Shown here: positions 1-26,750 of the stretch, piece after piece
Numbering within the stretch: position 1 is the stretch's first letter
Layout of the letters: every line of letters begins with the position of its first letter
Origin: a virus
Lineage: Duplodnaviria; Heunggongvirae; Uroviricota; Caudoviricetes
Virus record (IMG/VR): IMGVR_UViG_2529293065_000012
Length of the DNA stretch: 26,750 nucleotides
Reading direction: 5' to 3' (one strand)
Notes under the pieces: model-generated
Seen by the model: only the letters and a program-made list of their open reading frames with translations
What the model was told of the DNA's origin: nothing
Databases searched by the model: none
Translations under genes and position numbers: made by a program

Positions 1-1005
1 TTAATCCCCCGTGGACACTGCGTGGACACTTACGCCACCTTTCAGCGGATTAAGGGCCACCGCATCCTGCAGGTAATCCGGTGCAAAATGCGCATATGCC
101 ATTGTTTGCTGAATGGTTGCGTGACCAAGAATCTTCTGAAGCGCAATAATGTTTCCTCCGTTCATCACAAAATGGCTGGCGAACGTATGCCGCAGCACAT
201 GTGCAGCCTGGCCTTTTGGTAAATCGGGCTTAACTCTTTTCAGCGCCAGGCAGAATTCCCGGTACTTCACCTCAAACAAGCTGCCTGTTTCTCTGGTTTT
301 GATCGCCTCACAAACTGCCTGCGAAATTGGCACTGTTCTCTTCCGGCCATTTTTGGTTTCAAGAAACGTTACACGGTTATGAACTATCTGTTCACCACGA
401 AGCTTACAAGCTTCACTCCAGCGCGCCCCTGTGCTTAAACACAAAAGCGCAACACGCCAGTAGTCGCCCTCCAGTGTATCGAGCAATAGCGCCACTTCCT
501 TCTGTGACAGGAACGCCATTTCTCGTGGAGATACATAAAGAATAGAAATTCCCCTTACTGGATGTTCTGCATCCCAAAGACCTATTTTTTTCAGCACGGT
601 AAACATTCCGGATAACCGATTCATGTACCTGTTAGCAGATGACGGTTTCAATCCTTCAGCTATCTTTTGAGAACGCCACGCGATAATTTTCAGCTTATCA
701 AGATCCACAGCCTGCATATCAGCGCCAAGCTCATTAATTATGTTGCGCAGTTGTTTTCGGTCTTCTTCCGCCTTACGCCTGTGCTGGCCGTGATACATCC
801 ACCACAACTCAAGCAAATCATTTAGCGTTCGACGATCACGGTAGCCCTGTATATATTCCCGCTTTTCAGCGTTCGCCATGATGTAGCGTTCAGTGGCCAC
901 CGCTACCGATTTTTTGTCAAATACCTTACGCACGCGCTTTCCCTTGCGTCCGTTCGGCCTGATGTCCAGCAAATAACGACCATCTTCGAGCTTCTTAATC
1001 GACAT
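1..1005 (-). CDS. int: P2-family tyrosine integrase
   Basis: ORF 1..1020 (-). N-terminus MSIKKLEDGRY resembles P2 Int; C-terminal HxLRHTFAS and GHATIQQTMAYAH motifs are typical of the tyrosine recombinase catalytic domain. ATG at 1003-1005 is preceded by GGAGGG. Stop codon is at the window edge. Confidence 0.9.
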   Translation of the reverse strand: MSIKKLEDGRYLLDIRPNGRKGKRVRKVFDKKSVAVATERYIMANAEKREYIQGYRDRRTLNDLLELWWMYHGQHRRKAEEDRKQLRNIINELGADMQAVDLDKLKIIAWRSQKIAEGLKPSSANRYMNRLSGMFTVLKKIGLWDAEHPVRGISILYVSPREMAFLSQKEVALLLDTLEGDYWRVALLCLSTGARWSEACKLRGEQIVHNRVTFLETKNGRKRTVPISQAVCEAIKTRETGSLFEVKYREFCLALKRVKPDLPKGQAAHVLRHTFASHFVMNGGNIIALQKILGHATIQQTMAYAHFAPDYLQDAVALNPLKGGVSVHAVSTGD

Positions 1006-1101
1006 TACGAAGCCCTCCAATGAACCGCTCTACAATTTCTCCAGCCTCTTTCCAGCAATAATCAGACCAGACAAAAAGCAGGTCTAACCAGTTTTCTGGC
1101 C

Positions 1102-1422
1102 TCAGCGGGATAATTTTTGGATTGTTTCGGTTGAAACGCGATCTCCCTCCGAATTGCAGGAACCATCAAGAGAGAGAGCCGGAGAAATTTGCCCGACCTC
1201 CGGCATCGTTTCATCTGTTGATAACCAATAAGCATACTTCTTAAATTTAGGGTGTTTCGTAACCTTAAGTAAGGCACCCTCTGTTACTTGCTTCCCCCTC
1301 ACCTCATAGTTAGTTACCGTCCCATAAGGCAGCCCAACACAATCCGCAAACTCCTGGCGGGTCATACCTTCTGCTTCACGAATCAGGCGAAATTTTTCAC
1401 CCATGCTTGACAAAGATGCCAT
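1102..1422 (-). CDS. Immunity repressor (P2 C-like); start uncertain (1422, 1440 or 1476)
   Basis: ORF 1102..1476 (-). Helix-turn-helix segment (MTRQEFADCVGLPYGTVTNYE) and C-terminal KFKKYAYWLSTDE...GQISPAL resemble the P2 C repressor as I recall it. Lies upstream of int on the same strand and divergent from cox, as in P2. Confidence 0.7.
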   Translation of the reverse strand: MASLSSMGEKFRLIREAEGMTRQEFADCVGLPYGTVTNYEVRGKQVTEGALLKVTKHPKFKKYAYWLSTDETMPEVGQISPALSLDGSCNSEGDRVSTETIQKLSR

Positions 1423-1535
1423 ATCGGGCATATCCTCCATCGCAACATGCCACATCGGGCACAAACATAAAAACACTCAAATAAGCCGATATAAGCCATT
1501 TTGAGCCATTCGAACGAATTAGGGAGATTACCACA
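1423..1535. promoter_or_regulatory. Divergent repressor/early promoter switch region with 10-bp phased direct repeats (candidate operators)
   Basis: Intergenic region between divergent repressor and cox genes. Three repeats of (A/G)AGCC(G/A)(A/T)T begin near 1483, 1493 and 1503, spaced about 10 bp. AGGGAG Shine-Dalgarno lies before the cox ATG at 1536. Confidence 0.5.
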
Positions 1536-1823
1536 ATGAGCGAATCAGAGCTTGGGGGGTTCATTCAGGTAGCACCATATCCACTTGAAGCGGTGCCATA
1601 TCAACTATTCGCCAAGATGATCGGCCGCAAGGAATCCACAGTCAGAACCATGATTGACGCAGCAAAGCTACCGACAATTGACTTTGTGAAACCAGGTTCA
1701 GTAAAGACGCGTGCATCAGAAAACTGGGTATATCTGCCAGCATTTAACGAAGGCATGCGCAAAGCGTTTTTTGAGCAACCGAAAGAACGCCGCGACGCAT
1801 GGTTGTTGTGGCTGGGACTTTAG
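1536..1823 (+). CDS. cox: Cox-like excisionase / early transcriptional regulator
   Basis: 95 aa. VPYQLFAKMIG...VRTMID...KLPTIDF...NWVYLPAFNEG...WLLWLGL closely parallels P2 Cox. Divergent from the repressor gene. Confidence 0.85.
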   Translation: MSESELGGFIQVAPYPLEAVPYQLFAKMIGRKESTVRTMIDAAKLPTIDFVKPGSVKTRASENWVYLPAFNEGMRKAFFEQPKERRDAWLLWLGL

Positions 1824-1829
1824 TCATAA

Positions 1830-2036
1830 ATGACCAGCCATATCATCAGCGCCATTCTGACCCTTGTTTTTATTGAGATAGGCGTAATAGAGATCTATTT
1901 GTTTCGCAAGTTAACGGGACATGAAGAACGCTTTATTGAACTCAGCATTGAATATATCGCCGCTTATACCAAAGGACTTTTCCCGGCAGCTATTGGGGCG
2001 ATGTTTATAGCGTTTGTTATCTGGTTTATCGGGTGA
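1830..2036 (+). CDS. Hypothetical small membrane protein (early operon)
   Basis: 68-aa ORF with two hydrophobic segments immediately after cox. No obvious Shine-Dalgarno sequence. Confidence 0.4.
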   Translation: MTSHIISAILTLVFIEIGVIEIYLFRKLTGHEERFIELSIEYIAAYTKGLFPAAIGAMFIAFVIWFIG

Positions 2037-2288
2037 GAAACCTGACAACCCACAACTACTGCAATGAGGGTAATTATGTGTGGCATGGACAAATTGGACC
2101 TTATGTTAATTGTAATACTATCAATTAACTTCGGTTACCTCTTAAGCGGCGCAATTCTCATGTGCGGAGGCAAACGAAAATGAACCAGCAGTCCGCAAAA
2201 CGTGAAAACAATGCGATGCGATTTAATCGCAAATATTTTGAGTTCGGCCTCTATGCCGGAATAATTAAATCTGTACAGAGTCTTTAAC

Positions 2289-2630
2289 ATGAAACAGCAA
2301 CGTAATTCACGCTTTCGCAATGGTGCAGAACGCCACGCTAACCGTTTTGCTACCAGTGCATCACGCAGCAACATCCGCTACAGCCTGAGTGATACACACG
2401 CAACGCCGGATGGCTACCCAGTAAAACAAATCGGCGAGCATGCCTGGCTGATTGAGAAAGCTGGAATCGTGATCCACAAATGCCCACACAATCCGTTTAC
2501 CGGAAACCGCATTTTTGCTCTAAGCAGTGGCGACAATCAGTTCGGGCAGGATTTCACATTATACGAAGCACTTCGCACGGTTGATCGTCTGCTTCGCGGG
2601 CAAAGTTTTATTAAACAGGCTGATTTATAA
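2289..2630 (+). CDS. Hypothetical early-region protein (113 aa)
   Basis: ORF track entry. Same strand and tight spacing with neighbouring early genes. Function not recognised. Confidence 0.55.
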   Translation: MKQQRNSRFRNGAERHANRFATSASRSNIRYSLSDTHATPDGYPVKQIGEHAWLIEKAGIVIHKCPHNPFTGNRIFALSSGDNQFGQDFTLYEALRTVDRLLRGQSFIKQADL

Positions 2631-2640
2631 CAGGTGCTTT

Positions 2641-2928
2641 ATGACCAAAGACCATGCACAAGGTGTATTTATCCGTTTTATTGATTTTCGCGGTGAACTG
2701 TTATTACGTGCATCCGCTATTGACGGAGTGACTCCGGCGGGTAAAAACGGAGCCGACGAAGCCACTTACGTTTATCTGAACGGCACGCGACTGCTTCTGG
2801 AACTTCCGTACCAGACCGTACGAGAAATCATTAGCGAAGCTGAAAAGGCACGCCAGGCTAATGGCGATGAACCCTATATCGAAATTATTTGTATGGATTC
2901 AGAAGCTGAAATACAGAAAGCAGATTAA
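2641..2928 (+). CDS. Hypothetical early-region protein (95 aa)
   Basis: ATG at 2641, in frame inside ORF 2527..2928, starting 11 bp after the preceding stop. Coding-like composition. Confidence 0.5.
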   Translation: MTKDHAQGVFIRFIDFRGELLLRASAIDGVTPAGKNGADEATYVYLNGTRLLLELPYQTVREIISEAEKARQANGDEPYIEIICMDSEAEIQKAD

Positions 2929-2939
2929 AGGGCGTTGTG

Positions 2940-3182
2940 ATGGGCAAAGAATATAAAACTCTCATTAACAAAGCACTTGAGCGTTTTTATTTTCGCTTAA
3001 GTGCATCAGGCGCTCATGCTGAACGTGCGGCCCGTGACTCATTGACCAGAGCAATCCGAAGTCTGTATGACGTGGCTTTTTACGCTGATGATCTGGATGC
3101 ACTTAACGAACTTTCCGAGCTGATCTGTGCCGCAGAATGCGGGGAACATATTGAACCGTATAAGCTGGGGAATATCGCATGA
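2940..3182 (+). CDS. Hypothetical early-region protein (80 aa)
   Basis: ORF 2937..3182 with ATG at 2940. Its stop overlaps the next ATG in an ATGA arrangement. Confidence 0.5.
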   Translation: MGKEYKTLINKALERFYFRLSASGAHAERAARDSLTRAIRSLYDVAFYADDLDALNELSELICAAECGEHIEPYKLGNIA

Positions 3183-3292
3183 GTATATTTATCTCATGGC
3201 TTGTTCTGATTATTTCGGTGGCCTGCGCTATTGGGATTATGCGAATTATTCATTCAATAAAAAAGATTGAACGTTTTTTCACTGGCGAATAA
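3179..3292 (+). CDS. Candidate 37-aa membrane peptide (MSIFISWLVLIISVACAIGIMRIIHSIKKIERFFTGE), below the ORF-track length cutoff
   Basis: ATG at 3179 overlaps the upstream stop (ATGA). Strongly hydrophobic N-terminus followed by a basic tail. Confidence 0.35.
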   Translation: MSIFISWLVLIISVACAIGIMRIIHSIKKIERFFTGE

Positions 3293-3378
3293 CAGAGCAA
3301 ATAAAACCACAGATAAAATAAGAAAATGTAAAAACAATCCGCATTAGCGGAGGTATTCGCACACGCCAAGGAGGCGTA

Positions 3379-3582
3379 ATGGCAATTAAGCATTTTCCTG
3401 TCGTTCGTTTTACCTCCAGAGGGCGTGAATACGAAGTCGACGAACGCCTGATTACCACAATCGACAAACACCGTTCGGAAAAGGATGCACACCACATCTA
3501 CCTCACTGACGGCACTTACTTCTGCGCCACCAACGTGGCGCGGGTGAATCTTATCCGACAGGTACAGGAGCCACGCAGATGA
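3379..3582 (+). CDS. Hypothetical early-region protein (67 aa)
   Basis: Strong ribosome-binding site AAGGAGG 6 nt upstream of the ATG. Stop overlaps the next ATG (ATGA). Confidence 0.6.
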   Translation: MAIKHFPVVRFTSRGREYEVDERLITTIDKHRSEKDAHHIYLTDGTYFCATNVARVNLIRQVQEPRR

Positions 3583-3845
3583 CCATTCTGGACTACATCG
3601 CTACCCATCCGGGTTGTAGCGGCGGAGAAATCGCCGCAGCATTGAATACCCCAACCACAGCCATCAATGCTGAGTTACGCCGACTCTGGCGCGGCGGCTT
3701 AGTCATCAGAACAAACCGCAGCACAGGTGGTCGCGCTCGCAAAGCAGGAGGCCAAGCTTCTTACCACGTAAACCCGATGCCGTTCGGGTGTAGCAATCCA
3801 CTTACTCACATGTTTAACCAGCTACTGAAGGAAACCAGAGCATGA
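3579..3845 (+). CDS. Hypothetical early-region protein (88 aa), possibly a winged-helix DNA-binding protein
   Basis: ATGA overlap at both ends. Basic, Arg/Gly-rich C-terminal half. Confidence 0.6.
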   Translation: MTILDYIATHPGCSGGEIAAALNTPTTAINAELRRLWRGGLVIRTNRSTGGRARKAGGQASYHVNPMPFGCSNPLTHMFNQLLKETRA

Positions 3846-4141
3846 GCACCATCAATCACCAGAAGCTACGCGAACTGGCATTTGCCCTGCAACGAATGGC
3901 AACGCCTCAAAAATTACTGGTATTTCGCGCAATGCTCTCGCCGTCTGCTGTGCTGGCACTGCTGGATGAGCTGGAGCACGCCAGAACCACGGCTCCTGCC
4001 ATTCGCCTGACGCTCCATCATGAAATCGCTGATTTCTGCGCGACGTTGAAGGCGCCAGGCGAACCGGAAACACCGGAAGCAATACAGCAAGAGCTGCTGC
4101 AACGCATTGACAAGGTTTTTGATTTTTTTCTGAACCAGTAA
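3842..4141 (+). CDS. Hypothetical early-region protein (99 aa)
   Basis: ATGA-coupled to the upstream gene. Coding-like composition. Confidence 0.6.
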   Translation: MSTINHQKLRELAFALQRMATPQKLLVFRAMLSPSAVLALLDELEHARTTAPAIRLTLHHEIADFCATLKAPGEPETPEAIQQELLQRIDKVFDFFLNQ

Positions 4142-4232
4142 GAAACCAGAACATGCACACACAAAAAAACCGCTTGCCATGCCGCAATCAGTCAGGTTAC
4201 ATTTCCGCTGCACCTCACAAAACGGGTGTCGG

Positions 4233-4258
4233 GTTTCGCAGCCTGCTGACTACACAAG
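4233..4258 (+). repeat. Upstream target-site module (GTTTCGCAGC ... CTACACAAG) complementary to the candidate antisense RNA
   Basis: TTCGCAG at 4235-4241 and CTACACAAG at 4250-4258. Both motifs recur at 4411-4453, and both are complementary to sequence inside 4364-4385. Confidence 0.5.
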
Positions 4259-4325
4259 CGCACAACCGCGCCAGCGGTTTTTTTGTGCGTACTGTATTGC
4301 CACGTTTTTTTCGCGTCAGAATTAT

Positions 4326-4401
4326 GGCGGGGCGTACGGGGCCGACTTCGGTCGGGCCGGGTTCTTGTGTAGCCGGTACTGCGAACCTCGTACGTCTCGC
4401 C
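4326..4401 (+). ncRNA. Candidate c4/CI-type antisense RNA (three-way junction fold, about 76 nt)
   Basis: 13-bp closing stem 4326-4338 / 4389-4401 with two G-U pairs that work only on the plus-strand transcript. Hairpin with a UUCG tetraloop at 4342-4355. Second hairpin 4360-4387 carries CUUGUGUAG (4364-4372) and CUGCGAA (4379-4385), complementary to the flanking repeats. No convincing ORF across the region. Confidence 0.45.
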
Positions 4402-4408
4402 ACCCACA

Positions 4409-4456
4409 GTTTCGCAGCTCTGGATGGTGAGTTTTCACAACTTACTACACAAGGGG
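4409..4456 (+). repeat. Downstream target-site module overlapping the ribosome-binding site of the ORF at 4464
   Basis: TTCGCAG at 4411-4417 and CTACACAAG at 4445-4453. AAGGGG Shine-Dalgarno at 4451-4456 sits 7 nt before ATG 4464. Confidence 0.5.
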
Positions 4457-4463
4457 CCACACC

Positions 4464-4655
4464 ATGGCAAACCGCAAACCACACCGCGCTATCGCGGAGC
4501 GTCGTCACATCCAGACTGAAATCAACCGCAGACTTTCCCGCGCATCACGCGTCGCGCAAATCATGCACATCAATATGCTGCATGAGCGCAGCCACGCACT
4601 ATCAAACATTTATTCCGCCTCTGTTTTCAGCTATCTGGCGGATGATCTGCACTAG
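4464..4655 (+). CDS. Small basic protein (63 aa) of unknown function, at the position icd occupies in a c4-type module
   Basis: ORF track entry. Shine-Dalgarno AAGGGG upstream. The start region is overlapped by the target repeat. Confidence 0.45.
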   Translation: MANRKPHRAIAERRHIQTEINRRLSRASRVAQIMHINMLHERSHALSNIYSASVFSYLADDLH

Positions 4656-4766
4656 CTTCAACAGCTCATCCAGCAGCAAAACAAACTCCATTAATTCCTG
4701 TTCCGGGCCTTTCCTGCACCTTGCGGCGGGAGGCCTTCGCACATCTGTAACAAGAGGATTGCCGCA

Positions 4767-5132
4767 ATGATTCTCGCCAACGACTTTCTTGAATACCTGC
4801 TCAACACAGAACGTGATCTTGCCGCTCGCGTGCGTGATCGTTATGACATGTACCTGAAATCCCTGCCTGTACCGCAGCTCGCTGACGGAAAGATTGTTAT
4901 TGATGGTCGCTACATGATTGACAGCCACGAGGGAAATTACAGGCTTTACCGCATTGAAGGTGGCACCCCGTCCGTTATTGGCATTTACCAGCGCCCATCC
5001 TCTGCAATCGTCGATGTGATTGCCGACAGCATCCGCATCACACATCGCCATGCCGACACAGAAGACACCGTGCTGGAAATTCAGCGGCTGGCTACAGTCT
5101 GCCGCGACACCCTGAATGGCATGTCGAAGTAA
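4767..5132 (+). CDS. Hypothetical protein (121 aa) immediately upstream of gene A
   Basis: Good ribosome-binding site AAGAGGA about 7 nt before the ATG. Stop lies 6 bp before the gene A start. Confidence 0.6.
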   Translation: MILANDFLEYLLNTERDLAARVRDRYDMYLKSLPVPQLADGKIVIDGRYMIDSHEGNYRLYRIEGGTPSVIGIYQRPSSAIVDVIADSIRITHRHADTEDTVLEIQRLATVCRDTLNGMSK

Positions 5133-5138
5133 ATCACT

Positions 5139-7946
5139 ATGACGGCAGAGTACATCAGGGACTGGCAACAACCGCGCCACGCAGTGGGGCGTGAAGGAAC
5201 GGGGATCCCCGCTCCTGAATCCGCGCTTTCCTCCTGGCTGGATGCCTACCGGGTAGAGAACGAGCGCTGCCAGGAAATGGCTGATGCGGCGTTCTCCGCA
5301 ACGCCGCTGGGCAACCTGATTAATAAAAGCCTGGACGCACAGGAAAAACAGGACAAAACCATCACACTGGCAGGAGACGCCAGAAAACAGGCACGCGGCG
5401 CGGTGGATGAAGCCATGGCTTCGCTGCGCCTGCTGCCGTCCTATCTGCGCGATCCGCTTATTCGCCCCCTCTCCTTCCTGCGCAAAAAACAGGAAGCCGA
5501 TCGTCAGAAAGGCAAAAAGAGCTGGCAGGCTGAACGCTACGCGCGCGGAAACCTGCGCAAAATATTCGAACGTCTGGAGCGCACCGATCACCGCTGGCTG
5601 ACACAGGGTTATCGCTCCCTTGCCGGACGCGAACGCCTGGATGATTTGCTTTACCTGCCGCAGCTCAACCAGCACCAGATACAGACGCTGGCCACCATGA
5701 CGGCGGCGATGTTCAGCAGCACCTTCGAAAAACTCTGCGATGGCTTTGGCGCGACCGATGGCGAACTGACCATGGATGTAACGCTGAAGGCGTATCAGAT
5801 GCTGGCCCGCATGGGGTTACACCTGCACGCCATGCCGCCACATTACGAAGCTCTGAACAAGAGCGATCCGGATACGGAACTGTTACCGGGCGCAATCCTT
5901 CGCCTGACCTGTGCGGAATGGTGGAAACGCAAACTGTGGCTGTTACGTTGCGAGTGGCGGGAAGAACAACTCCGCGCCGCCTGTCTGGTTTCCAGAAAAA
6001 CATCGCCCTATCTGAGCCAGGACGCGTTAAGCGAGTTTCGCGCACAGCGCGAGAAAACACGCGATTTCCTGAAAAGTTTCATGCTGGAAAACGAAGACGG
6101 GTTCACGATTGATCTCGAGACAGTGTATTACGCGGGAGTAAGTAACCCGGTTCACCGTAAGGCAGAAATGATGGCCACCATGAAGGGGCTGGAACTTCTG
6201 GCCGAAGCCCGTGGCGACAAAGCGGTGTTTCTGACCATCACCTGCCCGTCAAAATACCACGCCACAACAGAGAACGGTCATCCGAATCCCAAATGGAACG
6301 GGGCCACCATGCGCGACTCCAGCGATTACCTGGTTAACACGTTTTTTGCGGCGGTCCGCAAGAAACTGAACCGCGACGGCCTGCGCTGGTATGGCATCCG
6401 CACGGTGGAGCCTCACCATGACGGCACCGTGCACTGGCATATGATGGTCTTTGCTCATCCGGAAGAAATCGACACCATTGTGTCCCACACCCGCGATATT
6501 GCCATTCAGGAAGATCGTCACGAGCTGGGTGATGATATTACCCCACGCTTTAAGGCGGAGTACGTCGACGGCTCAAAAGGCACGCCAACCAGCTACATCG
6601 CCACCTACATCGGAAAGAACCTGGACAGCCGCGCCGTAGATGGCATCGACCCGAAAACGGGCAAGCCACGCGTTGACCACGAAACCGGAAAATCAATGGC
6701 CGAGAGCGTGGAACGCGCCATCGGCTGGGCGCGCCTTCACCGTGTCCGCCAGTTCCAGTTCTTTGGTATCCCCTCCCGTCAGGTGTGGCGTGAACTCCGC
6801 CGCCTTGCCAGCCAGATGGCACGCAACCCGGAAGGCCCGCAACGGCTGAAGGATGACGCAATGGATGCGGTACTCGCTGCCGCTGATGCCGGATGTTTTG
6901 CCACCTACATAGAGAAACAGGGCGGCGTACTTGTTCCACGCCAAGACTACCTGATTCGCACCGCCTACGACCTCGCAGATGAGCTGAACGATTACGGCGA
7001 ACAGAGCGTACAGATTTACGGGATCTGGTCGCCGCTCATCGGGGAGTCTTCCCGCGTATGCACGCATCCGGATAACTGGAAGCTGGTAAGACGCAAACCG
7101 GAAGCGGAAGACAGCTCCCACGAAAATGGTTTTGACCTTCAGGGCGGCCCTGCCGCCCCTTGGACTCGTGGCAATAACTGTCCCCGTGTACAGGAAACGG
7201 ACAACAACGGGACAGAACAGCCGGAAGAACGGCCAGCACCGTGGCCGCAGCTTCCTGACGGCGTTGACGTGAATGAATGGATGCGCTCACTGAAACGGCA
7301 CGAACGCCGGGCGCTGATGCGTTCGCTGCGTGACAAACAGGCAAAAAACAGCAGTGATGAAATGCAGAACTGGACACAGAGCCGCAAACAGCCACAGCCT
7401 TTGCCTGATAACCACGAGTTACTCGCTAAAGAATGGCGGGAGTCTGCTGAATCTCTCGGCCTGCATATCGGTGAACAGCAGATGCAGCACCTGTTACGGG
7501 GCGGCAGTCTGTACGTTGACGGCAGCATCATTGCACCGCAGGGATTTGAAATTGTACGCAAACCGGATACCCGCCCGGACAGCCGAATCACGCAGCTCTG
7601 GCAACGCCTGAGTCGTAATCACGGCGTAAGCAGCACGGAGATCCGCCATAACCCGGTCGCCAGCTATCTGGAACAACTAGAGGCATCAGACCCTGAAGCC
7701 GCCGCACGCCTGGCATCCACACTTCAGCAAGACCAGAACACCATGAAAACACCAGTTACCGTACTTTCTGACATGCTGCGCGCCATCCGCGACGCAGAGC
7801 ACGCACAGAGAATCAGTGAAACCACTGAACGCGCCCGCCGCAAAGCAGACCTGCTGCGGGGTGGCCTGAGCAGTGGAAACAAAAAACAGACAAAAACGGG
7901 ATTCACAAATCCCGTAAATGAGCAAAAAACGCGCCGCGATATATGA
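5139..7946 (+). CDS. A: Rolling-circle replication initiator endonuclease (P2 gpA family), with a long C-terminal extension
   Basis: 935 aa. HUH-type motifs (TITCPSKYHATT ... HWHMMVF) and the catalytic tyrosine region (SYIATYIGKN) match P2 A. The roughly 170 C-terminal residues are low-complexity and charged. Confidence 0.9.
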   Translation: MTAEYIRDWQQPRHAVGREGTGIPAPESALSSWLDAYRVENERCQEMADAAFSATPLGNLINKSLDAQEKQDKTITLAGDARKQARGAVDEAMASLRLLPSYLRDPLIRPLSFLRKKQEADRQKGKKSWQAERYARGNLRKIFERLERTDHRWLTQGYRSLAGRERLDDLLYLPQLNQHQIQTLATMTAAMFSSTFEKLCDGFGATDGELTMDVTLKAYQMLARMGLHLHAMPPHYEALNKSDPDTELLPGAILRLTCAEWWKRKLWLLRCEWREEQLRAACLVSRKTSPYLSQDALSEFRAQREKTRDFLKSFMLENEDGFTIDLETVYYAGVSNPVHRKAEMMATMKGLELLAEARGDKAVFLTITCPSKYHATTENGHPNPKWNGATMRDSSDYLVNTFFAAVRKKLNRDGLRWYGIRTVEPHHDGTVHWHMMVFAHPEEIDTIVSHTRDIAIQEDRHELGDDITPRFKAEYVDGSKGTPTSYIATYIGKNLDSRAVDGIDPKTGKPRVDHETGKSMAESVERAIGWARLHRVRQFQFFGIPSRQVWRELRRLASQMARNPEGPQRLKDDAMDAVLAAADAGCFATYIEKQGGVLVPRQDYLIRTAYDLADELNDYGEQSVQIYGIWSPLIGESSRVCTHPDNWKLVRRKPEAEDSSHENGFDLQGGPAAPWTRGNNCPRVQETDNNGTEQPEERPAPWPQLPDGVDVNEWMRSLKRHERRALMRSLRDKQAKNSSDEMQNWTQSRKQPQPLPDNHELLAKEWRESAESLGLHIGEQQMQHLLRGGSLYVDGSIIAPQGFEIVRKPDTRPDSRITQLWQRLSRNHGVSSTEIRHNPVASYLEQLEASDPEAAARLASTLQQDQNTMKTPVTVLSDMLRAIRDAEHAQRISETTERARRKADLLRGGLSSGNKKQTKTGFTNPVNEQKTRRDI

Positions 7947-7988
7947 AGCGCGCACAAAACAGGCGAAAACGGGATTTAAAAATCCCGT
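7896..7988. repeat. Two copies of an approximately 35-bp direct repeat, each containing a 20-bp palindrome (ACGGGATT-N4-AATCCCGT); candidate ParR-binding centromere/operator
   Basis: ACGGGATTCACAAATCCCGT at 7896-7915 and ACGGGATTTAAAAATCCCGT at 7969-7988, with similar flanks. The first overlaps the last codons of gene A; the second is 35 bp upstream of the parM-like ATG. Confidence 0.45.
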
Positions 7989-8022
7989 AAACGATTAATT
8001 AATCAACATAAGGAAAAGCTAC

Positions 8023-8982
8023 ATGAAAATTTGTATCGACGACGGCTCCACCAACATCAAGCTGGCATGGACTGAGAACGGCGAATGCCGCAACGCCATC
8101 AGCCCGAACAGCTTCAAGTCGGAATGGTCTGCGCCGTTCGGTGTCACGCAGCCCGCGAACTACATGCTTGATGGCGTGCGCTATGGTTTTGATCCGGTCA
8201 GCGATCGCTTTGTCCAGACGACCGACACGCAATACCAGTACAGCGATGTGAATGTCATTGCCATTCATCACGCGCTGGTCAAATCAGGCATCACGCCACA
8301 GGAAGTGGATGTGGTTGTCACCCTGCCACTGAGCGAGTATTTCGACACAAACGCACAGCCGGATATGACCAACATCAACCGCAAAAAAGCGAACGTCATG
8401 CGCCCGGTGGAGTACCAGAACGGTGAGGCATTCACTATCCGTAACGTGCGGGTTATGCCTGAATCCATTCCGGCTGGCTTTAAGGCACTGGCTAACATGA
8501 GTCCGTTTGAATCCCTGCTGATTGTGGATTTAGGCGGAACCACGCTGGATGTGGCAAAGGTTCAGGGGCAACTGGCAGGTATCAGCCAGGTGTTTTGCGA
8601 TCCACACGTAGGCGTTTCTCTGATGGCCGATGCCGTACTGTCGGTGATGGCCACTAACGGTATGCGCACCAGTCACCACATCGCCAATACCATTATCGAA
8701 CATCGCCATGATGAAGCCTGGCTGCGCCAGCACATCCACAATGACGCGCATTACGCCAGCCTGATGGCGGTTATTCGTGAAAAGGAAGAAACACTGAAAC
8801 AACGCGTGATCCGCGCGCTGGCGGTTTTTTCGGGTTACGGGCGGGTGATGGTTGTCGGTGGCGGGGCGGAGATTGTGGCACCCGCTATCCGCGAAGCCTG
8901 CGGAGTTAATGCGACTTTCATCGCGGACGGGGTGCCACAGTTTGCTCTGGTTAATGGGCTGTACGCAATGGACAAGGAGTAA
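8023..8982 (+). CDS. parM: ParM/StbA-like actin-family partition ATPase
   Basis: 319 aa. IDDGSTNIKLAW, ISPNSFK, YSDVNVIAIHHAL, VMPESIPAG, LIVDLGGTTLD, GVSL and VVGGGAE align with my recollection of plasmid R1 ParM. AAGGA ribosome-binding site. Confidence 0.85.
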   Translation: MKICIDDGSTNIKLAWTENGECRNAISPNSFKSEWSAPFGVTQPANYMLDGVRYGFDPVSDRFVQTTDTQYQYSDVNVIAIHHALVKSGITPQEVDVVVTLPLSEYFDTNAQPDMTNINRKKANVMRPVEYQNGEAFTIRNVRVMPESIPAGFKALANMSPFESLLIVDLGGTTLDVAKVQGQLAGISQVFCDPHVGVSLMADAVLSVMATNGMRTSHHIANTIIEHRHDEAWLRQHIHNDAHYASLMAVIREKEETLKQRVIRALAVFSGYGRVMVVGGGAEIVAPAIREACGVNATFIADGVPQFALVNGLYAMDKE

Positions 8983-8986
8983 ACCA

Positions 8987-9301
8987 ATGACGACATCAAC
9001 CAGACGGATAAGTTTCTATCTGAAGCCAGACGCCGTCAAGAGTGAACAAGAGGCGTGCAATTACCTCGATAGCCTGCCAGCCTCCGAACGCAGCCGCGCG
9101 CAACGCGCGGCCTTTCTGGCCGGACTGGCACTCATAAAACGCAACCCAGCATTTGCCTACTGGATGGCCGAATGGCCAGAGGATAACCTCCCCTTCAATA
9201 CCATTAGCACCAAGGAAACATACCAAGATAATCCGCCTAGCGGAATTGAATGCAATTTTTATAAAATAAAAAAGAATATTCAGACCTTATTCCCTGAATA
9301 A
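8987..9301 (+). CDS. parR: ParR-like centromere-binding adaptor
   Basis: 104 aa from the ATG at 8987 (in frame within ORF 8852..9301), AAGGAG 8 nt upstream. ISFYLKPD...LDSLPASERSRAQRAAFLAGLAL parallels the R1 ParR N-terminal ribbon-helix-helix region. Lies immediately downstream of the parM-like gene. Confidence 0.7.
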   Translation: MTTSTRRISFYLKPDAVKSEQEACNYLDSLPASERSRAQRAAFLAGLALIKRNPAFAYWMAEWPEDNLPFNTISTKETYQDNPPSGIECNFYKIKKNIQTLFPE

Positions 9302-9350
9302 TCTGATAATTGAATTTGAACTAATAAAACACATACCAACACATCATTCT

Positions 9351-9373
9351 GGCACCCTTGCTAACAGGGTGCC
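9351..9373 (+). terminator. Stem-loop (GGCACCCT / AGGGTGCC) between convergent parR-like and membrane-protein genes
   Basis: 8-bp inverted repeat with a 7-nt loop, followed by A/T-rich sequence. Confidence 0.35.
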
Positions 9374-9385
9374 AATGATTTCAAA

Positions 9386-10228
9386 TCATGATGAAATTGC
9401 CGAAGTTTTTTTATCGTGCTGAAGTACCGCAAATGCCATCAAAACCTCAAGAGAATAGCGGCGATAATACTTAACAAAACCATAATAAAATACTCGAGAT
9501 GCAGCAAGAAAAAACAAGAAAAGAGGACCAAAAGGTAACAATCTGATATTTATATCTATTAAGTAAGATAGAGGGGCTAGACACATAATCAACCAGACTG
9601 AGGCGAGAAAAACGAATGTAATGTTTCTACAAAAACCATATAGAGCAACATAGTTTTGTATTTTCAACTGATGATTTTTCGAATGTTCATACACATAATG
9701 ATAAGCAAGACGAAAAAGATCTCCCCTCAACCCTTTGCGTCGATACAACGTAGAAACAGAAAAATTATTTATATAGCCATTTCGTATTTGCGGCCAAAAG
9801 GCCTTAATAAGTATAGGATGTAGTGTGGTTTTATGACACTCAGCTTTATCAAGAATTGATACAGGAAACAAAAAAACTCTACGAATAAAATTAAATATCT
9901 GGAATCCTGTACCACGGCGTTTTATTTTCAGGGGGTTTTTCGGGGAAAACAGATAAGTCGAAGGATATCCAAGCTTACTGTTCATGTATTTTTCAATTAA
10001 ACAGGATGATAGAATAGATATGAAGTGACCTAAAATATATGATAGAACGATCAATGTCACATACATAAACACACTTATTATTTCTTTATATTTCAAGATG
10101 TGGTTTAGAATACTCTCGACATAACCAGGGTTAATTTCAATAGAAAACAAAAAAAGGATAAACAGGAATAATCCACCTGGAATTAGATACCCCAAAAAGT
10201 CATAAAATGAAAACGGATTCTGTGTCAC
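9386..10228 (-). CDS. Polytopic membrane protein of unknown function (280 aa, about 4 predicted TM helices), second gene of an AT-rich accessory operon
   Basis: ORF track entry. Apparent GTG start at 10226-10228 preceded by AGGGGG. Hydrophobic segments near residues 10-30, 50-78, 205-226 and 233-254. Markedly AT-rich compared with flanking phage genes (by inspection, not computed). Confidence 0.7.
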   Translation of the reverse strand: MTQNPFSFYDFLGYLIPGGLFLFILFLFSIEINPGYVESILNHILKYKEIISVFMYVTLIVLSYILGHFISILSSCLIEKYMNSKLGYPSTYLFSPKNPLKIKRRGTGFQIFNFIRRVFLFPVSILDKAECHKTTLHPILIKAFWPQIRNGYINNFSVSTLYRRKGLRGDLFRLAYHYVYEHSKNHQLKIQNYVALYGFCRNITFVFLASVWLIMCLAPLSYLIDINIRLLPFGPLFLFFLAASRVFYYGFVKYYRRYSLEVLMAFAVLQHDKKTSAISS

Positions 10229-10267
10229 ACTTCCCCCTGTGCTACTTGTAAATTAAAGAGTCAAACA

Positions 10268-10765
10268 TTATTTGTTTTTCCGTAAAGGATTAGCTTTCCA
10301 TCTTCTTACTAACCATTCGAATTCTTGATATGTAGTATCCGAATTAATGCTTTCTCTGATTGCTTTAATTAATGGCTCGGCAATATCATATGTCTCTACA
10401 ACTGTTGTGTAAGATGTTCTTTTTATCATTTTTTCATCATAAATACCTTCACGAATACTTACAGCAACTCGCTCGTAAAAATTTAAAATATATTGAAATT
10501 TTCGACGCTCGGCCATTTCCTCATCTGTTATTGTACAACCATCACAAGGAAAAACATAAGAACGAAATGATTTGCCTGAACGATGCACTTGTTTCAGGGT
10601 ATGCAATGACTCTATATATTGCATATCTTGCCGACTCTCAAAAAGAAAGTTAGCCGTTTGAGTTTTCTTTGCGGTACGCACATTGTAGATAATGGTTCCA
10701 ATGGCAACCAAAACGCCAAGCAGAACAATAGCATTGCTGATGATTTGTAGTGTTATTGGGTTCAT
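10268..10765 (-). CDS. Protein of unknown function with a single N-terminal TM helix (165 aa), first gene of an AT-rich accessory operon
   Basis: ATG at 10763-10765. N-terminal hydrophobic helix (IISNAIVLLGVLVAIGTIIY) then a soluble domain of about 135 aa. AT-rich. 39 bp from the downstream gene. Confidence 0.7.
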   Translation of the reverse strand: MNPITLQIISNAIVLLGVLVAIGTIIYNVRTAKKTQTANFLFESRQDMQYIESLHTLKQVHRSGKSFRSYVFPCDGCTITDEEMAERRKFQYILNFYERVAVSIREGIYDEKMIKRTSYTTVVETYDIAEPLIKAIRESINSDTTYQEFEWLVRRWKANPLRKNK

Positions 10766-10775
10766 CCTATTTCAT

Positions 10776-10807
10776 CCATAAAAAAGGCGGGGAGCAAATC
10801 CCCGCCT
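10776..10807 (-). terminator. Intrinsic terminator / attenuator hairpin on the minus strand, just upstream of the operon start codon
   Basis: 9-bp stem (AGGCGGGGA / TCCCCGCCT, 10785-10807) with a 5-nt loop, followed on the minus strand by a U6 run (10776-10784). Confidence 0.5.
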
Positions 10808-10826
10808 CATTAGAGGTCAACGTAGC

Positions 10827-10862
10827 TTAGAAACCATCAAATTCATCATACATTTTTTTCAT
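10827..10862 (-). other. Candidate 11-codon leader ORF (MKKMYDEFDGF)
   Basis: On the minus strand, GAGGGGG lies 5 nt before the ATG. The stop is about 19 nt upstream of the terminator hairpin. Confidence 0.25.
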
Positions 10863-10942
10863 ATCAACCCCCTCATAGAAATCATAACCACGTTTTGTGG
10901 TTTTTGTGACGCATAAACTACATCAAAGGCAAGCCACGGTCA

Positions 10943-10990
10943 AATATATAGGCATGCTTACCTGCACAAAAGTGCACAAATTTGCACAAT
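10943..10990. promoter_or_regulatory. TATATAT element plus three 10-bp phased TGCACAA direct repeats (candidate promoter/operator for the minus-strand accessory operon)
   Basis: TGCACAA at 10963-10969, 10973-10979 and 10983-10989. A/T hexamer at 10943-10950. Confidence 0.35.
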
Positions 10991-11413
10991 TTTTTTGAAC
11001 GACTTTTTGCCCTTCCGGCCCGCGTGGCGGCTGGAGCCGTCAAGGATCCGTGCATGCACAAAAAAACGCGCTTTTTCTGCGCGCAGGTGACGGGGGAACA
11101 GCCCGCGTTTCAGGGGGTAAATAGCATCCCCTGAACGATGTCGCAGCGACACAACAGAATGGCTGTATTTCTCACGCTGAGCGTGAAGAATACGTGAGGG
11201 ATTCTGATTTGATGGGGTGAAAGGTAAGGCCGTCAAAATCGCACTGAGGCGGCGAGAACATGCAGTCAACGCGGTGGGATTGCGTAAGAGTCTGACCGTC
11301 GATGGTGGCGATAAACTGGAAGGCGTCGTGAAATTATCTGACTGATACAGGAGCTGGAGAGTCGGGGCATAAATTTTTTATGCCCCGGCGAAGCAGCAGA
11401 CAAGCGAAGCGCG

Positions 11414-12460
11414 TCAGGATGTGGGCAGGGTGTCTAACAGTGCGTAAGGGTTAAAGCGGATCACCTCTTCGCCAAGCCAGTCATTGATGTGCTTCATGGC
11501 CTCCATGACGGGCATCAGCTCGTTAATTGCGTAAACCCGCGCGGCCTTCTCCACATCACCAAACGCACTTTTTTCACCCGGCATCGCCCCCATCAGTTGC
11601 GGCGGAACGCGGTGCGCAGCCAGCACATCATCACGGGATGCCGCCTTAACATTCATGAACTCATCCTTTGCGGTGATCTGCTGGAACGGCAAAATTTGCA
11701 CCCCCTCTTTGCCCCCGTTGGGCGCATGAATGAGCACGTTTTTAAACGCACCACCACCACGCGCACCCTGTAGCGTTTCTTTCAGGGAGTCCATGCTTTC
11801 GCGGTTTACCTGCGCTGCACCGATGTAGATGATGCACCCGGCGTGGGATCCGTTGTCGTAATACAGTTTTCTGAACATGTCCGCCGAATGAGACAGGCTG
11901 GCCGAGAGTAATGCGCCGAGATATTCCGGCATGCCGTAGATTTCCTGGTTAATGTCCGGATTCATCAGGTGGCACACTTTGCCTGGGCGAAACTGAAACG
12001 CATCCTTGCCATCCTGCACATACCACCATGATTCAAGATCGCTTCCGCGTCGCATGTATTTCGCCAGGGCGTGCCGTAATTTAAGCGGTTCGCCGAGCAT
12101 ATTGCTTCGAAGCTCAAGGAATGCGTTACCGAACACAAACCAGTCCAGCGCCAGCGCCGAGAAATCCTGCCGGGAAAGCAGCGGGTGCGGGATGTAGCAA
12201 CCGAGCAATACATTGCGCTTAAAGTAAAGCGCAGACTGATGCCAGGACGTTTGCCGGGCGGCTCTTGCCAGACCGTACCAGTCCACCGGGGTTTCATACC
12301 ACCGCCCGTTATCAGCACAGTACATATTGTCCAGCAGGTCATGCCCGGTCAGGCGATAAGGACCATCAAATGTGAATGCACTGAGCGATGATTCTTTCCT
12401 GAGCGCATCAGCGAGATCAATGCGTGAACTCATGCGCACTTTTTTATTTTTTCTGCTCAT
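11414..12460 (-). CDS. Q: Portal protein (P2 gpQ family)
   Basis: 348 aa. Position and orientation beside the terminase ATPase gene, with ATGA overlap at 12458-12462. Length matches P2 Q. Confidence 0.9.
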   Translation of the reverse strand: MSRKNKKVRMSSRIDLADALRKESSLSAFTFDGPYRLTGHDLLDNMYCADNGRWYETPVDWYGLARAARQTSWHQSALYFKRNVLLGCYIPHPLLSRQDFSALALDWFVFGNAFLELRSNMLGEPLKLRHALAKYMRRGSDLESWWYVQDGKDAFQFRPGKVCHLMNPDINQEIYGMPEYLGALLSASLSHSADMFRKLYYDNGSHAGCIIYIGAAQVNRESMDSLKETLQGARGGGAFKNVLIHAPNGGKEGVQILPFQQITAKDEFMNVKAASRDDVLAAHRVPPQLMGAMPGEKSAFGDVEKAARVYAINELMPVMEAMKHINDWLGEEVIRFNPYALLDTLPTS

Positions 12461-14211
12461 CAGAACTCCATAACCGTGAAACGCTCGTTTTCTCCTTCGC
12501 CGCCAATTGGTTCGTTAATGACAGCAAGCATGGTTGCCCACGCAAGGTCGCCGTGGCTGATCCCCCTCGCGCGGTCCGTTTCGTAAGTGATAAAGCCGCC
12601 CGGTGTTTTCACCTTACGCACGGCGTTAAAGGCCGCGACCAGCTCGCGTTCGGCGCGATCGTATTCCCACCGCCCGGCACGCATTATTTGCAGCATTTTC
12701 AGTACCAGCGACCGTTTTGATGACAGCGTGAAGGTGTACGGAATAGCGGCAGGGAAAAACCGTTTCACTATCTGATAAACAGCCTCCCCGTTCCCGCCCG
12801 TCACATCAATGCCGATGTGTTCCACGTTGTAGCGACACGTGAACTCTTCAATGACTCTGGCCTGTTCTTCAAACTCCAGCCCCTGAACGCGTCGCGTCTC
12901 CACCGTTCGAAAACGGCCACCAGGAACAGACGGAGGAACCACCACGGACACAGCGCCGCTGTCGCCGTTGCCACTGCTGCCGTTTGCGTCATACCCAATC
13001 CATACCGGACGATTCCCCATCGGGCGGGGAGCAAAAGGTTTCCAGTCTTTCCAGTCGTCGTATCCGTCAACGCCACAGCCAATCAGGATATTCAGGTTAA
13101 ATGCCGATTCCCCTTCGCGGACAAACTCACACATATAGAGATTGAGGAACTCGTCTTCGGTGTTTTCATCACGAATTTCATCAATATCGGTGTGTTTCCA
13201 GCCGTGATTAACCACATCTTCCAGCGTGACAATTTGCCGCCACGTCCGGTCAGGGCAGATAAGCCCGTTATGCAGCGTTTTCCAGTCCACAGAAAAACGC
13301 TGGCGTTTATGCGAGGCCTTTTTCTCGTTCCAGCGGTCGCCGTTCCAGTAGGCGTATGCCTCGTGCGTTTCGGTGGATGGCGTGGAGAAGTAGGTGCGCC
13401 GCAGTCCGCTGAGGGTTGCCATAGCGCCAGCCACCTTGCGCAGTTCAGCAAAGCGACTGACCCAGAAAAATTCATCAAAATAAAAATTGCCCGTATAGGA
13501 CTGTGCCGACGCAGCAGAAGTGCCGAGAAAATGCAGCTCTGCGCCGTTGGAGAGGATGATTTTATCGCCCCCTTTCAGCTCCACATCAACTTCAGCCGCG
13601 GCCTTCTGAATAATGCTTTTAAACTGGAACGCCTGACGACGCGACGCAGACAAAAAAATCTGGTTACGCTGGTAAGGTTGCGCCACATCGTCACGCAGCG
13701 CCATCAGCAGTGCTTCCTGTGCAAAATACCAGGTCGCCCCAATCTGTCGGGATTTCAGGATCATCCTGTTACGTATCCCGGCTTCCCTGCAAAGGGTCAG
13801 GGAGTCAAACCAGCCCCGCTGATGCCACTCCAGCCTGCTGATGATTTTTTCCCGCAGTGCGGCAATCTGTTCCGGCGTGAAATGATTTTTGAGTTTTTTC
13901 GCCCGGCCTTTCTTTCCTGTGGCCGTCGCATCCGGCTGGCCATCATGCAGTTTTTTAAGCTGCCGGGTCAGCAGGTCTATTTCCTTGAAGTCACCACCTG
14001 TTTTATTCTGTTTTTCAGTGAGCTGGATGAGGCGCGCATCGATGGACTGCGTGACACGCTGCACGGGTGGCGTTTCATCCCACTGGTCGCGTTTTTTCCA
14101 CGCATAAATCGTGTTCGGGTTTATTCCCATCAGACGTGATATTTCTGCGGGCGGATAACCCTGCCAGTAAAGTTGCCGCGCACGCTGGCGCACAAAAGCG
14201 TCCTGAATCAT
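12460..14211 (-). CDS. P: Terminase large (ATPase) subunit (P2 gpP family)
   Basis: 583 aa. N-terminal MIQDAFVRQRARQLYWQGY... and length are typical of P2 P. Divergent from the O-N-M-L late operon. Confidence 0.9.
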   Translation of the reverse strand: MIQDAFVRQRARQLYWQGYPPAEISRLMGINPNTIYAWKKRDQWDETPPVQRVTQSIDARLIQLTEKQNKTGGDFKEIDLLTRQLKKLHDGQPDATATGKKGRAKKLKNHFTPEQIAALREKIISRLEWHQRGWFDSLTLCREAGIRNRMILKSRQIGATWYFAQEALLMALRDDVAQPYQRNQIFLSASRRQAFQFKSIIQKAAAEVDVELKGGDKIILSNGAELHFLGTSAASAQSYTGNFYFDEFFWVSRFAELRKVAGAMATLSGLRRTYFSTPSTETHEAYAYWNGDRWNEKKASHKRQRFSVDWKTLHNGLICPDRTWRQIVTLEDVVNHGWKHTDIDEIRDENTEDEFLNLYMCEFVREGESAFNLNILIGCGVDGYDDWKDWKPFAPRPMGNRPVWIGYDANGSSGNGDSGAVSVVVPPSVPGGRFRTVETRRVQGLEFEEQARVIEEFTCRYNVEHIGIDVTGGNGEAVYQIVKRFFPAAIPYTFTLSSKRSLVLKMLQIMRAGRWEYDRAERELVAAFNAVRKVKTPGGFITYETDRARGISHGDLAWATMLAVINEPIGGEGENERFTVMEF

Positions 14212-14365
14212 TGCTCCCCCTGAGTAATTACAGGAAGATTACCCGCGCGCGAAACCGTTCTCCTTAACCCCCTGTTCTGGCCGTTTTCTTACAACAAAAG
14301 CCCTTTGTATCAGCCTGTTACGCTTTGCCATCATGACTGAAGAACCAGTCAGAGGGGCAAAAACT
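14212..14365. promoter_or_regulatory. Divergent late promoter region (P-Q leftward, O-N-M-L rightward)
   Basis: Position equivalent to the divergent late promoters of P2. Individual promoter elements not resolved. Confidence 0.4.
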
Positions 14366-15202
14366 ATGGCTAATGAAAAAAAGACATCCCGCAAAAAGTT
14401 TCGCGTGGCTGTCTCCGGATCAACTGTTGATGGCCGCGAAATCAGCCCGGTACATCTGCGTGAAGCCGCCGAGAACTTCAACCCGGATGTTTACGCTGCC
14501 CGCGTGAACGTTGAGCACTATCTCTCGCCATGCCCGTCAAGCGAATTTTCCGCAATGGGCGATGTCACCGCGCTGAGTACGGAAGATATTACGGAAGGCC
14601 CGCTGGCCGGACGTACTGCGCTGTATGCAGAAATCGAACCGACCGAGCGCATGAAGCAGCTTGTCGCTGACGGCAAGAAAATCTATTCCAGTATCGAACT
14701 GCACCCGCAGTTCTCCGTTAACGGGCGTGCCTATCTGGTCGGACTGGCGATGACCGACACCCCGGCAAGCCTGGGCACTGAGCGCCTGAAATTCACGGCA
14801 CAGCAGCGTCAGGCGGTGATGACGTTCAACAGTATCCAGGGTGAAGCACCGCTTATCTCCGAAGCCATCGAGTCTGAAATCATCGAAATGGCAGAACAAC
14901 GCCAGGAAGAAGGCACCCAGTGGTTTAACCGCGTAATGGGGATTATTGGTCGTGGCCGCAAAGCGGATGACGCCAGTTTCTCCCGTATTCAGGAAGCGGT
15001 GGAAGGCGTTGCAACGTCACAGGCCGACATTATCGACCGTTTTAATGTGCTGGAAACCCGCCATCAGCAGGACCGCCAGAAAATCACGTCACTGACCACA
15101 GAGCTGACAGCACTGAAGGAAAAACTGCGCACGCAGGACGGCGATCCGCAGAACCGCTTCACCGCAACGGGCGCAGCCTCCGACCAGCTGGCTGACTTCT
15201 GA
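14366..15202 (+). CDS. O: Capsid scaffolding protein (P2 gpO family)
   Basis: ATG at 14366 inside ORF 14333..15202. KKFRVAVSGSTVDGREISP parallels the P2 O N-terminus. LVGLAMTDTPASLGTE is a conserved segment. Confidence 0.85.
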   Translation: MANEKKTSRKKFRVAVSGSTVDGREISPVHLREAAENFNPDVYAARVNVEHYLSPCPSSEFSAMGDVTALSTEDITEGPLAGRTALYAEIEPTERMKQLVADGKKIYSSIELHPQFSVNGRAYLVGLAMTDTPASLGTERLKFTAQQRQAVMTFNSIQGEAPLISEAIESEIIEMAEQRQEEGTQWFNRVMGIIGRGRKADDASFSRIQEAVEGVATSQADIIDRFNVLETRHQQDRQKITSLTTELTALKEKLRTQDGDPQNRFTATGAASDQLADF

Positions 15203-15225
15203 TAAGACAAAGGAGCAAATTTTTT

Positions 15226-16278
15226 ATGAATCTGGTGATGTCAGATATTACCCGCAACAAGCTGGGTTGCTATATGGCGCAGCAGGCGTCGCTTAATAAT
15301 ATCCCGGTTTCCGCACTGGTATCGCGATTTACCGTAGAACCCTCGGTGCAGCAGCGTTTTGAAAACGCCTCAAAGGAAAGTACCGAATTTACGAAAAGAA
15401 TTAACGTGATCGGCGTGACCGACCAGAAAGGCGAAAAAATCCTCCTGGATACCACAGGACCGATTGCGCGCACGAATACCAGTTATGACGGCACAAAACG
15501 CCGTAACCCGAATAACGTGGTTGATCTGAAAAACCGCAAATACCAGTGCGAACAGGTGAACTACGACACGTTTATTTCGTATCCGCAGCTTGATGCCTGG
15601 TCGGCACACCCTGATTTTCAGTCCCGCATCAGCGCACAGATTGCCCGACAGGTGGCACTTGACCGCATCATGATCGGTTTCAACGGCACGTCTCACGAGG
15701 ATGAGTCCAACTTCAGCACCAACAAGCTGCTTCAGGACGTTAACGTGGGGTGGCTGGAGCACATCAGAACCGACGCCAGCGAACGCGTTATGAATGACGT
15801 GACGCTGACCTCCCGTAACATGGACAACACCGTGGCGCACGCGGGTAAGTATGCGAACGCTGATGCACTGGTACAGGACGCGCGCTCATCCCTGCTGGAT
15901 GAATGGCACAAGGAAGCTGACGACCTCGTGGTGATTATGGGGCGCAACCTGTTTAACTCGCTGCGTCTGCCCGTGCTGAACAGCATCAGCGGCCAGAATC
16001 CCAATGCGGAATTACTTGCCGGGCAGCTCATCCTGTCATCGCGCACCATTGGCGGGCTGGGCGTGTTCCTTGCGCCGTTCTTCCCGGATGCGACGATGCT
16101 GATCACCTCGTTCAACAACCTGTCGATTTACTGGCAGAAAGGTTCAATGCGTCGTCTGATGAAAGACGAACCGGAATACAACCGCATCGCCACCTACCAG
16201 TCCATCAATGACGCTTATGTCGTTGAAGACTATGGCAAGTGCGCGATGGTCACAGGCCTGAAGTTCGCCGACAGCTAA
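15226..16278 (+). CDS. N: Major capsid protein (P2 gpN family)
   Basis: 350 aa. FTVEPSVQQ, GFNGT, VGWL, LVVIMGRNL, FFPDATMLIT and NLSIYW track P2 N. Confidence 0.9.
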   Translation: MNLVMSDITRNKLGCYMAQQASLNNIPVSALVSRFTVEPSVQQRFENASKESTEFTKRINVIGVTDQKGEKILLDTTGPIARTNTSYDGTKRRNPNNVVDLKNRKYQCEQVNYDTFISYPQLDAWSAHPDFQSRISAQIARQVALDRIMIGFNGTSHEDESNFSTNKLLQDVNVGWLEHIRTDASERVMNDVTLTSRNMDNTVAHAGKYANADALVQDARSSLLDEWHKEADDLVVIMGRNLFNSLRLPVLNSISGQNPNAELLAGQLILSSRTIGGLGVFLAPFFPDATMLITSFNNLSIYWQKGSMRRLMKDEPEYNRIATYQSINDAYVVEDYGKCAMVTGLKFADS

Positions 16279-16323
16279 TCAACTCACGGCGGGCATCATG
16301 CCCGCCTGTAACGGAGAGAAAAA

Positions 16324-17124
16324 ATGATTACTCCTGCACAGCAACACTGGCAGAACGTGATGGCACAGCGCGCAGGCCGGGCGAATGAAGGCGTGGACCA
16401 CGCCGCGCGTACCGCGCATGAAGAGGTGCTGTATCGTCTGCGTCTGGCACAGGCCCGGCTTAAGGGCGTACAGGCCAGAAGCGCGAAAGCCGCCATCAAA
16501 AAAGAGTTGTTGCCGGACTTTTCCGGCTGGATTGAGGGAACGCTGGAGGCTGACGGTGGGCAGCAGGATGAAGTGATTGCCACGCTGATGGTGTGGGCGA
16601 TTGACTGCGGCGATCTTCCGCTGGCGCTGCGTATTGGTGCATATGTGGTCCGTCACAACCTCATCATGCCGGATAACTTTGGCCGTACTGCTGCCACAGT
16701 GCTGACCGAAGAAATCTGCAATCCGGTACTGACGCAGGCCGGGACGGATGCCGACGCGGATTTGTCCGCCTTTATCGAACCACTGGACCCCCTCCGGGAG
16801 ATTGTCACCGACCAGGACATGCCGGACGAAGTGCGCGCCAAATTATGCAAGGCGTGTGCCTTTGCCCGTCGTGGCCTGACCGATGCAGACAGCATGGCCC
16901 TGTCACTGAAGCTGCTGCGCGAAGCGATGCACCTGAACCCGAACGCAGGTGTGAAACGCGAGATTGCAACCCTTTCCCGCGCCCTGAAGAAAGCCGATTC
17001 CGCAGCCGCACCAGAAGACGCCAGCGCACAGCAGGCGCAGGACGAAAGCAGCAAAAGTAAAAAGACAACGCGGAAGCCTGCAACACGAAAAACCACCGCG
17101 ACGCAGAAGGCGAAGCGCGGTTAA
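16324..17124 (+). CDS. M: Terminase small (endonuclease) subunit (P2 gpM family)
   Basis: 266 aa. Synteny after N; basic C-terminal tail. Confidence 0.85.
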   Translation: MITPAQQHWQNVMAQRAGRANEGVDHAARTAHEEVLYRLRLAQARLKGVQARSAKAAIKKELLPDFSGWIEGTLEADGGQQDEVIATLMVWAIDCGDLPLALRIGAYVVRHNLIMPDNFGRTAATVLTEEICNPVLTQAGTDADADLSAFIEPLDPLREIVTDQDMPDEVRAKLCKACAFARRGLTDADSMALSLKLLREAMHLNPNAGVKREIATLSRALKKADSAAAPEDASAQQAQDESSKSKKTTRKPATRKTTATQKAKRG

Positions 17125-17140
17125 CGACTGACCCCGTCAG

Positions 17141-17211
17141 CGGGCGGCGTGCGCGGTGTTCCGGTTTGACTCCGTGACCGTTTACACCGCGCACCCACCG
17201 CCCGATTTTTT
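17141..17211 (+). terminator. GC-rich stem-loop followed by a T6 run between M and L (candidate intra-operon terminator/attenuator)
   Basis: 11-bp perfect stem (17150-17160 / 17184-17194) with imperfect extensions, then TTTTTT at 17206-17211. Confidence 0.35.
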
Positions 17212-17225
17212 CAGGAGTGAACCCC

Positions 17226-17720
17226 ATGAGTATGGTTGCCAGAACCAACCCCGGACCCGCAGAGGACGACATCACCGATACCGATGATGGTGATACCCGT
17301 ATTTCAGCGGGCGCATTCTGGCCGGATATTGTGCTGCGTGAGCTGCGTCTGGCGGTACGACTGCCGGGCCGTGTGACCACCTCCCGCCTGCTGCATACCG
17401 CCACCGGGGCCGTGGCACACGTTACCCGCGAGCTGGAAGCGTGGCAGCAGGAACAGCAGGCGGCTGGCCATCAGACGCTGGCCGATGTTCCGGCACCCGT
17501 AATTAACGGAGAAAGCGTCAATCTCTGGCACTGGCGCAATGCTGTTTATACCGCCACACGCGCCCTGATTCTGGAGCGTTACCGCGATGCGGACACAACG
17601 GACAAGGGCGACCGCCGGGCGGACGCACTGGATATACAGACATCGGATTTGTGGCGCGATGTGAGCTGGGCCATCTCTGACATTCTGTGCCGCCCGCGAA
17701 TCTTTGCGGAGTTGTGCTGA
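17226..17720 (+). CDS. L: Head completion/stabilisation protein (P2 gpL family)
   Basis: ATG at 17226 with CAGGAG 8 nt upstream, inside ORF 17217..17720. Synteny. Confidence 0.85.
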   Translation: MSMVARTNPGPAEDDITDTDDGDTRISAGAFWPDIVLRELRLAVRLPGRVTTSRLLHTATGAVAHVTRELEAWQQEQQAAGHQTLADVPAPVINGESVNLWHWRNAVYTATRALILERYRDADTTDKGDRRADALDIQTSDLWRDVSWAISDILCRPRIFAELC

Positions 17721-17920
17721 TGAAAGTGAAGGCACTGGAAGGCGACACCGTGGATTCGCTCTGTTTCCGGTACTACGGCACGACGCAGGGCGTCACCGAA
17801 AAGGTGCTGGATGCCAACCCCGGACTCTGTCAGCAGGTAGTTCTGGACGCCGGGCAGGACGTGGAGATGCCGGAGCCGGAGAAGAAGAAACGAGAAATGA
17901 TTCAGTTGTGGGGGGGGTAG
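17720..17920 (+). CDS. X: Tail protein X (P2 gpX family)
   Basis: 66 aa. MKVKALEGDTVDSLCFRYYG...VLDANPGL parallels P2 X. Confidence 0.8.
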   Translation: MKVKALEGDTVDSLCFRYYGTTQGVTEKVLDANPGLCQQVVLDAGQDVEMPEPEKKKREMIQLWGG

Positions 17921-17922
17921 TA

Positions 17923-18246
17923 GTGAGCACCATTCAAACAGGGATCACAGAGCAGGTTATTGTGTGGCTCTTTGACCACCTGCCAACGGTGTATGCAGCA
18001 GGCGCGGCGGTCAGCATTTCCGCGCTGATGAGTCTTTATGACGGACGAACGCTGGTTCAGACCGTAACGGGATCGCTGGCGTGCGGCGTTCTTGCCATGG
18101 CCGTGGCCGGGTCGTTGCGCTTCTTCGGAGTTCCTGAAGATGCCGTGACGTTTTTCGGCGCATCTATCGGTTTTATGGGCGCAGAAAAAGCACGCGACAA
18201 GATCATTGCCGCCTTTAACCGCATAACCCAAAAGGGAGATGAATAA
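17923..18246 (+). CDS. Holin
   Basis: GTG start after a G7 run. Two to three hydrophobic helices and a charged C-terminus. Position between X and the endolysin. Confidence 0.7.
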   Translation: MSTIQTGITEQVIVWLFDHLPTVYAAGAAVSISALMSLYDGRTLVQTVTGSLACGVLAMAVAGSLRFFGVPEDAVTFFGASIGFMGAEKARDKIIAAFNRITQKGDE

Positions 18247-18300
18247 ATCGCAGGCTTAAAGCCGGTAATCACCATAAAAATCATTCACAGAGATGACGAA

Positions 18301-18846
18301 ATGAAATCGAAAGACGAAATTTTTGATGCCGTTCTTGGCAAAGAAGGCGGCTACGTCAATCACCCGGATGACAGAGGCGGTCCGACAAAATGGGGCATCA
18401 CTGAAAAGGTGGCACGGGCGCACGGATACCGTGGCGATATGCGTGATTTAACGCGCGGACAGGCACTGGAAATCCTTGAAGCTGATTACTGGTACGGACC
18501 GCGTTTTGATCAGATAGCGAAGCTGTCCCCGGATATTGCCGCAGAACTGTGTGACACCGGAGTAAATATGGGACCGTCTGTGGCAACCAGAATGCTTCAG
18601 CGCTGGCTGAACGCATTCAATCAGGGCGGGAAACTGTATCCCGATATGGACACAGACGGACGCACTGGCCCACGCACGATTAACGCATTACGTGCATATC
18701 TGGAAAAACGCGGTCGGGGCGGCGAGATGGTGATGTTAACAGCACTGAACTGTACACAGGGTGAACGCTATCTGGAGCTGGCGGAAAAACGCGAAGCCAA
18801 CGAGTCGTTTGTCTACGGCTGGATAAAGGAACGCGTGGCAGCATGA
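18301..18846 (+). CDS. Endolysin, GH108-type N-acetylmuramidase with a peptidoglycan-binding domain
   Basis: EGGYVNHPDDRGGPTKWGIT is the hallmark N-terminal motif of the GH108 family. Lies in the lysis cassette. Confidence 0.8.
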   Translation: MKSKDEIFDAVLGKEGGYVNHPDDRGGPTKWGITEKVARAHGYRGDMRDLTRGQALEILEADYWYGPRFDQIAKLSPDIAAELCDTGVNMGPSVATRMLQRWLNAFNQGGKLYPDMDTDGRTGPRTINALRAYLEKRGRGGEMVMLTALNCTQGERYLELAEKREANESFVYGWIKERVAA

Positions 18847-19250
18847 GGTTATGGACTTCTCTGGGCGTCGCTTTTCTTCTGATTGCCGCATGGGGAACAT
18901 CCATGCGTCTGTCGTGGTCGCTGGGCCGGGAGAACGCCAGAAACGAAGCGCAGGCCAGCACCCTGAAAAGTACCGTCGACACCCTGAATATCATCAGCGC
19001 CGGGGTACAGGATATGCAGCAGGTGCTGGCACAACTCCGCACGGAAAATCAGCAACGCAATCAGGACGGAGAGGCCAGACGTGAACAGCTACGCAACGAT
19101 ATTGCAAAAGATGAATGCGCCCACGCTTTGCCTGACGCTCGTTTTACTGACAGGTTGCGCAGGCACGCAGAACGCGCCACGGCCAGCGCCGTCAGTCCGG
19201 CTTATACCGCAGACGCTGACCATACCGGTAACGCCTCCCCCCTTCCCTGA
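18843..19250 (+). CDS. LysB-like inner-membrane spanin
   Basis: ATGA overlap with the endolysin stop. N-terminal TM helix then a coiled-coil-like region. Confidence 0.65.
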   Translation: MRLWTSLGVAFLLIAAWGTSMRLSWSLGRENARNEAQASTLKSTVDTLNIISAGVQDMQQVLAQLRTENQQRNQDGEARREQLRNDIAKDECAHALPDARFTDRLRRHAERATASAVSPAYTADADHTGNASPLP

Positions 19251-19401
19251 CACTCCCACATGGGGAAATCTCGGTATATGGGGCGACCGCCTTCTGGATG
19301 CACTGGAAACCTGTAACGCGGATAAACGGGCCATTGAATTACTGGAACAGCGCAGGCTGCAACGACTGAACAACGAGGACAACAACCATGCTGAAAACTG
19401 A
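19111..19401 (+). CDS. LysC-like outer-membrane lipoprotein spanin, overlapping the 3' end of lysB in another frame
   Basis: Signal peptide with lipobox LLTGC then a Pro-rich segment, inside ORF 19081..19401. Overlapping spanin arrangement as in P2 lysB/lysC. Confidence 0.65.
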   Translation: MNAPTLCLTLVLLTGCAGTQNAPRPAPSVRLIPQTLTIPVTPPPFPDTPTWGNLGIWGDRLLDALETCNADKRAIELLEQRRLQRLNNEDNNHAEN

Positions 19402-19855
19402 TTCCCTGCGTGAAGCCATGACCCGTTCATGCCGATGGTGTCAGGCCAACCCGGAAAAATTCACCATTTTCGTGGAGAGCGGCAACATTGAAACGACCGG
19501 AGAAACCCCATCGTTTGTTTACCGCTATCAGATGGTGATGTTTGTTATGGATTACGCCGGGGAGCTGGACGACCTCACGCTGCCGCTGCTGGCGTGGTTA
19601 TCCGAAAATCAGCCACAGTTGTTGCTCAACCCTGAGCGTAATCAGGACATCAAATTCTCCGCCGTTATCAATGACGATGACAGCGCCGATCTCCTGTTTA
19701 CGCTCCCCCTGCGGGAACGCGTTCGCATCACGCGCAGCAGTCAGGACACACCGCAGGCAGAACACCTGCCGGAGCCAAAACCCCGCCTGCCATCTTCCGA
19801 AGGCGACTGGTCGCATGTATTCCAGGATGTGACGTGGGGTGAAAGCGATGGATAA
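19388..19855 (+). CDS. R: Tail completion protein (P2 gpR family)
   Basis: 155 aa. Synteny and length match P2 R. Confidence 0.85.
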   Translation: MLKTDSLREAMTRSCRWCQANPEKFTIFVESGNIETTGETPSFVYRYQMVMFVMDYAGELDDLTLPLLAWLSENQPQLLLNPERNQDIKFSAVINDDDSADLLFTLPLRERVRITRSSQDTPQAEHLPEPKPRLPSSEGDWSHVFQDVTWGESDG

Positions 19856-20483
19856 GGCATTCACCCGCGTGGATGAAACCTTTGAGGCCATCCGCGACAG
19901 CCTGAATCAGCAGGCCATCAATAACATCGCCAGAAAGCTGGCACAGGATTTACGCCGCGCCCAGCAGGCGCGTATCCGGTCACAGAAAGCGCCGGACGGG
20001 ACCGCGTGGACACCACGCAGACGCCGCGTAACCCGGATACAGGAGCGCATTCGCTTTATCTGGAATAACGAAGCACGCACGCTGAAAAACTGGCATCACG
20101 ACACGGGGAAATACGGGCAAACCATTACCGGGTGGGATGAGGATAAAAACAATATCCGCACGTTTTACCGGGATGACATCGACCGTTTTCTGGAAATACG
20201 CACCCGGCGCATCAACCAGGACAGCACAAAGCGCGTCCCCATGTTCGTAAAACTGCGCACCGCCCGCTACCTGAAAGCCCGTGCAGATGCTTCCGGTGTG
20301 ACGGTGGGTTACAGCGGCGTGGCCGCACGTATTGCACGCGTTCATCAGTTCGGTGAGCGCGATCAAGTTGCGCCGGGCATTTTCACCGATTACCCGGTAC
20401 GTGAGCTGCTGGGTATCAGCCAGGCAGATGAGCGCCTGATTTATAACACGGTGCTGGGCCGGATTGCGGAGGCTGTACGGTGA
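19839..20483 (+). CDS. S: Tail completion / virion morphogenesis protein (P2 gpS family)
   Basis: Synteny. Overlaps the R stop. Confidence 0.8.
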   Translation: MKAMDKAFTRVDETFEAIRDSLNQQAINNIARKLAQDLRRAQQARIRSQKAPDGTAWTPRRRRVTRIQERIRFIWNNEARTLKNWHHDTGKYGQTITGWDEDKNNIRTFYRDDIDRFLEIRTRRINQDSTKRVPMFVKLRTARYLKARADASGVTVGYSGVAARIARVHQFGERDQVAPGIFTDYPVRELLGISQADERLIYNTVLGRIAEAVR

Positions 20484-21061
20484 GCGCAGAACTCATGCGA
20501 CTGCTGAGCAACATCATTCGCACCGGGATCATCTCTGAAGTTGATGAGAAGTCCTGGCGCGTGCGCGTTCGCAGCGGCGAACTGGAAACAGGCTGGCTGC
20601 GCTGGAACACCACGCGCGCGGGAGCCTTCAATGTGTGGCTGCCGCCATCACCAGGCGAACAGGTGGTAATTGCCTGCATTGGCGGCAACCCGGAAACCGC
20701 CATGATAATTGGCAGCCTGTGGAGTGATGCCAGTCCGGCCCCCGGCAAAAGCCTGAAAGAAATCGTGGTCAGCGCGCCGGATGGCGCGGTGTTCCGCTAC
20801 GACGCAGACGCTGGCGCACTGAGCGCCAGCGGCATGAAAACAGCCACCCTGCAGGCATCCGTCAGCGTGACACTGGATACGCCCGTCGTGGAATGCACAG
20901 ACCTTCTGAGAACAGCGACGCTTGACGTCACAAAAGGGGGAAAGATGAGCGGCAATATCACGCACAGCGGCGGCGATTTCACCTCAAACGGCATCACAGT
21001 GCATACGCATAAGCACGGTGGCGTTAAAGGTGGCAGCGATTCGACAGGAGGCCCGCAGTGA
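20480..21061 (+). CDS. V: Baseplate spike protein (P2 gpV family)
   Basis: 193 aa. ATGA-type overlap with S. C-terminal HTHKHGG-like Gly/His-rich apex. Confidence 0.85.
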   Translation: MSAELMRLLSNIIRTGIISEVDEKSWRVRVRSGELETGWLRWNTTRAGAFNVWLPPSPGEQVVIACIGGNPETAMIIGSLWSDASPAPGKSLKEIVVSAPDGAVFRYDADAGALSASGMKTATLQASVSVTLDTPVVECTDLLRTATLDVTKGGKMSGNITHSGGDFTSNGITVHTHKHGGVKGGSDSTGGPQ

Positions 21062-21408
21062 CAACCCGCTACACAGGAATGAATCCGGACGGGACGGGAA
21101 ACCTGAACGATACGGAGCACCTGAAACAGTCAGTCAGGGACATCCTGACCACCCCGCTGGCAAGCCGGGTTATGCGACGGGAATATGGCAGCCTTGTGCC
21201 TGATTTAATTGACGAACCCATGAATAACACCACGCGTCTGCAATGCATGAGTGCTGCCGTGATTGCGCTGACACGATGGGAACCCCGCATTGCCCTGGAC
21301 GCCATCGACGTTGTCTGGAAGGCAGGAGGCCGCGCCGGGGTGACGCTGTCGGGCACTGTCATGCAGACCATGCAGAATGTTGAATTAACCATCACGCTAA
21401 GGGAGTAA
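21058..21408 (+). CDS. W: Baseplate wedge protein (P2 gpW / gp25-like)
   Basis: 116 aa. Synteny. Overlaps the V stop. Confidence 0.85.
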   Translation: MTTRYTGMNPDGTGNLNDTEHLKQSVRDILTTPLASRVMRREYGSLVPDLIDEPMNNTTRLQCMSAAVIALTRWEPRIALDAIDVVWKAGGRAGVTLSGTVMQTMQNVELTITLRE

Positions 21409-21411
21409 ATC

Positions 21412-22308
21412 ATGCCTGCTGTTGACCTTTCCCAGTTACCGGAACCCGCCATCATCGCGGAGCCTGATTTTGAGGCAATTCTGGCTGACACAAAGGCCAT
21501 GATGATTGCGTCCTATCCTGCCGAACAGCGTGAAGCCGTCTCCGCCGCGCTGGAGCTGGAATCGGAACCCCTGAACGTTATCGCTCAAACCATGTCTTTT
21601 CGTGAAATGCTGTTACGCCAGCGGGTCAATGAGGGTGCACGCGCCTGCATGCTAAGCCACAGCGCTGGGACAGACCTGGACAACCTCGCGGGCAATATGA
21701 ACACAAAGCGCCTGGTTATCACTCCGGCAACGGATACCACCGACGCAGTGATGGAAAGTGACACCTCGCTGAGACTACGGGCGCAACGGGCATATGACGG
21801 TCTGAGTGTTGCTGGCCCGTCAGGTGCATACGAGTATTTTGCACGCAGCGCCAGCGGTCTGGTACGCGATGCGCGGGCCATCAGCCCGTCTCCGGCCAAC
21901 GTGACGGTTTCCATCCTGTCCACTGAGGGCGACGGCACAGCAACGGGGGCGTTGCTTAATACCGTTCGCGCCGTTCTGAATGCAGAGGATACCCGCCCGG
22001 TGGCCGACCGCCTGACCGTACAGAGTGCCAGAATCGTGACATGGCGGCTGAATGCAAAACTGTACTTTTACCCCGGCCCGGAATCCGAACCTATTCTGGC
22101 CGCGGCAGAATCGTCGTTCAGGAAGTGGCTGTCTGAGCAGGGGCTTATCGGTCAGGACGTGGCGTTGTCAGCCATTGCTGCCGCACTGCATGTGCACGGT
22201 GTGCAACGCGTGGAGATAATCGAACCCACACAAAATATGGCCATCAGCGACATACAGGCGGCGCGCTGTGAGTCATTCACCATCAGCGAAGGTGGGCGTA
22301 ATGAGTAA
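21412..22308 (+). CDS. J: Baseplate protein J
   Basis: 298 aa. Synteny and length match P2 J. Confidence 0.9.
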   Translation: MPAVDLSQLPEPAIIAEPDFEAILADTKAMMIASYPAEQREAVSAALELESEPLNVIAQTMSFREMLLRQRVNEGARACMLSHSAGTDLDNLAGNMNTKRLVITPATDTTDAVMESDTSLRLRAQRAYDGLSVAGPSGAYEYFARSASGLVRDARAISPSPANVTVSILSTEGDGTATGALLNTVRAVLNAEDTRPVADRLTVQSARIVTWRLNAKLYFYPGPESEPILAAAESSFRKWLSEQGLIGQDVALSAIAAALHVHGVQRVEIIEPTQNMAISDIQAARCESFTISEGGRNE

Positions 22309-22831
22309 TTCACTGTTACCGCCATCAGCCAGCAATTTCATGCGTTGTGCCGAAGCTGTCGGAACGCGCATTACAGACATTCCGGTAGACCTCAACACAC
22401 TGTGGTCGCCGGACACCTGCCCGGTGCATCTGCTGCCTTATCTCGCCTGGGCATTTTCCGTTGACCGCTGGGATCGCAACTGGCCGGAAGAGACAAAGCG
22501 ACAGGTGATTCGTGATGCATGGCTGATACACCGACACAAAGGGACCATCAGCGCACTGCGCCGGGCCATTGAGCCGCTGGGATACCTCATTCGTGTGTCT
22601 GAGTGGTGGGAGTTCGGCGGAGAACCGGGAACATTTACCGTTGAAGTCGGCACGCTGGAGAGTGGCGTGACGGAGGAAATGTATCTGGAAATGGAGCGGT
22701 TGATTGCTGATGCCCGCCCGGTCAGCCGCCACATGACAGGGCTGAATATCATTCAGGAGATCCCGGGGGATATTTTCGCGGCGGCAGCAACTTACGACGG
22801 TGAAGTCATTACCATTTATCCGGACGATTAA
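22301..22831 (+). CDS. I: Baseplate/tail protein I
   Basis: ATG at 22301 with AAGGTGG upstream, inside ORF 22268..22831. Synteny. Confidence 0.85.
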   Translation: MSNSLLPPSASNFMRCAEAVGTRITDIPVDLNTLWSPDTCPVHLLPYLAWAFSVDRWDRNWPEETKRQVIRDAWLIHRHKGTISALRRAIEPLGYLIRVSEWWEFGGEPGTFTVEVGTLESGVTEEMYLEMERLIADARPVSRHMTGLNIIQEIPGDIFAAAATYDGEVITIYPDD

Positions 22832-22833
22832 GC

Positions 22834-25140
22834 ATGAGTACCACAACACGAAAATTTAAAACCATTATCACTGATACTGGTGCCAAAAAATTAGCTCAGG
22901 CAGCCGCGCCAGGTGGTAATCCTGTCCGCCTGACTCACATGGCCGTGGGCGACGGTGGCGGCACGTTGCCCACACCAGACAGTAAGCAGACCCGTCTGGT
23001 GCATGAGGTGTGGCGACATACTGTTAATCGCGTCATCCTGGACGCAACACATCAGAACCGCATTATTGCGGAGCTGGTTATTCCTCCTGAAACGGGCGGA
23101 TTCTGGATCCGGGAAATTGGTGTATTTGATGAGCACGGCGATTTAATCGCGGTGGGCAATACTGCCGAAAGTTACAAACCAACCGTTGCCGAAGGGTCCG
23201 GACGTGCACAAACATTTCGCACCATTCTGACCGTATCCAGCACTGCCACCGTGGCGCTTACCGTGGATAACACCATGGTGATGGCCACAGTGGATTACGT
23301 GGATGACAAACTGAAAGAGCATGAACAGTCACGACGTCACCCGGATGCCTCGCTGACCGCAAAAGGCTTTGTTCAACTCAGTAGCGCCACTAACAGCGAT
23401 TCTGAAACGCTGGCTGCAACGCCGAAAGCGGTTAAGGCCGCGTATGACCTGGCTAACGGAAAATATACCGCTCAGGACGCCACGACGGCACGAAAAGGGA
23501 TAGTCCAGCTCAGCAGTGCAACCAACAGCACGTCTGAAACGCTGGCTGCGACACCAAAAGCGGTTAAGGCGGTAATGGATGAAACGAACAAGAAAGCGCC
23601 CTTAAATAGTCCTGCACTGACCGGAACGCCAACAACGCCAACTGCGCCAAAAGGTACTAATAATACTCAGATCGCAAGTACGGCTTATGTGATGGCCGCG
23701 ATTGCCGCCCTTGTAGACTCGTCGCCTGACGCACTGAATACGCTGAACGAGTTAGCGGCGGCGCTGGGCAACGACCCGAATTTTGCGACCACCATGACTA
23801 ACGCGCTTGCGGGTAAGCAACCGAAAGATGCCACCCTGACGGCGCTGGCCGGGCTTGCTACTGCGGCAGACAGGTTTCCGTATTTTACGGGGAATGATGT
23901 CGCCAGCCTGGCAACCCTGACAAAAGTCGGGCGGGATATTCTTGCGAAATCGACCGTTGCTGCCGTTATCGAATACCTCGGTTTGCAGGAAACGGTAAAT
24001 AAGGCTTCTGGCGCATTACAGAAAAACCAGAACGGCGCAGATATTCCCGATAAAAAACTATTCCTGCGTAATATCGGCACAACAAATTCAACAACCATGT
24101 CTTTTAGTGGTGGTGCTGGATGGTTCAAACTGGCAACTGTAACAATGCCACAAGCCAGTTCCGTGGTTTACATAAGCCTGATTGGTGGCGCAGGGTATAA
24201 CGTTGGCTCCTCGCATCAAGCAGGCATCTCTGAGCTGGTTCTGCGTGCCGGAAATGGGAATCCAAAAGGTATTACTGGTGCATTATGGCGACGGACCTCG
24301 GTTGGATTTACTCATTTTGCATGGGTGAATACATCCGGTGATACCTATGACATTTATGTAGAAATAGGTAATTACGCCACAGGTGTTAATATTCAGTGGG
24401 ATTATACCAGTAACGCCAGCGTAACGATTCATACATCACCAACTTATACAGCGAATAAACCAACAGGCCTGACAGATGGAACTGTATATGTAATTTACAG
24501 TTCGCACATTAAACCGACTGCTGCTGAGGTTGGGGCGTTGTCATTATCTGGCGGTCAATTGAATGGTGCACTGGGCATCGGAACATCCAGTGTTCTTGGC
24601 GGTAACTCGATTGTTTTGGGGGATAATGATACTGGTTTCAAACAGAACGGCGATGGCCTTCTTGATGTTTATGCTAATAGTCAGCATGTATTCCGTTTCC
24701 AGAATGGCGTGGCTATTGCTTTAAAAAACATTCAGGCCGGAGATGGTAAAAAACTCTCGCTATCAAGCTCCAACAACTCCACAAAGAATGCAAGGTTTAA
24801 TTTATGGGGTAATTCATCCCGCCCCGTAGTTGCAGAACTTGGTGATGATTCAGGTTGGCATTTTTATAGTCAAAGAAATACAGATAATTCAGTATTGTTC
24901 TCCGTTAACGGTCAGATAAACCCCAACAACTGGAGTAACTTTGATTCTCGTTATGTGAGAGATGTCCGACTTGGTACACGTGTTGTTCAGACTATGCAAA
25001 AAGGCGTGATGTATGAGAAATCAGGTCATGCAATTACGGGGCTTGGCATTATTGGCGCTGTTGATGGCGATGATCCGGCTGTATTCAGACCAATACAAAA
25101 ATACATCAATGGCACATGGTATAACGTCGCACAGGTATAA
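22834..25140 (+). CDS. H: Tail fibre protein (P2 gpH family); constant N-terminal part joined to a switchable C-terminal part
   Basis: 768 aa. Conserved N-terminus. Internal duplicated LSSATNS-SETLAATPKAVKA motif. A recombination-site-like sequence at 23966-23993 marks the constant/variable junction. Confidence 0.9.
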   Translation: MSTTTRKFKTIITDTGAKKLAQAAAPGGNPVRLTHMAVGDGGGTLPTPDSKQTRLVHEVWRHTVNRVILDATHQNRIIAELVIPPETGGFWIREIGVFDEHGDLIAVGNTAESYKPTVAEGSGRAQTFRTILTVSSTATVALTVDNTMVMATVDYVDDKLKEHEQSRRHPDASLTAKGFVQLSSATNSDSETLAATPKAVKAAYDLANGKYTAQDATTARKGIVQLSSATNSTSETLAATPKAVKAVMDETNKKAPLNSPALTGTPTTPTAPKGTNNTQIASTAYVMAAIAALVDSSPDALNTLNELAAALGNDPNFATTMTNALAGKQPKDATLTALAGLATAADRFPYFTGNDVASLATLTKVGRDILAKSTVAAVIEYLGLQETVNKASGALQKNQNGADIPDKKLFLRNIGTTNSTTMSFSGGAGWFKLATVTMPQASSVVYISLIGGAGYNVGSSHQAGISELVLRAGNGNPKGITGALWRRTSVGFTHFAWVNTSGDTYDIYVEIGNYATGVNIQWDYTSNASVTIHTSPTYTANKPTGLTDGTVYVIYSSHIKPTAAEVGALSLSGGQLNGALGIGTSSVLGGNSIVLGDNDTGFKQNGDGLLDVYANSQHVFRFQNGVAIALKNIQAGDGKKLSLSSSNNSTKNARFNLWGNSSRPVVAELGDDSGWHFYSQRNTDNSVLFSVNGQINPNNWSNFDSRYVRDVRLGTRVVQTMQKGVMYEKSGHAITGLGIIGAVDGDDPAVFRPIQKYINGTWYNVAQV
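23966..23993. other. gix/hix-like crossover site for a Gin/Hin/Cin-family serine invertase, inside gene H
   Basis: TTATCGAATACCTCGGTTTGCAGGAAAC closely matches phage Mu gixL as I recall it (TTATCCAAAACCTCGGTTTACAGGAAAC). Confidence 0.6.
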
Positions 25141-25143
25141 TTT

Positions 25144-25671
25144 ATGCAGCATTTAAAAAATATTACTGCAGGTAATCCCAAAACTATCGAACAGTATCAA
25201 CTTACAAAAGAATTTGATGTTATCTGGTTATGGTCCGAAGACGGAAAAAACTGGTATGAGGAAGTGAAAAACTTTCAGCCAGACACAATAAAGATTGTTT
25301 ACGATGCAAATAATATTATTGTCGCCATCACCAAAGATGCCTCCACGCTTAACCCTGAAGGTTATAGCGTCGTTGAGGTTCCAGATATTACAGCCAACCG
25401 CCGCGCTGATGATTCCGGTAAGTGGATGTTTAGGGACGGAGCTGTGGTTAAACGGATTTATACGGCAGACGAGCAACAACAACAGGCCGAATCACAAAAG
25501 GCCGCGTTGCTTTCTGAAGCTGAAAGCGTTATTCAGCCACTGGAACGCGCTGTCAGGCTGAATATGGCGACGGATGAGGAGCGTACACGACTGGAGTCAT
25601 GGGAACGCTACAGCGTTCTGGTCAACCGTGTGGATACAGCAAAGCCCGAATGGCCACAAAAGCCTGAATAA
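25144..25671 (+). CDS. Tail fibre assembly chaperone (gpG/Tfa family), expressed in the current orientation
   Basis: 175 aa. Immediately follows H. N-terminal 40 aa nearly identical to the inverted copy. Confidence 0.85.
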
Positions 25672-25676
25672 AAATT

Positions 25677-25696
25677 AAGGCCCGCTATCGGGCCTT
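25677..25696. terminator. Stem-loop (AAGGCCCG / CGGGCCTT) between convergent tail-fibre assembly genes
   Basis: 8-bp stem with a 4-nt loop, flanked by A/T-rich runs on both sides. Confidence 0.45.
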
Positions 25697-25699
25697 GTC

Positions 25700-26233
25700 T
25701 CATTCAGGTTGTTCGGGAAATATTACTGGCAGGCTGGAGGTGTCTGTAGATTCGACTTTCTGCGCATAGAGCATCCACTCGGTTAATTTTTGTTTATTCT
25801 CGTCGGAAATGATGCCCAGCCGTAGCTGTGAGTCCCATAGCTGTGTTTTATCCCTGACGAGCTGTAGCAGGCTTTGCTTTTCATTTTCCGCTTGTTGCCT
25901 CTGCTCTTCCTCGGTATAAGTTCGCTTTATCACTACGCCATCTTTGAACATCCAGTTGCCGGAAATATCAGCGCGTCGGTTTGCCGTAATATTGGGTAAC
26001 TCAACCACACTCATTCCCTCTGGATTAATCAGGGATACATCTTTCTCAATACAGCAAATAACACCCTCCTGGTTATATGCCACTTTTAACGTGTCAGGCT
26101 GGAAATTTTTCTGTTCCTCATACCAGTTCTTACCTTCTTCCGACCATAACCAGACAACATCAAATTCTTTTGTAAGTTGATACTGTTCGATAGTTTTGGG
26201 ATTTCCTGCTTTAATATTTTTTAAATGCTGCAT
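25700..26233 (-). CDS. Alternative tail fibre assembly chaperone (inverted orientation)
   Basis: ATG at 26231-26233 inside ORF 25700..26242. N-terminus [30 protein letters not shown] is near-identical to the plus-strand tfa. Confidence 0.8.
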   Translation of the reverse strand: MQHLKNIKAGNPKTIEQYQLTKEFDVVWLWSEEGKNWYEEQKNFQPDTLKVAYNQEGVICCIEKDVSLINPEGMSVVELPNITANRRADISGNWMFKDGVVIKRTYTEEEQRQQAENEKQSLLQLVRDKTQLWDSQLRLGIISDENKQKLTEWMLYAQKVESTDTSSLPVIFPEQPE

Positions 26234-26234
26234 A

Positions 26235-26750
26235 TTAAGCACGTCCTACATTGTACCAATGACCATTAATATATTTCTGAACAGGAGCGTAGACAGGCCA
26301 TTCTCTCGAATCATCAAAGTTGCCACCTGTCAGAACGTATCCGGCTGGAACCGTTCCGCCATCACCACCCCAGACAATCCCACTCTGGTTAGCACCCATG
26401 CGAACGTCACGAACATAGCGTGAGTCAAAATTACCATAATTGCCGGGAATAATTTGCGAGCCGCAAAGCCAATTCCCGTTATTATCCATGTACGCCTGAC
26501 CATCGGTGCCATTGTCTGTCCTTGAGTTATTAATCATGTAGATGCCAAATTCCCTATTCCCCAGTCCACCAATCATAAATTTGCGGTCAGCATGGTCCTG
26601 ACGTAGCAATGCCTGGGCGCTATCAGTTTTAACTATATTTCTCCCAAAGATAGCGTTGTTATCGCGCATCTGAATCCACATACCATTACTGCTGTTAATA
26701 GCAAAACGGTTTGCAAATATATCCCCTGTAACATCAAGACCATGCCCCAT
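26235..26750 (-). CDS. Alternative tail-fibre C-terminal (variable) segment, 5'-truncated by the window edge; probably expressed only after inversion
   Basis: ORF runs off the window. C-terminal NFDSRYVRDVRMG ... PVQKYINGHWYNV matches the H C-terminus. Confidence 0.75.
   Translation of the reverse strand: MGHGLDVTGDIFANRFAINSSNGMWIQMRDNNAIFGRNIVKTDSAQALLRQDHADRKFMIGGLGNREFGIYMINNSRTDNGTDGQAYMDNNGNWLCGSQIIPGNYGNFDSRYVRDVRMGANQSGIVWGGDGGTVPAGYVLTGGNFDDSREWPVYAPVQKYINGHWYNVGRA

What the first reader, a model, noticed from the sequence alone, without database searches (positions are those of the whole stretch)
4230..4470. Candidate c4/CI-type antisense RNA with two flanking target sites, the downstream one overlapping a ribosome-binding site
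Seen in sequence: 4326-4338 (GGCGGGGCGTACG) pairs with 4389-4401 (CGTACGTCTCGCC) as a 13-bp stem. Its two non-Watson-Crick positions are G-U on a plus-strand transcript but C-A on a minus-strand one, so the fold favours a plus-strand RNA. The stem encloses a hairpin with a UUCG tetraloop (4342-4355) and a second hairpin (4360-4387). That second hairpin carries CUUGUGUAG (4364-4372) and CUGCGAA (4379-4385), exact complements of CTACACAAG and TTCGCAG. The two target motifs occur together, in the order needed for antiparallel pairing, upstream at 4235-4258 and downstream at 4411-4453. The downstream copy overlaps the AAGGGG Shine-Dalgarno of a 63-codon ORF (ATG 4464) that precedes a 121-aa ORF and gene A. 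Established knowledge: this layout matches the P1/P7 c4 antisense RNA (a'/b' pairing with a1b1 and a2b2 to block icd-ant translation) and the P4 CI RNA. Inference: a P2-type phage with a protein C/Cox switch would here carry an extra RNA-based control ahead of its replication gene, which is not part of the canonical P2 description.
Basis: partly seen in the sequence, partly recalled or inferred. Interest (0 to 1): 0.8.

Follow-up and report, generated by a model that had tools for sequence, protein, structure and literature searches.

The report
P4-type antisense RNA gating a phage antirepressor
This P2-type prophage carries a genuine small antisense RNA of the well-known C4/CI family, with the same leader RNA and anti-repressor gene as satellite phage P4, so the finding is real but belongs to a known kind of phage immunity switch.

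Summary
Window 4320-4407 (+) is a full-length member of Rfam C4 antisense RNA (83.2 bits, cutoff 45).

Across 17 homologs the family fold is 100% paired, with 13 compensatory pairs. The recognition sequences a' (4364-4372) and b' (4379-4385) co-vary with both flanking target pairs: each RNA ranks its own targets first in 16/16 annotated loci and in 30/31 specificity types from IMG/VR.

The gene whose Shine-Dalgarno is covered is a homolog of P4 epsilon, the protein that inactivates the P2 C repressor. In this window a nonsense change at 4653 cuts it from 76 to 63 codons. P4 shows the same order: isrK-type leader, CI RNA, epsilon, replication gene. Canonical P2 and 186 lack the module, while about 21% of complete E. 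coli genomes carry it, with no ncRNA feature in the records listed.

Verdict: a new member of a known kind. All functional steps are inferred from sequence and from P1, P4 and Gifsy-1 experiments.

The parts
4174..4203 (+). Promoter-like site (-35 TTGCCA 4174-4179, -10 TACATT 4198-4203) placed to start transcription at about 4210; counterpart of P4 P_LE
   Evidence: Consensus scan. A -10-like hexamer sits at the same distance from the isrK-type start in all homologs despite different sequences. Activity not tested.
4210..4284 (+). isrK-type leader RNA. Hairpin 1 is 4210-4229. Hairpin 2 is 4230-4245 and presents b1 (TTCGCAG 4235-4241) in its loop. The single-stranded linker carries a1 (CTACACAAG 4250-4258). 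An intrinsic terminator follows (stem 4264-4279, U7 to 4284).
   Evidence: Rfam RF01394, 61.9 bits (cutoff 50), full length. Fold is 86% paired with 7 compensatory pairs in 16 homologs. Terminator found.
4320..4407 (+). C4/CI-type antisense RNA. Outer stem 4325-4341 with 4386-4402. Hairpin 1 is 4342-4355 (UUCG loop). Hairpin 2 is 4356-4360 with 4373-4377, holding a' (CUUGUGUAG 4364-4372) in a 12-nt loop. b' (CUGCGAA 4379-4385) lies in the 8-nt joint. The 3' tail ACC starts at 4402.
   Evidence: Rfam RF01695, 83.2 bits (cutoff 45), model 1-87/87. 100% paired with 13 compensatory pairs, 0/500 shuffles. MFE -47.7 kcal/mol, z -4.46 on plus strand versus -33.6, z -1.9 on minus.
4411..4417 (+). b2 target site (TTCGCAG), 4 nt after the C4 element
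   Evidence: Exact complement of b'. Fixed position 3-7 nt after C4 and co-variation with b' in 16 loci.
4445..4456 (+). a2 target site (CTACACAAG 4445-4453) overlapping the Shine-Dalgarno AAGGGG (4451-4456) of the 4464 ORF
   Evidence: Duplexfold gives -17.7 kcal/mol for a paired block running into the SD guanines.
4464..4655 (+). epsilon-like 'derepression protein' ORF, 63 aa here. The ancestral stop is at 4692-4694 (76 aa). TAG at 4653-4655 is a GAG-to-TAG change.
   Evidence: Pfam PF25738, 30.7 bits (cutoff 27). BLASTP to P4 epsilon: 29% over 66 aa, E 3e-9. P4 epsilon scores 170 bits on the same model. Nonsense change shown. Excess of synonymous changes in this frame.
4153..4770 (+). 205-codon ORF that reads through the leader, the C4 RNA and the epsilon-like gene in another frame. 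Its stop overlaps the ATG of orf121 (ATGA). It is the counterpart of P4 eta ('Ash', Pfam PF10554).
   Evidence: PF10554 scores 25.0 bits here (cutoff 26), 27.1 in P88 and 82 in the P4 eta ORF. The frame is open in 71/79 epsilon-type loci and 15/18 specificity types, against 3/79 and 0/79 for the other frames. Only 0.7-7.5% of synonymous recodings keep it open.
4157..4177 (+). Segment upstream of the internal promoter that is complementary to the terminator 3' arm plus U-tract (4270-4290). Candidate antiterminator, present only in transcripts arriving from the early operon.
   Evidence: 21-nt inverted repeat, 90% complementary. A 15-nt perfect core is kept in all five P88-type loci with otherwise divergent upstream flanks, and is absent from lambdoid and P4 versions. 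The MFE of 4150-4295 uses this stem instead of the terminator (-55 kcal/mol, z -4.4). Hypothesis only.
4767..5132 (+). orf121, unknown function, next gene of the operon
   Evidence: phrog_3237, unknown function. No similarity to P4 orf151.
5139..7946 (+). Gene A, P2-type replication endonuclease; last gene plausibly affected by polarity
   Evidence: Pfam PF05840 Phage_GPA, 434.7 bits.

Best explanation
The region is an RNA-gated anti-repressor cassette of the P4 / P1-immI type, embedded in the early operon of a P88-like P2-family prophage.

Proposed mechanism:
1. An internal promoter (about 4174-4203) makes a leader RNA of the isrK type (4210-4284). This leader carries decoy sites b1 and a1 and a leaky intrinsic terminator.
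2. Read-through transcripts contain the C4/CI-type RNA (4320-4407). By analogy with P1 c4 and P4 CI, RNase P excises it as a stable RNA of about 80 nt.
3. Its loop a' and single-stranded joint b' pair with a2 and b2 just downstream. This covers the Shine-Dalgarno of the first gene and blocks translation of a P4-epsilon-type protein, which is expected to inactivate the phage's P2-type C repressor.
4. Untranslated mRNA is then probably prone to Rho-dependent termination. That would also lower orf121 and gene A expression from this promoter, as in P4.
5. The short terminated leader can compete for a'/b' and so relieve the block, as shown for IsrK in Gifsy-1.
6. Transcripts from the upstream early promoter probably escape the gate through translation of the read-through ORF 4153-4770 and a candidate antiterminator (4157-4177).

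Shown here: family membership, fold, strand, target complementarity and its co-variation, and homology of the controlled gene. Inferred: processing, translational block, polarity, decoy action and bypass.
For: - C4 model 83.2 bits and isrK model 61.9 bits, both full length.
- Family fold 100% paired in 17 sequences with 13 compensatory pairs, 0/500 shuffles; slid controls reach only 28-49%.
- Plus strand -47.7 kcal/mol, z -4.46; minus strand z -1.9.
- Targets sit at fixed offsets, and a'/b' co-vary with a1b1 and a2b2. Cognate pairing is 29.9 bases against 14.6 +/- 3.0 non-cognate, with own targets first in 16/16 loci.
- In 119 IMG/VR loci there are 31 a'/b' types: cognate 30.0 against 17.8, own targets first in 30/31.
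- Five P88-type backbones have five different specificities. Cognate duplex energies are -24.5 to -29.7 kcal/mol, non-cognate -8.8 to -18.2.
- At imperfect target positions G-U outnumbers A-C 60 to 22, as expected for plus-strand RNA pairing.
- a2 abuts or overlaps the SD in every locus.
- The controlled ORF passes the Pfam 'Derepression' threshold and aligns with P4 epsilon at E 3e-9.
- The window's C repressor is 37% identical to P2 C.
- P4 has the same order of the same two RNA families followed by epsilon and its replication gene.
- In Gifsy-1, an IsrK promoter deletion abolishes a processed RNA of about 80 nt at the C4 position. IsrK in trans raises translation of the downstream anti-repressor 140-fold, and mutations at IsrK G28/G31 are matched by C162/C159 (PMC4825925). 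By my mapping these positions are b1 and b'.
- The sequence downstream of the SD is C-rich and G-poor (C/G 1.5-1.7).
Against: - No expression, processing or regulatory data exist for this phage group. Everything functional is by analogy.
- The epsilon-like gene is truncated by a nonsense codon in this window, so the output arm may be impaired here.
- In the predicted MFE of the unprocessed 4210-4475 transcript, a'/b' pair in cis with a1/b1 and the SD is left open. The net sign of regulation therefore depends on processing and RNA ratios.
- No LexA box or other obvious induction signal lies near the module, so the trigger is unknown.
- Binding of the epsilon-like protein to this phage's C repressor is untested.
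Confidence: 0.85

Rival explanations
1. The main output is premature transcription termination, as in P4 immunity, rather than translational control as such. On this reading the RNA chiefly keeps orf121 and the replication gene A silent on transcripts from the internal promoter, and the epsilon-like gene is a bystander whose translation merely couples to Rho. This is not exclusive of the best explanation.
For: P4 has the same module order ending in its replication gene. The stretch 4464-4766 is C-rich and G-poor, as rut sites are. The read-through ORF ends in ATGA on the orf121 start and is conserved, as expected if translation protects the transcript. The P4 mechanism itself (Forti et al. 1999, kil/eta and t_imm) is recalled from my own knowledge.
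Against: No Rho-dependent terminator can be identified from sequence. In lytic growth gene A must be expressed from the early promoter anyway. The epsilon frame shows purifying selection, so that gene is not a mere spacer.
Confidence: 0.35
2. The module is a decaying relic in this particular prophage. The RNA genes are intact but the anti-repressor is non-functional, so the RNA now serves only as cross-immunity against incoming phages or satellites of the same a'/b' type, or does nothing.
For: GAG-to-TAG at 4653 removes 13 C-terminal residues that are conserved in relatives. Among the 16 loci of the same specificity type, which include the window itself, only the window has 63 aa, and 3 carry a 58-aa deletion variant. 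The IHE3034 prophage also has pseudogene fragments near gpD.
Against: The segment aligned to P4 epsilon (residues 1-62) is retained. The RNAs, both target pairs and the read-through ORF are all intact. An amber codon may be partly suppressed in some hosts.
Confidence: 0.2
3. The three 9-mers and three 7-mers are binding sites (iterons or operators) for a DNA-binding protein. On double-stranded DNA they are three copies of the same site, so their concerted change reflects protein specificity rather than RNA pairing.
For: Concerted change of all copies is by itself compatible with a DNA-site model. A MarR-type wHTH gene lies just upstream.
Against: The inverted copy always sits in the loop and joint of an RNA whose stems show 13 compensatory pairs. 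Imperfect positions favour G-U over A-C 60:22, which is strand-specific. The a and b types reassort independently (24 a by 15 b) while no adjacent protein gene co-varies. Homologous sites in P1, P4 and Gifsy-1 are experimentally RNA-RNA (PMC4825925; P1 and P4 from my own knowledge).
Confidence: 0.03
4. Conservation is due to a protein-coding gene ('Ash family protein', ORF 4153-4770). On this reading the RNA-like features are incidental.
For: PGAP labels the stretch 'ash family protein' in some genomes. Pfam PF10554 matches. The frame is kept open in 71/79 loci.
Against: The amino-acid sequence changes freely with the a/b specificity. In the overlap with epsilon this frame shows 3 synonymous against 30 non-synonymous differences, compared with 11/24 for the epsilon frame. 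Covariance-model scores and compensatory pairs cannot come from coding constraint. What appears selected is an open frame, not a protein sequence.
Confidence: 0.05

Closest known systems
Satellite phage P4 immunity region (P_LE leader with seqA, CI RNA with seqB, seqC, kil/eta, epsilon, alpha)
   Same: The same two Rfam families occur in the same order (isrK-type leader 60.8 bits, C4-type CI RNA 74.9 bits). The downstream target lies at the SD of the first ORF. A long ORF reads through both RNA genes (PF10554). An epsilon homolog follows, and a replication gene closes the operon.
   Different: The host element is a complete P2-type phage with int, C, cox, gene A and structural genes, not a satellite; sid, delta, psu and alpha are not among its annotated genes. 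Epsilon is the first gene after the RNA, with no kil. The replication gene is gpA rather than a primase-helicase. The read-through ORF is in a different frame from the first gene. A P88-group-specific segment is complementary to the terminator. The a'/b' sequences differ.
P1/P7 immI: c4 antisense RNA with a1b1 and a2b2 controlling icd-ant
   Same: Same Rfam family. Two recognition elements pair with one target set upstream and one downstream, the downstream set at a ribosome-binding site. The output is an anti-repressor. Differences in specificity define heteroimmunity (P1/P7 facts from my own knowledge; Citron and Schuster 1990 is cited in PMC12197685).
   Different: There is no Icd-like ORF and no Ant, KilA or Bro-type anti-repressor; the first gene is epsilon-like. 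The upstream targets lie in a terminated isrK-type RNA, and the c4-a1b1 model scores only 19.9 bits against a cutoff of 46.7.
Gifsy-1 IsrK / STnc1160 ('orf45') / AnrP locus of Salmonella
   Same: An isrK-family leader with terminator is followed by a processed RNA of about 80 nt and then an anti-repressor gene. The short leader acts in trans through the site I map to b1-b' (PMC4825925). Lambdoid relatives of that locus align with window 4211-4447 at about 70% identity.
   Different: The host is a lambdoid phage and the anti-repressor is of the Rha/Ant type. The published model treats the C4 region as a small ORF (orf45) coupled to anrP and stresses activation by IsrK. The downstream consequence there is the AntQ anti-terminator.
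N15-type phage-plasmid anti-immunity locus (small processed RNA controlling icd/ant genes)
   Same: Two protelomerase-bearing plasmids carry isrK plus C4 hits upstream of Icd-like and Bro-N genes. Control by a small processed RNA is recalled from my own knowledge (Ravin et al. 1999).
   Different: Different downstream genes, different replicon type and different a'/b' sequences.

Membership tests
Rfam RF01695 C4 antisense RNA (P1/P7 c4, P4 CI) | Covariance-model score above the curated gathering threshold over the full model | tested here: met
   83.2 bits against 45, model 1-87/87, E 3e-15.
Rfam RF01695 C4 antisense RNA (P1/P7 c4, P4 CI) | Long closing stem enclosing two hairpins, supported by compensatory changes | tested here: met
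   27 pairs, 100% paired in 17 sequences, 13 pairs with changes on both sides, 0/500 shuffles; slid controls 28-49%.
Rfam RF01695 C4 antisense RNA (P1/P7 c4, P4 CI) | Two exposed recognition elements complementary to one site pair upstream and one downstream on the same transcript, the downstream pair at a ribosome-binding site | tested here: met
   Exact 9-nt and 7-nt complements on both sides. Co-variation in 16/16 loci and 30/31 types. a2 overlaps the SD.
Rfam RF01695 C4 antisense RNA (P1/P7 c4, P4 CI) | Excised from a longer transcript by RNase P to a stable RNA of about 77 nt | not testable with these tools
   Only indirect support: the closing stem is followed by invariant A-C-C, which is tRNA-like, and a promoter-like site lies 110 nt upstream.
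Rfam RF01394 isrK | Covariance-model score above threshold; two hairpins plus an intrinsic terminator | tested here: met
   61.9 bits against 50, full length. Terminator stem 4264-4279 with U7. 86% paired, 7 compensatory pairs.
Rfam RF01394 isrK | Hfq binding and trans-activation of the downstream anti-repressor | not testable with these tools
   Known only for Gifsy-1 (PMC4825925).
P4-type immunity operon | Leader with seqA, CI RNA, seqC at the first RBS, and a read-through eta-type ORF | tested here: met
   Same two RNA families in P4. PF10554 matches the read-through ORF at 25.0 bits (cutoff 26; 27.1 in P88). Frame open in 71/79 loci.
P4-type immunity operon | epsilon (helper derepression protein) encoded downstream | tested here: met
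   PF25738 at 30.7 bits (cutoff 27); BLASTP to P4 epsilon E 3e-9.
P4-type immunity operon | Rho-dependent terminator (t_imm) within the first translated gene | not testable with these tools
   Only a C>G bias of 1.5-1.7 over 4464-4766.
P4-like satellite | Satellite gene set (sid, delta, psu, alpha primase) and absence of structural genes | tested here: not met
   The element has P2-type int, C, cox, gpA, portal, terminase, capsid and tail genes. No sid, delta, psu or alpha appears among its annotated genes.
P1 immI (c4-icd-ant) | Icd-like ORF and Ant-type anti-repressor downstream of c4 | tested here: not met
   The first ORF is epsilon-like. orf121 has no Pfam hit and only an unknown-function PHROG. 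Icd-like and Bro-N genes occur in the N15-like plasmids instead.
Rfam RF03163 c4-a1b1 | Score above the gathering threshold | tested here: not met
   19.9 bits against 46.7 at 4197-4249. The isrK model describes this leader better.

The most novel reading that the evidence does not exclude
P88-type members of the P2 family, the family that supplies P4's helpers, own the same RNA-gated epsilon cassette as satellite P4. P4's weapon for derepressing its helper would then be a copy of (or the donor to) the helper lineage's own induction module.

In these phages the cassette has diversified into dozens of reassorting a'/b' RNA-immunity types. It has also acquired a bypass for early-operon transcripts: a read-through ORF plus an upstream antiterminator arm.
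Probability: 0.4. Interest if true: 0.6.

Novelty: new member of a known kind. Interest (0 to 1): 0.4.

Why it matters
This is a second, RNA-based layer on top of the protein C/Cox switch, in a prophage group found in roughly a fifth of complete E. coli genomes, including O157:H7 and ST131. None of the genome records I listed marks an RNA there; they label the region hypothetical, 'derepression protein' or 'ash family protein'.

It offers a concrete route to induction for P2-type prophages. P88 was obtained by mitomycin C induction (PMC5285337), whereas canonical P2 is, to my knowledge, non-inducible.

It predicts heteroimmunity classes set by two short RNA sequences. It also ties the helper-derepression gene of P4 satellites to a homologous cassette in helper-type phages.

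Finally, it shows that Pfam 'Ash' (PF10554), used as the epsilon marker in P4-satellite surveys (PMC8628076), actually tracks the ORF lying across the RNA genes.

Tried and rejected
66% paired and no covariation; replaced by the family hairpin 2.
- **Minus-strand RNA:** -33.6 kcal/mol, z -1.9, against -47.7, z -4.46 for plus.
- **DNA iteron reading:** disfavoured by the G-U over A-C excess and by placement inside a covarying RNA fold.
- **SOS link:** LexA-box pattern hits are at chance level and none lies near the module.
- **Second promoter-like site 4297-4325:** its -10 lies in the conserved 5' leader of C4 and its -35 is not conserved in P88 or Shae, so it is not relied on.
- **orf121 as a homolog of P4 orf151:** no similarity.
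- **Module in canonical P2 or 186:** absent.
- **c4-a1b1 model:** sub-threshold.
- **Literature:** searches found no paper describing this module in P2-type phages. The library is limited to open-access texts.
- **Antiterminator arm 4157-4177:** covariation could not be tested, because all P88-type loci share the same terminator sequence.
Full report
**Observation.**
- 4326-4338 pairs with 4389-4401 over 13 bp, with two G-T positions.
- 4342-4355 is a UUCG hairpin.
- CTTGTGTAG (4364) and CTGCGAA (4379) are exact complements of CTACACAAG (only at 4250 and 4445 in the window) and TTCGCAG (4235 and 4411).
- The downstream 9-mer overlaps AAGGGG, 7 nt before ATG 4464.
- Only 2 of 26350 9-mers in the window have an exact reverse-complement copy on both sides within 150 nt.

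**Family assignment.** A scan of the whole window against Rfam gives exactly two hits above threshold.
- C4 antisense RNA (RF01695) at 4320-4407 on the plus strand: 83.2 bits against a cutoff of 45, covering the whole model.
- isrK (RF01394) at 4210-4284: 61.9 bits against 50.

The c4-a1b1 model scores only 19.9 bits.

**Fold.** I aligned 17 C4-type sequences from P88-type phages, lambdoid Stx phages, ST64B, N15-like plasmids and P4.
- The family consensus structure is paired in 100% of cells, with 13 of 27 pairs showing changes on both sides.
- No shuffle (0/500) reaches this, and slid controls give only 28-49% pairing.
- The closing stem is 17 bp (4325-4341 with 4386-4402).
- The conserved hairpin 2 is GCCGG 4356-4360 with CCGGU 4373-4377. 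This places a' in a 12-nt loop and b' in an 8-nt single-stranded joint.
- The plus strand folds to exactly this structure (-47.7 kcal/mol, z -4.46). The minus strand does not (-33.6, z -1.9).
- The isrK-type leader is 86% paired with 7 compensatory pairs. It presents b1 in the loop of hairpin 2 and a1 in the linker.

**Targets.** In 16 loci that carry both RNAs, the sites sit at fixed offsets.
- b1 is 25 nt into the leader and a1 about 40 nt in.
- b2 is 3-7 nt after C4, and a2 is 34-38 nt after C4, directly at the Shine-Dalgarno.

The sequences of a' and b' differ between loci, and all four targets change with them.
- Cognate pairing averages 29.9 bases against 14.6 +/- 3.0 for non-cognate combinations. 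Each RNA ranks its own targets first in 16 of 16 cases.
- Five near-identical P88-type backbones have five different specificities. Cognate duplex energies are -24.5 to -29.7 kcal/mol and non-cognate -8.8 to -18.2.
- A scan of IMG/VR with the hairpin-1 21-mer returned 119 usable loci with 31 a'/b' combinations (24 a loops, 15 b joints, reassorted). Cognate pairing was 30.0 against 17.8, and own targets ranked first in 30 of 31.

On double-stranded DNA the three copies are one site in two orientations, so I tested a protein-site rival. At imperfect positions G-U outnumbers A-C 60 to 22 (binomial p about 3e-5; the cells are not phylogenetically independent). This favours plus-strand RNA pairing.

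**Context.** The window is 100% identical over the tested stretch to a prophage of E. coli IHE3034 next to pdxB. It belongs to the P88 / Xuanwuvirus group of Peduoviridae.
- Gene order: integrase, a C repressor 37% identical to P2 C, Cox, several small ORFs, the RNA module, the 63-aa ORF, orf121, gpA, ParM-type partition genes and P2-type structural genes.
- The early regions of P2 and 186 have no C4 or isrK hit.
- A version of the module covering at least 80% of the query is present in 1139 of 5426 complete E. coli genomes. Listed records label it 'hypothetical protein', 'derepression protein' or 'ash family protein', never as an RNA.
- One Stx phage record (F004) does annotate isrK and C4 in tandem.

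**The controlled gene.** The ORF at 4464 passes the Pfam 'Derepression' threshold (30.7 bits against 27).
- P4 epsilon, the protein that derepresses the P2 helper, scores 170 bits on the same model. It aligns with the window ORF at 29% identity over 66 residues, E 3e-9.
- Relatives encode 76 aa. The window has GAG-to-TAG at 4653, the only 63-aa case among the 16 loci of this specificity type.
- Differences between the window and phage Shae_phiSM are enriched for synonymous changes in this frame: 11/24, against 3/30 and 4/29 in the other frames.

**Comparison with P4.** P4 itself scores on both RNA models: CI RNA 74.9 bits, and the P_LE leader with seqA 60.8 bits. Its order is leader, CI, first ORF with the a2-type site at its SD, epsilon, two small ORFs, then the replication gene alpha. 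The window has leader, C4, epsilon-like, orf121, then gpA.

P4 also has a long ORF (eta) reading through both RNA genes.
- The window has an equivalent 205-codon ORF (4153-4770) whose stop overlaps the orf121 start.
- Pfam PF10554 'Ash' matches both: 82 bits for P4 eta, 27.1 for P88 and 25.0 for the window, against a cutoff of 26.
- The frame is open in 71 of 79 epsilon-type loci and 15 of 18 specificity types, against 3/79 and 0/79 for the other frames.
- Only 0.7-7.5% of synonymous recodings of the epsilon gene would leave it open.

What seems selected is translation through the region, not a protein sequence.

**Published mechanism in relatives.**
- In Gifsy-1, IsrK is followed by a processed RNA of about 80 nt (STnc1160) that depends on the isrK promoter, and then by the anti-repressor AnrP.
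- Short IsrK in trans raises anrP translation 140-fold.
- IsrK mutations G28A and G31A, and their partners C162U and C159U, define a helix (PMC4825925). By my mapping onto the Rfam models this helix is the b1-b' pairing.
- The authors themselves liken IsrK to P4 seqA and STnc1160 to CI.
- The P1 c4 and P4 CI mechanisms (RNase P processing, block of icd-ant translation, Rho-dependent termination at t_imm relieved by kil/eta translation) are from my own knowledge of the literature.

**Proposed mechanism and its status.**
- Shown here: the RNA family, fold, strand, complementarity, three-way co-variation, SD overlap, and homology of the gene to an anti-repressor of P2-type C proteins.
- Inferred: transcription from about 4174-4203 (a consensus match with positional conservation of a -10), RNase P excision, translational block of the epsilon-like gene, polarity onto orf121 and gene A (C/G 1.5-1.7 over 4464-4766), decoy action of the short leader, and bypass by early-operon transcripts.

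For the bypass there is one extra lead. 4157-4177 is complementary to the terminator 3' arm plus U-tract (21 nt, 90%). A perfect 15-nt core is kept in all five P88-type loci although their upstream flanks otherwise diverge, and it is absent from lambdoid and P4 versions. The predicted fold of 4150-4295 uses this stem instead of the terminator (-55 kcal/mol, z -4.4). This segment is absent from transcripts started at the internal promoter.

The predicted fold of the unprocessed 4210-4475 transcript pairs a1/b1 with a'/b' in cis. This resembles 'structure A' of the Gifsy-1 paper.

**Open points.** No LexA box lies near the module, so the trigger is unknown, although P88 was recovered after mitomycin C treatment (PMC5285337). 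I found no paper describing this module in P2-type phages. The searched library holds only open-access texts.

**Verdict.** The finding is real and correctly interpreted. It is a new, unannotated member of a well-characterised kind (C4/CI antisense immunity), closest to the P4 cassette. Its interest lies in the host element and in the link it draws between satellite P4 and helper-type phages.

Noticed in passing
window 4653-4655: An in-frame TAG (GAG in four relatives) shortens the epsilon-like ORF from 76 to 63 aa. This is the only such case among the 16 loci of this RNA specificity type; three others carry a 58-aa deletion variant.
   Followed up: yes
window 4153-4770; L018 (P4) 8168-8812 minus strand: Pfam PF10554 'Ash' matches the ORF translated across the isrK-type and C4/CI RNA genes, not P4 epsilon, which is PF25738. 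A P4-satellite survey (PMC8628076) lists PF10554 as its epsilon marker, and PGAP labels this RNA region 'ash family protein'.
   Followed up: yes
window 4157-4177 and 4270-4290: A 21-nt inverted repeat joins a segment upstream of the internal promoter to the terminator 3' arm and U-tract. It is specific to P88-type phages and is a candidate antiterminator for early-operon transcripts.
   Followed up: partly
window 4695-4766: The spacer between the epsilon-like stop and the orf121 start is almost invariant in five phages, although the epsilon-like ORF itself diverges strongly in Shae_phiSM. It lies inside the read-through ORF and contains G+C-rich self-complementary stretches.
   Followed up: no
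window 4297-4325: A second promoter-like site (TTGCCA-17-AATTAT) lies immediately before the C4 stem. Its -10 is the conserved 5' leader of the RNA, and its -35 is not conserved in P88 or Shae.
   Followed up: partly
L007 1141-2292, L008 1141-2292, L011 1046-2203, L003 2941-3804: In lambdoid phages the 'antirepressor' CDS is annotated as one long ORF running across the isrK and C4 genes into a Rha-domain gene. This is either eta-like read-through frames or over-extended gene calls. There the module sits between cII-like genes and replication gene O.
   Followed up: partly
L009 (phage phi191) 2523-2606: A second structured RNA hit, Rfam sRNA-Xcc1 (79.6 bits, cutoff 53), lies just upstream of an 'anti-repressor protein' gene and downstream of the isrK-C4-Rha unit.
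   Followed up: no
window 8023-9298: ParM-type segregation ATPase and a partition/stability protein gene lie directly after gene A in a P2-type prophage. This suggests a plasmid-like maintenance option.
   Followed up: no
window about 24017-26484: Two oppositely oriented tail-fibre assembly genes, a partial tail-protein pseudogene and a recombinase (invertase-type) gene resemble an invertible host-range segment.
   Followed up: no
IMG/VR loci L022-L141: The a loops and b joints reassort: the same a' occurs with three different b', and the window's b' CUGCGAA is shared with lambdoid Stx phages (L010, L012). This implies modular exchange of RNA specificities across phage families.
   Followed up: partly

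What the first reader, a model, noticed from the sequence alone, without database searches (positions are those of the whole stretch)
4464..5132. Two unrecognised ORFs wedged between the early operon and replication gene A
Seen in sequence: a 63-aa basic ORF (4464-4655) and a 121-aa ORF (4767-5132) with a good ribosome-binding site, ending 6 bp before gene A. In canonical P2 gene A follows the small early ORFs directly. If the upstream RNA is c4-like, these two are the regulated genes, analogous to icd/ant in P1 or the replication operon in P4, and might encode an anti-repressor, a division inhibitor or a replication accessory factor. Neither protein is one I can assign.
Basis: inference. Interest (0 to 1): 0.45.

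Follow-up and report, generated by a model that had tools for sequence, protein, structure and literature searches.

The report
RNA-gated antirepressor gene plus replication-module gene
The two small genes upstream of replication gene A in this P2-like E. coli prophage are real but unrelated to each other: the first is a homologue of the satellite phage P4 antirepressor, held in check by a C4-type antisense RNA, and the second is this phage group's version of the small P2 gene (Orf83) that always precedes gene A.

Summary
Both ORFs sit exactly where stated and are real genes (dN/dS 0.29 and 0.20, against about 1 in the other frames). The window is a P88-like (Xuanwuvirus) P2-family prophage.

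ORF1 (4464-4655) is already recognised. It matches Pfam PF25738 and is named "derepression protein" by PGAP. It is a homologue of P4 epsilon/E, the antirepressor that binds the P2 C repressor.

ORF1 is the last part of a ~540-bp cassette that is colinear with the P4 immunity region: an isrK-like leader, a C4/CI RNA, then target boxes, one of which overlaps the ORF1 ribosome-binding site. Across 83 distinct versions of this region the RNA boxes and their targets covary (16 "a" types, 6 "b" types). ORF1 never occurs without the RNA. The window's copy carries a premature amber codon (63 aa instead of 76).

ORF2 (4767-5132) is not tied to the RNA. In 34 relatives it is present with no cassette. 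In about 53 others its slot holds divergent homologues. It is a distant member of DUF5405, the family of P2 Orf83. Its type covaries with the N-terminal 170 residues of gene A.

This is a new member of a known kind, of moderate interest.

The parts
4174..4203 (+). Promoter-like site (TTGCCA-18-TACATT) at the left end of the cassette, ending 7 nt before the isrK-like RNA.
   Evidence: Consensus scan. The sequence from about 4158 onward is conserved in all cassette-bearing loci, while the DNA further upstream differs between loci. Activity has not been shown.
4210..4284 (+). isrK-like leader RNA, equivalent to the P4 seqA/t1 leader and the c4-a1b1 motif. It carries target boxes b1 (4235-4241, TTCGCAG) and a1 (4250-4258, CTACACAAG) and ends in a terminator hairpin (4264-4279) followed by a T run.
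   Evidence: Rfam RF01394, 61.9 bits against a gathering score of 50. Terminator scan. Exact complementarity to the C4 boxes. P4 gives the same two Rfam hits in the same order.
4297..4325 (+). Second promoter-like site (TTGCCA-17-AATTAT) directly upstream of the C4 RNA.
   Evidence: Consensus scan only.
4320..4407 (+). C4/CI-type antisense RNA. Box a2 is 4364-4372 (CTTGTGTAG, in a hairpin loop). Box b2 is 4379-4385 (CTGCGAA, in the junction).
   Evidence: Rfam RF01695, 83.2 bits against a gathering score of 45, covering the full model. Fold z-score -3.8.
4411..4453 (+). Downstream target region: box b3 (4411-4417, TTCGCAG) and box a3 (4445-4453, CTACACAAG). Box a3 overlaps the ORF1 Shine-Dalgarno (AAGGGG, 4451-4456).
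   Evidence: The 9-mer occurs only twice in the 26.7-kb window, both times flanking C4 on the same strand. Across 83 distinct versions, b2-b3 is fully complementary in 83/83 and a2-a3 in 56/83, with one end mismatch in most of the rest. Shuffled partners give means of 19.6 and 4.9.
4464..4655 (+). ORF1, a homologue of P4 epsilon/E (antirepressor, 'derepression protein'). This is the 63-aa amber allele. The full-length frame runs to 4694 (76 aa).
   Evidence: Pfam PF25738, 30.7 bits against a gathering score of 27. P4 epsilon scores 170 bits on that model. BLASTP to P4 epsilon: 29% identity over residues 1-62, pairwise E 3e-9. phrog_3688. dN/dS 0.29. The AlphaFold model of the 76-aa form is a helical hairpin, pLDDT 85.
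4695..4766 (+). Conserved non-coding spacer containing a stem-loop at about 4705-4736 and the ORF2 ribosome-binding site. Relatives that lack the cassette keep it.
   Evidence: Nearly invariant in 159 loci with type-I or type-II pre-A genes. The fold is not better than shuffled sequence, z -0.3. Function unknown.
4767..5132 (+). ORF2, the type-I 'pre-A' gene of P88-like phages. It is a distant member of the P2 Orf83 / DUF5405 family with an added N-terminal two-helix segment.
   Evidence: phrog_3237 over its full length. dN/dS 0.20. Family members pass the DUF5405 threshold. hhalign to P2 Orf83: E 3e-5. The top Foldseek hit among viral proteins is a DUF5405 protein, E 6.6e-4. The AlphaFold model has pLDDT 81.8.
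5139..7946 (+). Replication gene A (935 aa). Its first ~170 residues covary with the type of pre-A gene.
   Evidence: Pfam Phage_GPA, 434.7 bits. In type-II loci, A residues 1-170 are 50% identical to the window's and residues 171-500 are 94% identical. In type-III loci the figures are 32% and 54%.
1102..1422 (-). The prophage's own immunity repressor, of the P2 C family. It is a candidate target of ORF1.
   Evidence: 37% identity to P2 C, E 1e-22, with Trp64 and Thr67 conserved. A Thr67Ile change in P2 C abolishes binding of P4 E (PMC2995052). An interaction with ORF1 is inferred, not shown.

Best explanation
The two ORFs belong to different modules.

ORF1 is the protein-coding end of a self-contained cassette of about 540 bp (about 4158-4694). 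The cassette matches the immunity/derepression region of satellite phage P4 part by part and works like the immI region of P1. It consists of its own promoter, a leader RNA (the Rfam isrK hit) carrying target boxes b1 and a1 and a terminator, a C4/CI-type antisense RNA carrying boxes a2 and b2, a second set of target boxes b3 and a3, and then ORF1. Box a3 overlaps the ORF1 Shine-Dalgarno.

In the lysogen, C4 RNA made from the cassette pairs with b3/a3 and blocks ORF1 translation. It probably also promotes termination or polarity, so that transcription from the cassette promoter does not reach ORF2 and gene A. ORF1 is made in two situations. One is when C4 is outcompeted, for example by the short leader RNA, which carries the same boxes and could act as a sponge as IsrK does in Gifsy-1. 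The other is when a phage whose boxes differ enters a cell carrying a different C4.

ORF1 is a homologue of P4 epsilon/E and most likely acts as an antirepressor that binds a P2 C-type repressor. The target could be the prophage's own repressor, that of a related prophage, or both. In this window ORF1 carries an amber codon at position 64 and lacks the last 13 residues, so it may be weakened or inactive.

ORF2 is not part of the cassette. It is this clade's version of P2 Orf83 (DUF5405), the small gene that precedes gene A. It most likely acts with the N-terminal domain of A in replication. Its biochemical role is unknown.

Shown here: the homologies, the colinearity with P4, the box/target covariation, the co-occurrence patterns and purifying selection. 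Inferred: antirepressor activity, the identity of the target, translation block versus termination, and any ORF2-A interaction.
For: - RNAs: C4 scores 83.2 bits and isrK 61.9 bits. P4 gives the same two hits followed by epsilon.
- Geometry: the box layout is shared. In P4, b3 lies 5 nt after the end of CI, with a3 24 nt further on and then a Shine-Dalgarno. In the window, b3 lies 4 nt after the end of C4, with a3 27 nt further on and then a Shine-Dalgarno.
- Covariation: there are 16 a-types and 6 b-types in 83 distinct regions. Full complementarity is found in a2-a1 81/83, b2-b1 80/83, b2-b3 83/83 and a2-a3 56/83. Shuffled partners give means of 5-20.
- ORF1 homology: Pfam PF25738 above threshold. 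P4 epsilon defines that family. Pairwise E 3e-9.
- ORF1 context: every locus with ORF1 has both RNAs, apart from one locus cut at its edge. Rfam confirms both RNAs in 7 of 7 ORF1 loci tested and neither in 7 of 7 cassette-less loci.
- Candidate target: the prophage's own repressor is a P2 C homologue that keeps Thr67.
- Precedent: IsrK is a structural homologue of the P4 seqA RNA and activates translation of a downstream antirepressor (PMC4825925).
- ORF2 distribution: 34 loci have MarR-ORF2-A with no cassette.
- ORF2 slot: three colinear divergent types occupy it, linked by hhalign at E about 2e-5.
- ORF2 family: the DUF5405/Orf83 link rests.
- ORF2 and gene A: the ORF2 type tracks the first 170 residues of A.
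Against: - ORF1 is only 29% identical to epsilon. It lacks the C-terminal ~30 residues of epsilon, and its Pfam score (30.7) is barely above threshold (27).
- The window's allele is truncated.
- No binding or derepression has been tested.
- The cassette occurs with several repressor types. One of them (phage 520873 type) resembles P2 C only in the helix-turn-helix region. I found no covariation between ORF1 and the repressor, though only 13 loci were usable.
- How the phage expresses gene A during lytic growth, downstream of a terminator and its own C4 RNA, is not explained.
- The covariation shuffles ignore relatedness between loci.
- The ORF2-to-Orf83 link is remote. The window protein itself scores 14 bits against a threshold of 21.6, and hhalign probability is 73%. 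The covariation between ORF2 type and the A N-terminus could be simple linkage.
Confidence: 0.6

Rival explanations
1. ORF1 and ORF2 together form the C4-regulated operon. They would be a functional pair such as icd/ant of P1, with ORF2 as an effector (antirepressor, division inhibitor) whose expression depends on the RNA.
For: Both lie downstream of C4 on the same strand, with no strong terminator called between them. ORF1 and ORF2 allele distances correlate weakly, r = 0.36 in 12 haplotypes.
Against: ORF2 is present at 97-99% identity in 20 loci, and at about 68% identity in 14 more, that have no isrK, C4 or ORF1. About 53 cassette-bearing loci carry a different pre-A gene type. ORF2 is related to P2 Orf83, which sits before gene A in a phage that has no such annotated RNA cassette. 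There is no translational coupling: the gap between the ORFs is 111 nt.
Confidence: 0.08
2. ORF1 is mainly a regulatory leader ORF, like orf45 of Gifsy-1 or eta of P4. On this view its translation matters and its product does not. Ribosomes on ORF1 would prevent Rho-dependent termination and so gate transcription into ORF2 and gene A, making the cassette a replication-control switch as in P4.
For: ORF1 is the first ORF after the a3 box, as eta is in P4 and orf45 in Gifsy-1. Gene A lies downstream. A truncated allele found on 249 contigs suggests the C-terminus of the protein is dispensable.
Against: Selection acts on the protein: dN/dS is 0.29 against about 1 off-frame. Protein-level homology to P4 epsilon runs from residue 1. 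The predicted hairpin fold is confident. The two roles are not mutually exclusive.
Confidence: 0.12
3. In this particular prophage ORF1 is a dead gene. The amber mutation inactivates the antirepressor, and the cassette now serves only as an RNA-based immunity or replication brake.
For: Codon 64 is TAG where relatives have GAG, and the downstream frame is still intact, which points to a recent event. The truncation removes 12 of the 28 residues of the second helix. Residues 64-69 (ELQxLI) are nearly invariant in relatives.
Against: The identical 63-aa protein is on 249 contigs and in deposited phage genomes P884B11 and PhiR44_2. The region aligned with P4 epsilon (residues 1-62) is retained.
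Confidence: 0.35

Closest known systems
Satellite phage P4 immunity/derepression region (seqA leader with t1, CI RNA, seqC, eta, epsilon, orf151, orf106, alpha)
   Same: The order of parts is the same and they give the same Rfam hits: isrK model, then C4 model. The two-box targets have the same spacing and the last box overlaps a Shine-Dalgarno. The epsilon-family gene lies downstream, and a replication gene lies further downstream.
   Different: The host element is a complete P2-type phage with its own C/Cox switch, not a satellite. ORF1 sits directly at the a3 box, whereas in P4 a small ORF lies between a3 and epsilon. ORF1 is 63/76 aa against 95 aa. There are no orf151 or orf106 homologues. 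The replication protein is a P2-type gene A nickase rather than the alpha primase.
P1/P7 immI region (c4 RNA, icd, ant1/2), known to me from Citron and Schuster 1990
   Same: A processed C4 antisense RNA with a/b boxes pairs with targets upstream and with targets that overlap the ribosome-binding site of the first downstream gene. The operon encodes an antirepressor. Differences in the boxes define heteroimmunity.
   Different: ORF1 is unrelated to Icd or Ant by any search run here. P1 controls ant through translational coupling to icd and Rho. None of this was tested here.
Gifsy-1 isrK-orf45(STnc1160)-anrP locus (PMC4825925)
   Same: An isrK-family leader RNA with a leaky terminator lies upstream of a processed RNA and an antirepressor gene. 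The short leader RNA acts in trans on the long transcript.
   Different: AnrP is a different protein family. IsrK there activates translation, and a role for the C4-like STnc1160 was only suggested.
P2 Orf83 / Pfam DUF5405 (for ORF2)
   Same: A small gene immediately upstream of replication gene A. It is linked to ORF2 by profile comparison (E 3e-5), by family members passing the Pfam threshold and by the top structural match among viral proteins.
   Different: ORF2 is 121 aa against 91 aa, with an extra N-terminal pair of helices. The window protein itself is below the Pfam threshold (14 bits against 21.6). The function of Orf83 is itself unknown.
Coliphage 186 Tum (my own knowledge)
   Same: An antirepressor encoded by a P2-family phage.
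   Different: Tum is controlled by LexA and acts on the 186 CI-type repressor. Here control is by antisense RNA, no LexA box lies near the cassette, and the resident repressor is of the P2 C type.

Membership tests
P4 epsilon/E antirepressor family (Pfam PF25738 'Derepression') - ORF1 | Sequence match to the family model above the curated threshold. | tested here: met
   30.7 bits against a gathering score of 27, E 2.6e-7. The 76-aa relative P0004 scores 30.8 bits and P4 epsilon 170 bits. The margin is small.
P4 epsilon/E antirepressor family (Pfam PF25738 'Derepression') - ORF1 | Direct similarity to P4 epsilon from the N-terminus. | tested here: met
   BLASTP gives 29% identity and 55% positives over ORF1 residues 1-62 against epsilon residues 1-66, pairwise E 3e-9. 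A tblastn search of the whole phage collection finds P4 at E 0.1. Sixteen columns are invariant in the joint alignment.
P4 epsilon/E antirepressor family (Pfam PF25738 'Derepression') - ORF1 | Full-length architecture (95 aa, including the C-terminal third). | tested here: not met
   ORF1 is 63 aa here and 72-76 aa in relatives. The match covers profile positions 16-66 of 95.
P4 epsilon/E antirepressor family (Pfam PF25738 'Derepression') - ORF1 | Binds a P2 C-type repressor and derepresses the prophage. | not testable with these tools
   Only circumstantial. The resident repressor is a P2 C homologue that keeps Thr67 and Trp64.
C4/CI antisense-RNA-controlled anti-immunity cassette (P1 immI, P4 immunity) | A C4-family RNA upstream on the same strand. 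| tested here: met
   RF01695, 83.2 bits, full model. Present in all ORF1-bearing loci.
C4/CI antisense-RNA-controlled anti-immunity cassette (P1 immI, P4 immunity) | Two-part complementary targets upstream (a1/b1) and downstream (a3/b3), the latter at the ribosome-binding site of the first gene. | tested here: met
   Exact 9-nt and 7-nt complements lie at 4250/4235 and 4445/4411, and a3 overlaps the Shine-Dalgarno. Covariation holds across 16 a-types and 6 b-types.
C4/CI antisense-RNA-controlled anti-immunity cassette (P1 immI, P4 immunity) | The RNA is processed (RNase P) and represses the downstream genes in vivo. | not testable with these tools
   No expression data are available here.
P2 Orf83 / DUF5405 - ORF2 | Match to PF17399 above the curated threshold. 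| tested here: not met
   The window protein scores 14 bits against a threshold of 21.6. Relatives from the same HMM-defined family do pass: P0225 35.8, P0214 29.0, P0228 28.2 bits.
P2 Orf83 / DUF5405 - ORF2 | Profile-level and structural similarity to bona fide members. | tested here: met
   hhalign of the ORF2 family against P2 Orf83 gives E 3e-5, probability 73%, over ORF2 residues 42-117. The best Foldseek hit in BFVD is a DUF5405 protein, E 6.6e-4, target-normalised TM-score 0.66. These are remote matches and should be treated as a distant relationship.
P2 Orf83 / DUF5405 - ORF2 | Position immediately upstream of replication gene A in a P2-family phage. | tested here: met
   ORF2 ends 6 nt before gene A. 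P2 Orf83 overlaps the start of P2 gene A. All three ORF2 types keep this position.
Anti-phage defence systems (PADLOC) - both ORFs | Match to any PADLOC protein model. | tested here: not met
   No hits at E <= 0.1.

The most novel reading that the evidence does not exclude
P88-like P2-family phages carry a second, RNA-based immunity layer whose payload is an epsilon-type antirepressor aimed at the phage's own C repressor. On this reading the balance between C4 and the isrK-like leader RNA is an induction switch for a phage family classically regarded as non-inducible. That would fit the reports that P88 is recovered after mitomycin C treatment and phiSM is released spontaneously. The shared cassette would also mean that satellite P4 and its helper-type phages exchanged the immunity-plus-derepression module. 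The 16 x 6 combinatorial box types would then be the trace of an arms race over cross-immunity among helpers, and possibly between helpers and satellites.
Probability: 0.2. Interest if true: 0.65.

Novelty: new member of a known kind. Interest (0 to 1): 0.38.

Why it matters
If ORF1 is a working antirepressor, a common group of E. coli prophages has P1/P4-style dual immunity: a protein repressor plus an antisense RNA that gates an antirepressor. The matching DNA segment (window 4100-5200, which spans the cassette, ORF2 and the start of gene A) is found in about a quarter of complete E. coli genomes. This bears on how these prophages are induced, on which phages can superinfect which lysogens, and on where satellite P4 obtained the gene it uses to wake its helper. 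For annotation, it shows that ORF2 and its variously named relatives ('inositol monophosphatase') are the Orf83-type gene of the replication module.

Tried and rejected
- ORF2 against P4 orf151 and orf106: no similarity. The P4 parallel therefore stops at epsilon.
- NCBIfam and PADLOC scans of both ORFs: nothing.
- PDB sequence search with the ORF1 family profile: only noise, E >= 0.29.
- LexA-box search, to test for SOS control as in 186 Tum or N15: 8 matches against 8.05 expected, none near the cassette.
- Test for co-variation between ORF1 alleles and repressor type: only 13 loci reached the repressor gene, r = 0.16, inconclusive.
- The genome-contig scan with the ORF1 alignment returned only 3 loci.
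- The first viral scan for ORF2 returned only copies at 96% identity or more. Diversity came from follow-up scans with divergent queries.
- Literature searches for the epsilon-like gene or C4 RNA in P2-like, P88 or Xuanwuvirus phages found no description. The library held is incomplete.
- Folding of the ORF1-ORF2 spacer: not better than shuffled sequence.

Full report
**Where the window comes from.** The segment 4100-5200 is 100% identical to the E. coli IHE3034 chromosome and 95-99.5% identical to phages P88, P884B11 and relatives, which belong to genus Xuanwuvirus in the P2-like family Peduoviridae. It matches 1,279 of 5,426 complete E. coli genomes. The gene order is:
- integrase (1-1020, minus strand);
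- a P2 C-type repressor (1102-1422, minus strand);
- cox (1536-1823);
- small early ORFs;
- a MarR-type gene (3579-3845);
- an Ead/Ea22-like gene (3842-4141);
- two RNA genes;
- ORF1 and ORF2;
- gene A (5139-7946);
- ParM and StbB-like genes.

**Checking the observation.** Both ORFs are at the stated coordinates. ORF1 is basic (pI 11.2). ORF2 has an AAGAGGA ribosome-binding site and ends 6 nt before gene A. Because short ORFs are common by chance, I tested for coding across relatives. Median pairwise dN/dS is 0.29 for ORF1 and 0.20 for ORF2 in the annotated frames, against 1.0-1.26 in the other two frames. All 123 full-length type-I ORF2 copies are intact. Both ORFs match PHROG families end to end. 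Both are real genes.

**ORF1 is an epsilon-family gene.**
- ORF1 passes the Pfam PF25738 'Derepression' threshold (30.7 bits against 27).
- P4 epsilon, the protein that derepresses prophage P2, scores 170 bits on that model.
- A direct comparison gives 29% identity from residue 1 to 62, pairwise E 3e-9.
- RefSeq already names the identical protein 'derepression protein'.
- P4 epsilon (also called E) is an antirepressor with no DNA binding of its own. It forms a complex with the P2 C repressor, and a Thr67Ile change in C abolishes the interaction (PMC2995052).
- The window's own repressor is 37% identical to P2 C (E 1e-22) and keeps Trp64 and Thr67.
- The AlphaFold model of the 76-aa form is a two-helix hairpin (pLDDT 85).
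- No related solved structure exists.

**ORF1 here is a nonsense allele.** Of 147 related loci, 117 encode 76 aa and only 3 encode 63 aa. In the window, codon 64 is TAG where the nearest relatives have GAG, and the old frame continues as LQQLIQQQNKLH to a TAA at 4692-4694. The truncation removes 12 residues of helix 2. The exact 63-aa protein is nonetheless on 249 contigs and in two deposited phage genomes. Whether it still works is open.

**ORF1 is controlled by the C4 RNA.**
- Rfam finds a C4 antisense RNA at 4320-4407 (83.2 bits) and an isrK-type RNA at 4210-4284 (61.9 bits).
- P4 gives the same two hits in the same order just upstream of epsilon. The C4 hit there is the P4 CI immunity RNA, and the isrK hit overlaps the 'c4-a1b1' target motif.
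- In the window, the C4 loop box a2 (4364-4372) and junction box b2 (4379-4385) are exactly complementary to b1/a1 inside the leader (4235-4241, 4250-4258).
- They are also exactly complementary to b3/a3 downstream (4411-4417, 4445-4453).
- Box a3 overlaps the ORF1 Shine-Dalgarno. The 9-mer occurs nowhere else in the 26.7-kb window.
- P4 has the same layout with different box sequences.
- Across 148 related loci there are 83 distinct versions of this region, with 16 a-types and 6 b-types in shuffled combinations.
- Each C4 matches its own targets. Full complementarity is found in a2-a1 81/83, b2-b1 80/83 and b2-b3 83/83. For a2-a3 it is 56/83, mostly with one terminal mismatch otherwise.
- Randomly reassigned partners give means of 5-20. 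These shuffles do not correct for relatedness, but the number of independent box types makes chance or mere inheritance an unlikely explanation.
- Every locus with ORF1 has both RNAs, except one cut at its edge. An Rfam check gave both RNAs in 7 of 7 ORF1 loci and neither in 7 of 7 cassette-less loci.

**The cassette.**
- Conservation starts at about 4158, just before a promoter-like site at 4174-4203. Upstream of that point the relatives have at least five different contexts.
- Homology with cassette-less relatives resumes at about 4655. Those phages still carry the last 13 codons of ORF1 out of context, which suggests the cassette was lost from them.
- In the primary transcript the leader boxes can pair with the C4 boxes in cis.
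- A terminator-like hairpin (4396-4431, followed by UUUUC) competes with the closing stem of C4.
- In Gifsy-1, the short IsrK RNA acts in trans on the long isrK-orf45-anrP transcript and switches on translation of the antirepressor AnrP. The authors note that IsrK is a structural homologue of the P4 seqA RNA and that a processed RNA downstream may correspond to CI (PMC4825925).
- By analogy, the leader RNA here may both receive C4 and titrate it.

**ORF2 belongs to the replication module, not to the cassette.**
- Thirty-four loci, including phages 520873 and 503458, have MarR, then about 145 nt, then ORF2, then gene A, with no RNAs and no ORF1. Twenty of them have ORF2 at 97-99% identity to the window.
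- Conversely, about 53 cassette-bearing loci have in the same slot a 129-aa ORF (type II, often mislabelled 'inositol monophosphatase') or a 137-aa ORF (type III).
- The three types align colinearly at 18-23% identity and share motifs. hhalign links them at E about 2e-5.
- The family is small: 54 representatives among 1.84 billion proteins.
- Several members pass the Pfam DUF5405 threshold.
- P2 Orf83, the gene that overlaps the start of P2 gene A, is a DUF5405 protein (50 bits).
- The ORF2 family profile aligns to Orf83 at E 3e-5.
- The ORF2 model (pLDDT 81.8; two helices, four strands, two helices) has a DUF5405 protein as its best match among viral structures.
- The ORF2 type tracks the first 170 residues of A. 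In type-II loci that segment is 50% identical to the window's while residues 171-500 are 94% identical. This fits a functional partnership but could also be plain linkage.

**How it most likely works, and what remains open.** The best-supported reading is an RNA-gated antirepressor cassette of the P1 immI / P4 type, sitting in the early operon of a P2-type phage, followed by the ordinary Orf83-like gene and gene A. Four things remain unexplained:
- which repressor ORF1 acts on. The cassette occurs with several C types, and my association test was underpowered;
- how gene A is expressed in lytic growth, given that it lies downstream of a terminator and the phage's own C4;
- whether the amber allele is functional;
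- what triggers release. No LexA box lies nearby, although P88 is recovered after mitomycin C treatment and phiSM is released spontaneously.

**Comparison with what is known, and novelty.** All the component types are known: C4/CI RNAs with a/b targets, isrK/seqA leaders, the epsilon antirepressor and DUF5405. Current annotation resources detect most of them. I found no paper in the held library describing this cassette in P2-like, P88 or Xuanwuvirus phages. What is new is the setting, a helper-type phage carrying the satellite's immunity-plus-derepression module, and the extent of box diversification. I rate it a new member of a known kind, with interest 0.38.

Noticed in passing
window 4210-4460; loci L010-L169: The C4 boxes and their targets come in at least 16 'a' types and 6 'b' types, recombined in many combinations among closely related E. 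coli prophages. This points to many RNA-immunity specificities and diversifying selection.
   Followed up: partly
L163/L084-type and L101 loci (IMG/VR contigs), the region equivalent to window 4235-4453: A few recombinant loci carry a C4 whose a2 box does not match its own a1/a3 targets, or whose b2 does not match b1. They may be unable to repress their own ORF1.
   Followed up: no
window 4153-4770 (+), L003 3041-3457: The long chance ORF over the isrK/C4 RNAs scores 25 bits on Pfam Phage_ASH (PF10554, threshold 26). The old P4 'cI 137-aa' ORF scores 59.7 bits. That protein family therefore appears to be a translation of the RNA genes. One record annotates the RNA region as 'similar to ash family protein', and a P4-satellite survey used PF10554 as its epsilon marker.
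   Followed up: partly
window 8023-8982 and 8987-9301 (+): ParM (StbA_N and ParM_N, 273 and 231 bits) and StbB/ParR-like (Plasmid_stab_B, 101 bits) partition genes lie directly after gene A in an integrated P2-like prophage. They are conserved in P88, phiSM and 520873. This hints at a plasmid-like phase or a segregation function.
   Followed up: partly
window 4695-4766: The spacer between ORF1 and ORF2 is almost invariant in 159 loci, including those without the cassette and those with a type-II pre-A gene. It contains a 14-bp stem-loop (about 4705-4736) with no U tract. Its predicted fold is not better than shuffled sequence.
   Followed up: partly
window 4396-4434: A terminator-like hairpin followed by UUUUC uses the 3' arm of the C4 closing stem and holds box b3 in its loop, so it is mutually exclusive with the C4 fold. 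It could be a counterpart of the P4 terminators downstream of cI (the comparison to P4 is from my own knowledge).
   Followed up: no
loci L115, L105, L007 etc. (type-II pre-A gene); proteins P0172, P0177, P0179: The 129-aa type-II homologues of ORF2 are named 'inositol monophosphatase' in many NCBI records. This is almost certainly a propagated misannotation.
   Followed up: no
window 5139-5648: The first ~170 residues of the 935-aa gene A protein have no Pfam match. They are exchanged as a unit with the upstream pre-A gene type, while the nickase core stays 94% identical.
   Followed up: partly
cluster 1: The 90%-identity cluster that holds the 63-aa ORF1 protein has a 129-aa type-II pre-A protein as its representative. 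This is probably a clustering artefact caused by fused gene calls.
   Followed up: no

What the first reader, a model, noticed from the sequence alone, without database searches (positions are those of the whole stretch)
7896..9301. Plasmid-type ParM/ParR partition cassette with palindromic repeat sites inside an integrase-bearing P2-like prophage
Seen in sequence: a 319-aa protein with actin-fold phosphate and adenosine motifs closely resembling plasmid R1 ParM, followed by a ParR-like 104-aa protein. Two copies of a 20-bp palindrome (ACGGGATT-N4-AATCCCGT, 7896-7915 and 7969-7988) bracket the probable promoter, and the first copy overlaps the end of gene A. Established knowledge: parC-ParR-ParM is an active segregation system of low-copy plasmids and is not part of canonical P2. 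Inference: either the phage can also persist as a low-copy episome (phage-plasmid behaviour), or the cassette is cargo with another role such as positioning replicating phage DNA.
Basis: partly seen in the sequence, partly recalled or inferred. Interest (0 to 1): 0.65.

Follow-up and report, generated by a model that had tools for sequence, protein, structure and literature searches.

The report
ParM/ParR partition cassette in P2-like prophage
This prophage carries an intact plasmid-style DNA-segregation module (ParM motor, ParR adaptor, two palindromic candidate binding sites), but the cassette is already annotated in about a quarter of E. coli genomes and published work has already suggested it lets the phage persist as a plasmid; only its actual role is still untested.

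Summary
ORF 8023-8982 is a full-length ParM: it matches both Pfam ParM domains and R1 ParM structures at E 1e-92. ORF 8987-9301 is a ParR (PF10784). A profile of this ParR with eight relatives matches the pB171 ParR structure at E 3e-14. The two 20-bp palindromes lie exactly where stated. Each sits inside a 42-nt direct repeat, and the repeats are 73 bp apart.

The element is a P88-like (Xuanwuvirus) P2-family prophage. The same cassette occurs in 1304 of 5426 complete E. coli genomes, at 1442 chromosomal places and 2 plasmid places. More distant ParM/ParR pairs (54-63% ParM identity) occupy the same slot, between replication gene A and the portal gene, in Hafnia, Plesiomonas, Serratia and Enterobacter prophages. 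parM is under purifying selection and has the GC content of the phage backbone. It is therefore an old, conserved phage module, not recent cargo.

I found no sigma-70 promoter between the palindromes. Stable plasmid carriage is not what assemblies show.

My best reading, which is inference, is transient segregation of extrachromosomal phage circles, as srpMRC does for SXT/R391 elements.

The finding is not new. Rousset et al. 2022 and Pfeifer et al. 2021 made the same observation and proposed the same idea.

The parts
5139..7946 (+). Replication gene A (rolling-circle initiator). Its last 17 codons contain repeat unit 1. It is context for, and the upstream neighbour of, the cassette.
   Evidence: PF05840 Phage_GPA E 2.4e-130; ORF list
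7880..7921 (.). Repeat unit 1: an A-rich flank plus the 20-bp palindrome ACGGGATTCACAAATCCCGT (7896-7915). Candidate ParR site, one half of a mini-centromere.
   Evidence: The GGGAyT..AATCC core is invariant in the 14-copy alignment and predominant, with rare single changes, among 66 upstream haplotypes. The same motif occurs only twice in whole P88-like genomes.
7953..7994 (.). Repeat unit 2: an A-rich flank plus the 20-bp palindrome ACGGGATTTAAAAATCCCGT (7969-7988), 73 bp from unit 1 and 34 nt upstream of the parM start codon. Candidate ParR site and operator.
   Evidence: Plesiomonas has an analogous pair of repeats at spacing 72.
7998..8006 (+). ATTAATCAA motif just upstream of the ribosome-binding site (AAGGA, 8010-8014). 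It is conserved in the E. coli, Hafnia and Plesiomonas versions. Its role is unknown; it could be a weak -10-like element.
   Evidence: upstream sequences; invariant in the 14-copy alignment
8023..8982 (+). parM: actin-like segregation ATPase, 319 aa.
   Evidence: dN/dS 0.06-0.19
8987..9301 (+). parR: ribbon-helix-helix adaptor, 104 aa, with a conserved C-terminal NxxxLFP tail. The allele is mosaic: DNA similarity to P88 ends near 9041.

Best explanation
This is a complete type II (ParMRC-like) DNA segregation module, maintained by selection. It is a conserved component of one lineage of P2-family temperate phages (P88-like phages, genus Xuanwuvirus, and relatives in other Enterobacterales). 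It is not recent cargo.

Shown here: ParM is an intact R1-type actin-like ATPase. ParR is a ribbon-helix-helix adaptor with the family's conserved C-terminal tail. The cassette sits on the same strand directly after replication gene A. The only strong repeats nearby are two palindrome-containing 42-nt units, 73 bp (about 7 helical turns) apart, in DNA with phased A-tracts.

Inferred mechanism:
1. ParR dimers bind the four AATCCCG half-sites, which resemble the AAACCC core of R1 iterons, and form a small partition complex on each circular phage genome.
2. ParM-ATP filaments capture ParR-bound circles and push them apart.
3. The phage is almost always found integrated. It keeps an integrase and has only a rolling-circle replicon. 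The cassette has no recognisable promoter of its own and no + strand terminator separates it from gene A.
4. I therefore expect expression from the early (Cox-to-A) operon and action only while the genome is extrachromosomal: after infection and before integration, or after excision and early replication. This would distribute circles to both daughter cells and limit loss of the phage, as srpMRC does for SXT/R391 integrative elements.
For: - Identity of ParM and ParR.
- Conserved position: ParM relatives at 54-63% identity in Hafnia, Plesiomonas, Serratia and Enterobacter ludwigii all lie between gene A and the portal gene of P2-like prophages, each followed by a PF10784 ParR. In a neighbour-joining tree they group apart from plasmid ParMs.
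- Selection and age: parM dN/dS is 0.06-0.19 against ten copies. parM GC is 0.54-0.57, like the backbone, against 0.32-0.35 for the adjacent cargo.
- Repeats: they are unique to this spot in whole phage genomes and not expected by chance. Arms vary less than loops across 59 haplotypes. Plesiomonas has two different repeats at spacing 72, the first again overlapping the end of gene A. The Serratia/Enterobacter clade has a large inverted repeat with GGGAAC/GTTCCC ends.
- Resemblance to R1 parC: R1-type parC iterons are AAACCCAAAAC. AA periodicity of 10-11 nt indicates bent DNA.
- Expression context: no + strand promoter or terminator between gene A and parM. A Pe-like promoter lies at 1407-1436, upstream of cox.
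- Integrated state: 1442 of 1444 places are chromosomal.
- Precedents: SXT/R391 srpMRC, with a four-repeat centromere, stabilises an integrating, rolling-circle-replicating element (PMC4489591). CGP3 AlpAC acts on excised phage circles (PMC4446434).
Against: - No binding, filament or stability data exist for this cassette. ParR binding to the palindromes is inferred only.
- Two palindromes (four half-sites) are far fewer than the ten iterons of R1 parC and may not support a ParR ring.
- The arms carry common single substitutions (GGGACT, AATCCTG) and are only modestly more conserved than their surroundings.
- On the minus strand each palindrome also looks like a hairpin followed by a T-run.
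- Absence of a promoter in a consensus scan does not prove co-transcription with gene A.
- The tree has no bootstrap support.
- P2-type replication gives many monomeric circles in a cell committed to lysis, where partition would bring no obvious benefit.
Confidence: 0.55

Rival explanations
1. Phage-plasmid lifestyle. The cassette lets the prophage persist stably as a low-copy extrachromosomal plasmid, as an alternative to integration. This is the published suggestion.
For: - The par module is complete and intact.
- Pfeifer 2021 lists P88 among its phage-plasmids, while noting that it was previously found integrated. Rousset 2022 suggests plasmid maintenance.
- One PLSDB record, pZ1323PEC0009-2, is a 34,461-bp circle containing the whole phage including int.
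- P88 and pZ1323 also carry a hok/gef gene, a family known from plasmid stability loci.
Against: - 1442 of 1444 places in complete E. coli genomes are chromosomal.
- The other plasmid records are large replicons of 228 kb to 1.4 Mb plus one 27-kb partial linear record. One of them, checked here, carries the prophage as an IS26-truncated insert.
- Integrase is retained. No theta-type plasmid replicon was found, only rolling-circle gene A.
- P88 was obtained by mitomycin C induction of lysogenic strain K88, and Pfeifer et al. note it was previously found integrated.
- A single circular record could equally be excised or replicating phage DNA captured by the assembler.
Confidence: 0.15
2. Lytic-cycle organiser. 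ParM/ParR positions or disperses replicating phage circles to make replication or packaging efficient, as AlpAC does for CGP3 or PhuZ for jumbo phages, with no role in inheritance.
For: - The cassette directly follows replication gene A on the same strand, with no terminator between them.
- In CGP3, AlpC and AlpA are early-induced and are needed for full copy number of the circular phage DNA (PMC4446434).
- From established knowledge of P2, not tested here: P2 replicates to monomeric circles.
Against: - ParM here is a close relative of a segregating R1-type ParM (47% identity), not a divergent Alp.
- About three quarters of P2-like phages do without the cassette, so it is not needed for P2-type replication.
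- There are no expression or phenotype data.
Confidence: 0.25
3. Hot-spot cargo. The cassette is one more accessory or defence-type insert in the gpA-gpQ variable region, serving the host or excluding competitors, for example through partition incompatibility.
For: It lies at the left edge of the gpA-gpQ hot spot described by Rousset 2022. The adjacent DNA (9302-11413) is low-GC variable cargo.
Against: - ParM and ParR have no PADLOC match.
- The position and order are the same in five genera, at 54-63% ParM identity, while the cargo downstream differs each time.
- GC content equals that of the backbone.
- Selection is purifying.
- ParR is only about 40% identical to IncF ParR, over its ribbon-helix-helix domain, and the repeats differ from R1 iterons, so cross-reaction with plasmids is unlikely.
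Confidence: 0.07
4. The two palindromes are not ParR sites. They are hairpins acting at the RNA or DNA level: minus-strand intrinsic terminators protecting gene A from antisense transcription, or mRNA stabilisers. The true centromere would then lie elsewhere or be absent.
For: - The terminator scan flags 7915-7896 on the minus strand (8 pairs followed by a T-run).
- Both copies fold at about -10 kcal/mol on either strand.
- Every single substitution seen keeps a G-U pair on one of the two strands.
Against: - No compensatory double changes occur among 66 haplotypes.
- Substitutions favour the minus strand in copy 1 and the plus strand in copy 2, so no single strand is consistently preserved.
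- The Plesiomonas counterparts keep the two-copy arrangement at 72-bp spacing but have only 4-bp arms and a 10-nt loop, which makes poor hairpins.
- The repeat extends 16 nt beyond the stem.
- No minus-strand gene reads into this point.
- The motif sits exactly where type II centromeres lie, upstream of parM.
Confidence: 0.2

Closest known systems
parMRC (parA locus) of plasmid R1/NR1 (IncFII), type II partition system
   Same: - The gene order is repeats, then parM, then parR.
- ParM is 47% identical with all nucleotide-binding motifs.
- The ParR ribbon-helix-helix domain is 40% identical, and the C-terminal KKNxxxL(F/I) tail is conserved.
- The repeats lie in A-rich, phased DNA with a CCC core.
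   Different: - The host replicon is an integrating, rolling-circle-replicating tailed phage, not a low-copy theta plasmid.
- R1-type parC has 2 x 5 direct 11-bp iterons. From established knowledge of R1, these flank the parA promoter. Here there are only two 20-bp palindromes (four half-sites), 73 bp apart, and no detectable promoter between them.
- ParR is shorter (104 against 116 aa), with a different linker.
Escherichia phage P88 and other Xuanwuvirus phages (Peduoviridae): parM/parR genes gp17 and gp18
   Same: The element is the same. The region is 95-99% identical in DNA, with gene A, parM and parR in the same order, and both palindromes are present 73 bp apart.
   Different: The window carries a different parR allele (50% identical, with conserved N-terminal strand and C-terminal tail) and different hot-spot cargo. 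The breakpoint is near 9041.
srpMRC of SXT/R391 integrative conjugative elements (Carraro et al. 2015, PMC4489591)
   Same: It is a type II partition module in an element that normally sits integrated and replicates by a rolling-circle-type initiator when excised. [quoted passage not shown]
   Different: SrpM and SrpR are only distantly related to R1 ParM and ParR, and the element is conjugative, not a phage. Function was shown experimentally there and has not been shown here.
AlpC/AlpA/alpS of Corynebacterium prophage CGP3 (Donovan et al. 2015, PMC4446434)
   Same: An integrated prophage encodes an actin-like filament former and a DNA-binding adaptor that binds repeats upstream of its own operon. 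The system acts on excised circular phage DNA.
   Different: AlpC is a divergent Alp in an actinobacterial host. Its reported role is efficient replication or membrane targeting rather than segregation.
StbA-type ParM of phage-plasmid D6 (P1-like)
   Same: It is the only other phage record with a ParM relative (48% identity).
   Different: From established knowledge of P1-like phages, not tested here: D6 is a true plasmid prophage, for which partition has an obvious role.

Membership tests
ParM (type II partition actin-like ATPase, Pfam StbA_N + ParM C-terminal domain) | Full-length match to both ParM domains and to solved R1 ParM | tested here: met
   PF06406 273 bits and PF21523 231 bits, each spanning the whole model. 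Chain 1mwk at E 1.4e-92 over residues 2-316.
ParM (type II partition actin-like ATPase, Pfam StbA_N + ParM C-terminal domain) | Intact actin-fold nucleotide-binding motifs (phosphate 1, connect/PESIPAG, phosphate 2, adenosine) | tested here: met
   IDDGSTNIK, MPESIPAG, DLGGTTLD and GGGAE align with R1 ParM. The core residues of each motif are invariant in the 12-sequence phage-clade alignment.
ParM (type II partition actin-like ATPase, Pfam StbA_N + ParM C-terminal domain) | ATP-dependent, dynamically unstable filaments that push ParR-bound DNA apart | not testable with these tools
   Needs biochemistry or microscopy.
ParR (ribbon-helix-helix centromere-binding adaptor, PF10784) | N-terminal ribbon-helix-helix domain of the StbB/ParR family, encoded directly downstream of parM | tested here: met
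   PF10784 at 101 bits. A profile of nine ParRs matches pB171 ParR 2jd3 at E 3e-14. R6, F10, L12, P14, R35, R40 and the A-x-x-A-G-x-A-L residues of helix 2 are invariant. The gene starts 5 nt after the parM stop codon.
ParR (ribbon-helix-helix centromere-binding adaptor, PF10784) | C-terminal tail that docks into ParM | tested here: inconclusive
   A C-terminal N-x-x-x-L/M-F/I motif is shared with the IncF R1-type ParR. That this tail is the ParM-binding peptide rests on established knowledge of R1 ParR-ParM structures, not on a test here.
parC centromere of R1-type ParMRC | Array of about ten directly repeated iterons upstream of parM, flanking and overlapping the par promoter | tested here: not met
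   There are only two 20-bp palindromes (four half-sites) at 73-bp spacing, and no + strand sigma-70-like promoter between 7600 and 8022. The IncF comparator has 2 x 5 iterons. Repeats upstream of parM do exist, so the general layout is kept.
parC centromere of R1-type ParMRC | Specific binding by the cognate ParR and stabilisation of an unstable replicon in cis | not testable with these tools
   Needs EMSA or footprinting and a plasmid-stability assay.
Phage-plasmid (prophage maintained extrachromosomally) | The lysogenic form is an autonomous replicon with a plasmid-type replication system | tested here: not met
   1442 of 1444 places are chromosomal. Only one phage-sized circular record exists. 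Integrase is present. The only replication gene found is rolling-circle gene A.
P2-like phage (Peduoviridae, genus Xuanwuvirus) | P2 gene set and order: int, C, cox, A, then Q and P on the opposite strand, O, N, M; with close DNA identity to named members | tested here: met
   Pfam hits for integrase, HTH repressor, Cox, gene A, portal and terminase. The cassette region (window 7800-9400) is 95-99% identical to P88, 520873, 503458 and P884B11, all classified as Xuanwuvirus.

The most novel reading that the evidence does not exclude
The cassette is a working type II partition machine with a minimal centromere (two palindromes, four half-sites). It has been vertically inherited in a lineage of integrating, rolling-circle-replicating tailed phages. 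It acts only on the transient extrachromosomal circle, at establishment or after excision, to raise lysogenisation or reduce curing. That would make it the phage counterpart of SXT/R391 srpMRC and the first demonstrated role for ParMRC in a non-plasmid coliphage.
Probability: 0.4. Interest if true: 0.5.

Novelty: already known. Interest (0 to 1): 0.3.

Why it matters
About a quarter of E. coli genomes carry this cassette inside a P2-like prophage, yet I found no published test of what a plasmid segregation motor does for a phage that integrates.

If it partitions transient phage circles, active segregation would be shown to stabilise integrating phages as well as plasmids and integrative conjugative elements. 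It would also give a very small natural centromere for studying ParR-ParM assembly.

As a discovery it adds little. The genes are routinely annotated, and the phage-plasmid idea is already in print (Rousset 2022; Pfeifer 2021).

This analysis adds three things:
- a candidate centromere;
- evidence that the module is conserved across a phage lineage rather than hot-spot cargo;
- genome-scale evidence against a stable plasmid state.

Tried and rejected
- NCBIfam gave only sub-threshold hits (PRTRC_D 21.7 bits; PRK13917 ParM 19 bits against a cut-off of 417). Those models describe other ParM lineages, so this is not evidence against ParM identity.
- PADLOC gave no hit for ParM or ParR.
- The promoter scan found nothing on the + strand upstream of parM. 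By eye, TTTAAA-17-ATTAAT (7975-8003) matches 8 of 12 positions and lacks the A at position 2 of the -10 element. I treated it as weak.
- The genome-contig scan with the single ParM returned only three near-identical loci, because the method depends on exact words.
- Two IMG/VR scans returned mostly the E. coli lineage. They were useful for haplotype counts but added only three divergent loci.
- The first literature searches were swamped by word-start matches such as Parma, Parmley and parmentieri.
- I tried to check whether the strain carrying the 34.5-kb circular record also has an integrated copy. The record is not in the E. coli genome collection.
- I rejected RNA or cruciform hairpin selection as the main explanation for the palindromes, because there are no compensatory double changes in 66 haplotypes.
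- I rejected decay or pseudogene status on the basis of dN/dS and intact annotation across genomes.
- No structure prediction was run. ParM is 47% identical to an R1-type ParM, whose structure is solved, so it would add nothing.

Full report
**1. The observation**

- The sequence at 7700-9500 and the ORF list show gene A ending at 7946, a 319-aa ORF at 8023-8982 and a 104-aa ORF at 8987-9301.
- The 319-aa protein matches both Pfam ParM domains end to end (PF06406 273 bits, PF21523 231 bits). It matches solved R1 ParM chains at E 1.4e-92 over residues 2-316. It is 47% identical to an IncF R1-type ParM.
- The phosphate-1, PESIPAG, phosphate-2 and adenosine motifs are intact.
- The 104-aa protein matches PF10784 (Plasmid_stab_B, the StbB/ParR family) at 101 bits. 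Alone it hits pB171 ParR (2jd3) weakly, at E 0.006. A profile built from it and eight relatives hits 2jd3 at E 3e-14.
- PHROGs label both proteins 'partition protein'.
- The palindrome ACGGGATT-N4-AATCCCGT occurs at exactly 7896-7915 and 7969-7988. It occurs nowhere else in the window, even allowing three mismatches.
- The repeat finder shows that each palindrome is the core of a 42-nt direct repeat (7880-7921 and 7953-7994, 86% identical, 73 bp apart).
- In 5000 Markov-chain simulations of the surrounding 500 nt, 128 contained at least one perfect palindrome with 8-bp arms. None contained two sharing an arm.

**2. What the element is**

- Pfam hits identify integrase (1-1020, minus strand), a C-like HTH repressor, Cox, an Ash-family protein, gene A, portal and large terminase in P2 order.
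- The region 7800-9400 is 95-99% identical to Escherichia phage P88, phages 520873, 503458 and P884B11, Citrobacter phage phiSM and others. Those with a taxonomy line in the records I fetched are classified as Xuanwuvirus, family Peduoviridae.
- In RefSeq the genes are already named 'plasmid segregation protein ParM' and 'plasmid partitioning/stability family protein'.
- The same stretch is present in 1304 of 5426 complete E. coli genomes. That is 1442 places on chromosomes and 2 on plasmids.
- tblastn of ParM against 50,697 phage records finds only these P88-like phages plus the phage-plasmid D6 at 48% identity. Canonical P2 and 186 therefore lack the cassette.

**3. Conserved lineage module or cargo?**

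- A protein search found a gap between the E. coli lineage (91-98% identity) and the next relatives at 54-63%.
- I fetched the context of four of those relatives, from Hafnia, Plesiomonas, Serratia and Enterobacter ludwigii. In every case parM lies on the same strand downstream of a PF05840 gene A. It is followed by a PF10784 parR, then by unrelated variable genes, then by the portal and terminase genes on the other strand.
- Relatives at about 50% identity lie in a Dickeya conjugative element and in an integrated plasmid region.
- In a neighbour-joining tree of 106 ParMs, the P2-context proteins form two sister clades separate from plasmid ParMs. The tree has no bootstrap support.
- parM dN/dS against ten E. 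coli-lineage copies is 0.06-0.19.
- GC content of parM is 0.54-0.57, like the phage backbone. The DNA just downstream (9300-10700) is 0.32-0.35.
- These results point to an old, vertically kept phage module sitting at the left edge of the gpA-gpQ variable hot spot, not to a hot-spot insert.
- parR itself is mosaic. The window's allele is only 50% identical to P88 ParR. It keeps the N-terminal strand (TRRISFYLKP) and the C-terminal tail (N-I-x-x-LFPE). DNA similarity to P88 stops near 9041.

**4. The repeats as a candidate centromere**

- R1-type parC, read from an IncF plasmid, has two blocks of five 11-bp direct iterons (AAACCCAAAAC) in A-rich DNA.
- The phage has only two palindromes. Their half-sites (AAATCCCGT) resemble the R1 iteron core.
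- The region shows AA periodicity of 10-11 and 22 nt, as expected for bent DNA.
- The motif occurs only at this spot in the complete P88 and pZ1323 genomes, again 73 bp apart.
- In the 14-copy alignment the GGGAyT...AATCC core is invariant.
- Among 66 distinct upstream haplotypes, arms vary less than loops. Common single changes occur (GGGACT, AATCCTG). No haplotype carries a compensating pair of changes.
- The deeper comparison is more informative:
  - Plesiomonas has two copies of a different repeat (GCGGGACAAC...AACCC) at spacing 72. The first again overlaps the end of gene A.
  - Hafnia has CGGGTTCATTAAATCCC plus an R1-like AAACCCAAAAAC.
  - The Serratia/Enterobacter clade has one long interrupted inverted repeat, CGGGAACGATATAGAAAAAT-N26-28-ATTTTTCTGTTTCGTTCCC.
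- ParRs whose strand reads R-(R/K)-(I/V)-S-F-Y go with GGGA/TCCC-type repeats. Plasmid or conjugative-element ParRs with K-I-(M/N/Q)-F-Y go with ATCTC iterons.
- This pattern fits protein-recognised sites that co-evolve with ParR. That is inference; no binding was tested.
[quoted passage not shown] A small centromere therefore has a precedent.

**5. The rival reading of the palindromes**

- On the minus strand, copy 1 meets the scan's criteria for an intrinsic terminator. Both copies fold at about -10 kcal/mol on either strand.
- Against a hairpin function:
  - there are no compensatory changes;
  - substitutions preserve the minus-strand pairing in copy 1 but the plus-strand pairing in copy 2;
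  - the Plesiomonas counterparts have 4-bp arms and make poor hairpins;
  - the repeat extends 16 nt beyond the stem;
  - no minus-strand gene reads into this point.
- I give this reading about 0.2.

**6. Expression and likely role**

- No sigma-70-like promoter is found on the + strand between 7600 and 8022. No + strand terminator separates gene A from parM.
- A good promoter-like site (TTGACA-18-TATCCT) lies upstream of cox at 1407-1436.
The simplest reading is co-transcription with the early replication operon. That is inference.
- A conserved ATTAATCAA just before the ribosome-binding site (E. coli, Hafnia, Plesiomonas) could be a weak -10 element.
- Other facts bear on the role: near-universal chromosomal residence, a retained integrase and a rolling-circle initiator as the only replication gene.
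- Taken together, I favour a transient role. ParR marks each circular phage genome, and ParM filaments separate the circles while the genome is extrachromosomal, so that both daughter cells receive it and curing is reduced.
- The closest functional precedent is srpMRC of SXT/R391 elements, which integrate, replicate by a relaxase when excised, and are stabilised by a type II par system.
- An AlpAC-like role in lytic replication remains a serious alternative.

**7. The phage-plasmid hypothesis**

- Evidence for it:
  - the par module is intact;
  - P88 and pZ1323 carry a hok/gef gene;
  - one PLSDB record (NZ_CP148288.1, 34,461 bp, circular) is a whole P88-like phage including int.
- Evidence against it:
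  - the chromosome-to-plasmid ratio is 1442 to 2;
  - the other six PLSDB hits are large replicons, one of which I checked and found to carry an IS26-truncated prophage insert, plus one partial linear record;
  - P88 was obtained by mitomycin C induction of a lysogen and is reported to be integrated.
- I could not test whether the strain with the circular record also has an integrated copy.

**8. Novelty**

- Rousset et al. [quoted passage not shown]
- Pfeifer et al. 2021 list P88 among their phage-plasmids because of its partition genes, noting that it is integrated (PMC7969092).
- Magaziner et al. [quoted passage not shown]
- The P88 paper itself does not discuss the cassette.
- Both the observation and its interpretation are therefore already known. 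The function remains untested.
- The candidate centromere, the cross-genus synteny and the genome-scale argument against a stable plasmid state did not appear in the papers I read.
- Interest is low to moderate (0.3).

Noticed in passing
window 9302-11413: Low-GC (0.32-0.35) cargo lies in the gpA-gpQ hot spot, on the opposite strand from parMR. It has three ORFs: 280 aa (9386-10228; phrog_12528 of unknown function; weak N-terminal Csx27-like PADLOC hit at E 4e-5), a 165-aa DUF4760 protein (10268-10765) and a 103-aa ORF with no hit (10958-11269). The 280-aa and DUF4760 genes also occur together next to the same parR allele in the IncC plasmid copy (L006). This is a candidate anti-phage system.
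   Followed up: partly
window 8987-9301 (breakpoint near 9041): parR is mosaic. DNA similarity to P88 and many other copies ends about 55 nt into parR, and GC content falls in its 3' half. The alleles are 50% identical but keep the N-terminal strand and the C-terminal LFPE tail. Recombination that swaps hot-spot cargo seems to use parR as its left anchor.
   Followed up: partly
L011 (NZ_CP148288.1, 1-34461): A record deposited as the circular plasmid pZ1323PEC0009-2 is a complete P88-like phage genome with integrase, parMR, all virion genes and a hok/gef gene. It could be an episomal or an excised, replicating form. I could not check whether the strain also has an integrated copy.
   Followed up: partly
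L024 (P88, 34928-35068) and L011 (1291-1431): P88-like phages also carry a hok/gef family toxin gene near ogr and the att end. From established knowledge, R1 has two stability loci, parMRC and hok/sok, and both have counterparts in these phages. This region lies outside the window.
   Followed up: no
L006 (NZ_MK439959.1, 34014-58325): A P88-like prophage whose left end is truncated next to an IS26 copy sits inside a 228-kb IncC KPC plasmid. It carries the same parR allele and the same 280-aa and DUF4760 cargo genes as the window.
   Followed up: no
L003 (NZ_JBQPOM010000071.1): A contig labelled Vagococcus sp. WN89Y carries a ParM 97% identical to the window's, with the same upstream repeats. 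Contamination or mislabelling by an enterobacterial sequence is likely.
   Followed up: no
window 7998-8006: An ATTAATCAA motif lies a few bases before the parM ribosome-binding site. It is conserved in E. coli, Hafnia and Plesiomonas although the surrounding sequence has diverged. Its function is unknown.
   Followed up: partly
window 22834-26750: Tail-fibre and tail-fibre-assembly ORFs face each other (25144-25671 on the + strand, 25700-26242 on the - strand). In P88 the matching region is followed by a DNA invertase gene, which suggests an invertible host-range segment that the window cuts off.
   Followed up: no
window 5139-7946: Gene A encodes 935 aa. Gene A proteins range from 785 to 940 aa among the parMR-carrying relatives. 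The C-terminal tail (residues after about 915) overlaps repeat unit 1, and the same overlap is seen in Plesiomonas.
   Followed up: partly

Follow-up and report, generated by a model that had tools for sequence, protein, structure and literature searches.

The window analysed here (the whole stretch of 26,750 nucleotides from a tailed phage, a P2-like E. coli prophage) carries two AT-rich membrane-protein genes at the gpA/portal (tin/old) hotspot of P2-like phages, and the question is whether these genes form a single dedicated anti-phage system or have some other origin and role. Our comparisons show that they belong to a horizontally mobile accessory cassette, ordered as a promoter-like site, a micro-ORF of 11 codons, an intrinsic terminator, a DUF4760 gene, a 39-nt spacer and a gene for a 280-aa protein. 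The cassette is composed of two modules, each of which moves on its own through temperate phages and other mobile DNA, one being the micro-ORF with DUF4760, a self-contained moron, and the other a Csx27-like protein with four transmembrane (TM) helices. We tentatively consider the whole as a stack of two prophage morons gated by the leader and with a probable anti-phage role, an explanation that we favour and to which we give slightly less than an even chance.

Layout and limits of the cassette

The initial annotation described two co-directional minus-strand ORFs separated by 39 nt, one of 165 aa with one TM helix and one of 280 aa with about four, and both are confirmed. So is their richness in AT, with a GC content of 0.335 in the 280-aa gene and 0.351 in the 165-aa gene versus 0.52 in the window, and a GC3 of 0.29 and 0.27, respectively, versus 0.63-0.66 for the portal, gpA and ParM genes. 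They do lie between gene A and the portal gene, but parM and stbB, which had been left out of this description, occupy the same interval. Likewise, both coding genes are real, but the conserved micro-ORF, the third coding element of the cassette, had been overlooked, and the unit had been confined to 9386-10765 when it reaches upstream to about 10962, taking in a leader with the micro-ORF and the terminator. The features of the region are:

5139..7946, gene A
8023..8982, parM, a partition gene between gene A and the cassette
8987..9301, stbB, a partition gene between gene A and the cassette
9335..10962, minus strand, the variable cargo cassette, AT-rich, composed of leader, DUF4760 gene, 280-aa gene and 3' hairpin, with conserved P2-backbone flanks on either side
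9351..9373, minus strand, 3' hairpin GGCACCCT-gttagc-AAGGGTGCC past the 280-aa gene, devoid of a T-run (read from the sequence)
9386..10228, minus strand, 280-aa gene with GTG start and Shine-Dalgarno GGGGGAAG, coding for about four TM helices (phrog_12528, E 1e-68)
10229..10267, minus strand, 39-nt spacer with the Shine-Dalgarno of the 280-aa gene inside (read from the sequence)
10268..10765, minus strand, DUF4760 gene with ATG start, 165 aa, coding for a basic helical domain, presumably in the cytoplasm, anchored by an N-terminal TM helix
10784..10808, minus strand, intrinsic terminator, with a GC-rich stem of 10 bp and then a T-run (terminator scan and RNA fold)
10827..10862, minus strand, unannotated micro-ORF of 11 codons, MKKMYDEFDGF and stop, with a strong Shine-Dalgarno GAGGGGG (translation confirmed in silico)
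10881..10910, minus strand, promoter-like site GTCACA-18-TATGAT (consensus scan, 9/12 matches, weak evidence when taken alone)
10902..10886, inverted repeat AACCACaaaaCGTGGTT, overlapping the promoter-like site

On the portal side, the flank begins at 10962/10963 in the three alternative-cargo loci compared; on the StbB side, the match with O157 strains stops at about 9334. GC stays at 0.32-0.38 throughout the 9335..10962 cassette. Since the terminator scan found no terminator-like site in the 10229..10267 spacer, the DUF4760 and 280-aa genes are presumably co-transcribed. The 3' hairpin is kept between alleles, and both genes have evolved under purifying selection (omega 0.07 and 0.27); positive selection on the 280-aa gene was considered and rejected, with omega at 0.20-0.38 over its three thirds. 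Between the same two alleles, dS differs sevenfold for the two genes (0.039 versus 0.276), which indicates that they have been exchanged independently.

The earlier proposal that this hotspot holds swappable cargo is supported by the comparison of the locus across complete E. coli genomes. The flanks are common to 1,441 of 5,426 genomes and enclose the cassette in 289 (about 5-6% of complete E. coli genomes, ST131 and O111 strains included), with Ea22-like, XF1762, DUF3800 and further genes as other cargo between the same flanks. The suggestion that the pair is novel stands only in part: the literature searched contains no functional study of it, but Rousset et al. 2022 (Cell Host Microbe) had already catalogued it in their Table S5B as 'System #3, DUF4760', with 1,102 occurrences and 1 TM + 4 TM, and as the third most frequent cargo of the P2 hotspot. 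Their System #3 corresponds to the same two proteins at the same hotspot, with TM counts that agree with the Phobius calls in Table S5B, and its sequences differ from those in the window by one residue for DUF4760 and by about 13% for the 280-aa protein. It is a catalogue line only, and the pair does not figure in the tested-system tables S2A and S2B of the same study (Rousset et al. 2022), whose text and supplements, as searched, make no mention of the micro-ORF, the terminator, the gene separability, the EP-like fold or the Csx27 similarity. The supplements of a 2026 P2/P4 preprint have no entry for either protein. Our searches for DUF4760 retrieved one unrelated paper only, and those on protein accessions, peptide motifs and EDS1 + EP domain + Foldseek found nothing relevant. 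The cassette is one of the commonest cargoes of the P2 defence hotspot; what is new here is the separability of its genes, the unannotated conserved micro-ORF with its terminator and the N-terminal match to the Csx27 model.

The micro-ORF and terminator of the leader

The leader differs between alleles at 1 of 210 aligned nt. A micro-ORF ending in [DE]-[EG]-[FWY]-[DE]-x-stop is found ahead of 34 of the 40 unique DUF4760 loci, across Proteobacteria, against a background of 2.7% of random windows, and also in the Citrobacter phage phiSM and the Pseudomonas phage D14E. Its codon usage varies at these loci while the peptide is kept, and the motif is always placed 1-2 residues from the stop codon. 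This micro-peptide leader is conserved, yet missed by genome annotation, and its motif is unlike that of any leader peptide known to us. The terminator lies 18 nt past the micro-ORF stop and 18 nt ahead of the DUF4760 ATG; it is kept in 16 of 17 Enterobacterales-type leaders, with compensatory changes in the stem, as well as in phage D14E. Distant clades lack the terminator, and their micro-ORF has a stop codon that overlaps or abuts the DUF4760 start (TAATG), an arrangement that fits a co-translated partner peptide equally well. At least five genomes have an IS421 inserted in the terminator stem; NZ_OX637964 is one example of a strain disrupted by IS421. Because such insertions between leader and genes persist in several lineages, normal expression of the cassette is dispensable.

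A short ORF led by a Shine-Dalgarno and followed by an intrinsic terminator, upstream of a gene, is the sequence organization of a putative leader-peptide attenuator. As in known attenuators and arrest peptides (TnaC, SpeFL, MgtL and the eukaryotic MAGDIS uORF), the peptide sequence is conserved and not just the RNA, the motif stands at a fixed distance from the stop, and an intrinsic terminator precedes the regulated gene. By contrast with them, no alternative antiterminator structure was found for the leader of the cassette: in its minimum-free-energy fold (z-score -1.5) we identified the terminator and a weak pairing of the Shine-Dalgarno region with the spacer, but no conserved alternative helix. 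The Rfam scan of 8800-11600 yielded no leader family, and its one match, to SorX on the terminator, was weak (E 0.21). That the hairpin at 10808..10784 might be a phage cos site was also considered and rejected, as no P2 cos sequence occurs in the window at up to 3 mismatches and the hairpin also accompanies DUF4760 outside P2 backgrounds.

Two protein families that circulate separately

Neither protein matches Old, Tin, a retron or another named system, as had been thought from the outset: there is no complete PADLOC system and no relevant Pfam/NCBIfam match. The sole PADLOC match is that of the 280-aa family to the accessory protein Csx27, with nothing meaningful for DUF4760 among the PADLOC models. 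DUF4760 might have been kin to the 1-TM component of AC1, a validated '2TM+1TM+TIR' system, or to the 1-TM partner in the RT-nitrilase system; both ideas were rejected (hhalign probability <1%).

The 165-aa protein matches Pfam DUF4760 (PF15956) over model positions 2-141 of 141 (E 1.1e-34, 120 bits versus a gathering cutoff of 25), all 30 aligned homologues also match the family, and hydropathy delineates one N-terminal TM helix at aa 8-26. Its invariant residues include R45, K65, R68, R99, K115 and R137. The family is solitary, with no 280-aa homologue within 6 kb at any of 43 species-level loci. It occurs as a lone moron in prophages of Klebsiella, Providencia and Yersinia (lambda-like, P22-like and siphovirus types among its hosts), by itself at the same hotspot in the Citrobacter P2-like phage phiSM, and in Pseudomonas phage D14E, where it comes straight after the cI repressor; a second DUF4760 protein, of 198 aa, also stands alone at the E. 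coli hotspot. The cassette shows the hallmarks of a prophage moron, being swappable cargo between conserved backbone genes, with regulatory signals of its own, a deviant GC content that is low relative to each host locus, and different insertion sites in different phages. Some DUF4760 copies occupy chromosomal positions conserved within a genus and neighbouring housekeeping operons (ast in Rahnella, and a conserved site in Franconibacter), and these would suit just as well a gene that has long been resident and serves another purpose. Faint holin-family matches were seen in two members.

The fold of DUF4760, predicted with high confidence, appears similar to that of the EDS1 family, the only likeness being to the signal-receptor domain of plant EDS1/PAD4/SAG101, with 6-9% identity to the fold matches. 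Because DUF4760 is all-helical, we place the match on the EP half of these proteins. Pfam EDS1_EP matched none of the 30 DUF4760 members at E <= 10, and a profile search of PDB sequences with DUF4760 found nothing. In plants, the EP domain of EDS1/PAD4/SAG101 is the receptor of TIR-generated pRib-AMP/ADP and ADPr-ATP. DUF4760 differs from the EDS1 family in having a TM anchor in place of the lipase-like N-terminal domain, and there is no TIR gene near the cassette. It might nevertheless be the prokaryotic or phage counterpart of the EP domain, acting as a receptor anchored in the membrane and governed, in its activity or its synthesis, by the conserved upstream micro-peptide. Gene and peptide would then form a so far unrecognised immune module, widespread in temperate phages and made of a single gene plus a peptide, to which P2-like E. 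coli phages recruited a Csx27-like protein; we regard this fold-based scenario as quite improbable. If the similarity in predicted fold did reflect common ancestry, the supposedly plant-specific EP domain would gain a bacterial or phage origin, like the one that TIR and NLR-like components are by now agreed to have.

The 280-aa protein belongs to a much larger family (1,133 representatives at the 50% level). Hydropathy places its TM helices at about 12-30, 50-78, 202-224 and 230-248, around a basic loop of 120 aa, and the family has invariant polar residues (D10, H68, E79, H177, E181, H186, K189, R201) and an N-terminal module composed of the motif NPFSxYDFLGYxIPG and TM1-TM2. No Pfam model matches it, so that more than 1,100 clusters related to the Csx27 N-terminus remain without one, and the PDB fold search gave no informative match. 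Of the members compared with the PADLOC Csx27 model, 25 of 26 close ones and 32 of 40 diverse ones gave a match (best E 2.9e-8), and some also match tm_4, a second type VI-B-associated membrane model. The likeness concerns the N-terminal ~75 residues, with the motif and TM1-TM2, and the 280-aa protein and Csx27 are both small multi-TM proteins found in defence-related contexts. However, the match covers only model positions 4-63 of 206, a TM-rich region, rather than the full model, and the 120-aa loop carries invariant motifs of its own. In addition, Csx27 is an accessory of type VI-B1 CRISPR-Cas13b, whereas the cassette adjoins parM/stbB and the portal gene instead of cas13b or CRISPR; a near-identical annotated prophage record contains no cas gene, no cas13b and no CRISPR array.

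This family is equally independent, with no DUF4760 within 6 kb at any of 52 non-P2 viral loci. Its solitary members adjoin xis/int or lie in the early-left region of lambdoid prophages, where the gene is on the strand of the early-left transcript and precedes xis/int; others belong to an integron-like array or have a NACHT NTPase as neighbour. The idea that a 288-aa lambdoid homologue is full-length YfdS was rejected on context, the K-12 slot being occupied by the unrelated shorter yfdS/yfdT. Only P2-like E. coli phages pair the two families, and all 8 P2-like viral loci hold both. The two-gene module initially proposed stands as a pair kept together in these phages, but its obligate character is weakened, since each gene is normally alone elsewhere and their dS values are also unequal. 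This shows that two hotspot genes interpreted as one "system" can in fact be independent morons stacked side by side.

Possible roles of the cassette

If the cassette is indeed made of two anti-phage morons, both would be inner-membrane proteins of the lysogen directed against superinfecting phages, which they would exclude or else counter by abortive infection through membrane insult. Each would probably work alone, stacked in the way of P2 hotspots, which often hold more than one system (Rousset et al. 2022). In the same study, a validated P4-hotspot system consists of a hydrolase and a 3-TM protein, and the TM proteins of known systems are regarded as the effectors that kill the cell (Rousset et al. 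2022). We infer the anti-phage function from context, namely the hotspot position, the cI-adjacent position and the membrane topology.

The cassette resembles the genes for lambda RexB, P22 SieA, T4 Imm, HK97 gp15 and lactococcal Sie2009 in being prophage-borne and AT-rich and in coding for small inner-membrane proteins in an accessory slot; the position of DUF4760 in D14E, just downstream of cI, similarly recalls that of rexAB in lambda. For neither cassette protein did we detect sequence similarity to PADLOC or PHROG families with an annotated function. The leader would gate expression, its terminator by default keeping DUF4760 and the downstream gene low. The C-terminal motif of the peptide could modulate ribosome release or coupling and, through it, read-through of the terminator; alternatively, the acidic-aromatic micro-peptide could bind the basic EP-like domain, such that loss of the peptide frees the membrane protein. 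By analogy with the EP domains of the EDS1 family, the EP-like domain would be the likely sensor or ligand-binding part. Several observations speak against the anti-phage moron reading: the lack of a complete PADLOC system, the chromosomal copies of DUF4760, the persistent IS421 insertions, an EP likeness at the level of the predicted fold only, a Csx27 likeness over about 60 of 206 model positions, and the fact that no alternative antiterminator structure was found. Should the cassette prove anti-phage, it would represent a mechanism of membrane action not seen before and might also tie components of bacterial immunity to those of plants in a new way; should it not, it would still provide a clean example of a leader conserved at the peptide level that controls a mobile gene.

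Among the other explanations, an obligate two-component defence system, with a DUF4760 sensor and a 4-TM membrane effector neither of which works alone, would account for the short distance between the genes with no terminator between them and for their joint retention in 289 complete E. coli genomes, in the 1,102 loci of the Rousset survey and in every P2-like viral locus, and the combination of a sensor-like EP fold with a membrane protein akin to Csx27 suggests that the two share out the work. We nonetheless find it decidedly unlikely, given that each family is overwhelmingly solitary elsewhere, that DUF4760 stands alone at the very same hotspot in the Citrobacter phage and, in its 198-aa form, in E. 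coli, and that the sevenfold dS difference speaks for independent exchange. The two genes might instead serve lysogenic conversion unrelated to defence, altering envelope physiology, stress tolerance or host fitness and leaving phages untouched. The stable chromosomal copies in Rahnella and Franconibacter, the invariant polar residues of the 280-aa family, which resemble an enzyme or transporter site, and the presence at P2 hotspots of non-defence cargo such as the cytolethal distending toxin (Rousset et al. 2022) lend this possibility some weight. It remains on balance unlikely, as nearly every copy lies in a phage accessory slot, at an integrase border, in an integron-like array or beside a NACHT gene, and neither protein resembles known envelope-modification families.

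The immediate proximity of parM-stbB, both of which are present in almost all loci, also brings to mind an addiction or stabilization module for a plasmid-like prophage state, with a labile micro-peptide and a membrane toxin beside ParM/StbB; plasmid R1 carries hok/sok together with parMRC. The small upstream ORF, with its TAATG stop/start in distant clades, resembles the layout of toxin-antitoxin operons, and a terminator between micro-ORF and DUF4760 would favour an excess of the peptide. However, the micro-ORF and DUF4760 occur in many prophages and chromosomes devoid of partition genes, ParM/StbB is present in about a quarter of P2-like phages and most of these carriers lack the cassette, and we know of no antitoxin as short as 9-21 aa, all of which makes such a module very unlikely. 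Finally, small phage-encoded membrane proteins could act in the cycle of the phage itself and not in the lysogen, in lysis timing, as holin-like proteins or in DNA entry or exit, a role with which the early-left position of the 280-aa gene in lambdoid prophages and the faint holin matches of DUF4760 would agree. We deem this highly improbable for a cassette that is dispensable and swappable at its hotspot, has its own leader and terminator as is typical of morons, and resides in P2-like phages already equipped with genes for holin, endolysin and spanin, with DUF4760 found, moreover, at chromosomal sites with no phage around it.

A swappable cassette at the P2 hotspot

The two genes that the initial annotation described as an AT-rich membrane-protein operon are indeed co-directional on the minus strand, separated by 39 nt and predicted to encode one and about four transmembrane (TM) helices. 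They lie, as it stated, between gene A and the portal gene, an interval that also contains parM and stbB, overlooked at that stage and identified here with Pfam models:

5139–7946, plus strand: P2 replication protein GPA (gene A; Pfam)
8023–8982, plus strand: parM (StbA_N/ParM_N, E 1e-82)
8987–9301, plus strand: stbB (Plasmid_stab_B, E 2.5e-29)
9386–10228, minus strand: 280-aa ORF, GTG start, Shine-Dalgarno GGGGGAAG
10268–10765, minus strand: 165-aa ORF (DUF4760)
10808–10784, minus strand: canonical intrinsic terminator, 10-bp GC stem then T-run; DUF4760 ATG 18 nt downstream
10862–10827, minus strand: unannotated 11-codon micro-ORF MKKMYDEFDGF*, Shine-Dalgarno GAGGGGG
10910–10881, minus strand: promoter-like site upstream of DUF4760, first in leader order
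11414–12460: portal gene (Pfam)

The low GC content was also confirmed (0.335 for the 280-aa gene and 0.351 for the DUF4760 gene versus 0.52 for the window), and is accompanied by GC3 values of 0.29 and 0.27, respectively, versus 0.63–0.66 in the portal, gpA and ParM genes. Hydropathy scans place a single N-terminal TM helix before a basic domain with 24 K/R in the 165-aa protein, and about four TM helices flanking a 120-residue basic loop with 20 K/R in the 280-aa protein; by the positive-inside rule, the soluble parts of both would be cytoplasmic.

A near-identical annotated prophage (99.5%), itself a typical element of the P2/P88-like type, adjoins btuC in E. coli JNE120393. Using the stretch from stbB to the portal gene as query, we matched 1,441 genomes, in which conserved flanks end at ~9334 on the stbB side and resume at 10962/10963 on the portal side, enclosing elsewhere alternative interiors (Ea22-like, hypothetical+XF1762+hypothetical, DUF3800, ClpX-zinc-finger and other genes). 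Since the flanks are kept and the interior is swapped, the cassette spans ~9335–10962 on the minus strand. The proposal of swappable cargo at a hotspot thus held across related prophages, and the 9386–10765 interval first delimited contains both ORFs but is too narrow because the leader of about 200 nt belongs to the cassette. Of 5,426 complete E. coli genomes, 342 contain cassette DNA, always in the chromosome and in 289 cases at ≥ 80% coverage; three sequenced Peduoviridae phages contain it as well. We class it as prophage hotspot or moron membrane cargo.

The exact pair appears in Table S5B of Rousset et al. 2022 (PMC9122126) as ‘System #3’, with Pfam DUF4760, 1102 P2-hotspot occurrences and TM calls of one (protein 1) and four (protein 2); System #1 of that table is StbA/Plasmid_stab_B. 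The pair is catalogued already, not CHARACTERISED, and because of this 2022 listing the locus is a known candidate, not a new one, so that the novelty first suggested holds only for its biology, uncharacterised in the literature searched. Both protein sequences are missing from the tables of tested systems in Rousset 2022, the pair is covered neither in Vassallo et al. 2022 nor in a 2026 P2/P4 preprint, the single searchable paper mentioning ‘DUF4760’ is unrelated, and our literature search found no functional study of the locus. According to the preprint, the defence locus of 19% of P2 elements is occupied by unknown genes alone, and the unknown genes tested came from P4 only. Apparently undescribed in the searchable literature are the leader with its micro-peptide, which is conserved across Proteobacteria, the EP-domain-like fold predicted for DUF4760 (likened to the signal-receptor domain of the plant EDS1 family), the size and Csx27-like N-terminus of the 280-aa family, and the finding that the ‘pair’ consists of two stacked modules, each mobile on its own.

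The ParM/StbB pair is present in about a quarter of P2-like phages, which may persist as plasmids (Rousset et al. 2022, PMC9122126). In the 935-aa GPA protein, the Phage_GPA domain spans residues 179–498 only; the long C-terminal part (window about 7000–7950) has no domain match, and AT skew there is strongly positive, up to 0.43. In the common ST131-type allele (loci L058/L059), but not in the window allele, an additional gene on the opposite strand (WP_000236495, 174 aa, hypothetical) separates the portal gene from the portal-side flank; it accounts for the ‘hypothetical + hypothetical’ layout in Rousset Table S5A.

Two separable modules

Scanning the DUF4760 alignment against one genome per species yielded 43 loci from Enterobacterales, Halomonadaceae, Pasteurellaceae, Neisseria, Achromobacter, Pseudomonas, Rhodovulum and others. 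None of the 43 had a 280-aa homologue within 6 kb (HMM of the 280-aa family); their neighbours were heterogeneous, the downstream gene often lying on the opposite strand. In precomputed Pfam annotation, homologues with 47–81% identity were solitary insertions: between tail genes K and I of a Yersinia lambda-like prophage, within the arc/ant-type immunity region of a Providencia siphovirus, next to Bro-N and internal-virion genes in Klebsiella, and after astCADBE on the Rahnella chromosome. The Citrobacter P2-like phage Shae_phiSM has DUF4760 without partner at this same hotspot (portal … stbB-parM-gpA), and a second, 198-aa DUF4760 protein, 21% identical, is likewise solitary at the hotspot in E. 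coli. The DUF4760 gene of Pseudomonas phage D14E immediately follows the cI repressor gene on the same strand, the position that rexAB occupies in lambda.

Conversely, among 60 viral loci of the 280-aa family, DUF4760 is adjacent in 8/8 P2-like and absent from 52/52 others; of these, 14 immediately precede xis+integrase, 17 belong to a yfdP-Q-R-type early region and the remaining 21 are elsewhere. Both genes are under purifying selection between the window and ST131-type alleles, with 99.0% identity, dS 0.039 and omega 0.07 for DUF4760 versus 89.3%, 0.276 and 0.27 for the 280-aa gene. This unequal divergence points to differing histories and recombination between the two genes, and the pair is most simply read as two autonomous morons joined into a single operon.

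The 280-aa protein matches phrog_12528 (annotated function unknown) and none of the Pfam and NCBIfam models. Clustered at 50% identity, the family comprised 1,133 representatives in an exhaustive profile search, 258 of them with E ≤ 1e-30; almost all are 270–300 aa long, and they originate from Pseudomonas, Thioalkalivibrio, Sulfuritalea, Sideroxydans, Thermodesulfobacteriota and many metagenomes. In members 27–38% identical to the window protein, the N-terminal motif NPFSxYDFLGYxIPG is invariant or nearly so, as is a polar set (D10, H68, S74, E79, S90, H177, E181, H186, K189, N192, R201, K253, R257, E261), a pattern that points to a defined active or binding site. With PADLOC, 25/26 close and 32/40 diverse members matched the Csx27 model (best E 2.9e-8), and 6 and 10, respectively, matched the type VI-B-associated membrane model tm_4. 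The Csx27 match is limited to model positions 4–63 of 206, no cas13b is present, and for Csx27 itself no mechanism is known. The AlphaFold2 model of the protein is moderate (pLDDT 70), and no informative PDB neighbour of it was found. Four distant homologues on long contigs occupy four kinds of setting: a one-directional array of small cassettes at 6.2–14.8 kb of a 3.8-Mb contig (L127, ENA ERZ25074695) encoding NADAR, RraB, NTP_transf_6, GNAT acetyltransferases and many unknowns, which resembles a chromosomal integron cassette array; a site adjoining integrase and excisionase; one adjoining a NACHT/AAA_16 protein; and an isolated position between two operons.

A conserved micro-peptide leader

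The leader arrangement is repeated in other genera and at unrelated insertion sites, with micro-ORFs reading MKKWFDEFDGF* in Klebsiella, MKKFDEFDGF* in Yersinia, MRTKFDEFDGF* in Providencia, MAFDEFDGF* in Franconibacter, MEAMFDEYDWF* in Rahnella, MKKVFDEFDGF* in Citrobacter phiSM and …REEYEGI* in phage D14E. Distant DUF4760 genes are preceded by peptides ending in …NEGWEV*, …NEGWDGF*, …REGWDGC*, …SEGWDV* or …SDGWDG*; there the terminator is absent and the micro-ORF stop often overlaps the DUF4760 start (TAATG). The ending [DE]-[EG]-[FWY]-[DE]-x(1-2)-stop was found within 200 nt upstream at 34/40 unique DUF4760 loci and in 2.7% of 5,000 random windows drawn from the same loci. Codon usage among 17 distinct Enterobacterales-type ends indicates that selection acts at the peptide level: D(-6) and E(-5) are invariant with both synonymous codons used, Gly(-2) uses all four codons, all three stops occur, pairwise codon differences are 269 synonymous versus 177 non-synonymous, and most residue alternatives are conservative (F/Y, D/E). 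Of these leaders, 16/17 have the terminator, with compensatory stem changes. The element matched no Rfam family and no description in the literature searched. The micro-ORF could encode a cis-acting leader or arrest peptide gating read-through or coupled translation; alternatively, its acidic-aromatic product could act in trans as a partner for the basic domain of DUF4760. At least five complete genomes (LS4, MDR_56, MSI001, the ST131 isolate L130, NZ_OX637964.1, and one other) carry IS421 inside the terminator stem (window about 10790–10802), where it parts promoter and micro-ORF from intact DUF4760 and 280-aa genes; these are natural leader-disrupted alleles.

Several smaller elements accompany the leader. 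An inverted repeat, AACCACaaaaCGTGGTT (window 10886–10902, minus strand), overlaps the -10 element of the promoter-like site, and Klebsiella DUF4760 loci have a different one, GACACTacatAGTGTC, at the equivalent place; such a repeat might serve as an operator, or as terminator for a unit lying upstream. Directly 3' of the terminator T-run (window ~10770–10783, minus strand) lies ATGGATGA, conserved in many Enterobacterales DUF4760 leaders (the window and loci L008, L012, L015 and L018); in the window it starts a 5-codon ORF, MDEIG*, and the TGA stop of this ORF shares bases with the DUF4760 ATG. In loci L028, L031, L032 and L034, about 50 nt beyond the micro-ORF, the stretch GGCTTCTGG[A/T]TACAAACAGGAGCC, with one variable position, encodes GFW[I/L]QTGA, the start of the DUF4760 TM helix. 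It is common to a Pasteurellaceae bacterium, Achromobacter, Nitrotoga and a marine gammaproteobacterium, an unexpected nucleotide identity among distant taxa for which a conserved RNA hairpin or recent transfer could be responsible.

Possible functions of the cassette

We tentatively favour, at slightly less than even confidence, a reading in which both proteins would be inner-membrane factors expressed from the prophage and acting against incoming phages, by exclusion or membrane-mediated abortive infection, with the leader holding expression low by default. We propose this role because of where the genes are found (at the hotspot, next to cI or int in other phages, and in integron-like or NACHT neighbourhoods), their moron architecture and the precedents of TM effectors. 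Points that run contrary to it are these: the cassette matches no complete defence system, DUF4760 also occurs at genus-conserved chromosomal sites beside housekeeping operons, and disruption of the leader by IS421 is tolerated. Conversion serving something other than defence is an alternative that we consider unlikely.

An obligate two-component system would agree with the adjacency of the two genes at all 8 P2-like viral loci of the 280-aa family; with DUF4760 solitary in so many other genomes, it is rather improbable. The cassette could instead be a toxin-antitoxin-like addiction module linked to the neighbouring ParM/StbB genes, a doubtful proposition at a hotspot where the same stbB flank adjoins other interiors. 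A role in the phage's own cycle is very improbable beside the Rahnella chromosomal copy. We also give little credence to a phage/bacterial EP-domain receptor under micro-peptide control and evolutionarily linked to plant EDS1, an idea that stems from the predicted fold and would be of very high interest if true.

Two further DUF4760 contexts were observed. Pasteurellaceae bacterium Macca has two variants, spread over at least 10 contigs whose flanks are in many cases near-identical (L028–L030, L041–L046, L052), an indication that a multi-copy prophage or transposable element carries the module. A 4.2-kb ENA contig (P0229) encodes a 287-aa protein with DUF4760 and a second Pfam family, PF06541, possibly a natural fusion of DUF4760 to another domain.

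Follow-up and report, generated by a model that had tools for sequence, protein, structure and literature searches.

The stretch of viral DNA analysed here (the window, 26,750 nucleotides) carries, upstream of its DUF4760 gene, a micro-ORF of 11 codons, MKKMYDEFDGF followed by TAA (positions 10827 to 10862, minus strand), and the pattern of its conservation indicates that it is a real gene and not a chance mini-ORF. The element is apparently undescribed: the micro-ORF is absent from the annotation of the RefSeq and GenBank records examined, and the literature searched yielded no description of the element and nothing relevant on DEFDGF, DUF4760, phage micropeptides or small ORFs. The explanation that we favour, to which we give a little less than even probability, is drawn by analogy with the mccA-mccB operon: the element would be a micropeptide gene, and the terminator behind it would set a high ratio of peptide to DUF4760. 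The region would then be a self-contained mobile cassette and not a trp-type attenuator, with MKKMYDEFDGF as the main product and with DUF4760, which would have no promoter of its own, expressed only from a minority of read-through transcripts. Gene callers miss ORFs of 8-13 codons, yet few features of the locus are as strongly conserved as this one.

ORFs of 11 codons are common by chance, and one alone is unremarkable. Twenty-three DUF4760 loci, with 39-88% protein identity, were collected by protein homology alone. They span P2-like, P22-like and lambdoid prophages as well as chromosomal sites, the latter from Rahnella, Proteus, Providencia and Yersinia and from one genus of the Halomonadaceae. 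The order of micro-ORF (9-21 codons), hairpin and, 10-25 nt later, DUF4760 was found in 23/23 loci, and 39 further viral loci showed the same layout, with a DUF4760 homologue 40-72 nt after the micro-ORF stop codon. The linkage of the micro-ORF and terminator to DUF4760 is obligatory. The first-pass annotation had proposed an 11-codon mini-ORF with a GAGGGGG Shine-Dalgarno (SD) sequence, and had named lack of conservation of this ORF among the findings that would speak against an attenuator. Direct reading of the minus strand confirmed the ORF and its SD, and since the ORF is kept in 23/23 DUF4760 loci, that objection decisively fails.

The conservation is at the level of the peptide. In the 19 loci found solely via DUF4760 homology, the last six codons differed hardly anywhere but at third positions (GAT12/GAC7, GAA10/GAG8, GAC9/GAT7, GGC8/GGT7 and TTC11/TTT6). 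The C-terminal consensus was [DE]-E-[FYN]-[DE]-[GW]-[FL]-stop, and it is this end, [DE]-E-[FYN]-[DE]-[GW]-[FL]-COOH, that selection maintains. The motif was C-terminal and directly before the stop codon in 22/23 loci, the exception (L138) having lost its stop. The peptides have the form M-x(1-5)-DEFDGF, in which no class of codon is repeated, and neither the length nor the sequence of their N-terminal part is fixed. It is hardly credible, then, that the locus holds nothing special, i.e., that the hairpin is a mere terminator or insulator of upstream transcription or a cos-related relic, the ORF a chance occurrence and DUF4760 transcription leaky. The frequency of such ORFs, the 10 nt (GAGGCGGGGA) that the 5′ arm of the hairpin shares with the P2/P4 cohesive-end core, and the fact that morons often bear their own terminators all agree with that explanation, but the 23/23 linkage and the codon-level selection do not. 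In addition, a reversed-peptide control argues against chance, the module lies far from any cos in P22-like and chromosomal contexts, and terminators are already present upstream.

Upstream of the micro-ORF a sigma-70 promoter is predicted (TTGACC-17-TAGTTT). The −35 hexamer TTGACC lies at 10938-10943 and the −10 hexamer TAGTTT, 17 nt after it, at 10915-10920 (both minus strand). Among 11 related loci TTGAC was invariant, TA(A/G)TTT was conserved at a fixed spacing, and the promoter was conserved while the flanks varied. From the position of these hexamers, transcription is predicted to start at ∼10909-10907. A TATATAT element (10944-10950), previously taken to be part of the promoter, is present, yet it is not the −10 sequence; it abuts the −35 TTGACC at 10943-10938. 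The SD (GAGGGGG, 10868-10874, minus strand) is located 5 nt before the ATG and was found in all members of the micro-ORF family. Two further elements had been overlooked. One is a 5′-UTR hairpin, AACCACAAAACGUGGUU (10886-10902, minus strand; −7 kcal/mol, z = −4.2), which relatives retain with other sequences (TTCAC-N6-GTGAA, GACTAC-N5-GTAGTC). The other is an anti-SD, UUGACCUCU (10812-10820, minus strand), predicted to pair with the SD and the spacer in a helix that encloses the ORF. When covariation of this SD:anti-SD helix was analysed in 19 sequences, 82% of the cells were paired, with one-sided changes only and no two-sided (compensatory) covariation. The predicted 133-nt RNA folded into the 5′ hairpin, the SD:anti-SD helix and the terminator (z = −3.0). 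Under the favoured explanation, the promoter would give a compact RNA of ∼130 nt that carries, in this order, a stabilising 5′ hairpin, a strong SD, the 11-codon gene, the anti-SD and a strong intrinsic terminator; the SD:anti-SD helix would probably restrict initiation on the micro-ORF to the nascent RNA, or stabilise the short RNA.

The size of this transcript, its 5′ hairpin and its terminator with a U-tail also resemble those of small regulatory RNAs, and weak sub-threshold Rfam matches to SorX and isrP were obtained. We nevertheless consider it very improbable that the ∼130-nt transcript acts by base-pairing or as an Hfq-type sRNA with an incidental ORF. Both matches, the best in Rfam, were far below the gathering score (SorX, 19.3 bits for a threshold of 46.6; isrP, 16.7 for a threshold of 45), and the synonymous third-position variation, together with the presence of the same peptide on unrelated flanks, reveals coding selection and not selection on the RNA.

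The intrinsic terminator (10778-10808, minus strand) has a stem, GAGGCGGGGA/UCCCCGCCUU (10808-10784), of 10 GC-rich bp with a 5-nt loop, followed by U6 (10783-10778). It folds with −19.4 kcal/mol (z = −4.3), and 0/200 shuffled sequences fold as well. A Citrobacter phage carries one G-C to A-U double change in the stem. In distant DUF4760 loci an unrelated hairpin with a T-run takes the place of the terminator, with at least seven unrelated sequences overall, and several of these DUF4760 terminators have an SD-like 5′ arm (AGGAGGUG, GGGAGG, GGAGG, GAGG). The hairpin and U-run reported just before the first gene of the operon were thus confirmed, with 10 pairs, and there is indeed no space for a promoter behind them, because the DUF4760 ATG at 10765 is 12 nt past the U-run. 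With the layout conserved and no second promoter able to fit in, transcription must pass through the terminator to reach DUF4760. The first-pass suggestion that the operon is read through the hairpin agrees with the retention of the layout in 23/23 loci, down to 39% protein identity. It had also been suggested that the hairpin insulates the operon from the P-Q transcript. This role would be secondary at most, because two other structures are already present upstream: a hairpin right after Q, and a good intrinsic terminator, GCGCGCAGAAAAAGCGCGT followed by T7 (11066-11084, minus strand), between the portal gene and cos, where it ends the P-Q transcript.

The arrangement had been likened to an attenuator. 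As in the trp, his, pheA, pyrBI and ampC attenuators, a promoter and a short leader ORF that has an SD to itself are followed by an intrinsic terminator at the structural gene, with no internal promoter and with dependence on read-through; this layout is conserved. A trp-type mechanism, in contrast, found no support, because no conserved antiterminator and no regulatory codons were detected and in DUF4760 loci 16-53 nt separate the stop codon from the stem. When the leaders of 18 members were folded, both whole and truncated, no conserved pairing with the 5′ arm of the terminator that could depend on the position of the ribosome emerged, the pairings seen being local and non-conserved. The peptides contain no run of regulatory codons, and the downstream gene is not biosynthetic. 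Unlike in trp/his-type attenuators, where an antiterminator/anti-antiterminator pairing operates, the ORF ends well before the stem and the amino-acid sequence itself is conserved.

Micro-ORFs that end in DEFDGF-stop are not confined to DUF4760 loci. They were found in at least 240 viral contigs (at least 120 with TAA and at least 120 with TGA), all in ORFs of 8-21 codons, whereas the control scan with the reversed peptide gave 19 matches and 0 micro-ORFs. The DEYDWF-stop variant was rare (4 matches in viral contigs). Hundreds of phage genomes, widely different in type, carry the micro-ORF; its contexts include lambdoid, terS-proximal and T4-like ones, and in many families the motif is kept across unrelated flanking RNA. 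Of 109 distinct viral contexts, ∼17% had no co-oriented ORF of at least 40 aa within 200 nt, and 24 had no hairpin at all. A co-oriented gene followed 52/52 of the micro-ORFs with a hairpin and a T-run, vs 38/57 of the others (Fisher p = 9e-7, the families not being independent). The distance from stop to stem was bimodal, 0-4 nt in 21 contexts and 15-22 nt in 29. Within some peptides the motif is duplicated (MKDEFEWCDEFDGF, MLDEFEGFDEFDGF), some micro-ORFs overlap the gene upstream at an ATGA and are translationally coupled to it in this way, and tandem micro-ORFs also occur. Plasmid NZ_CP099756 carries an intact cassette without DUF4760. A tblastn search with the 21-aa T4-like peptide, a short query of low complexity, gave no match. 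The E. coli K-12 Qin prophage has no DEFDGF-type micro-ORF, so that existing K-12 Ribo-seq data cannot be used.

These contexts bear on whether the peptide acts in cis or in trans. The main rival of the favoured explanation is an arrest-peptide attenuator, in which the nascent …DEFDGF would act in cis, slowing release or stalling the ribosome at the stop codon, perhaps when a signal from the cell or from infection is sensed, and changing the efficiency of the terminator. Expression of DUF4760 and, in other phages, of terS or gene 47 would then be conditional, and the micro-ORF plus terminator would be a portable switch; this is an updated form of the first-pass idea. We regard this as possible but rather unlikely. 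Cis-acting leader peptides of 5-8 residues are established (the cat, cmlA and erm leaders, MgtL). As in TnaC, SecM, ErmCL/ErmDL, SpeFL and MgtL, the peptide is very short, lies upstream of a gene and is conserved more in amino acids than in nucleotides, with the focus at its C-terminus; the stop-adjacent motif in 22/23 DUF4760 loci and the N-terminal freedom in length and sequence are what known arrest peptides would lead one to expect. Because 52/52 hairpin-type contexts are followed by a co-oriented gene, a cis-regulatory cassette fits them at least as well as a trans-acting peptide, and the bimodal distance from stop to stem hints that the hairpin and the terminating ribosome are mechanically linked. 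Many families have the start of the hairpin only 0-7 nt past the stop, so close that the 5′ arm would be covered by a ribosome at the stop codon, and the SD-like 5′ arms of several DUF4760 terminators could hold a post-termination ribosome. At DUF4760 loci, however, the stem is 16-53 nt past the stop and hence outside the ribosome footprint, and the folds of the 18 members showed no alternative pairing with the terminator arm that was conserved. Nor would a cis signal need duplicated motifs or tandem micro-ORFs, a downstream gene is lacking in ∼17% of the contexts and a hairpin in 24/109, and no sensed signal can be named. DEFDGF shares no sequence similarity with the known arrest peptides, and, unlike them, it precedes many unrelated genes and sometimes none. 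If the peptide does act in cis, it would form a portable translation-coupled terminator switch before unrelated genes (DUF4760, terminase, gene 47).

The occurrence of the motif in unrelated contexts, without a downstream gene, duplicated or in tandem, favours a micropeptide that acts in trans, as the favoured explanation would have it, although peptides as short as 8-11 residues do not usually last long in the cytoplasm, and few are dedicated to acting in trans. A broader version of this idea, which we consider doubtful, is that the x-DEFDGF micro-ORFs form a large unannotated family of phage trans-acting micropeptides of 8-13 residues, antidote and decoy roles included. In DUF4760 cassettes the peptide would serve a membrane-anchored effector as its labile ligand or antidote, and the terminator would keep the peptide in excess. 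The helical domain of this effector was likened, from a model, to the EP domain of the plant immune receptors EDS1, PAD4 and SAG101, and the cassette would work in the P2 defence hotspot as a toxin-antitoxin or abortive-infection module gated by the peptide. The orphan copies (lambdoid, terS-proximal, T4-like) would be counter-defence decoys or, alternatively, would mimic an acidic, Phe-ending C-terminal tail that is read by a conserved host or phage pocket. Mimicry of the SSB C-terminal tail (DDDIPF), of the T7 gp2.5 or gp4 tails, of the tails of the RNR small subunit or of the ClpX IGF loops could be imagined. So could a Gene-60-like bypass, in which the ribosome would pass from the terminal Phe codon to the U-run, but matching UUU codons are trivial with any terminator. 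A trans-acting peptide of this kind would rank with the smallest dedicated phage gene products known, with a clear motif for target tests.

The DUF4760 gene (10268-10765, minus strand) codes for a protein of 165 aa with an N-terminal transmembrane helix and a helical domain (Pfam PF15956, E 1e-34). In the structural model its fold is all-helical and resembles the EP domain of the plant EDS1-family immune proteins. One motif of the protein, [YF]QE[FY]E[WFLC]L, is invariant and resembles the peptide, and many basic residues are invariant too; peptide and motif showed no co-variation across lineages. PADLOC returned no defence model for DUF4760. The second cargo gene (9386-10228, minus strand) is present only in close relatives and codes for a multi-pass membrane protein of 280 aa that has no Pfam family and in PADLOC only a weak Csx27 match. 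A 174-aa protein encoded downstream of MNDEFDGF in another P88-like cargo was considered as a DUF4760 relative and rejected (hhalign probability 0.04).

Among known systems, the favoured explanation takes the microcin C operon as its model. There, an intergenic terminator separates the 7-codon mccA gene from mccB, and an abundant, stable RNA of ∼105 nt exceeds the read-through transcript by ∼20:1; as experiments showed, ribosome binding modulates termination and stabilises the short RNA, and the scheme is conserved although the sequence is not (Zukher et al. 2014, PMC4231749). The cassette likewise has one promoter, a micro-ORF with a strong SD (8-13 codons here vs 7) and an intrinsic terminator before the putative partner. 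It differs in that this partner is the small helical membrane protein DUF4760, the only family that Pfam finds in it, and not a ThiF-like adenylyltransferase such as MccB; genes for export or immunity are absent; the peptide, acidic and aromatic, invariably ends in Phe or Leu and not in …N as in mccA; and the element is phage-borne. In the type III toxin-antitoxin system ToxIN, too, a small antidote gene is followed by a terminator and then by the effector, with the terminator setting the ratio of the two, and ToxIN shares the location on mobile elements or among defence genes; phages are known to carry antitoxin mimics. Here, unlike in ToxIN, the upstream product is a peptide and not a repeated RNA, and DUF4760 has no endoribonuclease fold.

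The position of the cassette is that of the P2 old/tin locus, the cos-proximal gpA-gpQ defence hotspot, where cargo is likewise transcribed leftward from a promoter just inside the cos-flanking repeats; the P2 old transcription start adjoins three phased TGCAT repeats. Unlike this cassette, P2 old has neither a micro-ORF nor a terminator leader. An arrangement 'DUF4760 + StbA + Plasmid_stab_B + …' has ∼164-197 entries in the hotspot table of Rousset et al. (2022, PMC9122126), where it is only catalogued, neither tested nor dissected. Whether it acts in cis or in trans, the micro-ORF gives a handle on DUF4760, a frequent cargo of this hotspot.

The cos region itself is probably at 11008-11040 (neither strand assigned). 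The genome end of the P88-like phage record LR595891 maps to 11007/11008, and the region contains GCGTGGCGG, similar to the 186/P2 cohesive-end core. The terminator hairpin, whose 5′ arm shares the 10 nt mentioned above with the P2/P4 core, was also considered as a cos site and ruled out: it sits in variable cargo, it travels with DUF4760 into non-P2 contexts, and the P88-like genome end lies elsewhere. The three TGCACAA repeats in exact 10-bp phase that the first-pass annotation described are present at 10963-10989 (starts 10963, 10973 and 10983, plus strand; TTGTGCA on the minus strand), and a fourth copy at 11055-11061 (plus strand), on that side of the probable cos which faces the portal gene (Q), is conserved in LR595891 and CP025901. 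The whole window contains 6 TGCACAA vs 6.8 expected by chance; the phased triplet is not a chance arrangement. The proposal that these repeats bind a regulator of the cargo operon did not stand, since they belong to the P88/P2-like backbone by cos, outside the cargo cassette, and occur with any cargo. Homology to relatives with other cargo begins exactly at the repeats, ∼866 E. coli genomes carry them while matching only 10962-11010, and they are found in phage records with other cargo (LR595891, CP025901), oppositely oriented cargo included. Phased TGCAT analogues lie near cos in P2 and 186, and the TGCACAA repeats, being phased, adjacent to cos and conserved independently of cargo, have the properties of P2-like cos-flanking repeats. 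They are probably a recognition site for packaging or terminase, or a site for a host factor. That phased repeats at a P2-type cos are backbone, and not cargo operators, matters when hotspot systems are cloned 'with native promoter'.

The window is an E. coli prophage, P2-like (P88-like, Xuanwuvirus-type), and strain ZH177 is 100% identical to it across the region analyzed here. The replication gene (5139-7946) and the ParM and StbB-like partition genes (8023-9301) are followed by two minus-strand cargo genes, coding for a 280-aa membrane protein (9386-10228) and a 165-aa DUF4760 protein (10268-10765), then by a promoter, a micro-ORF and a hairpin on the minus strand, and then by portal Q (11414-12460) and terminase P (12460-14211). 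The gpA-gpQ interval beside cos is a known P2 defence/accessory hotspot (PMC9122126). The multi-pass 280-aa protein is confined to close relatives, and therefore lies outside the core cassette; no Pfam family was found for it, and PADLOC gave a weak Csx27 match alone (E 4e-5). One close relative (ON470599) carries ~600 bp extra (3818-4429), with a 174-aa ORF, between the portal gene and the region near cos.

The micro-ORF (10862-10827, minus strand; GAGGGGG Shine-Dalgarno (SD) 5 nt upstream) codes for MKKMYDEFDGF. Citrobacter phage Shae_phiSM has MKKVFDEFDGF, and plasmid NZ_CP099756, with the whole module but without DUF4760, has MKKRYDEFDGF. A scan of viral contigs returned at least 120 loci for DEFDGF-TAA and at least 120 for DEFDGF-TGA; the matches listed were all ORFs of 8-21 codons (e.g., MHDEFDGF, MKDEFDGF, MYDEFDGF, MNDEFDGF, MKKFDEFDGF, MKDEFEWCDEFDGF and MFSLRKFDAEDVDFFDEFDGF). 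The reversed-peptide control, FGDFED-TAA, gave 19 matches in viral contigs, and none was a micro-ORF. As a guard against circularity, DUF4760 loci were gathered by protein homology only (16 from genome contigs, 3 via distant homologues and 4 at 39-44% identity). In all 23, the micro-ORF and a hairpin are followed by DUF4760, 10-25 nt from the T-run. The peptide end varies (among others, DEYDWF in Rahnella, DENDGF in Litchfieldella, DEFEGF in Providencia, EEFDGF, DEYEGL, and DTSGGL at a locus of 40% identity), and a single locus, L138, no longer has the stop codon. Across 19 DUF4760 loci, variation in the last six codons is almost confined to third positions. On these codon-level comparisons the peptide is under purifying selection, which argues that the micro-ORF is translated and that its sequence matters. 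We conclude that the micro-ORF is real and conserved at the peptide level. The codon-level data contradict two other readings, an sRNA and a chance ORF plus insulator. A leader made of a micro-ORF and a terminator is an already known kind of element; for the DEFDGF family, its breadth in phages and the obligatory DUF4760 link, no description was found in the literature searched, and the family and the link are unannotated in all records examined.

All elements listed in the first-pass annotation are present in the window sequence, but TATATAT had been misassigned as a promoter element. Directly downstream of it, 11 related loci have an invariant TTGAC, followed at a fixed 17 nt by TA(A/G)TTT, and therefore the predicted promoter is TTGACC (10943-10938) and TAGTTT (10920-10915) on the minus strand, from which transcription should start near 10908. 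Two minus-strand elements had been overlooked: a 5′-UTR hairpin (10902-10886), kept in relatives with differing sequences, and an anti-SD, UUGACCUCU (10820-10812), predicted to pair with the SD of the micro-ORF itself. Folding predicts the SD:anti-SD helix for most P2-type members and one diverged member; in 19 sequences it was 82% paired (slid-partner control, whole structure, 48-67%), and its sequence changes were one-sided only. Several loci (L009, L043, L048, L090, L093, L133 and L135; also L010, L134/L022 and L145/L061) have an inverted repeat, ATTACC-N5-GGTAAT, that overlaps the cassette promoter at its spacer and -10; even diverged cassettes outside P2-like phages retain it. The window copy (10916-10932) is degenerate and has lost its symmetry. 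The repeat looks like a candidate operator of some regulator.

The TGCACAA repeats had been proposed as a possible regulator site. The window has six copies, the chance expectation; three (10963-10989) follow one another in exact 10-bp phase, and another lies at 11055. Similarity to relatives with other cargo begins exactly at 10963. Only 10962-11010 and the sequence beyond it are matched by 14 phage records and by about 866 E. coli genomes, a figure obtained by subtracting the 280 that have the full region from the 1146 with any match. In LR595891 and CP025901, the same three repeats stand beside unrelated cargo, even in opposite orientation. The LR595891 record starts at window 11008 and ends just past the repeats, and therefore cos most probably lies at about 11008-11040. 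In P2, three phased TGCAT repeats (AF063097 33450-33480) adjoin the mapped starts of old transcription, about 110-140 bp from cos; repeats of the same kind occur in 186 (U32222, about 30494-30520), without any leftward cargo gene, and over both phages the distance to cos is about 100-140 bp. Since the repeats are kept with other cargo and have analogues in P2 and 186, we read them as a backbone feature associated with cos, which terminase or a host factor may recognise. The P2 repeats overlap the old promoter at its -35 region, where the hexamer is poor, and a TGCATTAAAACCG box adjoining cos is common to P2 and 186.

The hairpin (10808-10784, minus strand; -19.4 kcal/mol, z -4.3), followed by U6, is by its predicted folding a textbook intrinsic terminator. 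One base pair of its stem has changed cleanly on both sides, from G-C to A-U. Among DUF4760 loci, the hairpins between ORF and gene belong to at least seven unrelated sequence families, which argues that selection keeps a terminator at this position. There is no promoter room before DUF4760, and therefore transcription must pass the terminator. Of the attenuator layout proposed earlier, the need for read-through thus stands, but a trp-type mechanism is not supported: the micro-ORF has no regulatory codons, no conserved pairing competing with the terminator was found, and in the DUF4760 loci the stem begins 16-53 nt beyond the end of the ORF. A hairpin and T-run are present in 52 of 109 distinct DEFDGF contexts, and a co-oriented ORF follows in 52/52, versus 38 of the remaining 57 (p = 9e-7, the families not being independent). 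Distances from the stop codon to the stem form two clusters, 0-4 nt and 15-22 nt. The main rival to the reading favoured below, and the less likely of the two, is a peptide that would arrest the ribosome in cis and make read-through conditional. About 17% of the contexts lack a downstream gene, 24 lack a hairpin, some peptides contain the motif twice, and some micro-ORFs are coupled to upstream genes by an ATGA overlap, all of which count against an obligate leader role.

The 5′ arm of the terminator, GAGGCGGGGA (10799-10808, minus strand), matches 10 nt of the P2/P4 cohesive-end core GGCGAGGCGGGGAAAGCAC exactly (12 nt in L009), without being this phage's own cos. In three viral contigs (L070, L101 and L122), the terminator loop and 3′ arm contain an insertion whose end sequence is CATAAGCGCTAACTTAAGGGTTG; it looks like IS186, an element that targets G4-N6-7-C4 sites. 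The L122 insertion puts the micro-ORF and DUF4760 about 1.4 kb apart. The U-run is followed in the window (10776-10765) and relatives by conserved AUGGAUGAAA, whose AUG opens a 4-6-codon ORF with a stop overlapping the DUF4760 start (MDEIG*, ATGA overlap, in the window), or, in L007 and L034, gives an in-frame N-terminal extension of DUF4760. This arrangement suggests translational coupling at the DUF4760 start.

DEFDGF micro-ORFs also occur in other phage contexts. In another P88-like hotspot cargo (L017, 1104-1494), the start codon of MNDEFDGF overlaps (ATGA) the stop codon of the ORF for a 123-aa protein, whose C-terminal half closely copies the zinc-finger domain of ClpX (Pfam zf-C4_ClpX, E 3e-18); next come a hairpin and an ORF for a 174-aa protein without Pfam family. 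In T4-like phages (Karamvirus and related; phage CC31, GU323318, L129, 1679-1744; also L179, L118 and L178), they lie between gene 55 and gene 47 and overlap the ends of small zinc-ribbon ORFs, with a terminator-like hairpin beginning 4 nt past the stop; sibling micro-ORFs and ORF ends there are also acidic and aromatic (MNDEHPDF*, …EENWDV*). In another phage group (L169 and about 70 similar viral contigs), MHDEFDGF or MRDEFDGF (TGA stop) and a terminator, CTGCCGCC…GGCGGCTTT, immediately precede the small and large terminase genes; L023 has two copies.

In microcin C, the 7-codon mccA gene yields an abundant, ribosome-stabilised RNA of ~105 nt, and a terminator between mccA and mccB, modulated by ribosome binding, sets the peptide:enzyme ratio (PMC4231749). 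The order mccA, intrinsic terminator, mccB is the nearest experimentally dissected architecture to micro-ORF, terminator and DUF4760. We therefore favour, tentatively and at a little under even odds, a micropeptide gene whose terminator would hold DUF4760 expression low, with DUF4760 as the putative partner of the peptide; this reading and cis-acting arrest are not mutually exclusive. The AlphaFold model of DUF4760 (pLDDT 93) has a long N-terminal transmembrane helix and a helical domain. In Foldseek, EDS1 chains of EDS1-PAD4/SAG101 complexes independently ranked first (probability 0.9-0.99, TM about 0.55, E-values weak). An invariant motif of the family, [YF]QE[FY]E[WFLC]L, resembles the micro-ORF peptide, and many basic residues are invariant too. 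The fold, the peptide-like motif and the basic residues motivate, but do not prove, the proposal that DUF4760 is a peptide-gated effector. In Entomohabitans (L290/L291), a micro-ORF (MRYSDEYEGL), hairpin and DUF4760 lie in the chromosome directly after nrdB-yfaE, with no recognisable prophage within the 3.5 kb inspected.

Follow-up and report, generated by a model that had tools for sequence, protein, structure and literature searches.

The window, i.e. the whole stretch of 26,750 nt that was analysed, ends in a tail-fibre region where a fibre gene and its chaperone gene are followed by a second chaperone gene and a second fibre end in inverted orientation. The features are listed below by position.

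22834–25140, plus strand: fibre ORF 'H' as assembled, 768 aa (ORF list; Pfam PF12571 and PF03406)
23531–23546, no strand: parent-switch interval, with H alleles of a P2-like prophage to the left and stf alleles of an N15-like plasmid to the right (allele table)
23966–23991, plus strand: left gix-like site, TTATCGAATACC TC GGTTTGCAGGAA, with the central dinucleotide at 23978–23979
23980–25140, plus strand: Sv, expressed variable fibre end (blastp)
25143–25292, plus strand: inverted repeat of the tfa and tfa' 5′-ends, left arm (repeat search)
25144–25671, plus strand: tfa, fibre assembly chaperone of the expressed end (Pfam PF02413, blastp)
25677–25696, no strand: G+C-rich hairpin AAGGCCCGATAGCGGGCCTT between the convergent tfa genes (terminator-like hit on the minus strand)
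25700–26233, minus strand: tfa', chaperone of the silent fibre end (Pfam PF02413, blastp)
26085–26234, minus strand: right arm of the inverted repeat (repeat search)
26235–26750, minus strand: Sv', silent alternative fibre end, last 171 codons, cut by the window edge

The 768-aa ORF includes fibre repeats and the crossover site in addition to a P2-type N-terminal collar domain and the expressed variable end. The first-pass annotation had placed a close match to Mu gixL at the junction of the constant and variable parts, and both statements held on comparison. The sequence TTATCGAATACCTCGGTTTGCAGGAAAC at 23966–23993 occurs once in the window with 0 occurrences expected from shuffled sequences, and a chance match was thus rejected. 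Its 26-bp core shares 23 of 26 bases with the real Mu sites, taken as TTATCCAAAACCTCGGTTTACAGGAA flanking G on both sides in AF083977.1, and the bases following the core (ACGGTAAA) also agree with Mu. The site is located at codon 378 of the ORF, where it encodes the peptide VIEYLGLQETV, and relatives are collinear with the window only up to about 24006–24047 and divergent thereafter. A scan of the window with the looser pattern AAACCNNGGTTT, one mismatch allowed, returned only this known site, which argues against a multi-site shufflon within the window; a second crossover site is likewise absent within it.

Both variable ends are accompanied by their own chaperone gene of the Caudo_TAP family and share one constant 5′ part, which is the layout of Mu-G-type cassettes. 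The C-terminal 193 aa of Sv were 80% identical to the P2 H C-terminus, and identity of tfa was 91% with Mu U and 90% with P2 G, that of tfa' 87% with Mu U' and 58% with tfa (blastp). Full-length Sv', of about 326 codons in total, was seen in two related sequences (L005 and L037) and was 69% identical to Mu S by blastp, its DNA matching the S genes of Mu, P1 and D108; in the window's own contig the Sv' reading frame remains open through the 60 additional bases that follow the window. The predicted order of tfa on the plus strand, an inverted second tfa and an inverted promoterless fibre end cut at the window edge was thereby recovered: the silent pair is without a 5′ part of its own, as in Mu-G-type cassettes. 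A promoter scan, with fewer hits than in shuffled sequences, was uninformative. The two tfa genes do share an inverted 5′ region, yet instead of the proposed near-identical stretch of about 120 bp it measures 150 nt with 90% complementarity. The hairpin at 25677–25696 has a perfect stem read from either strand and is likely a terminator.

The source contig stops 60 nt past the window, and the right part of the cassette was accordingly read from identical copies in other assemblies. L005 and L006 matched positions 23975–26750 with 100.000% identity across 2776 nt, the block lying in the opposite orientation with respect to the flanks of these copies, and the identity begins at 23975 inside the left site. 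In the identical copies the inverted second site is found 466–491 nt beyond the window end (L005 118–143, L037 1043–1068), reading TTCTCAAAAACC TC GGTTT[A/G]CAGGAA on the minus strand, and a 184-aa Gin-family serine invertase gene begins 556 nt beyond the window end; in L005 and L006 this protein (PF00239 and PF02796) is followed by ParB and SopA. Each site on its own strand reads ACC TC GGTTT across the same central dinucleotide, an identity that allows religation once the ends have rotated by 180 degrees. The two inverted 26-bp sites each have imperfectly symmetric 12-bp half-sites on either side of a 2-bp core, and the right one is outside both the window and its contig. The inverted site and the invertase of about 190 aa that the first-pass annotation sought just beyond 26750 are therefore both present in the 100%-identical copies of other assemblies, but not in the actual record, where the contig ends too early.

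Orientation could be read from the same copies. The Sv DNA of the window constitutes a silent 385-aa ORF beside the invertase in L005 and L006, and when L006 was flipped in silico between the central dinucleotides the product equalled window positions 23461–26750 continued by L037, without a single mismatch beyond the first 70 nt. The window and L037 hence represent one state, and L005, L006 and L035 the other. The constant part is open in frame with Sv in the window (768 codons) and with Sv' in L006 (503 codons, to the contig end) and L035 (1011 codons). Both junction types were moreover met within single assemblies: L005 1–136 is the exact reverse complement of L005 3375–3510, and L022 1–1074 is the reverse complement of 4096–5169 at 99.3%. 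Such hairpin-shaped contig starts could be assembler errors at inverted repeats. The cassette has only the 26-bp sites and about 20 nt of flanking similarity, and assembler error of this kind is disfavoured because exact identity between the cassette ends is shorter than about 20 nt. Since identical DNA occurs in both orientations with an exact flip between the site centres, the switch is, judged from these sequences, real and active, and its assignment to the Gin/Cin/Pin-type invertible fibre cassettes was confirmed.

The window from 23966 to 26750 would accordingly cover, from the left end, 85% of an invertible tail-fibre cassette of the Gin type that is 3.25 kb long and in which a small serine invertase is expected to cut at the central TC of the two inverted 26-bp sites and to flip the intervening DNA. 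In one state the constant part is fused in frame to Sv, a P2-H-like tip, followed by the chaperone tfa, and in the other to Sv', a Mu-S-like tip, followed by tfa'. Switching of the tip may change the receptor recognised by the phage.

The closest known design is the G segment of Mu with Gin, which has the same order (Sc, gix, Sv, U, then on the minus strand U', Sv' and gix, and the invertase), 23 of 26 site bases with the same central TC, and a comparable size of about 3.06 kb between the Mu sites. The differences are that the carrier here is an N15-like plasmid prophage or a P2-like prophage and not a transposable phage, that the plasmid invertase is only 56% identical to Gin, that the outer right half-site of the plasmid cassette is TTCTCAAAAACC versus TTATCCAAAACC in Mu, and that the pairing of tip and chaperone is shuffled, with an S-like end found here next to a U'-like chaperone. 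The C segment of P1 and P7 (Cin) and the P segment of e14 (Pin) are alike in design and site family, and P1 and P7 S/Sv' DNA matches the silent fibre end at 77–90%; the P1 C segment has long inverted repeats of 0.6 kb. Phage P2 shares the baseplate and fibre module V-W-J-I-H-G and carries in H, at the same place, a gix-like sequence with two mismatches to that of the window, but is devoid of tfa', Sv', a second site and an invertase and represents a fixed one-state version; a single gix-like site in H is for this reason insufficient evidence of a switch. Among complete E. coli genomes and phage records none contained the fibre region of the window at >80% coverage, the best being 92.6% identical.

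Two invertases are relevant to the locus, both encoded outside the window: the 184-aa protein of the N15-like plasmid and a 195-aa protein of the P2-like prophage on the next contig, both with PF00239 and PF02796 domains. Both genes are intact, with Ser9 conserved in the motif YxRVST and an HTH_7 domain, and identity to Mu Gin is 56% for the plasmid protein and 85.6% for the prophage protein. The best match among solved structures was Gin (E = 2e-62), against 2e-31 for gamma-delta resolvase, and database names for the cluster of the 184-aa protein include 'Pin-like' and 'e14 prophage'. In Mu and Hin the recombinational enhancer consists of two Fis sites that act in cis and are situated in the 5′ portion of the invertase gene. 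The first 250 nt of the prophage gene are nearly identical to Mu gin DNA, so the Mu enhancer is presumably kept there, and the plasmid gene is much more diverged; no convincing pair of conserved sites emerged from a loose scan with the Fis consensus. The invertase-specific residues in contact with Fis and the enhancer are Gln151, Arg154 and Leu155 of Hin together with basic residues 47, 48 and 51 (PMC3798978). By alignment to Gin, with the Hin-to-Gin numbering inferred by us, the Q..RL motif is present in both invertases (EQVGRL, EQIARL), and at the helix-B positions the 195-aa protein has K-R-K and the 184-aa protein D-K-K, so that the latter has lost one basic residue. We infer invertase activity, dependence on Fis and the enhancer, and the effect on host range alike.

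The left part of the window has a different ancestry. Up to 23530 it is 97% identical to a prophage of E. coli FDN-11 and to Citrobacter phage Shae_phiSM, P2-like (Xuanwuvirus/P88-type) prophages that carry H, tfa, tfa', Sv', an invertase, gpU and the tape measure; inversion in P2-like prophages has been shown experimentally and measured in EPEC E2348/69 (PMC4272514). The allele table places a change of parent at 23531–23546: at 23481–23530 the window equals L016 at 7/7 informative positions, and at 23547–23964 it equals L006 and L035 at 31/31. The constant part upstream of the site thus carries plasmid stf alleles instead of the prophage's own. The complete relatives of this plasmid are N15-like, linear plasmid prophages with a lambda-like tail, stf, the 184-aa invertase, ParB, SopA and protelomerase, and the constant parts of stf and H are roughly 94% similar. 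A start of this similarity exactly at the switch point would have spoken for an artefact, but the argument was dropped, as in L035 the similarity begins at about 23361.

The native cassette of the P2-like prophage, of the same design with different alleles, opens the following contig of this assembly, APYZ01000035.1 (contig 35), in the order Sv', tfa', tfa, Sv, 195-aa invertase, gpU, tape measure. Siblings L016 and L009 read from the P2-like prophage straight into this native cassette, and the cassette of the window is the plasmid's, unlike the one carried in the sibling strains. When homologues of the native 247-aa Sv' were sought, the proteins listed were all cluster representatives that differed from it in length, the exact protein not being among them, and a look-up of tfa gained just one further sibling fragment. 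Of the 146 blocks with the 184-aa invertase, the 24 with the longest contigs did not include the plasmid contig from the assembly to which the window belongs.

Given the stf alleles from about 23531 and the native segment with its invertase on the next contig, the 768-aa 'H' is most likely an assembly chimera. We therefore read 23966–26750, with good though not full confidence, as a Gin-type cassette that probably belongs to the N15-like plasmid and became attached in silico to H, a gene of the chromosomal P2-like prophage, the junction presumably arising through the similar constant parts of the two fibre genes. The original placement of the segment inside a P2-like gene H is then probably incorrect from 23531 onwards, and the 768-aa 'tail protein' in the deposited record probably does not exist as such. 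It also counts for a chimera that the window's contig closes with an exact 110-nt repeat of native Sv from contig 35. Counting against a chimera, the switch of parents falls in just 16 nt of shared identity: a k-mer assembler would need reads carrying such a switch, and only an overlap-consensus assembler or bubble merging could produce it.

The short interval is also what speaks for a window that was assembled correctly, in which case a double crossover with the co-resident plasmid prophage would have given the P2-like prophage most of the cassette together with the 3′ constant part, the left exchange being at 23531–23546 and the right one in a 131-nt identity between plasmid Sv' and native Sv, so that H would truly read into this cassette with the 195-aa prophage invertase beyond. 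The switch is clean as well as short, fibre modules are notoriously mosaic (tfa being close to both Mu U and P2 G), and the last 110 nt of the window's contig (contig 34) exactly repeat native Sv on contig 35 on the same strand (L022 3593–3702), beyond which the N-terminal portion of native Sv follows on contig 35, then the right site, the 195-aa invertase and finally gpU; a recombinant product is thus topologically possible. However, the same assembly still contains the native Sv', tfa' and tfa (L022 1263–3098), which the exchange would have removed, and there is just a single P2-like prophage to which they could belong, with one gpI-bearing contig per assembly. The siblings show the native arrangement, L009 having a different patch of plasmid alleles (23610–23670) within an otherwise native H, as expected from consensus mixing, and the exact 768-aa protein is known from one contig only. 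Homologous recombination would moreover be expected in the 146-nt identity at 23755–23900 and not in a 16-nt interval. A correct assembly was for these reasons considered unlikely. Slightly less credit still was given to what it would entail, namely that a host-range cassette has just moved, without a base change over >3.2 kb, from a linear plasmid prophage to a chromosomal P2-like myovirus prophage; were the mosaic true, the donor would be of siphovirus type and in the same cell, and recombination would have used the common constant part and the Sv/Sv' homology as its arms.

A frozen relic that keeps the site and the inverted tfa' and Sv' yet has stopped inverting, like P2 or invertase-less relatives, could draw on the lone site of P2 H, on the FDN-11 relative with its truncated invertase pseudogene and on the relative L012, which lacks the cassette and goes from H and tfa directly to gpU, but is highly improbable and largely refuted by identical DNA in both orientations with an exact flip at the site centres, by both junction types within single assemblies and by the two intact invertase genes.

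Invertible fibre cassettes such as Mu G, P1 C and e14 P belong to textbook knowledge, and the Mu-G-type switch described here, being a known kind of system, adds little as biology. With 146 blocks of a contig collection containing the exact 184-aa invertase, N15-like plasmid prophages with a side-tail-fibre flip-switch appear common in E. coli; no paper joining the terms 'N15-like', 'tail fiber' and 'invertase' was found in the open-access literature. What the preferred reading, a plasmid cassette joined in silico to H, brings forward is one cell in which two replicons bear compatible cassettes, both with the same left site and each served by a Gin-family invertase of its own. Short-read assemblies of such two-cassette genomes would yield chimeras of fibre genes, contigs with a hairpin-shaped start and consensus sequences with alleles in patches.

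The prophage carried by the window is P2-like and encodes an integrase, gpA, portal, terminase and capsid genes, a lysis module, and the tail genes R, S, V, W, J and I. The fibre ORF (H as assembled) is followed by a chaperone gene tfa (+), the second chaperone gene tfa' (-), and a minus-strand fibre ORF running off the window, in the gene order reported by the first-pass annotation. The gpA-portal interval is a frequent location of accessory or anti-phage genes in P2-like phages, and for the two minus-strand genes found there PADLOC returned only a weak Csx27 match (E = 4e-5).

8023-8982 (+): 319-aa ParM/StbA actin-like segregation protein (PF06406 + PF21523, E = 1e-81), inside the integrated prophage, directly downstream of replication gene gpA
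9386-10228 (-): 280-aa protein without Pfam match, between gpA and the portal gene
10268-10765 (-): 165-aa DUF4760 protein, between gpA and the portal gene
22834-25140: fibre ORF (H), 768 codons, from the ORF list

The 28-mer at 23966-23993, which had been read as a gix-like site at the constant/variable junction of H, occurs once in the window, above chance expectation. Its 26-bp core agrees in 23 of 26 bases with both true Mu sites (TTATCCAAAACCTCGGTTTACAGGAA, taken from AF083977.1), ACGGTAAA directly after the core is common to the window and Mu, and the collinearity of relatives breaks off at the site, in support of that reading. The inverted similarity at the 5'-ends of tfa and tfa' was also present, extending over 150 nt at 90% identity instead of a near-identical 120 bp or so; the two proteins are 58% identical overall with nearly identical first 50 residues, and a G+C-rich hairpin lies between the genes. 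Window-wide searches gave no second site. A lone site in H is not proof of a switch, since P2 H has one (2 mismatches) where both the partner site and the invertase are absent.

Two other contigs, L005 and L006, were found by exact-protein look-up of tfa', and they are 100.000% identical to window 23975-26750 over 2776 nt, in inverted orientation relative to their flanks. In both, the silent fibre end is about 326 codons in full length and is followed by a second site on the opposite strand (TTCTCAAAAACC TC GGTTT.CAGGAA), a 184-aa Resolvase + HTH_7 protein, ParB and SopA. The Logan contig L037 overlaps the end of the window's contig with full identity over 637 nt and extends the window's orientation through Sv' (an alternative variable fibre end), site, invertase, ParB, SopA and protelomerase, which projects the second site to about 27216-27241 and the invertase gene start to about 27306 in window numbering. 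The inverted site and the invertase expected just beyond 26750 are thus found in identical copies; the window's own contig, APYZ01000034.1 (GCA_000358875.1), stops just 60 nt past the window end.

Both orientations were found among assembled contigs. An in-silico inversion of L006, with the central dinucleotides of its sites as end points, matched window 23461-26750 joined to L037 with 0 mismatches past the first 70 nt. L005 opens with a stretch exactly reverse-complementary to the flank on its invertase side, so that both junction types occur in one read set. Two states of the cassette therefore exist, and they differ by a conservative exchange at the centres of the sites.

Where relatives of L005 and L006 are complete, they are linear plasmid prophages of the N15-like kind, with lambda-type tail genes, J, Lom, a 945-1011-aa Stf, tfa, tfa', Sv', invertase, ParB, SopA and protelomerase. 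The same P2-like prophage occurs in sibling assemblies, apparently of the E. coli P0302308.x series, where it runs into a different cassette of 721-aa H, tfa, tfa', 247-aa Sv', 195-aa invertase, gpU and tape measure. Alleles of the plasmid side-tail-fibre gene (stf) and of the prophage change over within H:

12301-23546: 3 differences from the prophage of sibling L016
23481-23530: prophage allele at 7/7 informative positions
23547-24002: 34 differences from the prophage of sibling L016
23547-23964: plasmid stf allele (L006 and independent sample L035) at 31/31 informative positions

The parent switch at 23531-23546 is contained in the second copy of a 96-nt direct repeat in H (23343-23438 and 23475-23570, 76% identity), which encodes a recurring SSATNS.SETLAATPKAVKA motif (Pfam Phage_fiber_2).

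In the window's own assembly the native cassette opens the next contig, APYZ01000035.1, with Sv'N, tfa'N, tfaN and SvN (native counterparts of the fibre ends and chaperones), site, 195-aa invertase, gpU, tape measure, and tube and sheath genes. The window's contig ends with 110 nt that exactly repeat native SvN on APYZ01000035.1, which is why it stops there. Window 23531-26750 most likely derives from the plasmid prophage and was linked in silico to H of the P2-like prophage. A genuine recombinant from a double crossover is possible on topological grounds; native Sv', tfa' and tfa, still present in that assembly with its single P2-like prophage, contradict it. The segment is invertible as first proposed but probably does not belong to H, given the plasmid stf alleles. 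The start of APYZ01000035.1 is hairpin-shaped too, with both junction types: positions 1-1074 are an inverted copy (1.07 kb) of its own invertase-gpU flank at 4096-5169. The native cassette is therefore shown flanked by the invertase at either end, an arrangement that no single molecule can have, and reads containing both orientations are the likely cause. In sibling L009 (GCA_000357765.2), the plasmid stf allele is found at 11 consecutive informative positions, in the stretch corresponding to window 23610-23670, and the remainder of H is native, a pattern that would be expected of either a mixed-read consensus or gene conversion.

The nearest solved structure to the 184-aa protein is the Mu invertase Gin (E = 2e-62, versus 2e-31 for gamma-delta resolvase), with 56% identity to Mu Gin. 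Ser9 is kept, as are the Q..RL residues specific to Fis-dependent invertases (PMC3798978), and 2/3 of the basic helix-B residues. A loose Fis-consensus scan of its gene for an enhancer gave no convincing conserved site pair. The 195-aa invertase of the prophage shares 85.6% identity with Gin, and across the first 250 nt its gene hardly differs from gin. Cross-action between the two invertases in one cell is plausible, since invertases of the Gin kind complement one another.

Two sites, alternative in-frame fusions, paired chaperones, an intact invertase adjoining the cassette, and both orientations are in evidence. By analogy with Mu, P1 and Hin, invertase dimers on both sites would synapse at a Fis-bound enhancer and cleave the DNA at the central dinucleotide; a 180-degree rotation and religation would follow. 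The virion tip would then be either P2 H-like or Mu S-like, as one variable tip resembles P2 H (80% identity, last 193 aa) and the other Mu S (69%).

In close relatives the switch was lost by different routes: E. coli FDN-11 (L001, 8217-8633) keeps both sites with the invertase as a truncated pseudogene, and in L012 (GCA_023190755.1) H and one tfa are followed directly by gpU, cassette and invertase being absent. Citrobacter phage Shae_phiSM (L002) has a 778-nt unannotated gap from tfa' to invertase (6947-7724) at the expected position of the silent fibre end, and searching this locus with up to 3 mismatches gave just one site. L029 (GCA_013363225.1), a contig with similarity to the plasmid prophage, carries, about 5 kb past the first invertase, a second Resolvase-domain gene and another Gp34_trimer fibre fragment (11861-12555); either a second cassette or a rearrangement could account for them.

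This type of system is already well known: DNA invertases are annotated in related phages, and fibre segment inversion in E. coli P2-like prophages has been measured experimentally (PMC4272514). No open-access paper was found in which 'N15-like', 'tail fiber' and 'invertase' occur together. The main gain is the warning that the contig is probably chimeric.
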